Below are positions 1 through 64,000 of a stretch of DNA of 64,000 nucleotides, piece by piece. The translations under genes and the position numbers were made by a program. This DNA comes from Planctomycetota bacterium (GTDB lineage: Bacteria > Planctomycetota > UBA11346), in assembly GCA_038213805.1 (NCBI GenBank), contig JBBQSO010000009.1:31663-95662 (forward strand). The letters run 5' to 3'. Each line of letters starts with the position of its first letter. Positions within the stretch are counted from its first letter, which is position 1. The notes beneath the pieces were generated by a model. That model had not been told where the DNA came from, ran no database searches, and worked only from the letters and a program-made list of their open reading frames with translations.

Positions 1-171
1 GTCCCCGATCTCACCACGCGCATGATCGCCGCTGCTGAGGAGCTGCGCTTCGAGGAGGCCGCGCGCCTGCGCGACCAGATCAAGCGCATCGAGGCGGGCG
101 GCAGTGTCGCGGCCGATGCGGATGGCGGGGCGCGCAAACCGCGGGGGCGACCACGACGGAAGAAGCGGTGA
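1..171 (+). CDS. uvrB: 3' end of a UVR-domain protein, probably excinuclease ABC subunit B (partial)
   Basis: Frame 1 reads VPDLTTRMIAAAEELRFEEAARLRDQIKRIE...KKR*, the UvrB/UvrC coiled-coil motif followed by a basic tail; TGA at 169-171. Confidence 0.7.
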   Translation, partial: VPDLTTRMIAAAEELRFEEAARLRDQIKRIEAGGSVAADADGGARKPRGRPRRKKR

Positions 172-252
172 GGTGGGATGCGGGACGCGAGGACGGCATC
201 GGCCTCACCGCTCATCCACCGCGCGTCCCGCTTCCCGTTTCATGACCCGGGC

Positions 253-1728
253 TCAGTCCGCCTTGCGGAAGTCGATGAAACCGCGCTCCACATCGATCCG
301 GTCCAGCTGCACGCGCAGCCGGTCGCCCACACCAACGCCGGCGAGGCCGCTTGCCAGCCGGCCTTCAACAGGCGGCTGCAGGATCCGCACCCACGTACCC
401 TTGGCGGAGGCGCCGGTGACGATGGCATCGAATGCCTGGCCGATCCTGGATTGCAACAGCATGGCAGCGGCGGATTTCGCCACCTGGCGCTCGACCTTGT
501 TCGCGACCCCTTCCCGCTCGGTGCACTGCGCTGCGATCACCGTCAGTTCATCGCTGGCATAAGGCTGAGCGCCGCCGGTCACGGCGGCTTTCAGCAGGCG
601 CTGCGTGATCAGATCGGGATAGCGGCGGTTGGGGGCCGTGGAATGCGCGTAGTCCTTGACCGCGAGGCCGAAGTGCCCTGTGGCGATCCCACCCGGAATC
701 TGAACGACGTATTCGCCGGAACCCAGCAACTTGATGACGCTCAGCGAGAGATCGGGGAAGCGCAGCGGGTCTGCGGCTCTGGCGGAAAGCAGGAACCCCT
801 CCAACGCCTGCGCGTCGGGCTCATTGGGCAGAGTGGTCCCGCGTGCGGCGGCCAGTTCGACGATGCGGTTCCAGTTCTTGGGCGTGCGGACGACGCGGCG
901 CAGGGACGGGAAGCCCTTCGCCGCGAGGAAACGCGCCGTCACGCCGTTGGCCGCGATCATGAAATCCGCGATCAGGTCCTTGGCGCGGTTCGGCTGGTCG
1001 GTCTCCAGGCCCTGGAGCCCCTCGCCGGCGAAGACCGCCCGCGCCTGGATGGTCTCGAGGTCGAGCGCCCCGTGCGCGTGGCGGATGCTTTTCAGACGCT
1101 GCGCAACGCCATCCTGCAGCCGGAGATTCGCATCGAGCCCAGCGACACCGCTGATTCCAGACGGCATCGGACCCTTCCCCTCGAGCCATGCAGCGACTCC
1201 GTTGTAAGCCAGCTTAGCCCGGCTGCACACGAGCGCCTGATAGATGTCTGAAGCCTGAACCGAGCCGTCCGCAGCGAAGCTCATCTCGATGACCACCGCC
1301 AGCCGGTCGGCCGCCAGGTTGAGCGAGGTGAGATCGGTGGACAGCCTCCCCGGCAGCATCGGGAAGATCCCGCCAGCGGTATACACCGAGGTGGTGTTGG
1401 CCCGCGCATGCTCGTCCAGGGGCGACTGCTTCTGAACGAGCACATCGACATCGGCGATGGCGACCAGGATCTTCACGGCTCCATCCGGCAGCGCTTCGGC
1501 AACGGTCAGCTGATCCAGATCACGCGAGTCGTCATTGTCGATGGAGCACCACAGGAGTTTCCGGAGATCGCGCGTGAATCCGTCATTCCTGGTCGCGGCG
1601 CCGTGGATCCCATCGAGCTGGGCCAGCGCCTGGCTCGGGAAATCCGGGGCGAGGCCTTTCTCAACCATGACGCGCCGCGCGATCCGGCGCAGGATGGAGA
1701 GGCTCTGATTGTTGGTGGAAGTGGTCAT
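253..1728 (-). CDS. RNase II/R family exoribonuclease (RNB + S1 domains, no N-terminal cold-shock domains)
   Basis: SIDNDDSRDLDQ catalytic motif, HFGLAVKDYAHSTAPNRRYPDL, C-terminal S1-like VGDRLRVQL; start taken at MTTSTN. Confidence 0.9.
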   Translation of the reverse strand: MTTSTNNQSLSILRRIARRVMVEKGLAPDFPSQALAQLDGIHGAATRNDGFTRDLRKLLWCSIDNDDSRDLDQLTVAEALPDGAVKILVAIADVDVLVQKQSPLDEHARANTTSVYTAGGIFPMLPGRLSTDLTSLNLAADRLAVVIEMSFAADGSVQASDIYQALVCSRAKLAYNGVAAWLEGKGPMPSGISGVAGLDANLRLQDGVAQRLKSIRHAHGALDLETIQARAVFAGEGLQGLETDQPNRAKDLIADFMIAANGVTARFLAAKGFPSLRRVVRTPKNWNRIVELAAARGTTLPNEPDAQALEGFLLSARAADPLRFPDLSLSVIKLLGSGEYVVQIPGGIATGHFGLAVKDYAHSTAPNRRYPDLITQRLLKAAVTGGAQPYASDELTVIAAQCTEREGVANKVERQVAKSAAAMLLQSRIGQAFDAIVTGASAKGTWVRILQPPVEGRLASGLAGVGVGDRLRVQLDRIDVERGFIDFRKAD

Positions 1729-1951
1729 GATTTCAGCTCCGGAGAGGAGGTTGCTTCGTACGGAACTGTCGCCCAGTCCGCCAGAATACATCAAGGCCGG
1801 GTGGCTCGGGGCCGCGCGGCCACTGCGCTACGACCCGTTGCTGGGGCCCTGATGCGGCGCTACGGCATGACGCTTCGGGATCACGGTCACACCACGAAAG
1901 CGCGGTTCCTCTCGCCTCGCGCGGACCGGCCGCTCAACCTGCGGCGGAGAT

Positions 1952-2821
1952 TCAGAACCGCCGCTGCGGCACGTAGACCGTGTCGCCCGGCCGCAGCACC
2001 GGGTCCTCCAACTCGCGGTGGCCGCTGAGGATGCCCTCGACGTTGACGGCCTTCACGGGCTCGCCGGCGTGCAGCAGCTGGACCTCACCCTCGCGCGCGT
2101 ACTTGTCGAAGCCGCCGGCCAGACTCACCGCCTTGCTCACGGTCAGGGTCTCTTGGCTGGGGATGCTCAGCGCGCCCGGCTTCATCACCTGTCCGGCGAT
2201 GTAGATGCGATCGAGGCGCGGCACCACGACCAGGTCGTTGGGCAGCAGGACCACGTCCTTGTTGGCGTTGCCGTTGTCGCCGACCACCACGGGTATGGCT
2301 GAGATCTCGCCCTTCTCGCTTTCGCGCAGCACCGCTATGCCGCGCCGATTGCCTTCCTCGAGCAGGCCGCCTGAACTGGTCACCGCCTGGATGGCGGTGG
2401 TCGCGACCGAGGGCTCAAGGTCGATGGCGCCGGGCCGGGCGACGCTACCCATCACGTAGATGCGGCGGCGACCGAACTCCTTCACCGTCAGCACCACCAC
2501 CGCCTGCTGGAGGTAGTCCGCCTCATAGAGCGTCTTGAGCCGCGCGCTGAGCGCGTCGACGGTCATGCCGCGCACCTGGTCGACGGCGCCGATCAGCGGG
2601 AAGTGCACCGGCCCGGACACCGGCACGCGCACCACCGAGGTGAGGTCGGGGTGATTGTAGACCTCGAGCTGAAGGAGGTCACCGGGACGCAGGGCATCGA
2701 GCGCGTCGGCACTGCCGGCGGGCTCGGCACCCAGCGCGCGGCCAGGTGCGGCGACCGCCAGAGTCAGGATGAGCATGGCTGCGCCCAGCGCGCGCCCCAA
2801 CCAGCTGATGCGCGTCCTCAC
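1952..2821 (-). CDS. Polysaccharide export protein (Wza-like Poly_export + SLBB domains)
   Basis: LRPGDLLQLEVY...VHFPLIG, then two SLBB repeats (IYVMGSVARPG, IYIAGQVMKPG) and LRPGDTVYVP; signal peptide; GTG start estimated. Confidence 0.85.
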   Translation of the reverse strand: MRTRISWLGRALGAAMLILTLAVAAPGRALGAEPAGSADALDALRPGDLLQLEVYNHPDLTSVVRVPVSGPVHFPLIGAVDQVRGMTVDALSARLKTLYEADYLQQAVVVLTVKEFGRRRIYVMGSVARPGAIDLEPSVATTAIQAVTSSGGLLEEGNRRGIAVLRESEKGEISAIPVVVGDNGNANKDVVLLPNDLVVVPRLDRIYIAGQVMKPGALSIPSQETLTVSKAVSLAGGFDKYAREGEVQLLHAGEPVKAVNVEGILSGHRELEDPVLRPGDTVYVPQRRF

Positions 2822-3001
2822 GGTGCGGCCCTCCGGCCTGCGATGATGCACAGCGTCCCCGTTCCGCAACGACCATGGCCTGCGCTGCACAATGCAGCGC
2901 AGGCGGGCGGCACTGCGGCATGCACAGGCCATGGACCGCGGTTGACTCATGGCATCCGGCGGGTGTGCTGGCCAACCACTCCCGCTCCGGGCCAATCTCC
3001 C

Positions 3002-5119
3002 ATGAACACTCCCGCTCAGCTGACCGCATCCGTCCCCTTGTCGACCCTGCTCGGCATGATCTGGCGGCGGAGGTATATCGCCATCACGGTCGGCGCCGCC
3101 TTCGCTGCGCTGATCTTCCTGGCGACCATGACCATCACTCCGCTGTATGAGGCGGACGCCATGCTGGTGGTGGATAAGGGGCGCAAGGCCCTGAAATTCC
3201 AGGCGGACGACGTCGAGATCGAGAAGGGCTCGGAGTTCTCTGTGCTCAACACCCAACGCGACCTGCTGGTCTCCTACCCGGTGCTGCGCGCCGTGCTCGA
3301 CCAGACCGGCCTGGCCCAGAAGCCGATCTACGCGCACAGCCGCGATCCCGTCGAACTGCTGCGCGCACGCCTCAAGGTCCTGACCAACAAGGACAGCTGG
3401 GTGATCACCCTGGCGATGCGCGACGAGGACCCGGAGATGGCCCGCACCGCCCTGGGCAAGCTCATCGCCACCCACCTTGAGAACGAGGCCAAGCGCGGCG
3501 CCGAGCGCTCGCGTGGGGCGATCAGCTTCCTGCACGAGCAGGTCGACAAGGCGCGCGTGAATCTTGAGCGCCAGCGCGCCGCCGAGCAGGAACTGCGCAA
3601 GCGCAAAGGCATCCTGTCCACCGACCCCGACCGCAACCACCTGTCGCTCGACCTCGCCACCCTCAACGCCAGCCGCATCGACCTCGGCGCCACCGCCGCG
3701 GCCAGCGCCGCCGTCGTCCAGGCGATCGAGGACTGCGGCAAGCTTGAGCAGGCAGCGCGCCGCGATGCCCTGCTGCGCATCCCCGAGATCCGCCACGACC
3801 CCCTGGTCGAACAGCGTCAAGAGGCGCTGTTCACCCTGCAGGACCACGTCGTCGCCCTTGAGCAGCGCTACAAGCCAGGCCACCCGTTGATGATCGAGGC
3901 GCTCAAGCAGGTCGAGGCGGCAAAGGAACGCCTGGCCGCGGTGGTCGAGAGCGCGCGGGCCTCGCTGGTCCAGAACGATCAGGCCCTCGGCCGCCGCCTC
4001 GCCCAGCTCGACCAGCACGTCGCCGCCGTGGTCTCCGAGCTGGCTGATTACCGCGCCAATCTCATCGAGCTCCAGGACAAGACCCAGGAGGCCGACACCG
4101 CGGAGCGGCTGTTCCAGACCCTGCTCAGCCGCCTGCAGGAAGAGGAGGTCACCAGCCACCTCGGCGACCAGGTGGTCAGCGTCGCCGAGCCGGCCCATGG
4201 CACGCAGTGGCCGGTGAACATCCGCAAGTCGCTGTTCATGCTCGCCGCGCTGTTCCTCGGCGTGCTCGCCGGTGGCACCGTCGCGCTGGTCGTCGACGGC
4301 CTGGATGGTCGCATCCGCGACGCTGCGGGCGTGCGCGAGGTGACCGACCTCCCGACCCTCGGCTTCATCCCGCACTACGATGCGCTACCGGCTCTCGGCC
4401 GCCTCACCGCCACGCCCAACCCCCATTTGCGCACGGTCGACGAGTCATTCCGCATCCTGCGTTCGACCATCCAGCTCTCGCACGACCTGCAGCAGGGCTC
4501 GCGCATCATCGCCATCACCTCGCCGAGCCCCAGCGATGGCCGCACCGCGATCGCCACGCGCCTGGCGCGCAGCCTGACCGCGTCCGGACGGCGCGTACTG
4601 CTCATCGATGGCGACATGCGCAATCCCACCGTCCATACCCACCTCGGCGAGGAGGACGGGCCGGGCCTGTGCGAGCTGCTGGTGGGCGAAGAGGTGAGCC
4701 CCATCCCCACCTCATACGCGCGCCTCGATCTGCTGCGCGCCGGCGCCCAGCTCGAGAACATCGCCGAGCTCTTCCAGAGCGTGCGTTTCTACGATCTGCT
4801 TTCCGACTTCACCGCGACCTATCACTACATCGTCATCGACACGCCGCCGCTGGAATTCTCGGAGTCGCTGATGCTCGGTGCGGTCGCCGACGACATCCTG
4901 CTGGTGGTGCGCGAGCGCTCGACCACCAAGGAGGCGCTGCGCCTCGCCCACATCCACCTCGGCCGGCTGCTTGGCAAGGTGCTGGGGCTGATCATCAACG
5001 ACGACCGCTCGGTCGCCTCAGGCCGCGGTCAGGACGCGCGCCTGGCGCGCGCCGTGCCGGCGGTGGCGCATCGCCCGCTCGAACGTGTCGGTCCGGGCGC
5101 GCCGCCCGCAGCGGGCTGA
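3002..5119 (+). CDS. Polysaccharide co-polymerase / BY-kinase-like protein (Wzc/GumC family)
   Basis: N-terminal TM with PLYEA, long coiled coil, second TM, then P-loop domain with ESFRILR, LLIDGDMRNP, IVIDTPP. Confidence 0.9.
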   Translation: MNTPAQLTASVPLSTLLGMIWRRRYIAITVGAAFAALIFLATMTITPLYEADAMLVVDKGRKALKFQADDVEIEKGSEFSVLNTQRDLLVSYPVLRAVLDQTGLAQKPIYAHSRDPVELLRARLKVLTNKDSWVITLAMRDEDPEMARTALGKLIATHLENEAKRGAERSRGAISFLHEQVDKARVNLERQRAAEQELRKRKGILSTDPDRNHLSLDLATLNASRIDLGATAAASAAVVQAIEDCGKLEQAARRDALLRIPEIRHDPLVEQRQEALFTLQDHVVALEQRYKPGHPLMIEALKQVEAAKERLAAVVESARASLVQNDQALGRRLAQLDQHVAAVVSELADYRANLIELQDKTQEADTAERLFQTLLSRLQEEEVTSHLGDQVVSVAEPAHGTQWPVNIRKSLFMLAALFLGVLAGGTVALVVDGLDGRIRDAAGVREVTDLPTLGFIPHYDALPALGRLTATPNPHLRTVDESFRILRSTIQLSHDLQQGSRIIAITSPSPSDGRTAIATRLARSLTASGRRVLLIDGDMRNPTVHTHLGEEDGPGLCELLVGEEVSPIPTSYARLDLLRAGAQLENIAELFQSVRFYDLLSDFTATYHYIVIDTPPLEFSESLMLGAVADDILLVVRERSTTKEALRLAHIHLGRLLGKVLGLIINDDRSVASGRGQDARLARAVPAVAHRPLERVGPGAPPAAG

Positions 5120-5122
5120 GAT

Positions 5123-6358
5123 TCAATACGCGTAGGCGATGTCGGCCGACATCTGCTCACGGTTGTAGTTGCTCGCGCCGTTCGAGCTGACATGGCTGCC
5201 GAGCACGCGCAGGTGGGCCGAGAGGCCCTCGACGAATTCGTACTGGAGAGCCAACGAGCCGCTCGCGACCTGGCGCTCGGGGATCTCGACCCCGGCTGGT
5301 GCGCCGCTGTTGCGGTCGCGCGAAAGCGAGAGGCTGGCGATCAGGGCGCAGCGCTGCTGCAGGCGCAGGCGCACATCGCCGGCGACCCCGTAGGAGGTCT
5401 CGGCGTTGCTCTGCAGGCCGTCGCCGGCGTTGCTGAAGAGGCGGACTCCGACGCGGCTGGATTGCTCCCAGAGCCACTCGGCCCCGGCATCCACCCTGGG
5501 CCAGATCACGGTGCGGTCGTCGAAGGCGGGATCCTTCCGGAAGTCGTCGGCATAGAAGCGCCCGATCACGCCGCCCTCGACGTGCAGGCTGGTGCGCGGC
5601 CCCAGCGGCCAGCGCCGGCCCGCAGTGGTGACCAGCGCGCGGCAGTCGTTGAAGCGTGGCCCGGACGGGTAGTCGACGAACTCGAGACGACCCGCGAACC
5701 AGTACTGGTCCTCGCGGTCGCCGCTGCCGACGCGCAGGTCGCCGCTCCAGGTGGTATGGTCGGCCTCGTTCTCGTCGAACAGTGAGGTGGCGTCGCGGTA
5801 GTTGCGGTGGCTCCACCCGAGGGCCGCCTCCTGCCACCAGTCCGCCACCACCTGGCGGTGGCCGCTGACGGCGAGATCGTAATCGTCGCGCAGCACCTGC
5901 TCGCCAGAGATGATCAGCGCGTCCTGGGTGCTCGTCCAGCCGCCCGTTCCCTTAACGGTGAAGCCCACGCCGGTGTAGTCGCCGCCGAGGCGCACCCGCC
6001 CGATGGTCGCATCCTGGTCGGCGAAGCGGTTGTAGTGGATGCGCTCCAGCTCGCCCTCGAAACGCGCGTTCCAGTCCGGATTGGGCAGATAGCGCGCGAG
6101 CAGGCCGACCAGGCCACGCCCGTAGGTGTCCGAGCCGCGTCTGGTGACCGGATCGACATCGCTGATCCAGCCCACGCCGAGCAGGGCCAGCGGGTGGAGT
6201 TCGAGGCGGTCCTGGATCAGGCGCAGGTCACCGGCTGGCGGAATGGTGAAATCAGAGACCGGCACCTCCTGCATGCCGTCGCGGGCCCAGGCGGCCGTGC
6301 TGGAGGTGACAAGCAGCGCCGCGAGGGCGACCGGCGTGACGAGGACGTGTCTTGGCAT
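5123..6358 (-). CDS. Outer-membrane beta-barrel protein of the exopolysaccharide locus
   Basis: Signal peptide, alternating beta-strand pattern, C-terminal aromatic residue (ADIAYAY), next to wza/wzc-like genes. Confidence 0.7.
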   Translation of the reverse strand: MPRHVLVTPVALAALLVTSSTAAWARDGMQEVPVSDFTIPPAGDLRLIQDRLELHPLALLGVGWISDVDPVTRRGSDTYGRGLVGLLARYLPNPDWNARFEGELERIHYNRFADQDATIGRVRLGGDYTGVGFTVKGTGGWTSTQDALIISGEQVLRDDYDLAVSGHRQVVADWWQEAALGWSHRNYRDATSLFDENEADHTTWSGDLRVGSGDREDQYWFAGRLEFVDYPSGPRFNDCRALVTTAGRRWPLGPRTSLHVEGGVIGRFYADDFRKDPAFDDRTVIWPRVDAGAEWLWEQSSRVGVRLFSNAGDGLQSNAETSYGVAGDVRLRLQQRCALIASLSLSRDRNSGAPAGVEIPERQVASGSLALQYEFVEGLSAHLRVLGSHVSSNGASNYNREQMSADIAYAY

Positions 6359-6522
6359 GGTGCGCAACCCTAGCCGAGGTCCGCTGCGCCGCCATGCCCC
6401 GGCGAGCCGCACGCGCGCGGCCGTCTCCCACAAGCTGCTGCTACCCTCAGGGTGCGTTAGCGGCGCGGGCCATGGCGCGGGCGGTCGAAGAACGGGTGCA
6501 GCATCGACGACGCAGCTGACGC

Positions 6523-6538
6523 TGGCACGACCCGTGCG
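6523..6538 (+). promoter_or_regulatory. Possible sigma-54 (-24/-12) promoter
   Basis: TGGCACG-ACCC-GTGCG has GG-N10-GC spacing and lies about 50 bp upstream of the ATG at 6590. Confidence 0.35.
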
Positions 6539-6589
6539 AAGGATTCGACCGGACGGACCTTGCCAGGTGTTTTTTTTGGGGACATACTC

Positions 6590-7051
6590 ATGGAAATGGC
6601 CATTCCCTATAGTTCAACCGCGCCCCTGGCCGAGGTTTACCGCCTGGCGGCGATCCAAGCGCTCAGCGAGGGTCGGGTCACTGCGGCCTTCCTGGCCAAA
6701 CACACCCGTTGTCCCGTGCCGATCGCAACCCAGGTCGCCGGCGAGATCTTCAAAGGTGCAGCACATCTGCGCAATGGCACCCTTCTGCCCGCCCAGTCCG
6801 AACTGTCGCTGGCCACGATGGATGGGCAGGGCGCCGACCCAGCGCAGTCCGTCACCTCGGTCTATCGGCGCAGCGTTTCGGTGTGGCGCCAGCACCTCGT
6901 ACGCAAACAGGAGGAGCTGGACCGGCTCGCTGAATTCGGCGATGAGGGCGGAGAGCAGGTGGCCGCCCTTGAGGCGCAGATCGCCGAACTGCGCAAGCGG
7001 CTGGCCGACTCCGAACTCACCGTGATCGAGGACGAGCCCGAACGCGCCTGA
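6590..7051 (+). CDS. Hypothetical protein with C-terminal coiled coil
   Basis: Protein-like composition (VAALEAQIAELRKRL); fills the gap between flanking genes. Confidence 0.65.
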   Translation: MEMAIPYSSTAPLAEVYRLAAIQALSEGRVTAAFLAKHTRCPVPIATQVAGEIFKGAAHLRNGTLLPAQSELSLATMDGQGADPAQSVTSVYRRSVSVWRQHLVRKQEELDRLAEFGDEGGEQVAALEAQIAELRKRLADSELTVIEDEPERA

Positions 7052-7112
7052 AAGGCGGTTCCGCAGGCTTCAACGCTTGATTCCGGCTATCAGCGCGCGA
7101 TGGCCGGATGGC

Positions 7113-8462
7113 TTATCGCCCGCTCAGCGTCTCCGCCCACGCCAGGATCTCCAGCGCGTGGCGATCGCCGGGTGCCTGATCCAGCACCGCATGCACCTGC
7201 GCGAGTGCCTCGTCGCGGCGCTGCTGACTGCCCAGGATGAGGGCCATGGCGAGGCGCGCATCGCGTACGCAGGCCGGGTCACCCAGCGTGCGCGCATAGA
7301 GGTCAAGCGCCGCCTGGAGATCGCCGGAGTCCGCGGCCAAGCGCGCCGCCCACAACAGGGTGGCGCTGTCGGTCTGGCCGCTGGCGAGCAGCGCGGCGAG
7401 TGCGGCGCGCGCCGCAGGCCGGTCTCCGGCCGACCAGGCGAGCCAGGCGGCGAGGCGCTGCGTACGCGGCGCCGACGCTTCGGTGGGGGCGAGGCGCGCG
7501 AGCAGGGCGCGGCCCTCGCCGGGCGCACCGGCATCCCCCGCAACCGCCGCCGCCGCGAGCAGCAGCGCGGGCGTGGCCAGCTCGCTGGCGAGCGCTGCGC
7601 GGTAGGCGGCCAGGGCCGGCTGGAAGAGCCCGGCACGGCGCAGGTCGTCGGCGAGGCGGCTGCTCGGTACCGCGCCGGCGCGGTGCGCGGCAAGCGCGGT
7701 CGCCGCCGTCTCGTCCGGATCCCCACCGTGCTCGCGCGCCGCGAGCAGCGCCTGCCAGGCGAGCTGCCGATCCGCCTCAAGCGGCGGCGGGGTACGCACG
7801 AGCAGCTCGTGCGCGGCCGCGGCGAGATCGTCCCACTGCGCGCCGGCCTGCAGCGCGGCGAGTTCGATGCGCATGAGGTTGGCGTCGGCGGGGAAGCGCA
7901 TGCGACCAAGGCCGGCGGTGGCCAGTGCACGCCGCGGTGCTCCGGCCTCCAGCTGGCAGCCGGCGAGGATGGCGAGGTCGTTGGCGGTGGCCACGGGCGC
8001 GGTGCCGCCGGCCAACGCGTCGGCGAGTTCGAGCGCGGCCCCCGCGCGGTCGCCGGCGGCGGCCAGGGCGCGGCCAAGATTGGCGCGCGTGCCGGGGGGC
8101 ACCTGGGCGGTGGGAGCGACCAGGGCCGCGCGGTAGGCGGCGATGGCGGCCGGGAAATCGCCGGCGACGAAAGCCGCGTCGCCGCGCACGCGCTGCAGCC
8201 AGGGATGGTCGGGACCCCGGTAGGCGGCGAGGCGGGCCTGCGCGTCCTTGATCTGGTCCGCGTTCAGCAGCGGATGCACCGCGTTGATCAGCTCGACCAG
8301 CGCCGGTGGCAGGGGTGCCGCGGGCGCGGGTGCGGCCTCGGCGGGGGCGGCGATGATCGCGACTTCGGCGGCGCCGGCCGGGAATGCCAGCCACGCGCAG
8401 ATCAGCAGCGCGGCGACGCTGCCGACGAGCCGCCGGTGGATGCGCAGGTCAGGGCAGGACAT
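7113..8462 (-). CDS. Exported TPR-repeat protein of the TonB cluster
   Basis: Signal peptide, repeated TPR-like helices (GDFPAAIAAYRAAL, GDLQAALDLY), overlaps tonB. Confidence 0.75.
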   Translation of the reverse strand: MSCPDLRIHRRLVGSVAALLICAWLAFPAGAAEVAIIAAPAEAAPAPAAPLPPALVELINAVHPLLNADQIKDAQARLAAYRGPDHPWLQRVRGDAAFVAGDFPAAIAAYRAALVAPTAQVPPGTRANLGRALAAAGDRAGAALELADALAGGTAPVATANDLAILAGCQLEAGAPRRALATAGLGRMRFPADANLMRIELAALQAGAQWDDLAAAAHELLVRTPPPLEADRQLAWQALLAAREHGGDPDETAATALAAHRAGAVPSSRLADDLRRAGLFQPALAAYRAALASELATPALLLAAAAVAGDAGAPGEGRALLARLAPTEASAPRTQRLAAWLAWSAGDRPAARAALAALLASGQTDSATLLWAARLAADSGDLQAALDLYARTLGDPACVRDARLAMALILGSQQRRDEALAQVHAVLDQAPGDRHALEILAWAETLSGR

Positions 8463-9132
8463 ACTGGAAGGTCCAGGTGCAGCGTGTGCTCACCGCGACG
8501 CCGCCCTTGCGGCCGGCAACGAAGTGCGAGCGCAGGACGCCGTTGAAGCTCGGTTCGCGGAAATGCTCGGGATGGCGTGCCGCGACCAGTTCCAGATCGC
8601 TGACCCGGCCATCCTCGTGGACGATGAAGCTCACCACCACGGTGTCGGTAAGTCCGAGGCGCTGGGCACGTGGCGGATACGCGGGGAAGTGCCGGTCGCT
8701 GGCGCGCACGCCCTCGTCAAGGTCGTGCTCGTCGAGCGGCGCCAGGGTCGGCGCAAGCACGCCCGGTGCGCCGGCCTGGACCTCACCAAGCTGCTGCGGC
8801 ACGAGGTCCGGCAACGGCACGACCACCGGCGCCAGCGGCTGGGCGAGGGCGTCGAGAGTCGGGCGCACGCCGAGATCGAGGGTCGGCATGGCCGGCGGCG
8901 TGGGCGCGCGCGCCGGGCGCGGCGTGACTGGCGGTGCGGACGGCGGTACCACCGGCGGCTGCTCGCGATGCAGCTCGACCAGCGGCGGCAATACCACCGC
9001 CGGGGAGACCGCGAGCATCCGCGCCAGGGCGCTGAACAGCACCAGGTTGACCACCACCGCGGCGAGCAGCGCCACCGCCAGCAGCGGCGTGCGCCGCCGG
9101 CGCGCGGGGCGCAAGGCCAGCGCGGCGCTCAT
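8449..9132 (-). CDS. tonB: Energy transducer TonB
   Basis: N-terminal TM, Pro-rich linker, PAYPPRAQRLG...VVVSFIVHEDGRV C-terminal domain. Confidence 0.85.
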   Translation of the reverse strand: MSAALALRPARRRRTPLLAVALLAAVVVNLVLFSALARMLAVSPAVVLPPLVELHREQPPVVPPSAPPVTPRPARAPTPPAMPTLDLGVRPTLDALAQPLAPVVVPLPDLVPQQLGEVQAGAPGVLAPTLAPLDEHDLDEGVRASDRHFPAYPPRAQRLGLTDTVVVSFIVHEDGRVSDLELVAARHPEHFREPSFNGVLRSHFVAGRKGGVAVSTRCTWTFQYVLP

Positions 9133-9551
9133 GGCGCCTCCCTGGCCTGGGCGGCGAGATCGACGCGCTGCGCGCCGGCGGCGGTGCAGGCGTCCATGAC
9201 CTCGAGCATGCGTCCGGTGCTCACCTGGCGGTCAGCCACCAGCAAGACGCGCACGGCGCCACTGCGCTGGAGGGCTGCGGCGAGCGCGCCGAGTCCATCG
9301 CCGTGCGCGCCACCCGGCAGCAGCACCGCGCCGCTCGCGGTCAGCGCCACCAGCAGCACGTCGTTGGCCTCAGTGGGCCGCGCCTGCGCGCTGCCCGGAC
9401 GCTCGATGTCGACGGTGCTGTCGGCGGTGAAGCTGGTGGTGACCATGAAGAACACCAGCAGTACGAAGAGGATGTCGATCAGGCTGATGACGTTGATCTC
9501 GACGCCACCGGCGGGCCGGCGGCGCTGGCGCAAGAACAGCAGCGGGTTCAT
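9129..9551 (-). CDS. exbD: Biopolymer transporter ExbD
   Basis: INVISLIDILFVLLVFFMVT TM with the conserved Asp; ADRQV...VMD motif. Confidence 0.9.
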   Translation of the reverse strand: MNPLLFLRQRRRPAGGVEINVISLIDILFVLLVFFMVTTSFTADSTVDIERPGSAQARPTEANDVLLVALTASGAVLLPGGAHGDGLGALAAALQRSGAVRVLLVADRQVSTGRMLEVMDACTAAGAQRVDLAAQAREAP

Positions 9552-9970
9552 GAGCGCGCTCCGGCACGCGTGCCGGCTGCGGTAAGCATGGCGACCCGGC
9601 GCGCGAACAGCGCGTGGGCGAGCGCCGCCGGGATCGCCACGACCAGGCCGGCAGCGGTGCAGATCAAGGCCTCGGAGATCCCAGCGGCGAGCTGCCGCCC
9701 GCCGGCGCCGCCGAGCGCGGCGAAGCAGGTGATGATGCCGCTGACCGTGCCGAGCAGGCCGAGCAGCGGCGCGACCGCGGCGAGGATGCGCAGCAGCCAT
9801 AGGCGCGCGCGCAGGCGTTGCGCGCCGTCCGCCGCGGAGAGCCAGCCCAGCGCCACGCCCTCAAGGATCAGCGCCCACGCGACCACCCCGCACAGCGCGG
9901 TCGCCCACAGCGGCGCGCCGCCGATGGCGGCCAGGCGTTCCAGCGCGGTGAGCAGGCCGTCAGCGGGCAT
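9548..9970 (-). CDS. exbB: Short MotA/TolQ/ExbB proton channel protein
   Basis: APLLGLLGTVSGII...GISEALICTAAGLVVAIP. Confidence 0.9.
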   Translation of the reverse strand: MPADGLLTALERLAAIGGAPLWATALCGVVAWALILEGVALGWLSAADGAQRLRARLWLLRILAAVAPLLGLLGTVSGIITCFAALGGAGGRQLAAGISEALICTAAGLVVAIPAALAHALFARRVAMLTAAGTRAGARS

Positions 9971-11228
9971 GGGCCGACTCCCCCGCCACCGCCGCGACGC
10001 GCCCGGACGCGGAGGCAGGCGCGGCGTGCGAGCTGGCCAGGGCGGTGGCCTGCTCCTCGATGCGCGTCAGTGCGCGTTCGGCGCGGCGGGCGAGCAGGGC
10101 GTGCGCGAACAGCACCGGCACCGCCACCAGCAGCCCGAGCTGAGTGGTGATGAGCGCCTCGGAGATGCCGCCGGAAAGCAGCTTGGGGTTGCCGGTGCCG
10201 TGCGCGGAGAGCACCTGGAACATGCGGATCATGCCGCTGACCGTGCCGAGCAGGCCGAGCAACGGTGCGATGGCAGCGAGCATGCCGAGCACGGTCAGGC
10301 TGCGTTCGATGCGCGGGGTCTGCGCGAGGATGGCCTCGCCAAGCGCGGCGGCGCGCGCCTCGAAACCGCGCGCGAACACCGCCAGGCCGGCGCCGAGCAC
10401 GCAGGCCACGGGCGTGCCGTGCCCGACCAGCAGGCGCTGCGCGGCGGCGAGGTCGCCGGCGGCGACGCTCGCAACCACCGCGCGGCCGAGCCCGTCGTCG
10501 CCGCGCTCGCGGTGGAAGCTGAGCAAGCGTTCAAGCACCAGCAGCAGCGCGATCAGGCCGGTGGCGAGGATCGGAATGACGAACCAGCCGCCGTCGGCGA
10601 GCTTGCGCCAGAGCGTGCGCGGCGCCGCGGCAGTCTGCGCGGCGAGCTTGCCGGTGACGTCGACCGCGATCCAGCCAGCGCGCGTCGGGCCAGGTATCGT
10701 CGGACCAACCTGCCGCCAGCCGTCGCCAAAGGGTGCCACCAGTGCGGCCGATTCGGCCACGGCAGCACCGGCCGCACCCAGGCGGATGACGGTCGCGGTC
10801 GCCTGGTGGCCGTCCCACCACGTCACCGGCGCCTGCTGCGCCATCAGGGTGGTGGCAGCGGCAAGCTGGGCCGCGGCGGACTCCTGCCAGCGGCGCAGGC
10901 TGGCGGCGAGCGGCGTCGTGGCCGGCACACCGGCGATGCTGGCGGCTTGGCGCGCCAGCTCGAGACGCAGAGGCCGGGGATCGGTGGGCAGCGGTGCGGC
11001 GAGTTGCGCGTCCAGCGCGCGCAGCTCGCTCGCGCGCGACGCGGCGGCCTGCGCCAGCTTGGTCAAGCGCTCACCGAGCGCGCGGCGCTCGACCCCGACC
11101 TGATCCTGGGCCGCGGCGAGCGCCGTACGCGCGCCCGCAGGGTCATAACCGGCAGTGTCCGCGGCGGTGCCGACGGGGGTCGTGAACGCGAGGATCACGA
11201 CCGCGGCGAAGACCCAGGGCAGGCGCAT
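9960..11228 (-). CDS. Long MotA/TolQ/ExbB family protein with periplasmic N-terminal domain (TtpC-like)
   Basis: Signal peptide MRLPWVF, DVTG motif, APLLGLLGTVSGMI...GISEALITTQLGL. Confidence 0.85.
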   Translation of the reverse strand: MRLPWVFAAVVILAFTTPVGTAADTAGYDPAGARTALAAAQDQVGVERRALGERLTKLAQAAASRASELRALDAQLAAPLPTDPRPLRLELARQAASIAGVPATTPLAASLRRWQESAAAQLAAATTLMAQQAPVTWWDGHQATATVIRLGAAGAAVAESAALVAPFGDGWRQVGPTIPGPTRAGWIAVDVTGKLAAQTAAAPRTLWRKLADGGWFVIPILATGLIALLLVLERLLSFHRERGDDGLGRAVVASVAAGDLAAAQRLLVGHGTPVACVLGAGLAVFARGFEARAAALGEAILAQTPRIERSLTVLGMLAAIAPLLGLLGTVSGMIRMFQVLSAHGTGNPKLLSGGISEALITTQLGLLVAVPVLFAHALLARRAERALTRIEEQATALASSHAAPASASGRVAAVAGESAHAR

Positions 11229-11998
11229 CAGGGCACACCTTGCGTGCTTGGCGGCGCGGGCGCGGGCGCGGGCGGCGCCGGCAGCAGCAGCGCCTCGGGG
11301 ACGGTGTTGCCGCGCAGTTGCGCGATCGCTGCGCTGATCGCCGCGGCGACAGCGGGATCCCCGTCGGGATGCAGCGTCCAGCGCACGCCGGCGCGCTGCG
11401 CAGTGCCGGCCTGGGCACCGTCGAGGCTGACGTACCAGGCTGCGGCATAGCCGGCCTTCACCACCTGCACCGCTACGGTACCGCCGCCCGGGGCGACGCC
11501 CTCGGCGATCTCGATCTCCCAGCGGCCGGCGCTGACGCGCACCGCCTCGAACGCGGCGGCACCGGCACGCAGCTGCGCGGGCAACGAAGCCTCTGCGTCG
11601 GCCTTCGCGCCAGGCACGGAAGCAGACGGATAGGGCGCGAGCATGGCCGTCAACGCAGCCAGGGTGGCGAGCGCCGCCTGGTCGTCGGCGGCCAGCGCGG
11701 CTGCCTCTTCGGCCAGGTGGGCGCCCTCGGCCTGGCGCGTCGCGAGCCGAGCACGCAGTTCGGCGAGCTGCGCGTCCGCGGCCTCCAGCGCGATGGTGCG
11801 GGCGGTAGCCAGGCGTTCGAGGTCGGCGCGCTCCTTTTCCCAAGCGGCAAGCAGGGTGGCGCGCTGGTGCTCGAGCGCGAGCGCGGCGCGCGCCTCGGCC
11901 AGCGCCGCTTCGGGCTCGGCCGCGGCCACCACCCCTGCCAGGAAGGCGAGCAGGGGCGCGAGGGCCTTCAGCAGCAGGGAGGAACGGGCGTGGCGCAT
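11228..11998 (-). CDS. DUF3450-like exported coiled-coil protein (TtpB-like)
   Basis: Signal peptide, coiled coil, VKAGYAAAWYVSLDG; first gene of the TonB cluster. Confidence 0.65.
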   Translation of the reverse strand: MRHARSSLLLKALAPLLAFLAGVVAAAEPEAALAEARAALALEHQRATLLAAWEKERADLERLATARTIALEAADAQLAELRARLATRQAEGAHLAEEAAALAADDQAALATLAALTAMLAPYPSASVPGAKADAEASLPAQLRAGAAAFEAVRVSAGRWEIEIAEGVAPGGGTVAVQVVKAGYAAAWYVSLDGAQAGTAQRAGVRWTLHPDGDPAVAAAISAAIAQLRGNTVPEALLLPAPPAPAPAPPSTQGVP

Positions 11999-12219
11999 CG
12001 GGGTCCGGGAAGGAGGCATCAGCGGAAAGGATGCCGGCGCGGATGGTGGGGCAACGGGGGGATACGTCCAGATCGTGAACAGCGGCAAGACCCCCTGTCG
12101 AGGAGCTGCGCAAGCCCCCGGTCGGCCGGCCACCACCTGCCGGACGTGATCGTGCCTGCCATTGCCTGGGCGCGCGGGCCGCGAGCATCACCCCGGCCGC
12201 GCCTTTCCGGAGCTCACGC

Positions 12220-13095
12220 ATGTCCGACCTCCGCCAGCACTTCCTTCTGACGCTCCTCCTCGGCATGGTATCCGTTTCCGCCACCGTCGAGGCCGCCGAG
12301 CCATCCCCCCTGCGCGTGGTCGCTTCCACCACCATGCTCGCCGACATCGTGCGCCAGGTTGGCGGCGCGCGGGTGGCGGTTACCAGCCTGCTCGCCCCTG
12401 GCGTCGACGGCCACACCTGGCAGCCGGCGCCCGCCGACATTCAGCGCATCGCCACAGCGCGCCTGGTGGTGGTCAATGGCCTGGGCTTCGAGGGCTGGCT
12501 CGACCAGGTCATCGCGAACGCCGGGGCGCGGCCGACCGTGGTCGTGGCCAGCACCGGCGTCACCCCGCGCGGCGGCGATCCGCACGCCTGGCAGGACGCG
12601 CGCAACGGCATGCGCTATGCGCAGGCGATCGGCGCGGCGCTGGCCGCCGCCGATCCCGCCGGCGCGGACGACTACGCCGCCTGGACCGAGGCCTACGTCG
12701 CCCAGTTGCGCGTGGTTGACGCCTGGGTGCGCAAGCAGATCGCCAGCCTGCCGCCGACGGCGCGCGTGCTGGTCACCAGCCACGACGCGCTCGGCTACTA
12801 CGGCCTGGCCTACGGGCTGGAGGTCATCGCCGTCGAGGGCATCGCCACCGGCCAGGAGCCCGACCCCCAACACATCGCCGGCCTCATCACGCTGCTGCGT
12901 GCACGCCACGTGAAGGCGGTGTTTATCGAATCCGTCGCCAGCCCCAAGGTGGTGGAGCAGATCGGCGCGGAAGGTGGCGCCGCGCTCGGCGGCAGCCTGT
13001 TCAGCGACAGCCTCGATGTCCCGGGGGCGCCGGCCGGCACGTACATCGGCATGTTCCTGACGAATACGCGCGCGATCGTGGATGGGCTGCGCTGA
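12220..13095 (+). CDS. Zn/Mn ABC transporter substrate-binding protein (ZnuA/MntA family)
   Basis: VVASTTMLADIV, DGHTWQP, DPHAWQD, TSHDALGY, DSL metal-ligand motifs. Confidence 0.92.
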   Translation: MSDLRQHFLLTLLLGMVSVSATVEAAEPSPLRVVASTTMLADIVRQVGGARVAVTSLLAPGVDGHTWQPAPADIQRIATARLVVVNGLGFEGWLDQVIANAGARPTVVVASTGVTPRGGDPHAWQDARNGMRYAQAIGAALAAADPAGADDYAAWTEAYVAQLRVVDAWVRKQIASLPPTARVLVTSHDALGYYGLAYGLEVIAVEGIATGQEPDPQHIAGLITLLRARHVKAVFIESVASPKVVEQIGAEGGAALGGSLFSDSLDVPGAPAGTYIGMFLTNTRAIVDGLR

Positions 13096-13148
13096 GACGC
13101 GAGACGCGAGACGCGAGACGCGAGACGCGAGACGCGAGACGCGAGACG
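13094..13148 (+). repeat. Tandem heptamer (GAGACGC), 7 full units plus a partial unit
   Basis: Read directly; begins within the stop codon of the metal-binding protein gene. Confidence 0.97.
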
Positions 13149-13515
13149 ATCGGCCTTTGGCGGATACCTTACCGGGTTTTCTGCAAGGGATCGTCGCGGG
13201 ATGATCACCTTACCGGGGATGCGCATCCGGCGGTGGCCACACCACCAGCCCATCATCCTCGTGCTCATCGAAGCAGCCCCGCCACAGGCGCAGCAGGATG
13301 CGATTGCTACAACGCGGCGGCAGGGTCAGGGCGCGCACGTGCCGCTGGCCATGGCAAAGCGCCAGGTCGGTGCAGGTGCGGATCCAGTGCCGCGTGGGGA
13401 TGCGCTCGGAGAGATCCATGGCTACCGCTGATACTATCCGGCGGCGCGGCGAACCGCGGGGAAATGGTGCATCCTTCGGCGCTCGCACCCGCGCAGATGG
13501 AAGCCGCTTCCGGGC

Positions 13516-13558
13516 TCTTCCTGGGACCGCGCGCCGCTGGCGCGCGGTCCCAGGAAGA
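13516..13558. terminator. Perfect 20-bp stem hairpin, terminator- or REP-like
   Basis: TCTTCCTGGGACCGCGCGCC-GCT-GGCGCGCGGTCCCAGGAAGA, just past the stop of the minus-strand gene ending at 13580; no poly-U tail. Confidence 0.55.
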
Positions 13559-13579
13559 ACCCAGTCGCGGATGTCGCGT

Positions 13580-14113
13580 TCAGGGTGCGGTGACGAACTG
13601 CTCCGCGGCGTGCAAGCCATCCAGCATCGGCACATTCCCATCCACGTGGCACCGGCGCACGAGATCCGCGTAGCCGCCCAGCGCGGCGGCGCCGAGCCGC
13701 GCGGACACCGCCATGCCGCAGCTGCGCTCGGGGATGCCGATGAGGAAACCTTCCGGGAAGAGCGCCTGCAGGCGCTTCCCGAGCAGCAGCCGCGAGGTCC
13801 CCAGGCCATCGTCGTTCATGAAGGCGGCCATCTCGCGGACGCCGCCAACGACCTTCTCGTGGGTGTGGAAGACCTCTGCGCAGGACGCCTCCAGGTTGGC
13901 GAGCGCGGCCGCGCGGAAATCGACGCCCTCCGCCGCCATCGCGTCGGTCTCCTCCTTGTTCAGGTAGCGCATGGTCTGATCGTCATCCAGCCACACCCAG
14001 GTTACGGCGAGTTCGGGATGCACGAGCGGCGCGAGATGGCCCGGCCAGGTGCCATGCTCGTCGTAGCTGCGCGGCACGATGATCGGGAAGATGGTGCTCA
14101 GGTCTTCATGCAT
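13580..14113 (-). CDS. Hypothetical protein, weakly DUF1444-like
   Basis: MHEDLSTIFPIIVP...AALANL...DDGLGTSRLLL...IGIPERS; protein-like composition. Confidence 0.65.
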   Translation of the reverse strand: MHEDLSTIFPIIVPRSYDEHGTWPGHLAPLVHPELAVTWVWLDDDQTMRYLNKEETDAMAAEGVDFRAAALANLEASCAEVFHTHEKVVGGVREMAAFMNDDGLGTSRLLLGKRLQALFPEGFLIGIPERSCGMAVSARLGAAALGGYADLVRRCHVDGNVPMLDGLHAAEQFVTAP

Positions 14114-14317
14114 GGCGGTGCCCGGCGGAGATGAACGGTGCGCGAGCCGCCGCGCACTGCTGGATACTTTCCAGATTCCCGGACGGTTGCCAAGCGCTGA
14201 CGGAACGTCCGCCCGGCCCGCCCACCGCCGCGTGGCGACGGCCCGGCGGTGCAGACGGGTGCCCCCGCCATGGTCCAGGCGCATGGCAATCCGACCGCCT
14301 CCGCCATCATCCAGGCC

Positions 14318-15292
14318 ATGGAGCCGTTCCTGCGCACCACGCCACCCGATCTCGCCACCGCGGCAGCGGTGGTGGCGCTGGCGACCCTGGTAGCCGCCGC
14401 TTGGTGGGCGCGACGCTCATGGATCGGTGAACTCACCAGCCATTGGACCCGCCACATCGCCTGGGTGCTGCTCGCCCTCGCGGTGTTCGCCACCTGGCGG
14501 GGAGACTGGTGCATCGCGGTGCTCGCCTGCGGCTTCGCCGCCGCAGGCGCGATCCCATGGCTGCGCGCAGCGCGCGAACACAAGGCCCCGCACACCGCCG
14601 ACGGGCCGACGTTCACGCTGTTGTCGGCCAACCTGCTCTGCTTCAATCAGCAGCGCGCCGCAGCGCTGGCCACGCTCGCCGCCAGCGGCGCCCAGGTTGC
14701 GGTGCTAATCGAAGTCCTGCCCAGCGACGAGATCGCGCTACGCGGCGATCCCCGCTGGCCCCACCAGTCCTGGCACCACGACCCAGACTGGAACGGCTCT
14801 GCGATCCTCAGCGTCCATCCGCTCGACCAGGTCGTGGTGGTGGACCCGCGCCACGCCGCACTCGTCACCACGAGCCTCACCATCGCCGGCCGCTCCCTGC
14901 TGCTGATCGCCGTACATCCCTTCGCGCCAGAAAGCCTCGCGCACACGCGCGAACGCAACGCCCAGTGTGCGCGCCTGACCCAACTGGTCGCCAGCGACCC
15001 CCGGCCGGTCGTGGTCGCCGGGGACTTCAATCTCACCGTCGGCAATCCCGCTTGGCGCGATTTGCACCGCGTCGGCGGCCTGCTGCGCTGCCACGGCGCA
15101 GCGCCTGCGACCTACCCGGCGTGGCTCGGCGGCCTCGGCATCGCCATTGATCACGTGCTGGTGCGCGGGCTCGCGCTGCGCTCGCTTGCTGCAGTGCGCC
15201 TACCGGGCAGCGATCATCGTGGGGTGCTGGCGGAGATCGTCGTGCCACCAGAGTGGATGCAGGGATTTGGCGTGAAACCATCGCGAGGGTAA
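14318..15292 (+). CDS. Endonuclease/exonuclease/phosphatase family protein with N-terminal TM helices
   Basis: LLSANL, VLIE, VVAGDFN, IDHVL and GSDHRGV motifs. Confidence 0.9.
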   Translation: MEPFLRTTPPDLATAAAVVALATLVAAAWWARRSWIGELTSHWTRHIAWVLLALAVFATWRGDWCIAVLACGFAAAGAIPWLRAAREHKAPHTADGPTFTLLSANLLCFNQQRAAALATLAASGAQVAVLIEVLPSDEIALRGDPRWPHQSWHHDPDWNGSAILSVHPLDQVVVVDPRHAALVTTSLTIAGRSLLLIAVHPFAPESLAHTRERNAQCARLTQLVASDPRPVVVAGDFNLTVGNPAWRDLHRVGGLLRCHGAAPATYPAWLGGLGIAIDHVLVRGLALRSLAAVRLPGSDHRGVLAEIVVPPEWMQGFGVKPSRG

Positions 15293-15336
15293 AGCACGCG
15301 ACCATCACGCGCCCGCGGGTCGATCCGCGCAGTGAG

Positions 15337-15410
15337 CGCACCCACCAGGAGTCGAACCTGGGACCTAGTGCTTAGAAGGCACTTGCTCTATCCAGCTGAG
15401 CTATGGGTGC
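15337..15410 (-). tRNA. tRNA-Arg (anticodon TCT), CCA not encoded
   Basis: Reverse complement GCACCCATAGCTCAGCTGGATAGAGCAAGTGCCTTCTAAGCACTAGGTCCCAGGTTCGACTCCTGGTGGGTGCG folds as a cloverleaf with a GTTCGA T-loop. Confidence 0.95.
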
Positions 15411-15575
15411 AGATGTGCGCGTGCGCCGGCATGCTGGCGCCCCCCGCCGCGAGGAAAAGCGCCGAGTGACCCATCCCCGACCGCGAGCAGAGCAGCCGTG
15501 GCGGACCGGGCACGACGGTTGCCTCCCACGGCACCTCACCCGTATCCGCGCACGATCCCTCATCTTTCCAGGCCG

Positions 15576-15622
15576 TCCGACTTCCGGACTTCCGGACTCC
15601 CGGATCTCCGGACTTCCGGACC
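15576..15622. repeat. Degenerate tandem octamer (CTTCCGGA), about 5 units
   Basis: Read directly; abuts the stop of the PhoH gene. Confidence 0.9.
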
Positions 15623-15625
15623 CTC

Positions 15626-16948
15626 TTACAGGATGTTCGCCGCGATCCCCGACAGCTCGCTGCGCTCCGACTTGGTCAGCGTCATGTGTCCCGCCAGCTC
15701 CTGGCCGCGCATGCGCTCGACCACGTAGGTCAGGCCGTTCGAACTCGCATCCAGGTAGGGGTTGTCGATCTGGTGCGGGTCGCCGGTGAGCACGATCTTG
15801 GTGTCGTGGCCAGCGCGGCTGATGATGGTCTTGATCTCGTGCGGGGTCAGGTTCTGGGCCTCGTCGACGATCACGTACTGCTTGCTGATCGAACGGCCGC
15901 GGATGTAGGTCAGGGCCTCGAGCGTGATCGACTCCTCCTCGATGAGGCGCTTGATGACCTCGTCGGGATCGCGCTCCTCGCTGGCGAGCAGGAAGTGCAG
16001 GTTGTCGAAGATCGGGCCCATCCAGTGCGAGAGCTTGTCGTCCTTCGAGCCGGGCAGGTAACCGATGTCCTGGCCGAGCGGCATGATCGGGCGGCTGACC
16101 AGCAGCTTCTTGAAACGTTCGTCGTGAATGACCTTGGCCAGGCCGCAGGCCAGGGCGAGCAGGGTTTTGCCCGTGCCGGCCTGTCCAACCAGGGTGACCA
16201 GCTTGATGCGGTCGTCGAGCAGCAGCTCGAACGCCATGCGCTGCTCGTGGCTGCGCGGCGCGACGCCGAAGAGCATGGGCGGATCATCGTCGATGCGCCG
16301 CAACAGGCCCTTGGCATCGCAGGCGAAGAGCAGGTGCTGCTCCTCGTCCTGGTCGTCGACGGCGACCACGAACTGGTTGGTGACCAGCTCACCGACCAGC
16401 TCGACGGCGATCTCCTCGGGCTTGGCCACGTCGCGGTCGGAGAGCTCGCGCAGGCGCGAGCTCGGCACGGTGATCTGGCGCCAGCCGGTGTAGAGCTCGT
16501 CGACGTTGACCTTCTGATTCTCGAAGTCCTCGCTGGGAATGCCGAGGGCGTCGGCCTTGACGCGCGCGTTGATGTCCTTCGAGATGAAGTAGACGTTGCG
16601 GCCTTCGCGCTTGAAGCGCTGCGCACAGCCCAGGATGCGGTTGTCGTTGACGCCGGGCAGCATGCCCGCGATCTCATCGTAGCCCAGCGCGACCTGCACC
16701 GATCCGCCCTGCGGCGTCGGCACCCCGTCGCGCAGCGAGCCCTTGCTGCGCAGGCGGTCGAGGGCGCGCGCGACCTCGCGGGAGTTCTGCCCGAGCTCGT
16801 TGTTGGCGGTCTTGAACTTATCAAGCTCTTCGAGCACCATCATGGGGATGACCACGTGGTTGTCGGCGAACGCGAAGAGCGACTGCGGGTTGTGCAGCAG
16901 GACGTTGGTGTCGATGATGAAGGTCTTGGCAGTCGCGGGATCGATCAT
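15626..16948 (-). CDS. PhoH2/YlaK family protein (PIN + PhoH ATPase)
   Basis: IDTNVLLH PIN motif, GQAGTGKT Walker A, YIRGRS, DEAQN, LTGDPHQID. Confidence 0.93.
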   Translation of the reverse strand: MIDPATAKTFIIDTNVLLHNPQSLFAFADNHVVIPMMVLEELDKFKTANNELGQNSREVARALDRLRSKGSLRDGVPTPQGGSVQVALGYDEIAGMLPGVNDNRILGCAQRFKREGRNVYFISKDINARVKADALGIPSEDFENQKVNVDELYTGWRQITVPSSRLRELSDRDVAKPEEIAVELVGELVTNQFVVAVDDQDEEQHLLFACDAKGLLRRIDDDPPMLFGVAPRSHEQRMAFELLLDDRIKLVTLVGQAGTGKTLLALACGLAKVIHDERFKKLLVSRPIMPLGQDIGYLPGSKDDKLSHWMGPIFDNLHFLLASEERDPDEVIKRLIEEESITLEALTYIRGRSISKQYVIVDEAQNLTPHEIKTIISRAGHDTKIVLTGDPHQIDNPYLDASSNGLTYVVERMRGQELAGHMTLTKSERSELSGIAANIL

Positions 16949-16959
16949 TGTTCCGGGGT

Positions 16960-19900
16960 TCAGGGGTAGGTGGGTTTGGGCGGGGATTTGAGCTTCGCGT
17001 CGGCGAGCGCGGTGATCAGCAAGTGGGTGCGCGGGCCGAGTTCGATCTTCTGCGTGACGATGGCGTTGCCGGTGCGGTCGGTGACGGTCAGCGCCGTGTC
17101 CTTCCACACCACGCGGTACTCGGTGTAGGCGCTCACCAGGTCAAGATCGATCCAGGTGCCGCTGGTGCGGTCGCTGGCCTGGCCGAGCTGGATGCGCAGT
17201 TTGCCGCTGCCCTTGGCCTCGAAGTTGGCACCGATCATGCCTTCGCGGATCGGCATGCCGATGCCGCTCAGGCTGTCCGGCGCGCCGCTGGGCAGCACCA
17301 CGGTGTTCTCCTCAAGGGTGGCCTTGCCGAACGGCACCAGGTTGAGCGCGGCGAAGGCATCCGCCTTGCCCGCGCTGGCGCCGGCGGGGGCGACGCTGCC
17401 GGCGACCGCCACATAGCCGCGGCTGATGGCGATCTCGTCGAACTGCACCATGGCCCCGGCATTGGTGCCGAAGTGCAGCACCGGCAGCAGGTCGGTGGCG
17501 CGCACCTCGGCGGTCTCGCGACCGTTGTTGAGGTCGACGCCGATGGTGCCGTTGTCGCGCGCGTCGATGCGCAGGAAATTCGAGATCTTGGGCGTGAAGG
17601 GGAAGGGCTTGGCCTTGCGGCTCTCGGTCTTGGTCTTGACCTCGTAGGTGTTGGCCGAGAAGTCGAGGATGACCTGCACGCTGCGGAAGTTCACCACCAT
17701 CCCGCCGCGGTTGGCGGCGATCTGGTAGACGATCGATACCGCCTTGGCCGAGGCCATGTCGCGGCGCTCCAGCCAGGCGTTGTCGCCGAGGTTGCCGAGC
17801 AGACCCTTGGAGACCTGCCAGTTGCTGGAGCGTTCGGGGAAGCCCTTGGCAAGGTCGTCGGGCATGTCGAAGGTGACGTTGTCCTTGCTGCTCGCCACCG
17901 CGGGCTCGCCCGCGCGGGCGGGGGCGAGGTTCTTGAGCGCGGTCTCGAAGCGCGCCATGGGCTCGACCGCCTGCGGGAACTGGACCTTGTCGACCTTGCG
18001 CAGCGCCTCGAACGCGTCCTGCATGCCCTTGGCGTTGCCGAGCCTCAGCGCCTCGTTGCCCTTGGCGACGCTGTCGTTCACGTCGCGCTGGCGCTCGAGC
18101 GAGATCAGGATCTCGAGTTCGCTGCCGACTTCCGGCGCGAGCACGCCCTTGGCCTTGCGCAGCTGCACGCCCGCCAAATCGGGATCGCCGGCGGCGAGCA
18201 GCATGATGGTGGCGAGCGCGTGGTCGTCGCCCTTGGCGGCCGGCACCGCCGCGGCGGCGCGGAAGAGCTCAGCGACATCCTTGATCGCGACCTGCGGCCA
18301 CGTGAGTTCCGTGCGGCTGTCGTTGGGCGAGGTGATGGTCACGCCCGCCGCGGTCGCCCCGGTCACGTCCCAGAGCTCGGCCGTGGTGGGGTGGCGGACG
18401 CGCAGCTTGGCCGGCGGGTGCTCGCTGATGATGCGCGCGAGCACGTCGCCGCGGTTGTTCCACAGCACCACCTTGTGCTTGATCGCGGCACTCTCGGGCG
18501 CGCCATCGGGCAGGGTGGTGAGCTGCTGCTGGACGAGGTTCTGGTTGTTGACCAGCAGCGCTGCGGTGACCTGGCTGTCGATCTGCACGATGCGCTGGAG
18601 GTCGGGCTTGGCGGGCTCGGGCAGCGCCGCCGGGACGGACGGTACCGCGGCGGGCGACGGGACGGCGGCGACGGCCGGATCCTTGGTCGCCTCGCCGCCG
18701 CCGGCGGGGGCGAGTGTCACCGGCCGGCCGAGGCGCTTCTCTGCCTCGGTGGCCAGGCCCTTGGCCCAGGCGGCGTCGCCCGGGAAGCCCCAATACGTCT
18801 GGGGCGGGGTCAGCAGGGCGCCGATCAGCACCGGGTCGGTACCAGCCGCGGCCTCTTTCTCGACCGCCTGACGGCGCAAGTCGTGATTCGCGCGCACGCG
18901 CTCAGCGACGTTCTTCGAGTCCTCCTCGGTGGGCAGGGTGTCGCACTTGGCGAGCGCCTCGGCGAAATGCTCGCTGCGCTCGAGGCTGCCGATCTCGAGG
19001 ATCACCTGGACGCGCTCTTCGGAGGTGACGCGCTTGACCGCGACCGGCTCCGGCGCCGTGGTGCCGCCGATCGAGCCGTCGACCCCGGCTGGAACGGTCG
19101 CGGTGGGCACGGCGGCGACCGCCGGAGCGGCGGGCTTGTCAGGGCCGGCCGCGGCGCCCGGCGCGAGCGCGGAGAAGGCGCCCTTGCCTGGCGGCTTGGG
19201 CTTGTCGACGGTCGGCGCCGCAACTGGCGCCGGGGCCAGTTGCGGCGACTTCGCCTTCTCCGGCATCGGCTCGAGCGGCGCCAGGGTCGGGCGCGTCGCC
19301 ACCTTCACCGGATTGAGTACGTAGAAGCCGACCGCGCCGCCGATCAGCAGCACCGCGACCACCACCAGGACGATGATGCCGGTCGAGCTCTCGGGCTCTT
19401 TGCGCCGCGAAGTGGTTACCTCGCCGCTGGCGGTACGCGAACCGCGCCGCGCGGTGCCCGTGCCGGTGCCGGTGCGGTTCATGCTCGAGGTGCCGATGCG
19501 CGGGATCGGACCGGTCGCGGTACCACCCATGCGCGGGATCGGACCGGTGACGGTGCCGCTGCGCCGGATGCTGGCGCTGCCGGGCGCAGGATTGGAGATG
19601 TTCGAGGTGAGGCGCAGGGTCTGCCGCTTGGCGCCGCCGCCGAAACGGTCGAGGGTGTCGATGACCTCGCGGTAGCCCTGGAAGCGGTCCTTACGCTCGG
19701 CCGCCACCAGCTTCTGGAAGAACAGGTCGAGGTCGCGGCTGACGCCACCCTGCACGCTGCGCAGGGAGCGCGCGCCGTTGGCCACCACCTTGTGCAGCGC
19801 CTCGTGGGCGTTGTAGCCGGTGACCAGGCCCTCGCCGGTCATCATGCGGAAAAGCAGCGCGCCGAGCATGAAGATATCGGCGCGCACGTCGCTGCGGATC

Positions 19901-21393
19901 TCATCGCTGAGATGCTCGGGGGCGAGGTAGTACTCGGTCGCGGCGCTCGCGCCGGAAAGTTCACGCACCAGGTAGCGGTGGTTCTTGGGCACCGCCAACT
20001 CGTCGAGCAGGACGTTGCCCTCAGGGCTGACCAGCACCACCTCGGGACGCAGCCAGCCGTGCACCACGCCGTGGCGCGCGGCCTCCTCCAGGGCGAGGGC
20101 GAGCTGGCGGATGATGCCCATGGCGTGCGGCGGGGCGAGCGCGCGGCGGCGAGCGAGGATGTGCCCGAGCGGCTCGTAGTCGGCGGGATCGGTGCTGAAC
20201 AACGCCGCGGCGTCGCGCGTCGGCTGGAGCGCGGCGAGGGGCAGGATGTAGGGATGCTTGACCTGGCTGGCGAGGCGCACGTGCGGCTCGAGCGCCTGCT
20301 GATAGCCGGGTTGGCGCATCAGCGCGGTGTTGAGGGTCAGGGCGCGCAGATTGCGGCCGGTGGCGCGCTCGCGCACGCGCGCGCGGCGGCCCTGCACGCT
20401 CTCGTCGAGGGGCGCGATCAGGTCGAAGCCGGGCACCTCGAAGGGCACCACGCTGCTGACTTGCGGCGGCAGCTGCGCCTGCGCGCCGCGAGCGGCACCG
20501 AGCGCCCCCGTGCCGCCGGCCGGGTCGGGGATCGCCTGCATGCCGTAGGCGCTTTCGTCGCGCAACTTCTCGCCGATGGTCGCGCGCGGGCCCGAGCCGC
20601 CGCCGACGGCGGCGGGCGCCGGAGCGCGCGTCAGACCGCGCTCGGTGTCGAGGACCTCGAGCGCCGAGCCGCACACACCACAGGCGTAGACCATGCCGAC
20701 CGCGGCGTTGCCGATCTCGAGCATGGCCTGGCAGCGGTAGCACGAGATCAGCCAGCTGCCGGAGCGTGCCGCCACCGGCTCCTGGTCGGGGATCGCCGCC
20801 TGCGGCACGCCGGAATCGCTGCGCCGCGCGCGCTCGAGCGCGAGATCGGAGACCACGCGCATGGTCTCCATCACGCCCTGGCCGTCGATCGCCACCGCCG
20901 CCACGCTCGGCCAGCCGCGCACGTTCATCAGCGGCTCGAGCTGCTCGGGCCTGAGCGCGGTCGGCAGGTCCTGCTTGTTGTACTGCATCACCACCGGGAT
21001 GTCGTCGGCCAGCGCATGATGGCGCAGGTTGCCGAGCATCTCGTTCATCGCTTCGATGTTCTCGTCGAGCGCCTCGCGGCGGCTGTCGGCGACAAACACC
21101 ACGGCGTCGGCGCCGGCCCGCACCGCGCGGCGCGTGGCGGCGTAGTAGCTCTGCCCGGGCACGGTGTAGAAGTCGAAGCGCACCTGGTGGCCGCGCACCT
21201 CGCCCATCTCGACGGCGAGTAGGTCGAAGCGCAGGGTGCGCTCGGAATGGGTGTCGACCATCACCAGATCGCCCGCGGCCTGGCTCGGCACGCGATCGTG
21301 GATCACCGTCAGGTTGGTGGTCTTGCCCGCCATGCCGGGGCCGTAATAGACCACCTTGAGCACGACTTCACAGGCGGGACCATCGATGCGCAT
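16960..21393 (-). CDS. Fusion protein: MglA-type small GTPase + Zn ribbon + Ser/Thr pseudokinase + TM + large extracytoplasmic region
   Basis: KVVYYGPGMAGKTTNL, ERTL, YTVPGQ, VFVADS, QYNKQDL (MglA); CYRC...CGVC; kinase fold with HPYIL, HGWLRPEVV, YLAPE, DIFMLG; TM IIVLVVVAVLLIGGAVGFYVL. Confidence 0.85.
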   Translation of the reverse strand: MRIDGPACEVVLKVVYYGPGMAGKTTNLTVIHDRVPSQAAGDLVMVDTHSERTLRFDLLAVEMGEVRGHQVRFDFYTVPGQSYYAATRRAVRAGADAVVFVADSRREALDENIEAMNEMLGNLRHHALADDIPVVMQYNKQDLPTALRPEQLEPLMNVRGWPSVAAVAIDGQGVMETMRVVSDLALERARRSDSGVPQAAIPDQEPVAARSGSWLISCYRCQAMLEIGNAAVGMVYACGVCGSALEVLDTERGLTRAPAPAAVGGGSGPRATIGEKLRDESAYGMQAIPDPAGGTGALGAARGAQAQLPPQVSSVVPFEVPGFDLIAPLDESVQGRRARVRERATGRNLRALTLNTALMRQPGYQQALEPHVRLASQVKHPYILPLAALQPTRDAAALFSTDPADYEPLGHILARRRALAPPHAMGIIRQLALALEEAARHGVVHGWLRPEVVLVSPEGNVLLDELAVPKNHRYLVRELSGASAATEYYLAPEHLSDEIRSDVRADIFMLGALLFRMMTGEGLVTGYNAHEALHKVVANGARSLRSVQGGVSRDLDLFFQKLVAAERKDRFQGYREVIDTLDRFGGGAKRQTLRLTSNISNPAPGSASIRRSGTVTGPIPRMGGTATGPIPRIGTSSMNRTGTGTGTARRGSRTASGEVTTSRRKEPESSTGIIVLVVVAVLLIGGAVGFYVLNPVKVATRPTLAPLEPMPEKAKSPQLAPAPVAAPTVDKPKPPGKGAFSALAPGAAAGPDKPAAPAVAAVPTATVPAGVDGSIGGTTAPEPVAVKRVTSEERVQVILEIGSLERSEHFAEALAKCDTLPTEEDSKNVAERVRANHDLRRQAVEKEAAAGTDPVLIGALLTPPQTYWGFPGDAAWAKGLATEAEKRLGRPVTLAPAGGGEATKDPAVAAVPSPAAVPSVPAALPEPAKPDLQRIVQIDSQVTAALLVNNQNLVQQQLTTLPDGAPESAAIKHKVVLWNNRGDVLARIISEHPPAKLRVRHPTTAELWDVTGATAAGVTITSPNDSRTELTWPQVAIKDVAELFRAAAAVPAAKGDDHALATIMLLAAGDPDLAGVQLRKAKGVLAPEVGSELEILISLERQRDVNDSVAKGNEALRLGNAKGMQDAFEALRKVDKVQFPQAVEPMARFETALKNLAPARAGEPAVASSKDNVTFDMPDDLAKGFPERSSNWQVSKGLLGNLGDNAWLERRDMASAKAVSIVYQIAANRGGMVVNFRSVQVILDFSANTYEVKTKTESRKAKPFPFTPKISNFLRIDARDNGTIGVDLNNGRETAEVRATDLLPVLHFGTNAGAMVQFDEIAISRGYVAVAGSVAPAGASAGKADAFAALNLVPFGKATLEENTVVLPSGAPDSLSGIGMPIREGMIGANFEAKGSGKLRIQLGQASDRTSGTWIDLDLVSAYTEYRVVWKDTALTVTDRTGNAIVTQKIELGPRTHLLITALADAKLKSPPKPTYP

Positions 21394-21420
21394 TGCGACC
21401 TCCGGACGGGACGGCTGAAA

Positions 21421-22044
21421 TCACACCACCGCCCGCGCACGATCGGCGGCGGGGGATGGCTTGGGTTTCACGAAAGAACGCAGGGCGAGCACGGCGAAGC
21501 CGCTGCAGATGCCGGCATCGGCGATGTTGAAGGTCGGCCAGACGTAATCGATGCCGACACCCTGAAGGTCGACACGGATGAAGTCGCGCACCCCGCCGAG
21601 GGCGTGCAGGCGGGCCAGGGCGCGATCGATGCCGTTGCCGAGCGCGCCACCGAGGATCGCGCCGAAGGCGAGGTTCTCCCACCGCCCCACCAGGCGGAAG
21701 TAGCGCCACCAGATCCAGCCGAGCAGCGGGATGAGCAGCGCGGTGACCACCGCGACCAGGCCGGGGAAGCTGCCGGCCATGCCCCAGGCCACGCCCGGGT
21801 TGTAGGAGCGGTCGATCCAGCCCGGCATGCCGCTGACCGGCCCGGGGATGGCGGCGTTGAAGCGCGGCGTCTGCACCGGCAGCGCGAACAGCCACAGCTT
21901 GGTGAGCTGGTCGAGGAGCAACACCAGCGCCAGCGCCGGCACGAACCAGCGGCGCCAGGCCAGGAAGACGCTGATGGTCGAAGTCCCCCGCCGCGGTGGA
22001 GCGGGGGGGTCGGCGGCCAGGGTAGAGGAGCGGGATGAGGGCAT
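21421..22044 (-). CDS. lspA: Lipoprotein signal peptidase II
   Basis: LDQLTK, YNPGVAWG, GGALGNGIDR, VRDFI, PTFNIAD. Confidence 0.93.
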   Translation of the reverse strand: MPSSRSSTLAADPPAPPRRGTSTISVFLAWRRWFVPALALVLLLDQLTKLWLFALPVQTPRFNAAIPGPVSGMPGWIDRSYNPGVAWGMAGSFPGLVAVVTALLIPLLGWIWWRYFRLVGRWENLAFGAILGGALGNGIDRALARLHALGGVRDFIRVDLQGVGIDYVWPTFNIADAGICSGFAVLALRSFVKPKPSPAADRARAVV

Positions 22045-22237
22045 GGCGACCTGGAACGGATGCAGCAGACCAGAAGCGGGGCGCGGGCGCAGGCGGGAAA
22101 TGGCGCTGGGCAGAGCGCGCCCCACGCTCCATCACACTACCTTCCTCAGCAGACGGCCGCAAGCAACAGAGATGGTCGATGGCCGTCTTGCATCCCCTGG
22201 CACACGGCGAGGATACGCTACCCGCCAAGGATTCCGC

Positions 22238-23419
22238 ATGGCCGACTCCGCACCCTCCTCCAGCGTCGAGAACCCCTACCTGGTGCAGAACTACAACCGC
22301 AACGCCGTGCGCTTCGTGCGCGGTTCCGGCTGTCATCTGGAGGACGATCGGGGCAAGCGTTACCTGGACGCCTTCGCCGGCGTGGCGGTGAGCGCCCTGG
22401 GGCACGGCCACCCGCGCCTCGCCCAGGTCATCGCCGACCAGGCGCGGACCCTGATCCACACCTCCAACCACTACTGCATCGGGCGGCAGGAAGAGCTAGC
22501 GAAGCTGATCGTGACCAGCGCCTTCCCCGGACGCGTGCTGTTTTGCAACAGCGGCACCGAGGCCAACGAGATCGCCTACAAGGCCGCCCGGCTGTGGGGC
22601 AACCTGCTGCACGGCGGGCGCAAGACGCGCATGCTGGCGTTCACCAACAGCTTCCATGGTCGCACCCTGGGCGCCCTGAGCATCACCCAGACTCCGGCCT
22701 ACCGCGAGCCTTTCGCCCCCCTGCCGCCGGCCGAGTTCCTGCCCTTCGGCGATCTCGCCGCCTGTGAGCAGGCCATTGGCGACGACGTCGCCGCGGTCTT
22801 CATCGAACCCATTCAGGGCGAGGCCGGGGTCTTCGTGCCGCCCGCCGGCCACCTCGCCGCGCTGCGTGCGCTGTGCACCCGTCACGGCGCCCTGCTGGTG
22901 TTCGACGAGATCCAGACCGGGGTCGGCCGCACCGGCCGCATGTTCGCCTATCAGCATGACGGGGTGATTCCCGATATCATGAGCATGGCCAAGGGCTTGG
23001 GTGGTGGCGTCCCGATCGGGGCCTCGCTCATGAGCGAGGCCGTGGCGGCGCTTTTCAAGCCCGGCATGCACGGCACCACCTTCGGCGGCAACCAACTCGC
23101 CTGCGCCGCGGGCGTGGCCGTGCTGGAAGAGGTCGCCGCCCCCGGCTTCCTCGCCAACGTGGTGGCGCGCAGCGAGCAGCTCCAGGCCGGCCTGCGCGCG
23201 CGCTTCGGTGCCGCCGCGGTGCGCGGCCGGGGCCTGCTGCTTGGCGTCCAGCTCACCCAGGCTCCCGGCCCGCTGGTCAAGGCGGCCCTCGACGCCGGTC
23301 TGGTGGTCGGTCCAGCGGGCAACAACACCCTGCGCATCGCGCCGCCGCTGGTCATCACCGCCGCCGAGGTCGACGACCTGCTGACCCGCCTCGATGTGGC
23401 CCGCGCCGCGCTCGGCTGA
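22238..23419 (+). CDS. argD: Acetylornithine aminotransferase (class III PLP enzyme)
   Basis: YLDAFAGVAV, NSGTEANE, SFHGRT, EPIQGEAG, DEIQTG, AKGLGGG, HGTTFGGN. Confidence 0.88.
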   Translation: MADSAPSSSVENPYLVQNYNRNAVRFVRGSGCHLEDDRGKRYLDAFAGVAVSALGHGHPRLAQVIADQARTLIHTSNHYCIGRQEELAKLIVTSAFPGRVLFCNSGTEANEIAYKAARLWGNLLHGGRKTRMLAFTNSFHGRTLGALSITQTPAYREPFAPLPPAEFLPFGDLAACEQAIGDDVAAVFIEPIQGEAGVFVPPAGHLAALRALCTRHGALLVFDEIQTGVGRTGRMFAYQHDGVIPDIMSMAKGLGGGVPIGASLMSEAVAALFKPGMHGTTFGGNQLACAAGVAVLEEVAAPGFLANVVARSEQLQAGLRARFGAAAVRGRGLLLGVQLTQAPGPLVKAALDAGLVVGPAGNNTLRIAPPLVITAAEVDDLLTRLDVARAALG

Positions 23420-23618
23420 AGGCGCCCGGAACGGCGAGCCCCAGCTCGCCTCCGCGGTCATCGTCACCGTGCCGGTTGTTCGGCGCCGGTAGGGCAGATG
23501 TCGCCAGACGCGCTGGGGTGCGCCGCTCCCGGCGCCTGGTGCCGAGTCCGTAGCGCCTCCCCTGGTTGACCCCCGATCCCGGACGGCTACGGTCTTGGCC
23601 CATTTTCAAGGACTGCCC

Positions 23619-24896
23619 ATGCCCACCGCCACTCTTCCCCGCTCCGCCCAGGCCCTGGTCGGCACCCAGCGCCCGACCCTGGCGCAGGTCCGCCTGCTGC
23701 GGCGCGTCGCCATCCAGGATGTCGAAGAGACGAAGAAGCTGAGCGCCGCCCTCCAGGACGGCCTGGGTGCGCTCAAGGACGATGCCAAGGTGCGCAAGGG
23801 CATCCTCAGCCTCGCCCTGGGCCACTTCAGCGATGCGGAAGAGGCCTTCTCCGGCACTGACGCCTACAGCCAGGCGCTGCTCGGGCTGGTCTACCACGAG
23901 CTCGGCGAGCACGCCGACGCCAAGGTCCACCTCGCCGCCGCCGCCAAGGGCCTGCCCGAGGCCAAGGCCGAACTGGTCCGCACCCTGCTCGACGGCGGCC
24001 AGATCGAGGACGCCGAGAAGGCCCTCGCCAACGTCACCGATGGCGCCGACCGCGAATTCCTCGCCGGCCGCCTGCAGGACGCCAAGGGCAACGTCGAGGC
24101 CGCCATCAACGCCTACGAGGCCGCCCTCGAGAAGGACCCGGAGCACGTCGAAGCGGCGTTCAAGCTCGGCGTCCTGCTCGACCGCATCGGCGATGACGAC
24201 ATGGCCGTCGAGTACTACCTGGTGTGCGCCGACGTCGCGCCCCACTACCTCGCGGGCGTGACCAACCTGGGCATCTTGTATGAGGAGCGCGGCGAGTCGA
24301 ACGCCGCCATCGACTGCTTCCGCCAGGTGCTGGCCTACAACCCGCGCGACCGCCGCGCGCTGATGCTGCTGCGCGATGCCAAGTCGAGCCGCACCATGTA
24401 CTACGACGAGCGCGAAGAGCGCGAGCGCGAGCGCATGGAGAAGATCATGCGCACGCCGGTCAACGATTTCGAGTTGTCGGTGCGCAGCCGCAACTGCCTG
24501 GCCAAGATGAACATCTTCACCCTCGGCGACCTGCTCAAGATCACCGAGCAGGAGATGCTGTCGTACAAGAACTTCGGCGAGACCTCGCTGAAGGAAGTGA
24601 AGGAGATGCTCGCAGCGCGCAATCTGCGCCTGGGCATGTTCCGCGACGGCGACGAGCGCTCGATCTCGAAGGCCGACCAGAAGATCCTCGGCGAGAGCGT
24701 CGAGAAGCTCGAGCTGTCGACGCGCACGCAGCAGGTGCTCGAGAACCTCGGCGTCTCGCGCATCGGCGACCTCGCCCAGTACACCGACCTCGACCTCTAT
24801 AAGGCCGCCGGTTCGGGCCAGAGCGTGGTCCAGGAGCTGTCGACCGCGCTCGGCGCCTTCGGCGTCAGCCTGCCGCGTCCCGAGATCAAGCTCTAG
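23619..24896 (+). CDS. TPR protein with two tandem RNA polymerase alpha C-terminal domains
   Basis: TPR helices, then FELSVRSRNCLAKMNIFTLGDLL...KNFGETSLKEVKE and a second diverged copy LELSTRTQQVLENLGVSRIGDL; no alpha-NTD. Confidence 0.9.
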   Translation: MPTATLPRSAQALVGTQRPTLAQVRLLRRVAIQDVEETKKLSAALQDGLGALKDDAKVRKGILSLALGHFSDAEEAFSGTDAYSQALLGLVYHELGEHADAKVHLAAAAKGLPEAKAELVRTLLDGGQIEDAEKALANVTDGADREFLAGRLQDAKGNVEAAINAYEAALEKDPEHVEAAFKLGVLLDRIGDDDMAVEYYLVCADVAPHYLAGVTNLGILYEERGESNAAIDCFRQVLAYNPRDRRALMLLRDAKSSRTMYYDEREERERERMEKIMRTPVNDFELSVRSRNCLAKMNIFTLGDLLKITEQEMLSYKNFGETSLKEVKEMLAARNLRLGMFRDGDERSISKADQKILGESVEKLELSTRTQQVLENLGVSRIGDLAQYTDLDLYKAAGSGQSVVQELSTALGAFGVSLPRPEIKL

Positions 24897-24905
24897 AGAG
24901 TAGAG

Positions 24906-24940
24906 AGTCCGGAAGTCCGGGGTCCGGAAGTCCGGAAGTC
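24906..24940. repeat. Tandem octamer (AGTCCGGA), about 4 units
   Basis: Read directly just after the stop of the alpha-CTD gene; reverse complement of the CTTCCGGA family. Confidence 0.9.
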
Positions 24941-24966
24941 GACAGCCCCGTAGCCGCTGTATCCCG

Positions 24967-25000
24967 AGCATGCCCGCCGTTCCGGTGGGCATGCTTTTTT
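24967..25000 (+). terminator. Rho-independent terminator
   Basis: AGCATGCCCGCCG-TTC-CGGTGGGCATGCT followed by a T run. Confidence 0.85.
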
Positions 25001-25241
25001 GATTCTGCCCACCAGGGTGGGGACCCCGGGTGGCGATTCCTCCACGGCGCACCGAACGAGCCACGGCAGCTCGACAACACCTCGAGTCTCGGGCCAACGT
25101 GCGCCATCCGACTAGGCGATTCCCCACTGCCAGTCGCAGCCGGACCTCGCATGGCAGTGTGATACGGGACTCCCGTGCGACTCCCGTGGGAGTACGGGAA
25201 TTCTCTTGGTCGATCCTGCCGCAATGGGTTACAGTACCCCC

Positions 25242-26681
25242 ATGCAACAGCTGTACGAGCTGAACGTGCGCACCTGGCGCACGGAGCGCTCCCGGCAGCT
25301 GGGTCGCGTGGCCACCCTGGACGATCTTGGCCACGACCAGCTCGACCAGTTCGTCGAGGATGGCTTCACCTGGTTGTACCTGGTCGGGGTGTGGTCGATC
25401 GGGCCCCTCAGCCGCGCCACCTCGCTGCAGGATCCGCAGCTGCGCCAGTACCTTGCTGGGATCCTGCCTGATCTGAGCGACGACGACATCTGCGGCTCGC
25501 TGTTCGCACCCGAAGCCTACCGCGTCTCGTCGTGTCTGGGCGGCGACGAGGCGCTGGCGCGGCTGCGCGAACGCGCGCGCGCTTCTGGACTGTCGCTGAT
25601 GCTGGACTTCATCCCCAACCACGTCGGGCTCGACCATCCCTGGGTGCAGGAGCACCCCGAGTACTGCATCCTCGGCGACGAGGCCGCGCTGCGCGCCGAA
25701 CCCAACGCCTTCGCGCGCGTCGGCACGCGCATCGTCGCGCACGGCCGCGATCCGTTCTTCGCGCCCTGGCGGCACACGGTGCAGCTCGACCACGGCAATC
25801 CGCGTCTGCAGGACGAGCTCATCCGCACCGCCTCGGACATCGCCGGGCGCTGCGACGGGCTGCGCTGCGACGTCGCGATGCTGCTGCTGCCCGACGTCTT
25901 CGGCAACACCTGGAAGCGCGCCATGCAGCCGTTCTGGCGGAGCTGCCTCGACCGCGTGCGCGCCGAGCACCCCGGCACGCTGTTCATGGCCGAGGTCTAC
26001 TGGAACCGCGAGTACGAGCTGCAACAGGCCGGCTTCGACTTCACCTACGACAAGATCCTCTACGACCGTCTGCTGTCCGGCGACGCCGAGTCGGTGCGCG
26101 CGCACCTGCGCGCCGCGCTCGACTACCAGAACCACTGCGTGCGCTTCCTCGAGAACCACGAGGAGCAGCGCGCCGCCGCGCGCTTCAGCTACCCCGACCA
26201 TCACCGCGGCGCGCTGCTGCTCACCGGCATGGTGCCGGGCATGCTGCTCTGCCACGAGGGCCAGGAAGACGGCCGCCTGGTGCACAACTCGATGCACGCC
26301 TGCCGGCGCGCGCAGGAGGACGGCTCGGCCCCGCACCGCGCCGCCTACCGCGAGCTGCTGCGTCTGCTCAGCGAGCCAGCCCGCCACCACGGCGCCTGGG
26401 AGCTGCTCGAGCCCTTCGACCAGCGCGGCGCCAACCTCATCGGCTGCCTGTGGACGCTGCCCGCCCACCACGCGCTGCTGCTGGTCGTCAACGCCAGCTG
26501 GCAGCCCAGCGCCGGCGCCCTCGCGCCCGGCCCCTTCGCGCAGCGCGACTGCCAGTTCCAGGACTTCCTGAGCGGCGGCGCGACGCGCCTGATCAAAGGT
26601 GAGCAGCTGCGCCACGACGGCATCCCGGTGGACCTGCCGCCGTGGGGCGCGGTGGCGTACCGGATCATGCCGCTGCGCTGA
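25242..26681 (+). CDS. Alpha-amylase family (GH13) glycoside hydrolase
   Basis: LMLDFIPNH, DGLRCDVA, FMAEVY, FLENHE (canonical NHD). Confidence 0.85.
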   Translation: MQQLYELNVRTWRTERSRQLGRVATLDDLGHDQLDQFVEDGFTWLYLVGVWSIGPLSRATSLQDPQLRQYLAGILPDLSDDDICGSLFAPEAYRVSSCLGGDEALARLRERARASGLSLMLDFIPNHVGLDHPWVQEHPEYCILGDEAALRAEPNAFARVGTRIVAHGRDPFFAPWRHTVQLDHGNPRLQDELIRTASDIAGRCDGLRCDVAMLLLPDVFGNTWKRAMQPFWRSCLDRVRAEHPGTLFMAEVYWNREYELQQAGFDFTYDKILYDRLLSGDAESVRAHLRAALDYQNHCVRFLENHEEQRAAARFSYPDHHRGALLLTGMVPGMLLCHEGQEDGRLVHNSMHACRRAQEDGSAPHRAAYRELLRLLSEPARHHGAWELLEPFDQRGANLIGCLWTLPAHHALLLVVNASWQPSAGALAPGPFAQRDCQFQDFLSGGATRLIKGEQLRHDGIPVDLPPWGAVAYRIMPLR

Positions 26682-26707
26682 ATGCGGATCTCGCGGGACG
26701 CCTGATC

Positions 26708-26910
26708 GAACAAGGCGCGGAGGCGCAGAGCTCGGAGGAGGGCGACTGGGCCGGGCGCAGCCAGACGCACGCGATCACATCTCCTCGTCCTCACGACCGA
26801 TCGTTCGGCACAGTGGTCGTGCCACTCCGTTAGAGACGTCGAGGGGCCGGTCAGACGCTCCGGAGCCCTTCCCAACTCCTCCGATCTCCGCGCCTCCGCG
26901 GCGCCTGTTC
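26708..26910. repeat. Imperfect inverted repeat (arms 26708-26740 and 26876-26910) between convergent genes
   Basis: GCGCGGAGGCGCAGAGCTCGGAGGAG pairs with CTCCTCCGATCTCCGCGCCTCCGCG. Confidence 0.8.
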
Positions 26911-26924
26911 CATCCCTGCCCTTT

Positions 26925-27959
26925 TCAGCGGCCGTTGACCACGCGCTGCAGCTGCGGCGGGGCGCCGAGGACCGCGACGTGGTCGCCGGCCTTCAGGATG
27001 CGGTCACCCTTCGGGTGGAAGTCGCGCTCCTGGCCGTGGCTGATCAGGACGATGCTGAGGTCGTAGGCCTGCTCGACGGCATCGACGGTGAGCGCGACCA
27101 GCGGGTGGCCGGCGGCGAGGGTGAAGCGCGCGAGGCTCATCGCCTCGCCGTCGACCACCACCGGCGGGGTGATATCGACGTTGGCGGCGACGGCGGCGAA
27201 CAGCGGCGCGGCCATGGCGGTGGCGCTGAAGGCGCGGAAGCCGGACTGGCGGGTGAGGTGCTGGGCGAACTCGTCATCGAAGATGCGGATGACCACCTCG
27301 ATGGTCCCCTTGAGATGGCGGGCCTTGAGTGCGACCTGGAGATTGAGCGCGTCGTCCTGGGTCAGAATCACCACGCTGCGCGCGCGTGCGGCGCCGGCCG
27401 CAGCGAGGGTCGCCTCGACGCGCGCATCGCCCGGGATCACCGGGACCTCAAGGGCGCGGATCTCGTCGAGCATCTCGGGGCGCGGCGCGAGCTCGATGAC
27501 CACGACCTCCTGGCCGAGCTCGTGGAGGTGGCGCACCACGCGCAGGCCGAGGCGGCCGAGGCCGACCAGGATGATGTGGTCGTGATAGGTGGAGGCGACG
27601 GCCATGGCCCACTCCCTGCCGCGGGCGCGGCGGTTGAAGAGCAAGGTGGAGAAATCCGCGAGCCCCTGCGCGAGGATCGCGAAGCCGACCAGCGGCATGA
27701 GGAACCAGAACGCCTGCAGCGGGTAGGCCGCCGGCCAGTCGCCGAACGACTGCAGGAAGGTCAGCGACAACACCAGGTACACCGCCTGGGTGGGCTGCAT
27801 GGCGATGCCGTAGCGGCCCGCCAGCCACCAGTACAGCAGGCCCAGCCCGATGATGGTGCCGCTGAAGACCAGCAGCGGCGCGCGGAACTCGCGCAGCAGC
27901 AGCACCGTGTCCCGCCACAGGGCATGGAGCTTTCTCAGCTGCGGGAAGCGGGCGGGCAT
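26925..27959 (-). CDS. Potassium channel-like protein (2 TM + TrkA/RCK_N + RCK_C)
   Basis: Two hydrophobic segments, HIILVGLGRLG Rossmann motif, GDAR, DDALNL, C-terminal LKAGDHVAVLG. Confidence 0.85.
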   Translation of the reverse strand: MPARFPQLRKLHALWRDTVLLLREFRAPLLVFSGTIIGLGLLYWWLAGRYGIAMQPTQAVYLVLSLTFLQSFGDWPAAYPLQAFWFLMPLVGFAILAQGLADFSTLLFNRRARGREWAMAVASTYHDHIILVGLGRLGLRVVRHLHELGQEVVVIELAPRPEMLDEIRALEVPVIPGDARVEATLAAAGAARARSVVILTQDDALNLQVALKARHLKGTIEVVIRIFDDEFAQHLTRQSGFRAFSATAMAAPLFAAVAANVDITPPVVVDGEAMSLARFTLAAGHPLVALTVDAVEQAYDLSIVLISHGQERDFHPKGDRILKAGDHVAVLGAPPQLQRVVNGR

Positions 27960-28029
27960 CGCCCTGGGGATAGCAGGGTGGGGCGAGGGGCGCAATCGCG
28001 CTCTGGCGCTTCGTGGGGGTCGCGCGCCC

Positions 28030-28590
28030 CTACGCGCCGACGACCCGCTGCCGCGCGGCCCGCAGCCGCACCCCATGCCCGCCATCGGCGTAATACCCGG
28101 GCAGCTGCTCCACCAGGCTGAATCCAAGCCGCTCGTAGATGCCGAGCGCGGCGGTGTTGTCGTGGCGGACCTCGAGCGAGATCACGTCGCAGCGCCGCGG
28201 CACGCGCTTGACCAGCGCGACGATGAGCGTGGCGCCCAGTCCGCGGCCGCGCTGCGACGGGTCGACGGCGAGCGAGTAGAGCCGCGCGACGCGGCTGCCG
28301 GCGCGCAGCAGCGCGCTGGCGCCGCCGACCACCAACCCGCCCTCGCGCACCAGCACGGTGATGGCCGAGCCACGGCGCGCGGCCGGGCCGAGCAGGTGCT
28401 TCCACACGCGCAGCGGGAAGCGGTCGGCAGGCGGGAAGCAGCGCTCCTCAAGGGCCGCGAGCTGGCCGGCATCGGGCGCTCGCGCCACGACGATCCGCGC
28501 TGCGGCGGCCACCGCCGCGCGCGCCGTGGACGGCACGGTGGCTGGCCGGGACGCCGGCGTCTGCTTCACGGACTTCACGCGCATCGCCAT
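28030..28590 (-). CDS. GNAT acetyltransferase (RimI-like)
   Basis: LYSLAVDPSQRGRGLG, LEVRHDNTAALGIYERLGF, YYADG. Confidence 0.9.
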   Translation of the reverse strand: MAMRVKSVKQTPASRPATVPSTARAAVAAAARIVVARAPDAGQLAALEERCFPPADRFPLRVWKHLLGPAARRGSAITVLVREGGLVVGGASALLRAGSRVARLYSLAVDPSQRGRGLGATLIVALVKRVPRRCDVISLEVRHDNTAALGIYERLGFSLVEQLPGYYADGGHGVRLRAARQRVVGA

Positions 28591-28610
28591 CGCGGGCCCG
28601 CCCCGTCCGC

Positions 28611-29531
28611 TCAGGCGCCGGCCGCCGCCTTGACCTCGTACCAGCCCTCCCAGGGCTCGCCGGCGAGGTGGCGGACGACGTTGCGGTAGACCTCGGGGTT
28701 GTTCATGTCCTCAAGACCGGCATCGATGTTGGGATTGTCGTTGACCTCGATGACCACGAACCCGTCGTCGAGCTCCTTGACATCCACGCCGTAGAGGCTG
28801 CGGCCGATGCTGTTGCCAGCGCGCAGCGCGACCTCGATCAGGCGCGGGTCGATCTGCGACTTCTCGACCGATTGCACGGTGCACAGGCTGGGCTTGCCGT
28901 CGCCATCGCGGTCGTGGATGCGCCAGGTGCCGGGGTGCATGATGTACTTGACGACGAAGAGCACCTTGCCGTCGAGGATCGTCACCCGCCAGTCGAAGGC
29001 GCTGGGCAGATACTGCTGGACGACCAGTCTGTCCGCGCGGCGCAGGAAGCGCTTGCCGACTTTGACAAAGCTGGCTTCGTCATGGGCCTTCTCGACGTAA
29101 GCGCTGAACGAGCTGTTGGGCGCCTTGAGCACCAGCGGCGTGCCGTAGGTCTCGAACAGTTCGCGCGCCTGCTCGACGGTGACCTCGTCCTCGGTCAGGA
29201 AGCAGGTGTCCGGCATCGGCACCTCGGCGCGCATCAAGTGCTGGTACATGTTGACCTTGTCGCAGCACACCAGGATGCTGTCCGGCTCGTCGATCACGAC
29301 CAGGCCGTGCACCTCGGCCATGCGCGCGGCGACGTAGCTGGTGTTGAGCGGGTCGGTAAGCGCGCGGATGAGCAGCCCGGTGTAGCGCGGGATGTTCATG
29401 ATCTCGCTGCGGAAGATGAAGTCGCAGTCGTGCCCGAGCTTGGCCGCCGCCATGCGGAAGTTGGTCAGCGCGGTCAGCTCGACGGCGCGGCGGATGGTGT
29501 AGCGTTCAGTGAAGATGGCGAGGCGGGCCAT
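28611..29531 (-). CDS. RimK-like ATP-grasp peptide ligase
   Basis: CDKV, PLVLKAPNSSFS, QQYLPSAFDWRV, YGVDVK, IEVNDNPN. Confidence 0.92.
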   Translation of the reverse strand: MARLAIFTERYTIRRAVELTALTNFRMAAAKLGHDCDFIFRSEIMNIPRYTGLLIRALTDPLNTSYVAARMAEVHGLVVIDEPDSILVCCDKVNMYQHLMRAEVPMPDTCFLTEDEVTVEQARELFETYGTPLVLKAPNSSFSAYVEKAHDEASFVKVGKRFLRRADRLVVQQYLPSAFDWRVTILDGKVLFVVKYIMHPGTWRIHDRDGDGKPSLCTVQSVEKSQIDPRLIEVALRAGNSIGRSLYGVDVKELDDGFVVIEVNDNPNIDAGLEDMNNPEVYRNVVRHLAGEPWEGWYEVKAAAGA

Positions 29532-29538
29532 ATCAAAA

Positions 29539-29642
29539 AGTCCGGCAGTGCGGAAGTCCGGAAATCCGGAAGTCCTGAGGAACGGGGGAGACCGCGGGGA
29601 ACACGAGACTTCCGGACTTCCGGACTTCCGGATCTCCGGACT
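29539..29642. repeat. Inverted pair of octamer arrays: (GGAAGTCC)n at 29539-29575 and (CTTCCGGA)n at 29607-29642
   Basis: Read directly; the arms are complementary and span most of the RLAN-RimK intergenic space. Confidence 0.9.
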
Positions 29643-29648
29643 GCGAGG

Positions 29649-30404
29649 TCATGCGCGCCACAGCCCGGCCTCCTTGACGATGGCCTTTTCGTTCTGGGTC
29701 AGCTCCTCCTTCTTGAGGGGCTCGATGGCGCTGAACAAATACTGCTTCTCGGTGACGATGATCTTCACCCGCGCCAGGGGCAGGCGGAAGGTCGCCCACA
29801 GGCGCAGGGCGAGGTCCTGGTACTCGGGCTTCAGGCACTGGCCGAGAACCAGGCGCAGGGTGTCGATGCGGCTGTCGGGCGGCATGACCTGCACCACCAT
29901 CGCGTACTTGCCGGACATGGTCAGGGATTTCATCGCCTCGGGCAGGCCCGCGGCGTCGGCGATCACCAGGCCCTCGTCCTGGAAGGGGTTGATCGGGTAG
30001 GCGACCAGCGGCGGTACGATCGACACCGACGATTCGCTGGCGATCTCCCACTGCGGGATGGCGATGCCGGCGGCCTGGGCCTTGCTCAGCGCCAGCGGCA
30101 CCACGTAGGCGTCGAGCGCCTCGCTCGGGCTGGGCAGGGCGAGCAGACCCTCGTGCTCGGCCTCCATGCTGCGGTAGTAGCCGTCGCCCAGGTAGGTGTA
30201 GTCCCCCTCCAGGTTCACGAAGACGCCTTGGGCGCGGAGATCCTCCGGCAGGCTGGTGGAGGGGAATTTCGGTGTGTTCATCGGTTTCGGCCGGGGCTGC
30301 AACGGGTCCGGGACGGGAGCGGAGGTCGGCTGGCCGGCGGAGGCCGAGGCCTCCGCGGCGGCGGGCGGAGGCGGGTCGGTGCGAACGGAGGTGCTGTTCA
30401 CCAT
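29649..30404 (-). CDS. Stand-alone RimK-like ATP-grasp N-terminal (RLAN) domain protein
   Basis: VNLEGDYTYLGDGYYRSMEAE...LPS matches the RLAN pattern; directly upstream of the RimK gene; alternative start at 30281. Confidence 0.75.
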   Translation of the reverse strand: MVNSTSVRTDPPPPAAAEASASAGQPTSAPVPDPLQPRPKPMNTPKFPSTSLPEDLRAQGVFVNLEGDYTYLGDGYYRSMEAEHEGLLALPSPSEALDAYVVPLALSKAQAAGIAIPQWEIASESSVSIVPPLVAYPINPFQDEGLVIADAAGLPEAMKSLTMSGKYAMVVQVMPPDSRIDTLRLVLGQCLKPEYQDLALRLWATFRLPLARVKIIVTEKQYLFSAIEPLKKEELTQNEKAIVKEAGLWRA

Positions 30405-30510
30405 AGGATCGCCGCTGCGCGGATGAGCCGCGGCGATCGGGGGATGCTAATGGGCACTCCGACAAGGAAAGGTTTTTGTGTCCGCGCCACCCGGCCAACC
30501 GGGGCGACCA

Positions 30511-31047
30511 TCAGACAGTGGGCGCTTGGAGTAGGCGCACGACCAGCAGGCGGAACTCCTCCGCCTGGAGGGCGGCCAGGGCACCGCGCCGGGCACCGGG
30601 CGCGCGCAGCGCCGCGACGCCGGCGCGCGGGCGCCAGCGGCCGCCTTCCACGAGCTCGGTCAGTCCGGCGGCGAGCGCCGGCGCGGCGAGCGCGGCTTCG
30701 AGCGGATGGCCGGCGACCTCGTCGAACCAGTAGCCGGCGTTGGCCAGGTCGCCCTCGCGGCGATGGAGCATGGCGTGCAGCCAGTCGGCGTCCGCATCGC
30801 CTTCGCGCGCCTGGATGATGGCATGGGCCGCATCGAGGTGGTCGTGCCACAGCAGCGCGGCAGCCAGCAGCAGGTCGCGGGCGCGCTCCGGGGTCGCGGT
30901 CGGCATTGCGGCAGCGACCTGGGCGCGGACCGCGGGCTCATCGGCGACGCCGGGACGCGGTCCACGCTCCAGCCCCGGTTCGCCCGCGCGCTGCAGCGCG
31001 GTCCACAGCGCCGCGGCCGGCTTGGCGCCCGACTTTTCGCCGCTCAC
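30511..31047 (-). CDS. Conserved hypothetical protein (HRREGD...NA.YW family)
   Basis: WHDHLDAAHAIIQ...WLHAMLHRREGDLANAGYWF. Confidence 0.8.
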   Translation of the reverse strand: MSGEKSGAKPAAALWTALQRAGEPGLERGPRPGVADEPAVRAQVAAAMPTATPERARDLLLAAALLWHDHLDAAHAIIQAREGDADADWLHAMLHRREGDLANAGYWFDEVAGHPLEAALAAPALAAGLTELVEGGRWRPRAGVAALRAPGARRGALAALQAEEFRLLVVRLLQAPTV

Positions 31048-32141
31048 GGTGCGGGTGCCGGCTTGGCGTCGACGTGCCAGCCGACCTCGTAGGCGCTCCA
31101 GGCGGGAACGCCGGCGAGGTCGGCGGACAGATCCTGCTCGGCGCCTGCGCCAAGGTGGGCGACCGGCAGGTCGAGGACCTTGAGCGTGCCACCCGCGCTG
31201 TTCTGCAGGGTGATGGTCACCACCAGGCCGTCGAGATCGGCGCCGGTGCCGTTGCGCACGCGCGCCTTCATCTTCTTGCCCTCGGCATGGATCTTGGCGA
31301 CCTCGACGTCGTTGGCGCCGGTGAACGAGCCCTGGTCGAGGGTCGCGGTGTCGGTCTGCCGGTTGGAGATGGTGACGGTCGCGAACTTCGGCACGTTCTT
31401 GGCCTCGACCTTGTGGTCTTTGACGTATCCGCCGGGCAGGTCGGCCTTTTCAGGCTGATAGACCTTGGTGGCGACATCCTTGCCCTTGTCATCGCGGAAA
31501 TGGATGGTCTGGACCAGGTCGCGCACCGGCTGGCCGCCGATGTTCCACAGCCCGAAGGTCACCACCGCGCCGGCTCCGGCGGCCTCGAAGTTCTGGTTCA
31601 CCACCACCAGGTACGAAATCTGGGCGAGGTCGGCCAAGCCGATGGGCACCGAGAACTTGTCGATGCCGAGATGGGTGTCCTTGCCGCCCTTCCACTCCAC
31701 CTCGATCTGGTAGGCCTGCCAGTTCGGGCAGTTGAGCTTGTAGTCGAGGTCACGGCTGGCCCCGGCAGCGAGCGCCGGCAGGTCCTTCCAGGGGCCGGCC
31801 AGCAGCGGCTTGCGCGCGCCGTCGAGGGTGGTCAGGCGCAGGCGCAACCCGTCGAGGGCGGCCTTGCCGGCCTTCAGGCGCAACTCCCACTGGAAGAAGG
31901 GGCGGTAGTTCTCGTCGGCGCGGCCGCTGAAGACATAGGAGCCAGTGAAGGCCGGGTTGGCCCCGGTCGGCGCCGGGGCGGTTGCGGCCTGACGGGCGAA
32001 GGCCTGCTGCGCATCGGCCTTGCCGGCCTGGGACCAGGCGGGGCCGGAGACGGCGGGGCGGGGCTTGGCCTCAGCGGCGCCGAGCAGGCCGGGGGCCATG
32101 GCGGTGAACAGAACGAGGCAGACGGAGAGCAGGCGGGACAT
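31044..32141 (-). CDS. Exported beta-rich hypothetical protein with probable repeated Ig-like domains
   Basis: Signal peptide MSRLLSVCLVLF; about three repeats of a pattern like RNGTGADLDGLVVTITL...LGAGAEQDL. Confidence 0.75.
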   Translation of the reverse strand: MSRLLSVCLVLFTAMAPGLLGAAEAKPRPAVSGPAWSQAGKADAQQAFARQAATAPAPTGANPAFTGSYVFSGRADENYRPFFQWELRLKAGKAALDGLRLRLTTLDGARKPLLAGPWKDLPALAAGASRDLDYKLNCPNWQAYQIEVEWKGGKDTHLGIDKFSVPIGLADLAQISYLVVVNQNFEAAGAGAVVTFGLWNIGGQPVRDLVQTIHFRDDKGKDVATKVYQPEKADLPGGYVKDHKVEAKNVPKFATVTISNRQTDTATLDQGSFTGANDVEVAKIHAEGKKMKARVRNGTGADLDGLVVTITLQNSAGGTLKVLDLPVAHLGAGAEQDLSADLAGVPAWSAYEVGWHVDAKPAPAP

Positions 32142-32481
32142 CACGACCTCGGCAAAGCGCAGCGGCGGCAGGAAGGAACCAGGATGAACGGTGCCAGGGA
32201 ATGCAGGTTCAGACCCGGTCATGTCGGAGGATGCACCCATCGCTCATGCCGCGCCATGCATCAACCCGTTGACCCAGGGAGCCGGCGCAAGCCCTGCCGA
32301 GGGTCTGGGTTTATGGAGAGCGTCGGGCGTTCCGGTCGCGACCATCACGGGGCAGCTTGCCGCATGTCCAGACATCCGCTGCCGTCCCCGCTGGCGTCAT
32401 GCACAGTCGCCGGGGGACGTCCGCGGCGGGAAGTGCGCCCGCCCCGGCCCATGGCACACTCATTCCCCCGCGGAGAGGCTC

Positions 32482-34161
32482 ATGCGCAAGTTCATCGGCG
32501 AAATCCTGGTCGAGATGGAGGCGTGCAGCGCCGCCCAGGTCAAGGAGGCGCTCAACAAGCAGATGCAGGGTGACCGCCGCCCCATCGGCGAGATCATGAC
32601 CGAGCTCGGCAGCTGCCAACCCGAAGACGTGGCGCGCGCGCTCGCCGAACAGTTCGACATGCGCTTCTATGATCTCGAGACCATCGACATCCCGCAGCGC
32701 GTCATGGAGCTCATCCCCCACGACCTGGCCAAGGAGAAGAAGGTCTGCCCGGTCGGCCTGAACGGCCGCACCCTGTCGGTGGCGATGACCAACCCGCTCG
32801 ATCTCGAGGTGGTCGACACGCTGCGCTTCTCGACCTCGCTGGCGATCGAGGTCGGCGTGGCCAGCGAGCGCCAGATCATGGCCATGCTCGAGAAGACCTG
32901 GGGTCTCTCCGAGAACAAGCTCGACCAGATGATGGGCGAGATGACCGAGGACATCGCGCTGCGCGGCAGCGACGGTGACGGCGAGGAGGGCGACGACGCA
33001 CTGATCGTGCGCTTCGTGCAGCAGATCATCAGCAACGCCCTGACTAACCGCGCCTCGGACATCCACGTCGAGCCGATGTCCGACCACCTGCGCATCCGCT
33101 ACCGCATCGATGGCGTCTGCTTCACCATGGACCCGGCGCCGAAGCGCCTGCAGGGCCCGGTGATCCAGCGCCTGAAGATCATGGCCGACATGATGATCGA
33201 AGAGAAGCGCAAGCCGCAGGACGGGCGCATCAAGGTCAAGATCGGCGACAAGCGCATCGACCTGCGCGTCTCGTGCCTGCCCGCGGTGCACGGCGAGAGC
33301 GTGGTCATGCGTATCCTGGACGGCGAGAATCTGAAGCTCTCGCTGGACGACATGGGCTTCGACGCCGGCGACCTCAAGCTGTTCTCGGGGCTGATCCGCC
33401 GGCCCAACGGCATCGTCCTGGTCACCGGTCCGACCGGCTCGGGCAAGACCACCACGCTCTACGCCACGTTGCACACCCTCAACACCATCGACCGCAAGAT
33501 CATCACCGCCGAGGACCCGGTCGAATACCACCTCTCCGGCATCAACCAGTGCCAGGTCAACCACAAGATCCACCTCGATTTCCCGCGCATCCTGCGCTCG
33601 ATGCTGCGCCAGGCGCCCAACGTCATCCTGGTCGGCGAGATCCGCGACGCCGAGACCGCGCAGATCGCGATCCAGGCGTCGCTGACCGGACATCTGGTAT
33701 TCTCGACCCTGCACACCAACGACGCACCCAACGCCATCACCCGCCTCATCGACATGGGCGTGCCGCCCTTCCTGGTCGCGACGTCGATCCAGGCGGTGCT
33801 GGCCCAGCGCCTGGTGCGCACCAACTGCCCGAAGTGCCTGGAGTCCTACACCCCCGACGCGGTGCACCTGGCCGCGCTCAACCTCAAGCCGGACCAGCTC
33901 GCCGGGCAGCAGTTCAAGCGCGGCAAGGGCTGCGATCACTGCAAGGGCTCGGGCTACCGCGGGCGCAAGGGCATCTTCGAGATGATGGTGATGAACCGCC
34001 AGCTGCGCGACCTGGCGTTCTCCAAGGCCTCGACCTCGGAGATCCGCCGCGTCGCCATCGCCAACGGCATGAACTCCCTGGCCATGGACGGGGCGCGCAA
34101 GGCCCTGCAGGGGATCACCACGCCGGATGAGATCCTGCGCATGGCGAAGACGGACAGCTGA
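32482..34161 (+). CDS. Type IV pilus / type II secretion assembly ATPase (PilB/GspE)
   Basis: ASDIHVEP, PQDGRI, GPTGSGKTT, EDPVEY, LVGEIRD, TLHTND, CPKC...CDHC; MshEN-like N-terminus. Confidence 0.95.
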   Translation: MRKFIGEILVEMEACSAAQVKEALNKQMQGDRRPIGEIMTELGSCQPEDVARALAEQFDMRFYDLETIDIPQRVMELIPHDLAKEKKVCPVGLNGRTLSVAMTNPLDLEVVDTLRFSTSLAIEVGVASERQIMAMLEKTWGLSENKLDQMMGEMTEDIALRGSDGDGEEGDDALIVRFVQQIISNALTNRASDIHVEPMSDHLRIRYRIDGVCFTMDPAPKRLQGPVIQRLKIMADMMIEEKRKPQDGRIKVKIGDKRIDLRVSCLPAVHGESVVMRILDGENLKLSLDDMGFDAGDLKLFSGLIRRPNGIVLVTGPTGSGKTTTLYATLHTLNTIDRKIITAEDPVEYHLSGINQCQVNHKIHLDFPRILRSMLRQAPNVILVGEIRDAETAQIAIQASLTGHLVFSTLHTNDAPNAITRLIDMGVPPFLVATSIQAVLAQRLVRTNCPKCLESYTPDAVHLAALNLKPDQLAGQQFKRGKGCDHCKGSGYRGRKGIFEMMVMNRQLRDLAFSKASTSEIRRVAIANGMNSLAMDGARKALQGITTPDEILRMAKTDS

Positions 34162-34524
34162 AACAGGTGGGGAGCAGGCGAGGGCAGGAGCACGGAGGGG
34201 CAGAAAGACGGACGCGAGCGATGGGGTCGAGCCGGGCGCAGCGCGCCTGCCGAGTTTTTGGTTGACCGTAAACGCCGTTCCACCCGTGGTTCCTGCGCGT
34301 CACCCAGGGTCATCCGCCGGTTCCCCATGCGTGACTCATGCCTCACACCTGCCTACTCTTCCACCCTCACGCCCTCCCCTCGCGCGGGTGCAGGGTTTAC
34401 CCGTGAGCCCGTCACAACTCCGGACGGTGACCGTATCTGGCGGGTTGAACACGCCGCCGCATGCACCCTGAAACAGCGTTGTCCTGCCTTGCATCCCGTC
34501 ATCCTCTCCTAGTCTTAGGTCGAT

Positions 34525-37500
34525 ATGGCCGCAACGGTTGCGTTCTGGTGCACGCAGTGTGGCTACCGCCAGGATGTCCCTGAGCGTCTGGTTGATCGCA
34601 AGGTCAAGTGCCCGAAGTGTGAAACCAGGCAGATCCTGCGCTCGAAGGGACCCAACCAGGTCCTGAAGAAGGGTGAGAAGGGCGACACCAGCGTGGTCAC
34701 CCGGCGCTCCACCGGCACGGCCGCGCACACCGCCGGCGGCCAGCCGACCCTGCCGGGTACGCGCACCATCAAGACGACGTCCTCGCTCAACCATTCCTTC
34801 ACCACGCCGCCGACCGTGGTCGAGCCCGCCGACAAGGACGTCAACAGCTTCGACGAGCTCGATTTCGAGGCCACCGAGGATGAGCTGTCCGCCGGCGCGA
34901 CGCCCGCCGCCGCGCAGGAGGATTCGCTGGAGAGCGTCTTCGGCCCGTCAAGCGTCAGCGGCATCATGCCGAAGAAGCCGGTGGGGCCCAGCACCCAGAC
35001 CGTGCACACCACGCAGATCAGCCAGCTCTCGCTGCTCGGCGGCACGCTGGGTGGCGGCAACTCGCTCGGCACCATCCGCCCGACCACCGACACCTACGCC
35101 AAGAAGGTCACTATCGCGGCGGGATACCAGCTCGGCACGATCCTCGGCCGCGGTGGCATGGGCGCGGTCCACGCCTCGCGCCAGCTCGCGCTTGAGCGCA
35201 CGGTCGCGATCAAGACCATGCTCGCGAAGGGCGATGGGGCCGCCGCCAGCCGCTTCCGCGCCGAGGCCATGGTCATGGCCCTGCTCGAGCACCCGAACAT
35301 CATGCCCGTGCACGACCTGATCAGCGCCGAGAACGGCGAGCTGCAGCTGGTCATGAAGAAGGTCGAGGGCGTGACCTGGCGCGAGCTGAACTACCCCTCG
35401 ACGCCGGCGCAGATCCGCCGCGCCATGGCGATGAAGCTCGACGACCACGTCGAGATCCTGCTTAAGGTCTGCGACGCGGTGGCCTTCGCACACGCCAAGG
35501 GCATCATCCACCTCGATCTCAAGCCGGCGAACATCATGGTCGGCGCCTTCGGCGAGGTGCTGGTCCTCGACTGGGGCTGCGCGATGGCCTTCACCGACAT
35601 CGGCAACGACGCCGTGCCCAAGGTGATGAACTTCCGCGGCCTGTCGGGCACCCCCGCCTACATGGCACCGGAGATGGCCGGGCAGACCGGCAACCTCGGC
35701 CCGCACACCGATATCTACCTGCTCGGCGCGATCCTCTTCGAGCTGGTCGCCGGCCACCCGCCGCACAAGGCCGACTCGCTGCAGTCATCGATCGCGCACG
35801 CCGCGGCGAACGACATCACCCCGCCACAACTCGAACGCGGCGGCAAGAAGATCCCCTCCGAGCTGGTCGAACTGGCGATGCGCACCATGAGCCGCGACAT
35901 CGCGCAGCGGCCGTCGACCGTCGCCGACCTCGCCCAGCAGCTGCGCGATTTCCGCCGCCACGAGGAGGCGATCACCGGCGTCGACACCGCACGTACCCGC
36001 CTGGCCGCGGCGACCAGCCAGCCCGACAAGGCCGACGACCTCTACCGCCAGGCACTCGCCGCCTGCGAGCAGGCGGTCGCCCAGTGGCCGGAATACGGCG
36101 TCGGCCGCGACCTGCTCGGGCAGATCCTGCTCGGTTACGCCCAGTATCTGCACGGCACCGGCGCCTTCCGCCTCGCCCAGGGCAAGGCCGAGGCGGCGAT
36201 CGAGTTCGGCGGGCGCCACGACGACGCGACCCTGGTCAAGGCGGCGCGCGACGTGCACGCCACCGCGGTCTCGGACGAGCGCTTCCAACAGGCGCGCACA
36301 CGCAACATGCGCGTGCTGCTCGCCGGCCTGGTGGTGCTGATGGCCGTCGGCATCATCGGCCTCGGCTACGGCATGTCGCAGGCCAGCACCCAGGACACGC
36401 GCATCCACAGCGAGTCGCAGCGCTACGACGACCTGCTCGAATCGCTCGACAAGGAGCGCAAGGAGCGCCTCGGCGAGCAGGGGCTTTACGCCCCAGTGCT
36501 GCTTGAGACGGCCACGCGCGCGGTCGAGCAGCGCAACTTCAAGAAGGGCCTTGACGCGCTCGACGCTGCCGCGCGCCTGGCCCCGAAGCTGGACCAGGCC
36601 CTGCTGCTCAAGGCCGAGATCCTGGCCGGCCAGCAGCAGTACGCCACGGCGCTGCCGGTGCTCGACCAGTACCTGGCCCGCCATGGCGACGACAATCTCG
36701 CCAAGCACCTGCACGACCTGGTCACCAGCCTCAAGGCGGCACCCACCCCGCAGCTCGAGAGTGAACTCGGCGACCTCTTCATCAGCCAGAACCTCTTCAC
36801 CCTCGCCGAGGGTCGCAAGCTCACCCCCGAGACGCAGCTGCGCTTCTACACGCGCGCCCTTGAGAAGGTGTGGCCGGGCGCCGCGGCCAATCTGCGCATG
36901 ACGGACGGCCGGCTCGACTTCGTGCGCGAGCCCGGCAAGGACGGCCCCAGCAACGCGCAGGGCGTGAACGATCTCACGCCGCTGCGCGGCCTGCCCTTCC
37001 GCGAGCTGTGGCTGCAGGACACCCGCATCACCAGCATCGCGGCGCTCAAGGACATGCCGCTCAAGGTGCTGATCCTGGCGCGCGCGCCGGTGCGTGACCT
37101 CGGCCCGCTCGCCGGTGGCGAGCTTGAAGTCCTCGACATCAGTGAGAGCAACGTCGTCGACCTGCGCCCGCTGCAGGGCCTGCAGCTGCGCAGCCTTGCC
37201 GCATCAGGCACCGGCGCGATCGACCTGCTGCCGCTCTCGGACATGCCGCTGCGCGACCTCGACCTCGCGCGAACCAAGGTGGTCGAGATCTCGGCACTGG
37301 CGCGCTGCACGCGCCTGCAACGCTTGAACCTCGCCGGCACGCACGTCAGCAACCTCTCGATGCTGTCGACGCTGCCGCTGCAATCGCTGTCGCTGCGCGA
37401 CACCGCGGTCTCGGACCTCTCCGACCTGCGCGGCGTGCCGCTGACCGCGATCGACCTGGCCAACACCGCGGTGCGCACCCTCGGCCCGCTGGCGCGCGCC

Positions 37501-37773
37501 CCGCTCGAAGAGCTTGACGTCGAAGGCTGTCGTGCGCTCGCCACTCTCGATGGCCTGGCCGGGTTGCCGCTGCGGCGCCTCAACATCGTCGGCACGCGCG
37601 TCACCGACCTTGGCGCGCTGGCCGGCGCGCCGCTCGAGCGCATCGACCTCAACCCCGCGCAGATCACCGCCAACCTCGACGTCCTGCGCAAGATGCCCAC
37701 GTTGCAGCAGATCGGCCCCGAGCCGCTGCGCACCCCTGCCGAATTCTGGCGCAAGCACGATGCCGAACACTGA
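34525..37773 (+). CDS. Membrane Ser/Thr kinase: Zn ribbon + kinase + TPR + TM + TPR + leucine-rich repeats
   Basis: CTQC...CPKC; GRGGMG, VAIK, HLDLKPAN, DWG, GTPAYMAPE; TM VLLAGLVVLMAVGIIGLGY; many LxxLxLxxTxVxDLxPL repeats. Confidence 0.92.
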   Translation: MAATVAFWCTQCGYRQDVPERLVDRKVKCPKCETRQILRSKGPNQVLKKGEKGDTSVVTRRSTGTAAHTAGGQPTLPGTRTIKTTSSLNHSFTTPPTVVEPADKDVNSFDELDFEATEDELSAGATPAAAQEDSLESVFGPSSVSGIMPKKPVGPSTQTVHTTQISQLSLLGGTLGGGNSLGTIRPTTDTYAKKVTIAAGYQLGTILGRGGMGAVHASRQLALERTVAIKTMLAKGDGAAASRFRAEAMVMALLEHPNIMPVHDLISAENGELQLVMKKVEGVTWRELNYPSTPAQIRRAMAMKLDDHVEILLKVCDAVAFAHAKGIIHLDLKPANIMVGAFGEVLVLDWGCAMAFTDIGNDAVPKVMNFRGLSGTPAYMAPEMAGQTGNLGPHTDIYLLGAILFELVAGHPPHKADSLQSSIAHAAANDITPPQLERGGKKIPSELVELAMRTMSRDIAQRPSTVADLAQQLRDFRRHEEAITGVDTARTRLAAATSQPDKADDLYRQALAACEQAVAQWPEYGVGRDLLGQILLGYAQYLHGTGAFRLAQGKAEAAIEFGGRHDDATLVKAARDVHATAVSDERFQQARTRNMRVLLAGLVVLMAVGIIGLGYGMSQASTQDTRIHSESQRYDDLLESLDKERKERLGEQGLYAPVLLETATRAVEQRNFKKGLDALDAAARLAPKLDQALLLKAEILAGQQQYATALPVLDQYLARHGDDNLAKHLHDLVTSLKAAPTPQLESELGDLFISQNLFTLAEGRKLTPETQLRFYTRALEKVWPGAAANLRMTDGRLDFVREPGKDGPSNAQGVNDLTPLRGLPFRELWLQDTRITSIAALKDMPLKVLILARAPVRDLGPLAGGELEVLDISESNVVDLRPLQGLQLRSLAASGTGAIDLLPLSDMPLRDLDLARTKVVEISALARCTRLQRLNLAGTHVSNLSMLSTLPLQSLSLRDTAVSDLSDLRGVPLTAIDLANTAVRTLGPLARAPLEELDVEGCRALATLDGLAGLPLRRLNIVGTRVTDLGALAGAPLERIDLNPAQITANLDVLRKMPTLQQIGPEPLRTPAEFWRKHDAEH

Positions 37774-40396
37774 CCGCGCGGATCCCTCACCGGGCGGGCA
37801 GGCCGGACGCGACCTGCGCCGCGCGTCGGCCGCCATGGCCGCGCTGGTGCCACCCACCGTGCCGGTGGCGGTGCAGGCGCTGATCATCACCGCGCGCAAG
37901 CGCGGCCTGCTCGACGACGATGGTCTGCAGCGCGTCGGCAAGCGCGCGATGCGCCGCGAACTGCGCAGCTTGGGCGAGGTGCGCGCCTGGCTGGCGAGCG
38001 GCAAGGACTGCACGCCCCGGCTGGCGCAATCGCTGCTCGAGCTGCTGCCCGAGAGCGACCACATCATCGTCGGCGGCAATCGCCTGCTCAGCCACCTCGC
38101 CGACGGTGGCATGGGCCGCGTCCACCTCGCCGAGAGCCGCGACGGGCGCATGGTGGTGGTCAAGATGCTGCGTCCGGAGTTCAGCAGCAATACACGCTAC
38201 GCCTACCGCTTCGAGCGCGAGGCCGCCATCACCGCGCAGCTCGATCACATCAACCTGGTGCGCTGCCTGGGCCACGGGCGCAGCGACGACGGCCAGCTCT
38301 ACATGGTGCTGGAATACGTGCACGGCGGCGACCTCGACTGCCTGCTCGCGCAAGGCCACAAGCTCAGCGAGGGCGAGGCGCTGCTGGTCGCGTACCAGGT
38401 GTGCAAGGCGCTCGAGCACACCCACCGGATGCACCTGATCCACCGCGACATCAAGCCGAGCAACATCTTCCTCGCAGCGGATGGCACGGCCAAGCTCGCA
38501 GACTTCGGCCTGTCGCGCGCGACCGACGTCGACTACTCGATGGCGACGGTCGAAGGCAAGGCCATCGGCAGCCCCTTCTTCATGGCGCCCGAGCAGGCGC
38601 AGGGCTTCAAGGACATCGACATCCGCGCCGACCTTTACGCCATCGGCTGTGTGCTGTTCTACGCGTTGACCGGCAGTCCGCCCTTCTCCGGCACCCCGGT
38701 CGAGGTGCTGACGCGGCACATCCGCGACAAGGTCCCGGACGTGCGCCAGCAGCGCCCGGAGATCGGCGAGCGCACCGCGAAGACCATCCTGAAGCTGATG
38801 CTCAAGGAACGCGAACAGCGCTTCCAGACGCCCGGGCGCCTGGGCGAGAGCCTGGCCAAGACCATGAGCCTGCTCGGCCTCGAGCCCGAGCGAGCGCTGG
38901 CGCAGGACACCATCAGCCGCTCGCTGCCCTCGCCGGGCCAGCCCGACGCCCCGCCACCGCCGCCGGCCCAGGACGTGGCCACGCCCGCGCCGCAGACCCT
39001 GGCACCGCAGGCGGCGGACGCACTGCTCGCGCCGGGTATGCCGCCGATGCCGATGCCGGTGCAGCTGCCTCCCGCCCCGGCACCCTTCATCCCGGAGGTC
39101 GCCGTGCCGGCGCCCGCCGCCCGACTTGAGACCGCGACGCTGTCGCCGCGCCCGGGCGCGCCCGCCGCCCCGCCGTCCAAAGCGCTGCGCAGCGACGACC
39201 TGCTGCCCGAATTGGCGACCGACGCCTTCACGCCGCGCGGCGGCTCGCGGGTGATCGGCCAGGGCCGCGCCGACGAGGAGACCCGCAACGAGTTCGACGG
39301 CGCCGAGCCGACGCCGATCTCACCGGCACCGGCAGTGCAGACGCCGGTACCGGCGGCGCAGGCTCCGGCGCCGGTCGCCCCCCGCACTCCGATCCCCACG
39401 CCGTCGCCGACCCCGCGCAGGGCCACCGAGCCGACCGTGGTGCGCGTCCCCGACGAGCCGGCACCGCGACGTCGCACGGTCGGTCCGCACGGGGCCCCGC
39501 CCGCCGCTCCGCCGCCCGCGGTGGTCGCGCCCCCGCCTCCACCCAGCCCGCTGCCGTCGCGCCGCGTGGTCGCGCCGCTCAAGGAAATGGCCGGCGAGCA
39601 GGATCCCGTCGAGATGACGCTGGCGGACTACGCCGGCGACATCGCCCTGCAGACATTGCGCAACGACGGGGCGATGATCCCCGGCCGCCTCGACCTGAGC
39701 CAGGCGCTCGATTCGCCCTGGGTGCTGATCGAGGCGGCCGGCAGCTATCCGCTGCGCCTGGTGCTGATCGCCCAGACCAGCGCCGTCACCGGCAAGCTGC
39801 GCGAGGCGCCGGTCGACATCCCGCTGCGCGTCTACCCGATCGCCGCCTACACCGAAGAGTGCCAGCGCATCAGCAAACGCCATTTCAAGGTGTGGTCCGA
39901 TGCGGCCTCGGCCAAGGTCTTCATCGCCGATCTCGGCAGCTCCAACACCACGCGCATCGACGGGCGCGTGCTCAATCCCGATTCGCCCTGGCCACTTGAA
40001 GACGGACGCGAGCACAAGCTCGAGATCCCCAAGAGCCTGCGCCTGACCCTGCGCGCCTTGCCGCAGCGCTCGCGCAAGGAGGACGCCATCGCCGGACCGG
40101 CCGGTGCCTGCGGTGTCGACAGCGCCAACCTGCACGATGCGATCATCATCCGGCGCAGCGACAATCGGCCCTCGCTGGCCTATGCCCTGGTGCTGCGCCG
40201 CATCACCATCGGCTCGACCGATGCGGACATCCCGTGCAACGGCTGGATCGGGCCCGACCTCGAGTTCGGACAGCTCGGTGGGCGCTGGACCTGGCGCATT
40301 GCCGGCGCCCATCATTGGCAGCCGCTGCGCCCGCGCGTCACCCTCGGCCAGACCGGGGTGACGGCGTCGGCGGCGGACTATGATACCTATCGGTGA
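37760..40396 (+). CDS. Cytoplasmic Ser/Thr kinase with Pro-rich linker and C-terminal FHA domain
   Basis: DGGMGRV, VVVK, HRDIKPSN, DFG, GSPFFMAPE; FHA motifs ISKRH...DLGSSNTTRIDG; overlaps the upstream kinase gene by 14 bp. Confidence 0.9.
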   Translation: MPNTDRADPSPGGQAGRDLRRASAAMAALVPPTVPVAVQALIITARKRGLLDDDGLQRVGKRAMRRELRSLGEVRAWLASGKDCTPRLAQSLLELLPESDHIIVGGNRLLSHLADGGMGRVHLAESRDGRMVVVKMLRPEFSSNTRYAYRFEREAAITAQLDHINLVRCLGHGRSDDGQLYMVLEYVHGGDLDCLLAQGHKLSEGEALLVAYQVCKALEHTHRMHLIHRDIKPSNIFLAADGTAKLADFGLSRATDVDYSMATVEGKAIGSPFFMAPEQAQGFKDIDIRADLYAIGCVLFYALTGSPPFSGTPVEVLTRHIRDKVPDVRQQRPEIGERTAKTILKLMLKEREQRFQTPGRLGESLAKTMSLLGLEPERALAQDTISRSLPSPGQPDAPPPPPAQDVATPAPQTLAPQAADALLAPGMPPMPMPVQLPPAPAPFIPEVAVPAPAARLETATLSPRPGAPAAPPSKALRSDDLLPELATDAFTPRGGSRVIGQGRADEETRNEFDGAEPTPISPAPAVQTPVPAAQAPAPVAPRTPIPTPSPTPRRATEPTVVRVPDEPAPRRRTVGPHGAPPAAPPPAVVAPPPPPSPLPSRRVVAPLKEMAGEQDPVEMTLADYAGDIALQTLRNDGAMIPGRLDLSQALDSPWVLIEAAGSYPLRLVLIAQTSAVTGKLREAPVDIPLRVYPIAAYTEECQRISKRHFKVWSDAASAKVFIADLGSSNTTRIDGRVLNPDSPWPLEDGREHKLEIPKSLRLTLRALPQRSRKEDAIAGPAGACGVDSANLHDAIIIRRSDNRPSLAYALVLRRITIGSTDADIPCNGWIGPDLEFGQLGGRWTWRIAGAHHWQPLRPRVTLGQTGVTASAADYDTYR

Positions 40397-40398
40397 GC

Positions 40399-40436
40399 GG
40401 CTGATGGCTGATGGCTGATGGCTGATGGCTGATGGC
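40399..40436. repeat. Tandem heptamer (GGCTGAT) x5
   Basis: Read directly; starts 3 bp after the stop at 40396. Confidence 0.97.
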
Positions 40437-40509
40437 GCGGTCAGAACGCCCCACGCGGCCGTTGTCGGCATTCACGCAGGTCGCCGCGCTCCCACTCAAC
40501 CATCCGCAA

Positions 40510-41910
40510 TCACTTCGCGACCGGCCCTGGCGGCTCTTTCGCGGTGGCCTCCGCCAACCACTTCTGCCAGGCGGCAAGCTGCGGCGCGCGCGTTGCCTTG
40601 CCCGCTTCCGGATGGTACTCGCCGGCACCGATCGGCTTGAGGACGGCATAGGCCGCGCTGCGCAGGCCGGGATCGGCATCGTCAAGCAGGTCGACCAGGG
40701 CCTTGAACAGATCGATGTCCTGTTGGTGGCCATGCATCTGCAACACCAGACCTTGGCCCATGGCGGCGATGGCCAAGGCACGCTCGGCGATCTCAGCGGA
40801 CTTGCCGGTCGCGGCATTGGTGACGGTGGAGGCGACGGCGGCGAGCGCGCGCTTGGCCACCGGGCTACCCCAGCCGACATTGACGCCGAGGGCCGCGAGC
40901 GCGGCCTTGCGCAGCGTGGCGTTGCGCTCGCCGAGCAGGGCGGCGATGGCACCGAGCGCGTCCTCACCGAGCACCGCGTGCTCGGCCGCATGCACCGCCA
41001 TGAGCCGCGCGGCGTCGTCCTTGCCGGCGAGCAGCGGCACCAGCAGCGCGCCGGCCTGCTGGCCGCCGACCAGCAGCACGTTGTTGAACAGGCCCGCGCT
41101 GGCCGGCACCGGATGTGCGGCGTCGGCGGCGGCCAGCGGCTTGAGGAGCGCCGCCTCGCGCTCGGCGAGGGGCAGCACCTTGTTGCGCGAGAGCGTCGCC
41201 CACAGCACCGCGTCGTCGTTGGTCGCGGGGTCGACTGAGCCACCGCCGCTCGGGAATTCACGATAGATCAGCTGGTAGCCGTGCGGCTTAGCCCGGGCAT
41301 AGGTGTCGCGCACCATCGCCAGGTGGGTGGGAATGTCCTGCTGCCCAAGGACCACGTAGAGGCTGGGCAGGTCGCGCAGCGGATCCGCGGCCGCGGGCAT
41401 CTGGTGGAAGCCCCAGGAATAGGTGATCGCCGTGGCCACCAGTTCGGGGTGCTCCAAGGCGAATTCCGCCGCCATAGTCGCGCCCTCACCGCGACCGAAG
41501 GCGTAGATGCGGCGTGGATTGAGCGCGAAGGTGCGCTTCGCCCACGCCACCAGCTCGACGGTGTGGGCGTGGTCCTGCCGGGTGTAGCCGTGCGCGGCCT
41601 GGAAGACGCCGATCAGGATGTAGCCAGCTGCGAGCTTCAGCCGCGCCAAGGACTGCGCGACGGTAGGGATCTCATCGCCGGCCTTGCCGCCGTGCTCGTG
41701 GAAGCACAGGAACAGGCCCAGCTGCCGAGCGGGATCGGTGGTGGTGGCCGGAGGCACGAGCTTGGGCAGCTCGATCGCGTAACGGATGCCCTCGCCGCCA
41801 GCGGCCTTCAGCTCTGCCTCTTCGGCGGCGCTGATGCGGCTGAGGACGCAGCCAGCGGCCAGCGCCCAGGCAAGCCATCCGCCGCGGTCGCTCATGGCAC
41901 GGATCTGCAT
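40510..41910 (-). CDS. Exported alpha/beta-hydrolase-fold + HEAT-repeat protein (paralog 2)
   Basis: LFLCFHEHG, LNPRRIYAFGRGEGA, HEAT repeats (LRKAALAALG, LLDDADPGLRSAA). Confidence 0.8.
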   Translation of the reverse strand: MQIRAMSDRGGWLAWALAAGCVLSRISAAEEAELKAAGGEGIRYAIELPKLVPPATTTDPARQLGLFLCFHEHGGKAGDEIPTVAQSLARLKLAAGYILIGVFQAAHGYTRQDHAHTVELVAWAKRTFALNPRRIYAFGRGEGATMAAEFALEHPELVATAITYSWGFHQMPAAADPLRDLPSLYVVLGQQDIPTHLAMVRDTYARAKPHGYQLIYREFPSGGGSVDPATNDDAVLWATLSRNKVLPLAEREAALLKPLAAADAAHPVPASAGLFNNVLLVGGQQAGALLVPLLAGKDDAARLMAVHAAEHAVLGEDALGAIAALLGERNATLRKAALAALGVNVGWGSPVAKRALAAVASTVTNAATGKSAEIAERALAIAAMGQGLVLQMHGHQQDIDLFKALVDLLDDADPGLRSAAYAVLKPIGAGEYHPEAGKATRAPQLAAWQKWLAEATAKEPPGPVAK

Positions 41911-42010
41911 GGCGCCGATGTGCGGGAATCCACGTTCATTTCTGGTTCCTCGTCATTCGTGTTGGATTCAATGCCTACTCGGTTCGCGTCGATCAAATCA
42001 GGAAAGACAG

Positions 42011-42126
42011 GATCGAACAAGAGGAACGGAGGAACGCCAGGTTATGGCGATGCCGTTTCTGCCCGATTTCGCCTTTTTTCACTGGCTCCCTGTCCTCCTC
42101 CGTTTCTTCGTTCCTCTTGTTAGATC
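42011..42126. repeat. Imperfect 26-bp inverted repeat (42011-42036 and 42101-42126)
   Basis: GATCGAACAAGAGGAACGGAGGAACG pairs with CGTTTCTTCGTTCCTCTTGTTAGATC. Confidence 0.85.
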
Positions 42127-42182
42127 AGGTCTCGCCTACCCGGCGATGAACGGAAAGTCTTCACCTTGGACGACGAGGAACC

Positions 42183-43565
42183 TCATTTCTTCGCGCCCGC
42201 CCCAGCCGGTGGCACCTGCGGTTCCTTGGCAGCAACGTCCACAAGCCACGTGTTCCAGGCCGCCAGAGCGGAGGCGCGCGCAGCCTTGTCATCCTCCGGC
42301 TTGTACGGGGAATCGGGGAGCGCGGGTTTGAGGATGGCGAAGGCCTGCGTGCGCACCTCGACGCTGTCATCGTTGAGCAGCGCGACCAGGGCCTTGGCCA
42401 GGTCGATGTCCTGCACGTGCGGGGAGCCGAGCTGGAGGGTCAGGGGCAGGCCCATGCCGGCCATGGCCAGCACGCGCTCGTCGACCGCGGCCTTCTTGTT
42501 GGTTGCGGCGGCGAACTGGATGAGCGCCTCGTGGGCGACCGCGCTGCGCCAGCGGGCGTTCACGCCGAGCGCGGCCAGCGCCGCCTTGCGCACCGCGGCA
42601 GATGGGTCCTTAAGCTTCTTGGCCAGGGCTGTCAGCGCGTCCTCGCCATAGTACGTGCGCTGCGCGCTGGCGATGGCGGCGATGCGCGTCGCCTCGTCCT
42701 TGGCGTCGAACAGCGGCCCGATCAGCGAGCCGGCCTGCAGGCCGCCGACCAGGACGATGCCGTCAATGACCTCGGGCGTCGCGACCAGCGCATGGGCCGC
42801 GGAGGCGCTGGCGATGGGCTTGAGCAGAGCCAGCTCCTTGGGGGCGAGCGGCAGGACCTTGTTGCGCGTGGCGAGCGCCCAGGTCAGGGCCTCGTCGTTG
42901 CTCGGCGGGTGGTCGGTGCTGCCGTTCAGCTTGTCGAATTCGCGGTAGATCAGCTGGTAGTTGTGCGGCTTGGCCTTGGCGTAGGTGCTGCGCACCATGG
43001 GGATGTGCGTCGGCGTGTCGGCCATGCCGATGACCATGTAGATGCCGGGCAGTTCGGTGACCGGATTCTTCGCGTCGGGCATGGCGAAGAAGCCCCAGGA
43101 ATAGGTGATCGCCGACGCGATCAGCTCGGGATGGGCGAGTGCGAACTCCGCCGACATGGTCGCGCCCTCGCCCTTGCCGTAGTCGTAGACCCGGCGCGGG
43201 TTGATGGCGTAGGTCTTGCGCGCCCAGGCGATGACCTCGGCGGTGTGGACGCGGTCGGCGTCCGAGTAGCGGTGCTCGACGTGGTGGACGCCGATCACCA
43301 CGTAATGGTCCGAGAGCCCGAGGCGCGCCAGGGTCTTGATCACCGGCGGCATCTCGGCATCGACCTTCGAATCGTGCTCGTGGTAGCTGAGGATCAGGCC
43401 GAGCTGCTTCGCCGGATCGGTGACGTCGGCCCCCGGGGCGTTCTTGGGCGCCTCGACCGCGTAGTGCAGGACCGCGGCACCGGAGGCATCCTTGATGTCC
43501 ATCTCCTCCATGGCGCCCACGGCCGTCGCGGTCGCGAGCAGGAGGAGTGAGGCGGAGATGCGCAT
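42183..43565 (-). CDS. Exported alpha/beta-hydrolase-fold + HEAT-repeat protein (paralog 1)
   Basis: Signal peptide, LILSYHEH, INPRRVYDYGKGEGA, HEAT repeats (LKDPSAAVRKAALAALG); colinear with 40510-41910. Confidence 0.8.
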   Translation of the reverse strand: MRISASLLLLATATAVGAMEEMDIKDASGAAVLHYAVEAPKNAPGADVTDPAKQLGLILSYHEHDSKVDAEMPPVIKTLARLGLSDHYVVIGVHHVEHRYSDADRVHTAEVIAWARKTYAINPRRVYDYGKGEGATMSAEFALAHPELIASAITYSWGFFAMPDAKNPVTELPGIYMVIGMADTPTHIPMVRSTYAKAKPHNYQLIYREFDKLNGSTDHPPSNDEALTWALATRNKVLPLAPKELALLKPIASASAAHALVATPEVIDGIVLVGGLQAGSLIGPLFDAKDEATRIAAIASAQRTYYGEDALTALAKKLKDPSAAVRKAALAALGVNARWRSAVAHEALIQFAAATNKKAAVDERVLAMAGMGLPLTLQLGSPHVQDIDLAKALVALLNDDSVEVRTQAFAILKPALPDSPYKPEDDKAARASALAAWNTWLVDVAAKEPQVPPAGAGAKK

Positions 43566-43652
43566 GCGGTTCCCATCCATGTGGCGCGCTTCGCGCGCGG
43601 TTCTGAAATCCTCACCCGGCACGACGGCGCATCACGCCCCAGGACGCGACGC

Positions 43653-43727
43653 CAGCCATCAGCCATCAGCCATCAGTCATCAGCCATCAGTCATCAGCCA
43701 TCAGCCATCAGCCATCAGCCATCAGCC
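43653..43727. repeat. Tandem heptamer (CAGCCAT) x10, two units being the CAGTCAT variant
   Basis: Read directly; contains the stop codon of the DUF1552 gene. Confidence 0.97.
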
Positions 43728-45136
43728 CGCCAACTCCTTGAGCGGCCCCGTGCTGTCGGCGAACTTGTCGACCTGCAGGCCCATGCGCGCGAGGATGTCG
43801 CCGAGCAGGTTGCACATCGGCGTCTCGTTCTTGCACACGATGTGCCGGCCGGTGGCGATGGTCTTGCCGCCGCTGCCGCCGATCACGATCGGCAGGTTGT
43901 GCGGGTCGTGGGCGTTGCCGTCGCGGATGCCCGACCCGAACAGCACCATGCTGTTGTCGAGCAGGGTGTCCTTGCCTTCCTTGATCGCCTTCATGCGCTC
44001 GAACAGGCCGGCCACCTGCTGCGCGTGCCACAGGCCGATCTTGCGGTACTGCTCGAGCTTGTCGGCATTGTTCTCGTGGTGGCTCATGTCGTGGTGGCCG
44101 CCCTTGACGCCGTCGATGAACGAGAAGTTCTGCCCACTGACCTCGTTGCCGAACATGAAGGTGGCGATGCGCGTGCTGTCGGTCCAGAAGGCGAGCAGGA
44201 TGATGTCGAGCATCATGCGCACGCGCTCCGCGTAGGCCTGGGGTGTGTCGAAGCGGCCGCCGCCGCCGGCCTTGCGCGTGCGCTCGCCGAGCTCGGGCAG
44301 GGCGCGCAGCGCGGCGGGGTCGACGCGGTGCGGCTCCTTGACGTGCTTGATCTCGGCCTGGATGCGCCGTTCGACGTCGCGCACCGAGGTCAGGTACTCG
44401 TCGAGCTTGCGCTGGTCGTTCACGCCCAGCCGGCCCTTCAACCCGGCGCTGTCGTCGAGCACGAAGTCGAGCACGCTGCTGTCGTCCCACGGGTTGAGCG
44501 CCTTGGGCCGCGCCGCACCCGGATCGGTGCCGCCCTGCCCGCGGAACAGGCGGTCGAAGGCGGCCTTGGGGTCGGTCTCGCGGGTCTGCGGCGTGGTCGG
44601 CGTCGACCACGAGATGTGGCTGCCGTAGAGCGCGGTGAGCTTGACGTTGTTGTCGACGAAGTTGGTCGGGTTGTGGGTGGACAGCTCGATCGAGGGCAGG
44701 CGCGTGTACTGGCCGAGGAATTGCGCGGCGAGCTGGTCGGCCGAGATGCCGCCGCTATTGAGGTCGGCGCCGGTGGTCTTGGTGATCGAGGTGCCGGACA
44801 GCCACACCGCGACCTTGGCGTAGTGGCCGTCGAGGGGGAACGAGCCCTTGTTGCACAGCCCGCTGATCAGCGTGATCTCACTCTTGACCTTCTCGAAGGC
44901 GGCGGTGATCGACGGCAGTTCGGTGAGCGGACCCGGCATCGCCGGGGACCAGTGGTGCGGGTTGACGCCGTTGGGCATGTAGAGGGCGGCGAAGCGCACC
45001 GGCTGCTTGCGCGGTACGACCTTGGGGTCGGCGCCGAACAGCGTCGGCGCCTCCATCACGTCGAGCAGGGGCAGCGCGATCGCGGCCCCGAGACCGCGCA
45101 GCATGGTGCGGCGGGAGATGTGCCAGGAACGGGTGC

Positions 45137-45140
<4 letters not shown>
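43722..45140 (-). CDS. DUF1552 domain protein
   Basis: Tat-like SRRTMLRGLG, YMPNG, ISADQLAA, DQRKLDEYLTSVRDVE, HHDMSHH, TLLDNS, GNAHDPHNLP. Confidence 0.9.
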
Positions 45141-47053
<1,913 letters not shown>

Positions 47054-47142
47054 GGGCGGTAAGTATAACCCCTGCCCGGGGGGTCCGTTCGCGGCAACCC
47101 CGCTCGGCCTCGGCAGTGGTCCCATCCACCACGCACATCCGC

Positions 47143-47160
47143 TGTGGAAGGCCTTCCACA
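47143..47160. promoter_or_regulatory. Perfect 18-bp palindrome, candidate operator
   Basis: TGTGGAAGGCCTTCCACA, about 90 bp upstream of the DUF1592 start. Confidence 0.45.
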
Positions 47161-47398
47161 CCCCAGGTATGCCGCAGGACATTGCGCGCCTTCGACTTGC
47201 GATCCCATCGTCCATGGACATGCGAATATCGGAAAAACGCATCACATGTCGGAAAAAATGCCTGGAGGGCGACGCCTGCGGCACAGGTGCACCGCGGCCG
47301 GGGCAGCGCACGTGGGCATCTCGGGTGGGCACATGTTGTGAGCTGTATAGACGTTTCAGGAAACCAGCTTCGCCCCCACGATGTGGGCAGCGCCGCCC

Positions 47399-50248
47399 TC
47401 ACTCCGCCGGGGCTTGCCGCACCGCGTGCCCACCCCGCCCGTATTTGGCGAAATACCGCTCCAGGATGCGCTTGACCACCGGCGTGCAGGCCTGGCCACC
47501 GAACGTACCGCTGTGGATGAAGCAGGCGAACGCCACGGTGGGATTGTCGGCCGGCGCGTAGCCGATCATCCAGGCGTTGTCGGGAGTGGTGCCATTGCGG
47601 CGGGTCTCGGGACTGCCGCGCTCGCTGGTGCCGGTCTTGGCGGCGACCTTGCAACCGGCGGCGGCGCCCTCGAGGACCAGCGACTTGGCGGTCGAATGCG
47701 GCACGTTGGCGGTGACCATCTCCATGCCGTGGCGGACCTCGGCGAGGTAGTCCTTGCGAATGTGCAGGTCGACGACCTCCGGCGGCCCGGCGGGCGCCAC
47801 CAGGTAGGGGCGCACGATATGCCCACCGTTGGCGACCGCCGCAGCCAGCACCACCACCTGGATGGGCGCGGTGGTCGGGAACTGCCCGATGCCGAAGCGC
47901 CAATCGTCGTTGGGCGCCCAGTGCGGCTCGGCGGGCCGGTCGCGGGCGATGGTCGACGGCCTTGGCAGGAAACCTGGTCGCTGGTCGCTGACGTCCAGGG
48001 CGTTATTGCGGCCGAGGCCGAACTGGCTGGCGAAGGCGGCGAGACGCTCGCCGCCCAGGCGGCGGGCGATGGTCGCGAAGTAGACGTTTGAGGAGCGCTG
48101 GATCGCCGTCGGCAGGTCGCAGTCGCCGACCGCGCCGCCGTGCTCGGAAAGGATCTTCTCGCCCTTGGGGGTGTGCCCCATCGCGTCTCCGCAATAGATG
48201 ATCTCGCCCGGGGTCAGCACCCCGTACTCGAGGCAGGCGAGGGCGGTGCAGATCTTCATCACCGATCCCGGCATCTGGTCGGGCATGGTCGCGTAGTCGA
48301 GCAGCGGCTTGCCGCGCGTCTGATCGAGTTCGTGGTACTTCGTGCGCAGGTCCTCAAGGCGGTATCCGGGCGTGGTGGCGAGCGCGAGAATCGCCCCGGT
48401 GTGGCAGTCGATCAGCGCGAAGCCGGCCACACCCTTGCCGCAGTCGTGGGCCACCGAATTGGCCATCGCCTCGGTGGTGGTGCCCAGCGCCTTGGCGAGG
48501 TCGTACCAGTGCGTCAGGCTGTCTTCGGCCAGTACTTGCAGTTCCATGTCGAGTTCGGTGACCAGATCGGTGCCGGCAACCGGCGCCTCATCGCGCACCA
48601 CGCTCGCGCCGTCGGGGGTGCGCAGGCGCACCTGCAGGCCGGAGACGCCGCGCAGCACCGAGTCGTAGTGCCCCTCAAGGCCGCTGCGCCCCTGCCAGGT
48701 GATCGGGCCGGAACGCTGTTCCGGATCGCGGCCGCGCGCGACCGTGCCGATGAGGTGCGAGGCCGCGCCTGGGAACGGGTACTCGCGGCCGAGGTCGACC
48801 TGGATGCTCAGCCCGGGCAGCGGCGAGTCGGCGTCGTCGAAGGCCTTGGCGAGATCGGCGGGTGGCGCGCAGTTGTGCCCGGCCAGGCGCACGATCAGCG
48901 CGTGCGGCAGGTCGGAGACCAGGGCGATCGGGTCGACGTGGGTCTGCCCGTCCCAGGCGCGGTCGGCGACGGCGCGCGCGGCGGCCAGCGCCTGCTCGAT
49001 GTCGAGGCGCGTGGTCGGCCGGCCCAGCGCGGTGAGCTGGCTGGACAGCCCAAGCGCGAGGCGTTCGACGCGCACCGGATCGAGGATGATCTGATGCAGG
49101 CCGTAGTCGCGCTCGCAGACCACCGGGCGCAGGCGCTCGCCGTGCTTCTCGAGCAGCGCGCCCAGCCACTCGCCGTCGACGCCCAGGCTGGCGGCGAGGT
49201 GGCGCTGCAGCTGCGAGAACAGCCCGTCGCCGTCCGGCGGATCGCCCTGCACCAGCAGCACGCGCTCGCGCACCCCGGGCACCGCACCGAGGCGGATCTC
49301 GGGTAGCTCCTGACCAGTGGGCAGCAGCGGCGCGATGGCCTCGGCACGCGCCGAGGGCGCGAAATAGACGCCGAGGTCGGGCAGCGGTTTGCGCGCCGCA
49401 GCCAAGGCGCGGTCGAGGTGCTCGTGGACCAGCTGCGGCACCTCGCCGAGCAGCTGCGCCAACACCGCCTCGGCCTGGACGCGGCGGTCGGCCTCGATCA
49501 GGCGCAGGGCCACGTCGACGGGCGGATGGCCGGGCACGTCGAGGTGCAGCGGGTAGGCGCGCAGGAAGGGGTCGAGCACCGCCAGCGCGTGCTCGTCGCT
49601 GCCGCCAGCGAAGTCCTCGTCCAGCCGCTGGGCGGCGGCGTGCAGCTCGTCCTCGGTGCAGACCTCGACCGGCTGCTTCCAGCGCAGCGTCAGCTCGCGC
49701 GCCAGGGCCTCGCGCGGGTCGTCGACCAGCAGATCGGACTCGACCAGACGCTGGGTGTCGATGTCGGTGTCGGCGCCGCTCGGCGCCAGGGCGCGGCGCG
49801 GCACCGTGACCAGCGCCAGGTCGGCGTCGCGCTTGCGCGCACCGGTGCGCTGCGCGACCGCGGGATGGCTGAGCAATTCGGTCAGCAGGATGTCGCGCAG
49901 TTCCGCCGGTGGGCGCGGCTGGCGCACCGCCAGGTCGGCGGTGAGCGCGTCGAGACGCTGCTCGTCGAAGCGGTAGACCGGGATGTCGCGGCGCGCGCGC
50001 CCGCTCAGCTCGAGATCGGCGAGCACCACCGCGAGGTGGTAGACCGCGCGGTTGTCGGTGATCGGCGTACCGTTGCGGTCAAGAATGCGACCGCGCCGCG
50101 GCGGCAGGATCTCGGTGACCAGGCGCGACTGGTCGACGGCCTGGGCAAGGTGCTCGCCCTCGATCACCTGGAGTTCGAAGAGGCGCAACAGGAAGCCGAC
50201 CATCAGCAGCACCATGATGCCGGCGAGCAGGTAGACGCGGTGGGTCAT
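47399..50248 (-). CDS. Class B penicillin-binding protein (PBP2/MrdA-like) with a large insertion
   Basis: N-terminal TM, PPRRGRILDRNG, REYP, GRSGLE, SxxK (SVMK), SxN (SSN), KTG, NAWMIGYAP. Confidence 0.9.
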   Translation of the reverse strand: MTHRVYLLAGIMVLLMVGFLLRLFELQVIEGEHLAQAVDQSRLVTEILPPRRGRILDRNGTPITDNRAVYHLAVVLADLELSGRARRDIPVYRFDEQRLDALTADLAVRQPRPPAELRDILLTELLSHPAVAQRTGARKRDADLALVTVPRRALAPSGADTDIDTQRLVESDLLVDDPREALARELTLRWKQPVEVCTEDELHAAAQRLDEDFAGGSDEHALAVLDPFLRAYPLHLDVPGHPPVDVALRLIEADRRVQAEAVLAQLLGEVPQLVHEHLDRALAAARKPLPDLGVYFAPSARAEAIAPLLPTGQELPEIRLGAVPGVRERVLLVQGDPPDGDGLFSQLQRHLAASLGVDGEWLGALLEKHGERLRPVVCERDYGLHQIILDPVRVERLALGLSSQLTALGRPTTRLDIEQALAAARAVADRAWDGQTHVDPIALVSDLPHALIVRLAGHNCAPPADLAKAFDDADSPLPGLSIQVDLGREYPFPGAASHLIGTVARGRDPEQRSGPITWQGRSGLEGHYDSVLRGVSGLQVRLRTPDGASVVRDEAPVAGTDLVTELDMELQVLAEDSLTHWYDLAKALGTTTEAMANSVAHDCGKGVAGFALIDCHTGAILALATTPGYRLEDLRTKYHELDQTRGKPLLDYATMPDQMPGSVMKICTALACLEYGVLTPGEIIYCGDAMGHTPKGEKILSEHGGAVGDCDLPTAIQRSSNVYFATIARRLGGERLAAFASQFGLGRNNALDVSDQRPGFLPRPSTIARDRPAEPHWAPNDDWRFGIGQFPTTAPIQVVVLAAAVANGGHIVRPYLVAPAGPPEVVDLHIRKDYLAEVRHGMEMVTANVPHSTAKSLVLEGAAAGCKVAAKTGTSERGSPETRRNGTTPDNAWMIGYAPADNPTVAFACFIHSGTFGGQACTPVVKRILERYFAKYGRGGHAVRQAPAE

Positions 50249-50305
50249 GGGCGGTCGCCAGTTTGGCCATGGGGGCGGGACGGGGAAGGAGCGAGGCGGG
50301 CTTGT

Positions 50306-50424
50306 GGCTGATGGCTGATGGCTGATGGCTGATGGCTGATGGCTGATGGCTGATGGCTGATGGCTGATGGCTGATGGCTGATGGCTGATGGCTGATGGCT
50401 GATGGCTGATGGCTGATGGCTGAT
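50306..50424. repeat. Perfect tandem heptamer (GGCTGAT) x17; inverted partner (ATCAGCC) x2 at 50512-50525
   Basis: 119 bp read directly, in the divergent PBP/RapA intergenic region. Confidence 0.97.
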
Positions 50425-50599
50425 GGGAGCGTTCCTCCTTCCACGGCGTTGACATGAATCCGATCCTGGTCGCCGACGCCGGGATCCCCTCTTGGCGCCA
50501 GTGACCGCGCTATCAGCCATCAGCCCCCACCTTGGCCCGCATCCCCGTCCCCGGGTCCCCACCTGGAAATACCATCGCGGCCGATACCCTGCGCGTCCC

Positions 50600-53500
50600 A
50601 TGGCCACCGGCTCCCTCGTCGCGGTTCCCGAACTCCAGGCCGAAGGGCTGGCGCGGCTGCTCGCCCAGCAGGGCAACACCCTGACCATCCGCTTCCTGGC
50701 CAGCGGCGCTGAGATGACCCAGGAGGCCAAGCGCGTCGCGCGCTTCTGCCTGCTGCCGGGCACGCGCGTCCAGGTCATCCACGCAGGCGCGCCGCTTGAG
50801 GGCAGTACCGCGGCCAAGGCGGTGTTGCGCGACCAGGCCAGCGGCCTGTTGGTCTACCCGGTGGCGCTGCCGGATGGCCGCGAGGTCATGGTCCGCGAGG
50901 ACGCGATCATGGGCGTACCGGCGCCCGCCGACCCGCTCGAGCAGCTCGTCACCGCGGCCTTCCACGACATCCGCCCAGGCGGCGGCGGCAACGCCGCCGA
51001 TCCGTGGGGGCCGGCGACCTTCTGCGCGCGCGAGGAGCTCATGCAGTGGCAGGGCGGCGCGTGGTCGACCACCGGCGGTGTGGTCGGCTTCGCCGGCGCG
51101 CGCGTCACGCCGCTGCCGCACCAGCTGCTCACCGCCCGGCGCGTGCTCGCCGACCGCCAGGTGCGCTTCCTGCTCGCCGACGAGGTCGGCCTGGGCAAGA
51201 CCATCGAGGCCGGCCTGATCGTGCAGTCGCTGCTCGCCACCCGCCCGCAACTGCGCGTACTGATCGTGGTGCCGGGCGCGCTGGTCAGCCAGTGGTTCCT
51301 TGAGCTGTTCGTCAAATTCGGCGGCCGCTCGTTCCTGATGCTCGACCACGAGCGCCTGCGCAGCTACGCCGGCAACCCCTGGAAGGACGAGCAGTTCGTG
51401 CTCGCCTCCAGCCGCGCCCTCGAGGAGATGGAACCGAAGGCCGCGCTGCGCCTCGCCCAGTCCGAGTGGGACGTGCTGATCGTCGACGAGTGCCACCGCA
51501 TGCAACCCGGCGGCGTGCTCGCCAAGCGCCTGGCCATCCTCAGCAAGAGCACCCCGCACGTGCTGCTGCTTTCAGCAACGCCTGCGCGCAGCCACCCCGA
51601 CGCCTATCTGGCGCTGCTCGCCCTGCTCCAGCCGCAGGTCTACCGCAGCGACGACCTCGCCGGCTTCGCCGCCAAGGTCGCCGCCTACGACCGCGTGGTC
51701 ACGCTGATGGCGGCGACCAAGGACGCCGTGCCGGCGCAGGCGCGCGAACTGGCCACGGGCTGGACCGCGCTGCTCGGCGCCGATCCGCAGCTCGCCGCAC
51801 TGGCCGGCGCCTTCGCCGCCGCGGCCGGCGCGCGCGTCGCCGAGGCCGCTCCCGACACTGCCTTCAGCGCGGCGCAGGGCGCGCTGCTGGCGCACGTGCG
51901 CGAGCACTACCAGCTCGACCAGCGCATCATCCGCCACCGCCGCCAGGTGCTGGCGCGGCTGTCGCACGCCAGCGGCGTCAAGGGCCTTGACCTGACCACA
52001 CGCAGCGCCGAGCGCGTGCCCTACAGTCCGGATGCCCCCGAACTGGCGGTGCGCGCCGCGCTGCGCGCCTACCAGGACGCGCTGCTCACGCGCTTCCGCG
52101 AGGGGTCGCGCAAGAGCGGCGCGGTGCCGCCGCGCCTCGCGCATTGGCTGCTGCAGCTCGAACTTGCCAGCGCCGCCACCCCGCATGTCCTCGACCGCCT
52201 GCTGGCGATGCGCGCGGCGGTGCTGGACGACCCGGGCGAGTTCGCCGACTACCGTGCGCGCGCCATCAAGGGCGAGAGCACCGCGCACGTGCTGCGCAAC
52301 GACCTCTCCGAAAACGAGATCGCCGCGCACGTCGCGGTCAGCGCTGCCTGCCACGCCGAGCCCGCGGTCGAGGCGGAGGTGCTCGCCGCGTTGCGCGCCG
52401 CGGTCGCGGCCTGGGCGAAGAAGGCGCCGGCGCGCGCCAAGGCGCTGATCGCCCGCCTCAAGCGCTTCTGGGCCGACAGCCCCGACGAGAAGGTGCTGGT
52501 CTTCACCGCGCACGGCCTGGCCGTCAGCCAGCTCGCCGAGCTGCTCGCCGACGCCTTCGGCGACGGCGCGGTCGAGACCTTCGGCGCCCACCAGGACACC
52601 GTCGGCCGCGAGGAGGCCGCGCGCCGCTTCCGTGAGGACGACAAGTGCCCGCTGCTGATCTGCGATCCACTCGGCGGTGAGGGCCGCAACTTCCAGTTCG
52701 TCTCGGTCGTAGCCCACCACGATCTGCCGTGGTCGGTGGCCGCGGTCGAGCAGCGCATCGGCCGTGTCGACCGCCTCGGGCGCGACGGCGACGTGCCGAG
52801 CTGGGTGCTGGCCGGCGACCACGAGGCCTGCGTCGACGGCGCCTGGGCCGCGGTCCTGGAGCGCGCGGTCGGGGTGTTCACCGCCTCGTCGTCGGGCCTG
52901 GAGTTCATCTGCGACGCGCTCGAGACGCGCGCCCTGGACGCGGTCTATGCTGGTGGCGCGACCGCGCTCAACGCCGCGTTGCCGGAGCTCGCCACGCTGG
53001 TCGCCGCCGAGCGTGACGCGCGCGACGCGCGCGCCGACGAGCTCTTCCACGAAGAGGCCGCGACCTACGCCGAGGCCGCGCGCACCGCCCAGGAGATCGC
53101 TGCGGTGGCCGCGCCCAAGGAGGCGGTGACGCGCTGGATCCGCGGCATGGGCGGCTCGGCGCGCCGCGATGATGAGGGCCAGCGTTCCTACCACCTGCGC
53201 ACACGCTTCAGCCACAACCCTGATGTCGGGGTGTTCGAGCGCGACGCCGCCCTGGCGCGCCCCGACCTCAAGTTCTTCGCCCCGGGCGACAACCTCATCG
53301 ACCGCCTGCTCGACGACGCCAGTCGCGCGTCGTGGTGCCGTGCCAGCGCCTGGCGCCGCCAGCCGGTGCAGGCGCTCGAACGCTGGGAGGGCCTGCGCGT
53401 CGGCTACGAACTCGTCCTCGATCTCGCCCCGCTCGCCGCCGCCGGCCTGGCCCTGGACAGCCTGCGCCGCTTGTTGTTGTTGGTACCACCGCGGCGCTTC

Positions 53501-53965
53501 ACCGGCTTCGTACGCACCAGCGACGCCCAGGTCGAAACCGCCCCCGGCGCACTCGCAGTGCTCGCCACGCCCTTCGACCAACGCCGCGGCGACAGCGCCC
53601 TGAGCCTGAGCGCGAGCCGCGAGATCTGGACGCGCCCATTCCTGGCCGGCAAGGTCGAGCAGGTCGCCAAGTGGCAGGACGAGGTCCGCCGCGCGCACGC
53701 CGTCGCTGCCGCCCACGCCCTGGCGCTGCTGCCCGAAGAACGCGACGCCGCGCTGGCGCGCTGCGCGCGCAGCTTCGACGCCAGCCTCGCCGCCGCCCGC
53801 GCGCAGGCCGCGACCGCCGCCGCGCGCTTTGGCGCCAAGCACGCCGACACCGTGCGCGCCACCGCCGAAGCCGCCGAAGAGGAACGCCAGACCACCGCCC
53901 TGCGCGCAGCGCTGGTGGGGGCAAAACTGGAGATCGCCAGCCTGGCGTACCTCGTGGTCGCCTGA
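50600..53965 (+). CDS. RapA/HepA-like SNF2 family ATPase
   Basis: LPHQ, FLLADEVGLGKTIEAG, DECH, LLSATP, GEGRNFQ, EQRIGRVDRLG. Confidence 0.9.
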   Translation: MATGSLVAVPELQAEGLARLLAQQGNTLTIRFLASGAEMTQEAKRVARFCLLPGTRVQVIHAGAPLEGSTAAKAVLRDQASGLLVYPVALPDGREVMVREDAIMGVPAPADPLEQLVTAAFHDIRPGGGGNAADPWGPATFCAREELMQWQGGAWSTTGGVVGFAGARVTPLPHQLLTARRVLADRQVRFLLADEVGLGKTIEAGLIVQSLLATRPQLRVLIVVPGALVSQWFLELFVKFGGRSFLMLDHERLRSYAGNPWKDEQFVLASSRALEEMEPKAALRLAQSEWDVLIVDECHRMQPGGVLAKRLAILSKSTPHVLLLSATPARSHPDAYLALLALLQPQVYRSDDLAGFAAKVAAYDRVVTLMAATKDAVPAQARELATGWTALLGADPQLAALAGAFAAAAGARVAEAAPDTAFSAAQGALLAHVREHYQLDQRIIRHRRQVLARLSHASGVKGLDLTTRSAERVPYSPDAPELAVRAALRAYQDALLTRFREGSRKSGAVPPRLAHWLLQLELASAATPHVLDRLLAMRAAVLDDPGEFADYRARAIKGESTAHVLRNDLSENEIAAHVAVSAACHAEPAVEAEVLAALRAAVAAWAKKAPARAKALIARLKRFWADSPDEKVLVFTAHGLAVSQLAELLADAFGDGAVETFGAHQDTVGREEAARRFREDDKCPLLICDPLGGEGRNFQFVSVVAHHDLPWSVAAVEQRIGRVDRLGRDGDVPSWVLAGDHEACVDGAWAAVLERAVGVFTASSSGLEFICDALETRALDAVYAGGATALNAALPELATLVAAERDARDARADELFHEEAATYAEAARTAQEIAAVAAPKEAVTRWIRGMGGSARRDDEGQRSYHLRTRFSHNPDVGVFERDAALARPDLKFFAPGDNLIDRLLDDASRASWCRASAWRRQPVQALERWEGLRVGYELVLDLAPLAAAGLALDSLRRLLLLVPPRRFTGFVRTSDAQVETAPGALAVLATPFDQRRGDSALSLSASREIWTRPFLAGKVEQVAKWQDEVRRAHAVAAAHALALLPEERDAALARCARSFDASLAAARAQAATAAARFGAKHADTVRATAEAAEEERQTTALRAALVGAKLEIASLAYLVVA

Positions 53966-53972
53966 AGCGACG

Positions 53973-54116
53973 GTCCGGAAGTCCGGAAATCAGACGGCCG
54001 GACGCACACCCAAATCAGCGCATGGATCGCAGACGCCTCCTACGATGAGGTGCCCCGCAAACGCTCTGACCCTCGCGCTCCGAGACTTCCGGACTTCCGG
54101 ACCTCCAGACTTCCAG
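53973..54116. repeat. Inverted pair of octamer arrays: (GTCCGGAA)n at 53973-53991 and (CTTCCGGA)n at 54084-54116
   Basis: Read directly between two convergent stop codons. Confidence 0.85.
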
Positions 54117-54120
54117 CCCC

Positions 54121-54702
54121 TCACACCAGATCGCAGGCGTCGTCCGGCATCCAGTGCGCCTGCTTGCCATCCCACTTCACATTGCAGCCGATCGGGTTGG
54201 TGAGCGGCTTCGTGACCGGCTTTCCGGCGGTGAGTTCGGCGAGCGCGTCGGCGAGCTCGTTGGTGGTGGCCTTGGTCGCGTCGCGCGGCTTGTCCACGCC
54301 CCGGCCGCAGTAGGCGAGCTTACGCGCCTGGTCGAAGACGTAGAAGTGCGGCGTGCGCAGGGCGCCGTAGGCGACGGCGACCGCCTGCGCCTCATCGTGC
54401 AGATAGACCCACGGGAAGCGCTGCTGCTGCATGCGCGTCACCATGTGCGGGAAATCGTCGTCGGCGTAGGTGTTGGCGCTGTTGCTGTTGATGCCGACGA
54501 AACGCACGCCCTGCCCGGCGAAGCGCAGCGCGGTGGCGCGCGTCGATTCGTCGCTGCCAAGCACGTACGGGCAATGGTTGCAGGTGAAGAACACCACCAG
54601 CACGGTGGCGTCGGCGAAATCCGCCAGGCCATAGCGCCGGCCATCGGTGGCGGGCAGGTCGAAGGCGGGGGCGGCGGCGCCCAGTGGGAGAGTGAAGGGC
54701 AT
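54121..54702 (-). CDS. Thioredoxin-fold / AhpC-TSA family redoxin
   Basis: [36 protein letters not shown]. Confidence 0.92.
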
Positions 54703-54882
54703 GTGGCGCCTTTCGCGAGAGCGCGAGGCAGGGGTGGACGGCCGAGGAGAGCAGGTGACACGGCGCGCATGGTGAACTTAGGCGAGGGCCGGCCGGTGCC
54801 CCCGGAACCTGCGTCGCCCCCCTGCCGAGTCAACGGCTGGTGGAGACTGGTCCAACAGCTCCGGACCGCGATGCTCGGCACC

Positions 54883-55575
54883 ATGGATACGCACATACCT
54901 CCCAGCACTGCTACGCGCCTTGCGCTCGCCAGCGCGGCACTGGCGGCCCTGCTCCTGGGCAGCGGCTGCGGCAACTCGCGCATCGCCGGCGATGCGGGCG
55001 GCATTCCGGTGACCTTCCATGTCACCATCAGCCGCCAGTTCGCGCGCGACCTCGTCCATCGCCGGCCCGGCGAGAACGCGGTCTACGCCTATCCCACCTT
55101 CGGTTTTTCGGCCTATGGCGGCTATGGCCGACGCTGCGGTCCGTATCCGTATTACGACCCGTTCTGGGGCCCACCGGTATACTATGGGCCGCCCTCACCC
55201 AGCGCGATGCTGCTCGGTGGCGATGGTCCGGCGCAGGGCCGCCTGTTCCGCGTCGAACTCGACTGGGGTGACGACACCACCTTCACCGTGCCGATCGCGC
55301 CCGGCCACGTGGTGACGCTGACCGTGCAGGGCTATGGCAGCATCGATGGCTGGGAACTGGTGGGCGCCTTCACCGCCGGCACCCAGCCGGGACAGAGCGT
55401 CACCCTCGATCTGCTCGAGCACGCGCCCAAGATGACCCTGGTCGGGGCCACGCCGGCGCCGCTGCCAGAAATCCCCGGACCACCGCCGCCAGCCATGGCC
55501 CCGTCCATGCCGCCAAAGGCCCTCGCACCACCGACACCCGCTGCGGCCACCGCAGCGGCGCCAGCTCAGCCCTGA
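54883..55575 (+). CDS. Hypothetical lipoprotein
   Basis: Hydrophobic leader ending in the lipobox-like LGSGC; Gly/Tyr/Pro-rich segment; Pro/Ala tail. Confidence 0.7.
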   Translation: MDTHIPPSTATRLALASAALAALLLGSGCGNSRIAGDAGGIPVTFHVTISRQFARDLVHRRPGENAVYAYPTFGFSAYGGYGRRCGPYPYYDPFWGPPVYYGPPSPSAMLLGGDGPAQGRLFRVELDWGDDTTFTVPIAPGHVVTLTVQGYGSIDGWELVGAFTAGTQPGQSVTLDLLEHAPKMTLVGATPAPLPEIPGPPPPAMAPSMPPKALAPPTPAAATAAAPAQP

Positions 55576-55579
55576 ACCC

Positions 55580-57841
55580 TCACTCGTAGGTGCCGGCCCA
55601 CACCGAGCGGATGGCCTTGCCCATCTCCTTGGTCTCGTGGTTGACCTCGGTGACCTGGCCCTTGGTGAAACCGATCGGCGCGATGAAGCCCTTATCGGCG
55701 ACCAGCGCATCAAGCTCCGTCTGCGTGGCGGCGAGCCAATCCTTGACCTCGCCAAGCTCCTTCTTGGTGTGCTTGCCGTCGCCGATGTTCTGCCAGCTCT
55801 GGTGCGCCTCCTCGTAGGCGAGGATTTCGCGTAGGCGGTCGCAGACCGCCTTGTCCTTGACGAGCTGCGCCTTCCACTTCTCCAGGTCCTGGCCGCACGC
55901 CTTCACCACGTCTTCGCGCCCGTAGACCTTGCCCGTGAGGATGCCCAAGGTGGTGAAGCAGGTCGCGTCCTCGCCGTGCGCAGCGAGCTTGTCGAGTGCC
56001 GGGCGCAGCGCCGGGTAGTTCTGATTGCTGACCAGCGACAGCGCCGCCGCCGCGACCCCGCGCGCCGCGTCGTCGTCGAGGGCGGCGATGAGCTTGGTGA
56101 TCAGATCGTTGCTCGCCGCATCGGCCGCCGCGCTCATGGTTTTCGCCTCGGCCTTGCTCTTGGCATCGTCGGCGGCCGCGGACACCGTCACGCCGATCAG
56201 GCTCTTGCCGAGCACGCCGGACATGTACGGGCCATCGACCCCGTCGAGCTGCAGGGCGTCGAGCTTGGGCACCAGCGCGAGCAGCGCGTCGCGCGCGCCG
56301 CTCAGGCGCAGGCCTTTGACCGCCTTGATCGCGGCAGCGAGCTCGACCTTGGGCGTGTCGGGTGCGAGTTTGGGCGCCAGGGTCTTGCCCAGCTCTTCGC
56401 GTTCCTTGAAGCCCTGCGGGGTGTCCCCCAGGACCATGCCGGGGCCGCCCAGCGCCTCGATCGCGACCGCGCGCATCGCTGGCTGGGGATTGGCGAACAG
56501 CTTCATGATCTGCGGCAGGTGCAGCGGCGTCGCGGTCTTGACGACTTTGTCCGCGAGCGCCGCGAGCGCCTGCTCGCCGACGCGACTATTCAGCAAAGTG
56601 AACGCATAATTGAGGTTGGTCGCATCGATGATCTCGGCGAGCGCCTTGATCGCGGCCTCGACGCGCTCCGGGTCCTGGCTGGGCGTGACCGCGGCGTTGA
56701 GCAGAGTCTCGGCGGGCACGAACTCCTTATTCTCGTTGCCCTTGGCGATGACGATCAGCCGCACCGCGGCGTCGGCGATTGGGCGTGGCGTGTCGAGGTC
56801 GCGCGCCCACGCCGCGAGCGCGTTCGGCAGCCGGCTGTGGCGATTCGCATCGGCGTCGTAGATGTCGGCCGCGGCGGCCAGCGCGGCGGCGCGCTCCTCG
56901 ACGGTTACGGTCTTGGCCGATGGATCCGCGGCTGGCGCCGGAGCGGCCCCCGCGCCCGGAGCCGCAGCGGCGAGCGGGCGCTCGGCGATGATGGTCAGCG
57001 CCAGGAAGCTCTTCACGGTCTTCGCCATGGAGATCTGCGCGTCGACCGGGCCGCGATTCTCGACCACGGCGGCGGTGACGATGCTGACGTTGTTGTCTAC
57101 CAGTTTCAGGAAGGCGTCGGCCGCGGCGGTGCGCGCGCCGCTGCCCTCGCTGCGCGTGGCGTCGAGCTTCGACAAGGCCAGGGCGCGCCGTACCGGGTTG
57201 AACGAGAGCGCGCCGATGACCACCACCAGCACCACACCAAGCACCACGAACTTGGCCATGCCGCCGCCCTGGGCGCGCGGCCGCCGTGTCGCGGACTCGT
57301 CCTGGACGCCGCGCGTGCGCGTGCTGCTGGCGGCCCCGCGGGAAGCGCCCGATGCCTTGCCCACCGCCTTGGCTGACGTGCTCGAGCCCTTGCCGACCGC
57401 ACGCACGCGCGACGACTGGCCAGTTTTGGCCGCGAGCCGGGCCGAACCCGGGCGCGGCGGCACGGCGCTGCGCGTGGACGAGGGCGGCTTGCGCACCGCG
57501 CCGTGGGCCACCGCCGAACCGCCGCCCACCGCGGGCGCGCCCACGTCCGTGGTGGCGCCGTCCTGAGGACTGTCGAATTGGATCGATGAGACGCTGCCCA
57601 CCGCAGGCCGGCTCGCCGAGGAGGCTTTGCCCGGCGTCGCGGGCGCCACCGGCGGGCGCGCAGGAGCGGGTTGCGCCACCGGCCGCGCTGGAGTTGGCCC
57701 GCGCGGCGGCGCGAGCGGCTGCGTCCCGGCGGTCTGCGCCGCGGTCGGTGGCCGCGGAGCGCTGCCCACCGGCGCCTGCCGCGACGGGGTAGTGGAGGCG
57801 GCAAGCCGGGCGGAACCCGGACGGGAGGCGGGAGTAGGCAT
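55580..57841 (-). CDS. Single-pass membrane protein with long low-complexity N-terminal tail and HEAT/ARM-like helical region
   Basis: About 195 aa Pro/Ala/Ser/Arg-rich N-terminus, TM FVVLGVVLVVVIGAL, HEAT-like PQPAMRAVAIEALG. Confidence 0.75.
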   Translation of the reverse strand: MPTPASRPGSARLAASTTPSRQAPVGSAPRPPTAAQTAGTQPLAPPRGPTPARPVAQPAPARPPVAPATPGKASSASRPAVGSVSSIQFDSPQDGATTDVGAPAVGGGSAVAHGAVRKPPSSTRSAVPPRPGSARLAAKTGQSSRVRAVGKGSSTSAKAVGKASGASRGAASSTRTRGVQDESATRRPRAQGGGMAKFVVLGVVLVVVIGALSFNPVRRALALSKLDATRSEGSGARTAAADAFLKLVDNNVSIVTAAVVENRGPVDAQISMAKTVKSFLALTIIAERPLAAAAPGAGAAPAPAADPSAKTVTVEERAAALAAAADIYDADANRHSRLPNALAAWARDLDTPRPIADAAVRLIVIAKGNENKEFVPAETLLNAAVTPSQDPERVEAAIKALAEIIDATNLNYAFTLLNSRVGEQALAALADKVVKTATPLHLPQIMKLFANPQPAMRAVAIEALGGPGMVLGDTPQGFKEREELGKTLAPKLAPDTPKVELAAAIKAVKGLRLSGARDALLALVPKLDALQLDGVDGPYMSGVLGKSLIGVTVSAAADDAKSKAEAKTMSAAADAASNDLITKLIAALDDDAARGVAAAALSLVSNQNYPALRPALDKLAAHGEDATCFTTLGILTGKVYGREDVVKACGQDLEKWKAQLVKDKAVCDRLREILAYEEAHQSWQNIGDGKHTKKELGEVKDWLAATQTELDALVADKGFIAPIGFTKGQVTEVNHETKEMGKAIRSVWAGTYE

Positions 57842-58087
57842 GCCGTGACCCTAGCGTTGGATGGTCGGGCGCAGTGAGTGTCCAGGGTCGCGCAACACGG
57901 CTGTGTGCGTCATCGCCCCGCTGGTGGGCGGGCACGGAATCGACGCCCGACTAGGACGATACCGGACGTTTCGGCCCCCGGTCGCAGAACGGCGCTCCGG
58001 ATCGGCGACGCCGTGCCGCGACGCAGCGGGATTAATGGATCGCCACAGCGCAGCAGCTGGCGCAGTCCGGATGCGGCGTGCGGCGCC

Positions 58088-60334
58088 TCACTTCACCCGC
58101 ACATCGAGCTCCGCGATGGCGATCGCCCCGCGTCCGAGGGCCTCGCTCGTCACCACCAGCTGCACGTAGCGCGCGCGGCGCGGCGGGAAGGGGATGGTCT
58201 GCAACACCGGGTTGTTGGCGAGATTGGCGAATTCCGCGGCCGCGGCCGGCGTCCACTCCTGGCCATCGCGGCTGGTGCTGCACGTGTAGGCGCGCGGCCA
58301 CGGACCCGGTGCGTACGGCAGCATGGTCAGCCCGGCGATGTCGAAGGCCTCACCCAGGTCGAGGACGATGCGCGCCGGCAGCGCCGTTATGGGCGCGTCC
58401 TGTGCGGCCGAGCGCCACACCGTCGCGGGATCGTCATCGATGGCGTTGGTCGCCGCGCCATCCGGTTGCTCGCCAGTAGTCGTGAGTACGCGCCAACCCG
58501 CCTTGGCAGGGCCGAATTCCACACGCGCCAGTGGGGGTGCCGCGAGCGCCTGTGGGTCGCCGGCATCGGCGAGCATCGCCTGCACCACGCCCCCGCGCGG
58601 CAACGCGAACGGCCCGGCATAGAGCGCCGCCCCGGCATCCGGCGCGTTGCCGTCGAGGGTGTAGCGGATGGGCGCGCCGGCAGGCTCGACGCTGATCGTG
58701 ATCAGGCCCCCCGGCCCGCGCACGACTCGCGGCGCGGGCGGCCGCGGCGGCGCCAGGTGCAGCGACAGGTGGGCAAGGGTCGGGCAGACGCGTGCCGCGA
58801 GAAAGCGCACGCGCAGCTGCGCGCTCTCCACCGCCGGCACGCGCACCACGCGGCGGAAGCCGATGGTGCCGCGCTCCGCAAGCTGGCGCCACTGGCCATC
58901 TTCCCACACGTCGATGGCGAAGCGTTCAACACGTTGACCGAAGTGCGCCACGTCCTCGCGCAGGTCGATGGTGTCGAAGCGCTGCGCGCGCGGCAGGCTC
59001 ACGACCAGCGCGGCGCTGCGCTGCCAGTCGGCCGGCCGCCAGCACGTGTCCGCGCGCCCGCCCAGCGCGAAGGTCGCAGGATGGTCGGGCAGCTCATGAT
59101 CGGCGACGACCGTCGCGCCCTGTGCAAGATCCACGGCGAAAGTCGCGGCCACCACGCGGCCGAGTTCGCCGAGGCGCTGCACGTCGCCGGGTGCGAGCAG
59201 GCCACCCGGACCGGGCGGAGCGTTAAGCAGCATCACGGCGTTGCCACCGACCGCGCCCATCCAGATGTCGACGAGGCGGTCGAGGGTGCGCAGCCGGCGG
59301 TCCTCGCCCGGATGGAAGAACCAGCCCGGGCGGATCGAGACGTCGACCTCGCCGGGATACCACATGAACGCGCTGGCACCCGCGCAAGCCGCACGACTGC
59401 CGAGATCGGCGCCGCGGCGATCAGCGAAGGCCTCGTCCGGCGTGGTGGGGATGACGCTCCACTCGTCGGGGCGCGTGTCGCCGCGCTCGTTGCCGATCCA
59501 GCGGCAGTCCGGGCCCTTGCCGAAGATCAGCGCCTGCGGCTGGAGCGCGCGCACCAGCCGGTACCAGTCGGCGTACGCGTAAGCCTGGCCGATGTCGCGC
59601 GGATTGGCGCCATCCAGCCAGACCTCATCGACCGGCCCGTATTCCGTGAGCAGTTCGAAGAGCTGGTTCATGAAGTAGGTGTTGTACTCGTCCCACTCGC
59701 CGGTCAGCCGCACTGCGCTCGCCGGGGTCCAGCCAGCGACCGGCGTCGGGATGCTGCGCGGCCGCACCGCCGTCGCGCCGTAGACGCCAAGGCGGATGGC
59801 GTGCAAGTCCGCGGGCGACAAATAGATGCCGAAGGCCAGTCCGGCCGCATGGCAGGCATCGGCGACCTCGCGCACCACGTCGCCCGTGCCCGCCCGCCAC
59901 GGGCTGTGCGCCACCGTGTGCGCGGTGTAGCGGCTCGGCCACAGGCAGAAGCCATCGTGGTGCTTGCAGGTGAGGATGACCTCGCGGCTGCCCGCAGCCG
60001 CGCACGCCGCCACCCACTGCGCCGCATCGAGCGCACTGGGTGCGAAGAGCGCCGGATCCTCGTCACCGGTGCCCCATTCGCGGCCGGTGAAGGTGTTCAT
60101 GCCAAAGTGGATGAATGAGATAAGCCCGCGCTTCTGCCAGGCGAGCTGGCGCGCGTGCGGGCGGATGTGCGCGACGACCCACTCCTGCTCGAGACTAAGG
60201 CCTCCTAGCGGCTGGATGTCTGCGGGCGGAGCTACGAAGGGCGGGGGCGCGGCGGGCACAGGCTCCTCTGCGCTGCCAGACGGCGCCAGCAGGAAGAGGG
60301 TCAGGAACGCTGCAGCGACGGATGGGAGGTTCAT
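58088..60334 (-). CDS. Alpha-L-fucosidase (GH29) with F5/8-type and chitobiase/Fn3-like domains
   Basis: FIHFGMNTF, KHHDGFCLW, EVWLDGA, RWIGNE, DVSIRPGWF, IRYTLDG, NAIDDDPATVW. Confidence 0.92.
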   Translation of the reverse strand: MNLPSVAAAFLTLFLLAPSGSAEEPVPAAPPPFVAPPADIQPLGGLSLEQEWVVAHIRPHARQLAWQKRGLISFIHFGMNTFTGREWGTGDEDPALFAPSALDAAQWVAACAAAGSREVILTCKHHDGFCLWPSRYTAHTVAHSPWRAGTGDVVREVADACHAAGLAFGIYLSPADLHAIRLGVYGATAVRPRSIPTPVAGWTPASAVRLTGEWDEYNTYFMNQLFELLTEYGPVDEVWLDGANPRDIGQAYAYADWYRLVRALQPQALIFGKGPDCRWIGNERGDTRPDEWSVIPTTPDEAFADRRGADLGSRAACAGASAFMWYPGEVDVSIRPGWFFHPGEDRRLRTLDRLVDIWMGAVGGNAVMLLNAPPGPGGLLAPGDVQRLGELGRVVAATFAVDLAQGATVVADHELPDHPATFALGGRADTCWRPADWQRSAALVVSLPRAQRFDTIDLREDVAHFGQRVERFAIDVWEDGQWRQLAERGTIGFRRVVRVPAVESAQLRVRFLAARVCPTLAHLSLHLAPPRPPAPRVVRGPGGLITISVEPAGAPIRYTLDGNAPDAGAALYAGPFALPRGGVVQAMLADAGDPQALAAPPLARVEFGPAKAGWRVLTTTGEQPDGAATNAIDDDPATVWRSAAQDAPITALPARIVLDLGEAFDIAGLTMLPYAPGPWPRAYTCSTSRDGQEWTPAAAAEFANLANNPVLQTIPFPPRRARYVQLVVTSEALGRGAIAIAELDVRVK

Positions 60335-60933
60335 GCGGACAGCCAGTGTAGCGCCCGGCGCGAACGCTCACAAGCACGCGTGGATGGGGTCGGTAAAGCG
60401 CTTCCGGGCAGGCCACCGACGCCGCGACCGGCCGACGCCGTCCATCAGACCGCGCTCGGCAGGGTGAACCGTCTCCTCTCGACCAAAGAGGACTTTTCAT
60501 GCGTGCATGCTCATTCGCCTGCAGATCGGCGGGCCGAAGCGTCTGGAGCGGCGCCGCGCTGCTGCCGCGGGTGGCGTGTCGGACGGAATCGCCGAACTCA
60601 GCACGGCGCAGGCGCAGACGGCCGTCACGCTGGTGCACTGGGGCCGCGTATCTCGCGGCAACTCAAGCGGATGCCATGTCCAGGAAACGTCAGCCATGAC
60701 CGCCATTTCCCGCCCCCGCAAGCCTCGCGCGCTGCGGGCCATGCACTTCGTAATCTCGACGACCTACATGCTGATCCCGCCGATGGAGTTCGGCCGCCGC
60801 TGGTCGCGCAGGTGCCCGAGCGGATGGTCGCGGTCCGCCTCGACACGTTGGTGGTGCTGGAACCATTCACCGCGATAGCGCTGCCGGTAGACTGGTGCTT
60901 CAGAAAATCCCAGGCTCCCTACAGCTACGCGCT

Positions 60934-62709
60934 TCACGGCATGTCGTAGGTAATGGTGAAGTCTCTGACTTCCAGACGCCCGTGACCAGCCCCCGCCGTA
61001 CTGTCCACATGCAGGGCGATGGCCCGCAGCGGCAGTGCCGCGGCCGGCAGACCCATCACGTGTTCGCGTGGCACGCCATCCATTTCGACCGCGAGGAAGC
61101 GCGGCGTCAGATGCATGATCGAGAAGCGCAGGTCGTGCGGCGGCGACACATCGGTATGGAACGTGGTAACGTTGCCATCGGGATCGATGCGCCGCGTCAT
61201 CGTCACGAAAGCGCTGTCGCGGTTCTTCACCACCACCTCGTAGCGCGTCCCGTCGGCGCCGATGATCGCAACGCTCGCGCCGTCGGTCTTGCCACTGACG
61301 CCATTGGCCAGCACGAGCACACCGTCCACCCTCCAGAGGCCGTCGCGCAGCTCATGGCGGATCTCGCCGGAGATCCCGACCAACGACGACGCGTCGGTTT
61401 CGCCGTTGTCCCACGCCGCCTCGCCGACCTTGGTCCACTGCATCCTGACCGCTAGCGACGAGGGCGCGTCCATCGCAGGAGGCCGATCTGTTTTATTGAT
61501 CGGGATTTCCTGGGTGGGTGCCGTCGAACTGGCGGTGGGGCCGGACTTCCCTGAGCGGGCCTGTGGTACCACTCGGGCATTGTCGTCGAGCGGCAGGGCC
61601 GGTGCTGTCGGCACCTGAGCGGGCGTCCCCTTGCGAACATCGAGTGCTGGGTGCGCATCTGGGCTGCGCACCCAGCCGATTCCGGCGACAGCGACGGCGA
61701 GGGCGAAGACGATCATTACGGTCACCAGCCGGCGCCGGTGCGGCCGGGCGGCGTGCAGAATCGACGCGAGCGTGCAGCAGCGCGCGATGATGTCCTGGTA
61801 GCTGGCGGGTCGACGCTCTGGGTCGCGCGCAAGCATGTCCTTTACCAGGTCCACCGTGCCACCTTGCAGACGGCGGTTCACATGCGCCGGGTTGGGTACT
61901 GCTCCGACCACCTTGGCCCGCACCACTTCGGTCAGGGACGCAGTGGCGAATGCCGGCTTGCCCGTCAACATGTGATACATCAGGCAGCCGAGGCCGTAGA
62001 TGTCCGCCTTGAAATCGACCTGGGCGGCGGCGTCGAACTGCTCGGGCGCCATGGTCGCGGGCGTGCCTGCACACATCCCAGTCATGGTCACATGATCCTG
62101 GCTGGTGGACTGCGTCGCCCGCGCCAAGCCCAGATCGACGAGCTTCACCGTGAAGGGGAACTTATCGCGTTGGGACTTCTCGACGCGGTTCAGCAACACG
62201 TTCTCGGCTTTGACGTCGCGGTGGATGATGCCGCACTGCAGGGCGTGGCCTAGGGCAATGGCCAGCGTGCGCACGATCTCGATGGCCAGGGCCTCGGGCA
62301 TCGCCCCATGCTCGTTGAGATAGGCGCGCAGGCTGGGCCCGTCGATGTACTCCATCACCAGGTAGGGCCGGCCGCTGGCGGTGACCCCGGCCTGGTGGCA
62401 CGCTACGATGTTGGGATGGGTCAGTCCCGCGAGGATAGTCGCCTCGCGCTGGAAACGGCTCAGGAAATCGGCTTTACCGGCGTCGGAATCCAGAGCCATG
62501 ACCTTAACAGCGACGGCGCGGCCGATATAAATCTGTCGGCCGTGGAACACCACGCCCATGCCACCCCGGCCGATCTCCGCGCCGAGCTCGAGGTCCGGGA
62601 TCTCCAAGCGTTCATGCTGCAGGTCAGCCAGCCGGTGGCCGTCCGGAAGAAAATCCACCCACAGGCCCTCCGACGGAGGCCCTGCGGGCGTCACTGCGGC
62701 CGGCTCCAC
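60934..62709 (-). CDS. Membrane Ser/Thr protein kinase
   Basis: GRGGMG, VAVK, HRDVKAEN, DLG, GTPATMAPE, TM LVTVMIVFALAVAVAGIGW, beta-rich C-terminal domain. Confidence 0.9.
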   Translation of the reverse strand: MEPAAVTPAGPPSEGLWVDFLPDGHRLADLQHERLEIPDLELGAEIGRGGMGVVFHGRQIYIGRAVAVKVMALDSDAGKADFLSRFQREATILAGLTHPNIVACHQAGVTASGRPYLVMEYIDGPSLRAYLNEHGAMPEALAIEIVRTLAIALGHALQCGIIHRDVKAENVLLNRVEKSQRDKFPFTVKLVDLGLARATQSTSQDHVTMTGMCAGTPATMAPEQFDAAAQVDFKADIYGLGCLMYHMLTGKPAFATASLTEVVRAKVVGAVPNPAHVNRRLQGGTVDLVKDMLARDPERRPASYQDIIARCCTLASILHAARPHRRRLVTVMIVFALAVAVAGIGWVRSPDAHPALDVRKGTPAQVPTAPALPLDDNARVVPQARSGKSGPTASSTAPTQEIPINKTDRPPAMDAPSSLAVRMQWTKVGEAAWDNGETDASSLVGISGEIRHELRDGLWRVDGVLVLANGVSGKTDGASVAIIGADGTRYEVVVKNRDSAFVTMTRRIDPDGNVTTFHTDVSPPHDLRFSIMHLTPRFLAVEMDGVPREHVMGLPAAALPLRAIALHVDSTAGAGHGRLEVRDFTITYDMP

Positions 62710-63099
62710 GTCAGCGCTCCGCTTTACGCATTACGCACCTGATGATGTCCGCACGAGCAGAGCATGCCGATGATGGCGGAGAGGAGGAGGGGCAGGATTA
62801 GGACACGTGAACAGGTCATGGACGCTTTCGCAGGACGACGGTGTCGAGACCTGGGGGGGGTGTGCCGGTCATAGCAATGATACTACGGAATAAGGAGTGG
62901 CGCCCTAGCCCCGGTCGGGAGCGCGGGGCCGCGTTCGGGCGCGATCCCCGACCGCAGGTCACTTCGATCTCAAAAGATGGGTCGCGCGAAAACAAATGCG
63001 CCGCATGGCCCTGCTGCCCTACTTGGGCTCGACTGAGGGCAGAGTACGGATACTTGCCGCGCAGGTCTTCGCGGAGTTCGCTGAGCTTTCCCAGGCTCC

Positions 63100-63859
63100 C
63101 AAAGGGCTATCTCCAACGCTGGCTCGATGAGAATAGCAAGGCAGGGGAGCATCATATCGCCAGAGAGCGGGTGGCCATGGTCGAGGTGGCGATCAAGGAC
63201 AACATCCTCGAGGCTCATGAGTTGGAGGGCATCCGTCATTGTGCAGAACGCCTCCAGATAACCTCTTCCTTTTACTCCAAAGAAACGAACGAAATCCAAC
63301 AGTTTCACGGCATCCTGGGCGGCATCTCAGCTGACGTTGTCATTTCCGAGGGCGAGCAAGAGAACCTTCAGACCTGGATTAACGATCACTACCACCTCAA
63401 GGGTAGCTTCCCGTTAGATGAGATCGAGTCGATGGTCAGCGCGGTCCTTGCCGACGGCATAGTCACACCAGAAGAGCACACCCTGCTCTCTCTCAAGTTT
63501 TCTCGCAATTCCAAAAACTCATGGCCAAGGCCGCCATAAGTGCGATGGAATTGCACATCATTGGTGTGTGTTCAATAAATCTGGCTATTGAGTTCGCCAA
63601 TTAAACCTACTGCTTAACCGGCATGTCGGTCCATGCCAAGCGTAAAGAAATATCGGAAGTGATCGTTGGTCGCGGGGGCCGCTATCATGATGTCGTAACC
63701 AGTGAAACCGACTACCTGGTCATCGGCGCCGACGGAAATCCGTGTTGGGCCTTCGCCTGCTACGGGCGCAAGGTGGAGCACGCTGTGGAGATGCGCAAAA
63801 AGGGCTCGCGGCTCCTACTCATCAATGAGCATGATTTCTGGGAGGCGTGCGTGATTTAA
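63100..63859 (+). pseudogene. Disrupted BRCT-domain protein gene (helical TerB-like repeats + BRCT)
   Basis: GILGGISAD...VLADGIVTPEE in one frame; apparent frameshift at the T run 63498-63501; in-frame TAA at 63602-63604 before TYCLTG...TDYLVIG...YGRKVEHA...EHDFW; 5' boundary uncertain. Confidence 0.7.
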
Positions 63860-64000
63860 CGTATCCGTCCGAAGTAGCCCACTAGCCGAGAATTGATTGG
63901 AGGCATGATGCTGGATCCGAGGACCTGCCATGCCCGCACATCAAATCCCACCGTCATCGACACCATCCGGCCGCGCACGTCGTGGCGAATCCTCGGGCCG

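Follow-up and report, generated by a model that had tools for sequence, protein, structure and literature searches.

What kind of protein joins a bacterial small GTPase to a kinase fold, a membrane helix and a large outer region in a single chain, and is the gene for it genuine? The question is raised by an ORF on the minus strand of the 64-kb stretch of Planctomycetota DNA analysed here (the window), which starts with ATG and is intact and uninterrupted over 1477 aa. From the N-terminus, its product comprises an MglA-type GTPase, a zinc ribbon, a Hanks-fold pseudokinase, a transmembrane helix, and an extracytoplasmic region of 784 residues, counted after the hydrophobic segment (about 780 in the preliminary description, which was made from the sequence alone):

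16960..21393, minus strand: whole coding sequence, 1477 aa plus stop codon
20809..21393, minus strand: MglA-type GTPase domain (residues 1-195), with P-loop G18-T25, Arg finger R52, T53, T77-Q81, and N139-D142
20620..20754, minus strand: zinc ribbon (residues 214-258), with C218, C221, C238, and C241
20440..20619, minus strand: disordered linker (residues 259-318; pLDDT 28-35), with motifs DESAYGMQ (278-285) and GAL (296-298)
19624..20439, minus strand: Hanks-fold pseudokinase (residues 319-590), with L352, H445-G-W447, V452, and D464-E-L; A491-P-E is kept
19384..19623, minus strand: juxtamembrane segment rich in Ser, Thr, Gly, and Arg (residues 591-670), with repeats TGPIPRMG and TGPIPRIG
19315..19383, minus strand: single transmembrane helix (residues 671-693; hydropathy peak 2.89 at 672-690)
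19018..19314, minus strand: Pro/Ala-rich extracytoplasmic spacer (residues 694-792; identity 0.25, coverage 0.57)
18730..19017, minus strand: extracytoplasmic helical domain 1 (residues 793-888; pLDDT 90-98)
17929..18606, minus strand: extracytoplasmic helical domain 2, with a small embedded beta unit (approximately residues 998-1031)
17419..17880, minus strand: beta-sandwich 1 (residues 1172-1325), concanavalin/galectin-like jelly roll, present in 58 of 81 full-length homologues
16963..17337, minus strand: beta-sandwich 2 (residues 1353-1477), concanavalin/galectin-like jelly roll

Approximately 100 homologues from independent assemblies have the same domain order, and 49 loci were found in Planctomycetota MAGs. 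Among 100 family rows, the motif H[GA]W[LIVM]RP occurs in 98, two CxxC pairs in 96, and the P-loop in 92, the exceptions being fragments truncated at the N-terminus and the two most divergent members. At least 90% of the 86 rows aligned share the N-terminal methionine. It is vanishingly improbable that the ORF is an artefact, be it an assembly chimera or two or three neighbouring genes read as one. A JGI contig of 7099 nt does carry the gene as two ORFs (P0263 and P0097) split in the linker, and loci L022 and L023 hold it in 3-4 frame pieces; however, the L022 and L023 breaks are frameshifts inside collinear sequence, the short GTPase-only matches within the family either sit on contig ends of 0.9-3.8 kb or have a partial flag, and the ORF in the window is unbroken. 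A search for full-length homologues, which the preliminary description had proposed, found the one-ORF arrangement across many assemblies, sequencing centres, and binning pipelines. Because the same order recurs in these homologues and MAG loci, the ORF is not an assembly chimera, and the one-polypeptide architecture is real. This is thus an intact, conserved planctomycete gene, and its product is a bitopic inner-membrane protein, with a cytoplasmic N-terminal half, of an uncultured Planctomycetota lineage.

All motifs quoted in the preliminary description are present as written: YYGPGMAGKTTNL (residues 16-28), SERTL (50-54), TVPGQ (77-81), and NKQD (139-142) in the GTPase, and CYRC (218-221) and CGVC (238-241) in the ribbon. 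Its likening of the first ~190 aa to Myxococcus MglA is borne out by structure: residues 1-199 match solved MglA structures with E 5.6e-49 (Thermus, 3t12) and 6.2e-47 (Myxococcus, 5ymx), while the next best match is an Arf-like GTPase with an E-value of only 4.7e-6. On superposition with MglA, the AF2 model of the domain reaches TM 0.89-0.91 at an rmsd of 2.1-2.2 A. Over the Foldseek alignments, Group 1 MglA of Myxococcus xanthus and Thermus thermophilus is 40-46% identical to residues 1-195, with a common P-loop, switch-I Arg-Thr, T-x-P-G-Q G3 motif, and NKxD; yet those are stand-alone proteins of ~195 aa, whereas here MglA is the N-terminal domain of a membrane protein. The closest complete stand-alone MglA among the matches listed is at most 53% identical. 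Catalytic residues were counted over the 82 family rows of at least 1250 aa and are kept in 79-82 of them (K24 and R52 in 81 each, Q81 in 79, N139, K140, and D142 in 81 each). With this full catalytic set, the GTPase is the predicted sole catalytic centre of the protein.

The statement that MglA is normally a small stand-alone protein proved too simple: Planctomycetota also fuse MglA to full-length Hanks kinases, and many MglA proteins are extended. Among the best 150 representative matches, approximately the top 45 belong to the family described here, and the remainder mostly combine an N-terminal MglA with other C-terminal parts. The uncharacterised fusions (P0147-P0153, P0162, P0171, P0210, and relatives) resemble our protein in having an N-terminal MglA followed by a kinase fold, and several have a C-terminal transmembrane helix, all in the same phylum. 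Unlike the 1477-aa family, they lack the zinc ribbon and the large outer part, they match Pfam Pkinase over its full length (159-230 bits), and six of nine keep HRDxKP. Both domain trees place them in a clade of their own, with no resolved sister relation to the family.

The four ribbon cysteines are invariant (82 of 82 rows). Pfam Zn_ribbon_LysW scores 18.5 bits here, under its cutoff of 27, and 28.3 bits in the relative P0138; the best PDB sequence match is likewise LysW (E 1.2e-3), and the GltJ ribbon (7Z0K) is absent from the 15 PDB sequences matched at E <=10. The DESAYGMQ and GAL motifs of the linker are visible in the 40 rows displayed, and A297 and L298 each reach 90% conservation or more in alignment A1, but a regular expression for the Tyr motif finds it in only 46 of 111 family proteins.

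Residues 319-590 have a kinase fold, as Pfam Pkinase (41.6 bits against a cutoff of 31.7, residues 372-571), sequence matches to PknE (E 5.7e-15) and PknB (E 4.8e-12), and superposition of the model on PknB (TM 0.80) all indicate. In the PknB/PknE alignment, Leu352 takes the place of the beta3 Lys, HGW that of HRD, Val452 that of the catalytic Asn, DEL that of DFG, and LDESVQG that of the Gly loop. We read the domain as a pseudokinase, as had been claimed, because the beta3 Lys, HRD Asp, and catalytic Asn are replaced; each is found in 0 of the 82 rows, and the domain is thus predicted to be catalytically dead throughout the family. Judged by mean identity (pseudokinase 0.69, GTPase 0.67, zinc ribbon 0.65), the dead kinase appears to be under as much constraint as the GTPase. 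Compared by description, the GLW pseudokinase family also has Trp at the HRD Asp position and Leu in place of the beta3 Lys (PMC12599244), but is G-L-W and from Proteobacteria, whereas ours is H-G-W and from Planctomycetota. That review of membrane-anchored Ser/Thr pseudokinases, which also covers ActPs3/MviN, mentions neither a fusion to a GTPase or a zinc ribbon nor Planctomycetes. The AF2 model of residues 1-600 gives the individual domains with confidence, but its pTM is 0.54 and its linkers have pLDDT <50; it predicts no fixed contact of the GTPase with either the pseudokinase or the ribbon.

A kinase-like domain beside an NTPase could also mark a component of an anti-phage or conflict system, and PADLOC/NCBIfam models of defence kinases (PD-T4-6, MADS6, PglW, and MkoA) do match within approximately residues 336-736. 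What these models recognise is no more than the general kinase fold, all of them fall far under their cutoffs (MADS6, 69.8 against 460 bits), the kinase is dead, the context is stable and housekeeping over relatives of 40-95% identity, and no defence genes are adjacent. A defence role was already disfavoured and is very unlikely.

At least one hydrophobic segment follows the kinase domain in all 100 family rows. In 113 family proteins the repeat [ST]G.[ILVM].[RK].G is found 55 times within the juxtamembrane segment and six times elsewhere. Beyond the membrane, helical domain 2 is the most conserved segment; outer-domain identity is 0.32-0.35, and beta-sandwich 1 is missing in 23 of 81 full-length homologues. 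The domain search and structure prediction per segment that had been suggested recovered the MglA-type, kinase, and beta-sandwich folds. For the outer region, the top Foldseek match is 4jqt, a DUF1080-type putative glycosyl hydrolase (E 1.8e-8), followed by tandem galectins (approximately 1e-6) and then neurexin LNS, and the Atlas offers PF06439, DUF1581, and DUF1583 as leads only. The sandwiches model as lectin-like, at a low global TM of <=0.18 and 6-12% identity.

Receptors usually pair a conserved transmitter with a variable sensor, and the conserved cytoplasmic and variable outer domains follow this usual pattern. We consider it quite possible, if short of probable, that the protein is a receptor-like transmembrane switch acting from the outer part on the MglA GTPase in cis. 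The outer part would bind a glycan of the envelope or the environment, and its occupancy or clustering would pass through the transmembrane helix and juxtamembrane segment to the pseudokinase, which would serve as a non-enzymatic conformational or dimerisation relay. Acting with the zinc ribbon and linker, the pseudokinase could gate the nucleotide cycle of the MglA domain or its effector face, replacing or supplementing the trans partners of Myxococcus (MglB, GltJ, and MasK), and the GTP-bound MglA domain would then bring soluble effectors to a membrane site. Such coupling has precedents, since MglA is already paired in trans with MasK, a membrane-associated kinase that interacts with it (PMC3546991), and with GltJ, whose linker, next to its zinc ribbon, is bound by MglA-GTP and whose ribbon recruits MglB (PMC11135422). 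MasK is Hanks-type, with physical and genetic interaction with MglA (PMC3546991, PMC2877116); compared by description, it is a separate kinase reported to be active, whereas our protein has a dead kinase domain as part of its chain. By analogy, the fusion may be regarded as a Rosetta-stone form of the MasK-MglA pairing. Several observations count against the receptor-like switch. The model predicts no fixed contact of the GTPase with the other cytoplasmic domains, the ribbon does not detectably resemble the GltJ ribbon in sequence, the lectin-like assignment has low global TM scores, and an mglB may yet lie outside the window. In deep-branching members the catalytic Gln has been lost, frequently along with the Arg finger, and the ribbon-pseudokinase core can apparently work alone because three tail-anchored relatives nested inside the family (P0138, P0139, and P0141) have neither GTPase nor outer part.

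The signal might instead run from the cytoplasm to the envelope, with the MglA switch deciding when lectin-like domains engage a periplasmic or outer-membrane complex or a surface glycan, in adhesion, surface motility, or pilus or envelope machinery. The model for such an anchor is GltJ of M. xanthus, a bitopic protein of the gliding machinery, functionally tied to MglA and switched by MglA-GTP, with a cytoplasmic zinc ribbon, a flexible linker, an adaptor (interaction) domain, one transmembrane helix, and a periplasmic part (PMC11135422). In GltJ the adaptor is a GYF domain and MglA is a trans partner; in our protein a pseudokinase takes the adaptor's place, no GYF domain occurs, and MglA forms part of the chain. 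The retained hydrolysis residues are what a timed on/off cycle would need, and a PilB-like type II/IV secretion ATPase gene lies in the window (32188-34161). A weak NCBIfam GltJ match falls at residues 659-792, but with 17.1 bits it stays far under the cutoff of 450, and it spans only the transmembrane helix and the Pro-rich stretch. Fast-diverging outer domains and a dispensable sandwich 1 are unlike parts that dock on a conserved machine, and no glt/agl-like genes adjoin the gene in the loci examined. We rate this inside-out arrangement as rather unlikely, with a real chance of being right.

The genomic neighbourhood bears on a third possibility:

21421..22125, minus strand: lspA (signal peptidase II; Peptidase_A8, E 1.2e-25; start codon uncertain), upstream, ending 27 nt before the coding sequence
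15626..16948, minus strand: PIN plus PhoH-like ATPase gene, downstream, beginning 11 nt past the stop codon

Of the 44 loci whose upstream DNA is long enough, 41 have lspA next to the gene; PIN-PhoH adjoins it in 24 of 30 by a strict test, or 27 of 30 with three in which it was present but missed. This tight, kept placement suggests a housekeeping role more than niche sensing, which counts against the receptor-like switch. The protein could then be a landmark or scaffold constitutively present in the membrane and serving envelope growth, polarity, or division of this lineage, in which the GTPase is a local timer, the outer part merely positions the protein in the wall, and the pseudokinase and juxtamembrane segment offer candidate docking or phospho-acceptor sites for active Hanks kinases. 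MAGs mostly carry one copy within the conserved cluster, with its short intergenic gaps, the pseudokinase is strongly conserved, and the juxtamembrane repeat contains Thr. The window also encodes three Hanks kinases that match Pkinase strongly over its full length (123-160 bits), one of them carrying an FHA domain, and PknB is described as phosphorylating the tail of the MviN pseudokinase, which recruits FhaA (PMC12599244). However, synteny between related MAGs may be mere shared ancestry, and a regular expression finds at least one copy of the juxtamembrane motif in only 34 of 113 family proteins; we consider a constitutive scaffold improbable.

No mglB had been seen in the window, in agreement with our Pfam scan, which detected no Robl_LC7 (Roadblock/MglB) among its 133 ORFs (33 + 100). 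Conservons (CvnA-D), the actinobacterial G protein systems, also couple a membrane sensor to an MglA-family GTPase (PMC4316618, PMC12236503), but they spread this over four proteins, among them a Roadblock protein, CvnC, and a sensor resembling a histidine kinase. Our protein has none of these parts and carries putative sensor and GTPase on a single chain, separated by a Hanks-type pseudokinase. Roco proteins (LRRK2, Chlorobium tepidum Roco) similarly combine a Ras-like GTPase and a kinase fold in one chain, and the earlier view that ours is Roco-like in concept but built from different parts holds: its G domain is MglA-type, its kinase is dead, and it spans the membrane with a large outer part. 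A Roco identity was rejected: a COR domain is missing, and the Roc model reaches only 16.7 of the 27 bits that its cutoff requires.

The preliminary description recognised no described protein of this architecture, and our literature searches found no paper describing an MglA GTPase, zinc ribbon, pseudokinase, transmembrane helix, and outer part together. The gene that unites them in one chain is conserved and unstudied, and its architecture suggests a new route by which bacteria couple a small G protein to their envelope.

The window gene (16960-21393, minus strand) is a single ATG-started ORF of 1477 codons. The window has a G+C content of about 70%, and the GC3 of this frame is 0.93, which is usual for coding sequence there. 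Translation returns every motif quoted in the preliminary description at its position, and segment-wise domain searches, hydropathy, and structure predictions recovered an MglA fold, a zinc ribbon, a PknB-like fold, a transmembrane (TM) helix, and beta-sandwiches.

Table. Features of the window protein (residue numbers; all encoded on the minus strand).
1-199: MglA-family GTPase domain (Pfam Arf match at 62-182)
204-211: linker
214-256: predicted zinc ribbon
261-313: linker
372-571: Pfam Pkinase match (41.6 bits, cutoff 31.7), predicted pseudokinase
591-670 (window 19384-19623): juxtamembrane segment with the repeats TGPIPRMG and TGPIPRIG
672-690: the one hydrophobic segment (mean hydropathy 2.89), located after the kinase domain
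~794-888: outer helical domain 1, followed by a disordered spacer (AF2 model)
930-1155: outer helical domain 2 with a small embedded beta unit (AF2 model)
1172-1325 and 1353-1475: beta-sandwiches 1 and 2 (AF2 model)

Work on MglA, the model bacterial small GTPase, has treated it as a soluble polarity switch under separate GAP and GEF proteins. MglA family proteins are partnered by a Roadblock/LC7 GAP (MglB); their switch I holds an intrinsic Arg finger, and their G3 motif (TxxGQ) has Thr for Asp together with the catalytic Gln. In a phmmer search of PDB sequences, residues 1-199 matched the MglA structures of Thermus thermophilus (3t12, E 5.6e-49) and Myxococcus xanthus (5ymx, E 6.2e-47), and the next-best family was Arf-like (E 4.7e-6). 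Foldseek superposed the GTPase model on MglA with a TM of 0.89-0.91, an rmsd of 2.1-2.2 A, and 40-46% identity. The proposed motif match to MglA holds in these alignments, where R52-T53 and T77-V-P-G-Q81 fall on the equivalent residues of 3t12 and 5ymx. By sequence and fold, the N-terminal domain is an MglA-family (Group 1) G domain; the window protein, with 1477 aa and several domains versus ~195 aa for single-domain MglA, does not count as MglA in the strict, single-domain meaning. The principal survey of Ras-superfamily GTPases in prokaryotes is confined to single-domain proteins and, in the excerpts, mentions the Arg finger of MglA but neither Planctomycetes nor kinase fusions (PMC4316618). 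As far as those excerpts go, multidomain MglA proteins fall outside the survey because of this restriction.

Residues were counted in the family, i.e., the homologues sharing this domain order, using 82 of 100 aligned rows and leaving out the 18 rows shorter than 1250 aa.

Table. Residue counts in the 82 retained rows (1250 aa or longer).
P-loop: G18 81/82; K24 81/82
Arg finger: R52 81/82; T53 79/82
G3 motif: T77 80/82; Q81 79/82
N139, K140, D142: 81/82 each
Four zinc-ribbon Cys: 82/82 each
Beta3 Lys position: Lys 0/82; Leu 67/82
HRD position: Asp 0/82; Trp 80/82 (HGW, residues 445-447: H 82, G 80, W 80 of 82)
Catalytic-loop Asn: 0/82
DFG: Asp 82/82; Gly after this Asp 0/82; reads D-E/D-(L/F/I/M)

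The catalytic Gln is replaced in deep-branching members or second copies (loci L044, L051, L047/P0092, and L041 of our species-level genome scan and proteins P0093, P0096, P0132, P0135, and P0140 of our homologue searches), where the motif reads TVPGR, TTPGE, AAPGL, LSGR, or YAGS. The Arg finger is often replaced too in these proteins, and HGW and the ribbon are kept. This suggests that their GTPase domains may be hydrolysis-dead, and such branches would argue against a universal need for GTP hydrolysis. Second copies among the divergent members occur within two MAGs.

An AF2 model of residues 1-600, built from the window segment and 85 aligned homologues, has a mean pLDDT of 85.2. Its ribbon is a small beta structure (pLDDT 86-93) with a CxxC...CxxC arrangement, and with two CxxC knuckles on this structure the segment is a predicted zinc ribbon. 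It scores 18.5 bits against the Pfam LysW-like zinc ribbon (PF21344, cutoff 27), against which the relative P0138 reaches 28.3 bits, and its best PDB match is the LysW-type 5k2m (E 1.2e-3). Both linkers have a pLDDT below 50. Linker regions have a mean identity to the window protein of 0.21-0.36 across 81 homologues. The pTM is only 0.54, so the relative placement of the three cytoplasmic domains is not fixed by the model. A Tyr motif in the linker, considered as a family-wide feature, appeared conserved among the 40 nearest rows; its regular expression matches just 46 of 111 family proteins, which makes it a sub-clade feature.

The kinase-fold model resembles PknB (TM 0.80, ~20% identity). 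HMMER alignment to PknE and PknB places Leu352 at the beta3 Lys, H-G-W at HRD, Val452 at the catalytic Asn, and D-E-L at DFG, retains A-P-E, and puts LDESVQG in place of the Gly-rich loop, which reads D-E-S-V-Q-G in the family. The beta3 Lys, the HRD Asp, and the catalytic Asn are each found in none of the 82 rows, and the DFG motif and Gly loop are altered; judged by these residues, the domain is a pseudokinase with a Hanks fold that lacks catalytic residues, as had been proposed. Mean identity to the window protein across 81 homologues is 0.69 for the pseudokinase, 0.67 for the GTPase, and 0.65 for the ribbon. The dead kinase is therefore constrained no less than the live GTPase, a pattern that points to kept binding surfaces and not to a decaying enzyme. 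GLW pseudokinases, mostly from Proteobacteria, have Trp at the HRD Asp, Leu or Trp in place of the beta3 Lys, and a TM helix at the C terminus (PMC12599244, excerpts). Set beside this description, the family has the HGW motif, Leu at the beta3 Lys in 67 of 82 rows, and a TM helix after the kinase domain in all 100. That 2025 review of bacterial Ser/Thr pseudokinase families mentions, in the same excerpts, neither a GTPase fusion nor Planctomycetes. We reject a role as a defence system, a very improbable reading, since the NCBIfam and PADLOC matches concern the generic kinase fold only and lie below cutoff.

The window protein has no N-terminal signal sequence, and because the GTPase is necessarily cytoplasmic, we infer that the 784 residues after the TM helix are extracytoplasmic. 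An AF2 model of residues 780-1477 from the same 85 homologues has a mean pLDDT of 89.8. Foldseek hits of the outer part in the PDB included a DUF1080-type putative glycosyl hydrolase (4jqt, E 1.8e-8), tandem galectins (~1e-6), neurexin LNS domains, a levan-utilisome component, and many clostridial neurotoxin binding-domain chains with a lectin-like jelly roll, all at 6-12% identity and a query-normalised TM of at most 0.18. The predicted sandwiches therefore resemble a concanavalin/galectin-like jelly roll as a fold class only, not a family, and the toxin matches have no bearing on toxicity. A Pfam search of the outer half gave no match. An Atlas search with residues 780-1477 returned PF06439, DUF1581, and DUF1583 at scores of 0.84-0.86, which are leads only, and one with residues 790-1160 reached 0.78, which is chance level. 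The outer domains have a mean identity of 0.32-0.35 across the 81 homologues, 23 of which are missing sandwich 1.

On the cytoplasmic side of the membrane, the motif [ST]G.[ILVM].[RK].G occurs in 55 copies in the juxtamembrane segment and in 6 elsewhere among 113 family proteins. These repeats could be phospho-acceptor or docking motifs. A constitutive envelope or polarity scaffold, phosphorylated on the Thr-rich juxtamembrane repeats, is an improbable reading of the protein.

Homologues with the full domain order had been named as a check on the architecture, and they exist. A word-indexed search of 5.8 billion proteins gave 199 matches, in which P0002-P0100 are family members (814-1565 aa, E <=1e-103). 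Across the 100 rows including the window protein, a TM segment follows the kinase domain in every one, H[GA]W[LIVM]RP is present in 98, two CxxC in 96, and the P-loop in 92; the exceptions are fragments truncated at the N terminus or the two rows that diverge most. In an exhaustive phmmer search with residues 1-600 against 1.84 billion cluster representatives, about 45 family representatives rank first. Scanning 185,579 species, each represented by one genome, yielded 55 loci, 49 of which (L001-L048 and L051) belong to the family. All 49 records are marked as metagenome-assembled genomes and none names a cultured strain; most are labelled Planctomycetota, and a few Brocadiaceae/Kuenenia, bacterium, or uncultured bacterium. 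Short in-family matches with the GTPase only lie at contig ends or are marked partial, the gene is split within the linker on one contig (P0263 and P0097), and it lies in three to four frame pieces at L022 and L023, both in one MAG. These split forms look like indel errors or occasional decay and not an ancestral state, and with the intact order recurring at so many loci, an artefact is hardly conceivable. L022 and L023 share the block of aminotransferase, lspA, the gene, and PIN-PhoH, with 85% and 94% identity to the window; the bin holding them probably mixes two strains. The architecture is conserved in an uncultured planctomycete lineage and joins known modules in what is, by our searches, an undescribed combination.

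Upstream of the window gene, 27 nt away, is lspA (signal peptidase II); a gene for a PIN and PhoH-like ATPase follows downstream after 11 nt, and all three share the minus strand. In tblastn comparisons, 43 loci have lspA on the upstream side, 27 have PIN-PhoH on the downstream side, and 26 have a divergent class-III aminotransferase gene (Aminotran_3). Under strict adjacency, lspA adjoins in 41 of the 44 loci that extend 500 nt or more upstream; the three misses are an overlap artefact (L039) and the two divergent second copies. PIN-PhoH adjoins in 24 of the 30 loci with at least 900 nt downstream, lies slightly farther off or behind a frameshifted ORF in three more, and is missing from L014, L015, and L034. 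A promoter and terminator scan of 15000-23000 gave nothing exceeding shuffled controls. The absence of mglB from the window was borne out, as Roadblock/LC7 (Robl_LC7) matched none of its 133 ORFs (33 coding-like and 100 small). The conservon or AGPS operon comprises the HK-like CvnA, the Roadblock protein CvnB, CvnC, and the GTPase CvnD. Conservons thus couple a membrane HK-like sensor to an MglA-family GTPase via separate proteins, according to the excerpts of PMC12236503. We ruled out a conservon, since the neighbours are lspA and PIN-PhoH and neither a histidine kinase nor a Roadblock protein was found in the window.

Table. Other features of the window.
5123-6613, 31044-32243, and 55580-57850 (all minus): coding-like ORFs (496, 399, and 756 aa) that match nothing in Pfam at E <=1e-4
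8449-12440 (minus): ExbB/ExbD/TonB-type cluster (TonB_C 8449-9231; ExbD 9132-9860; MotA_ExbB 9551-10066 and in the 9960-12440 frame; DUF3450 11228-12187)
12220-13095 (plus): ZnuA gene adjoining this cluster
32188-34161 (plus): PilB/GspE-type secretion ATPase (T2SSE E 5.1e-130, MshEN domain), ~11 kb from the window gene
34519-37773 (plus), 37445-40396 (plus), and 60934-62730 (minus): Hanks-type kinase genes (full-length Pkinase, 123-160 bits), one with LRR repeats and one with an FHA domain; the first two overlap because coordinates are stop-to-stop
45137-47398: Planctomycete-specific PSD/PSCyt domains, which agree with the phylum assignment
47399-50509 (minus, stop-to-stop frame): penicillin-binding protein (PBP_dimer and Transpeptidase), its domains preceded by ~550 unannotated residues

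Multidomain MglA proteins of other kinds rank below the family in the representative search and appear to be common in metagenomes. A further, distinct Planctomycetota family is represented by nine proteins of 622-958 aa (P0147, P0148, P0150-P0153, P0162, P0171, and P0210), in which MglA at the N terminus is fused with a Hanks kinase of full length (Pkinase 159-230 bits); the zinc ribbon is missing, six keep HRDVKP, and some carry TPR repeats or a C-terminal TM helix. Their named relatives are Planctomycetota MAG proteins titled 'protein kinase' or 'hypothetical protein'. Among the top 150 representative matches, some 95 (P0154-P0248; 250-620 aa) carry MglA at the N terminus (41-51% identity), followed by an extension that has no annotation and is often Pro-rich; one of them, P0225, has a SurA_N_3 domain. 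P0101-P0104 are single chains made up of MglA, an extended Pro-rich spacer, GYF_2, a receiver domain, and DUF4388, their GYF being the adaptor domain type of GltJ. P0138, P0139, P0141, and P0143 (513-523 aa) have the zinc ribbon, HGW pseudokinase, juxtamembrane repeats, and a C-terminal TM helix, lack the GTPase and outer part, and appear complete; P0142 (389 aa) is a further tail-anchored relative of this kind.

Quick IQ-TREE domain trees were computed on hand-picked subsets (69 GTPase rows and 60 kinase rows, the latter without P0147, P0150, and P0151, whose HRD region the motif regular expression missed). The family is a single clade in both, with support of 99 (GTPase) and 100 (kinase). 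By their GTPase domains the MglA and Hanks kinase fusions form a separate clade (99), and by their kinase domains they fall into one clade (100) with five GTPase-less kinases; these trees do not resolve a sister relation or shared fusion event of the two groups. The three tail-anchored forms included (P0138, P0139, and P0141) nest within the family in the kinase tree, which implies secondary loss if the root lies outside the family.

In Roco proteins, the Roc GTPase directly precedes a COR dimerisation domain. The window protein differs, as the preliminary description had held: it scores 16.7 bits against Roc (cutoff 27) and has no COR match, which rules out a Roco, and a zinc ribbon and disordered linker separate its GTPase from the kinase part. 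GltJ of Myxococcus combines a zinc ribbon that recruits MglB and an MglA-GTP-binding linker with a GYF domain, one TM helix, and a periplasmic portion; proteins of the ZnR-GYF type are noted to occur often in myxobacteria and planctomycetes (PMC11135422, excerpts). An inside-out GltJ-like anchor is a possible though doubtful reading of the window protein. The protein is not itself a GltJ, given 17.1 bits against NF033761 (cutoff 450) over residues 659-792 only and no GYF match, and the GltJ ribbon 7Z0K was not retrieved when the window ribbon was compared with PDB sequences. Excerpts of PMC3546991 and PMC2877116 describe MasK, whose gene neighbours mglBA, as a membrane-associated kinase with which MglA interacts. 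The claim that the architecture is undescribed stands as far as our searches go: a full-text literature search found no paper describing it, a search pairing MglA with Planctomycetota found none, and Arf, MglA, GTPase, Roc, and pseudokinase were not found mentioned in two papers on Planctomycetes kinases and proteomes.

The architecture is confirmed as first described, and its interpretation as a receptor is partly supported. We prefer, tentatively and at less than even odds, to read the protein as a receptor-like transmembrane switch, in which lectin-like outer domains would signal through the TM helix and juxtamembrane segment to a pseudokinase relay and on to the cis MglA domain, whose GTP form would recruit effectors. 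This reading is favoured by a conserved transmitter joined to a variable sensor, an intact GTPase, a constrained dead kinase, the trans precedents GltJ and MasK, and the lack of mglB nearby in the 64-kb window. It is weakened by the housekeeping context, the putatively hydrolysis-dead deep branches, the relatives without GTPase and outer part, and the fact that no fixed interdomain contacts were predicted. In a stronger form that we consider unlikely, the chain would be a self-contained switch: glycan binding would alter the pseudokinase dimer or conformation, the pseudokinase, ribbon, and linker would act as a built-in GAP/GEF or effector gate, and MglB/RomRX would be dispensable. If true, bacteria would here have a counterpart of receptor-plus-G-protein signalling whose building blocks are an MglA GTPase and a dead kinase of the Hanks type.

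In this family, the MglA switch is permanently membrane-tethered and joined to a strongly conserved dead kinase and a predicted lectin-like outer domain, and little is understood of how polarity, division, and the envelope work in the phylum concerned. Should the cis coupling hold, the family would offer a compact system for pseudokinase control of a GTPase and a natural fusion backing the long-standing, little-explored link between MglA and a kinase (MasK), and it would be a candidate envelope-sensing or polarity factor for Planctomycetota.
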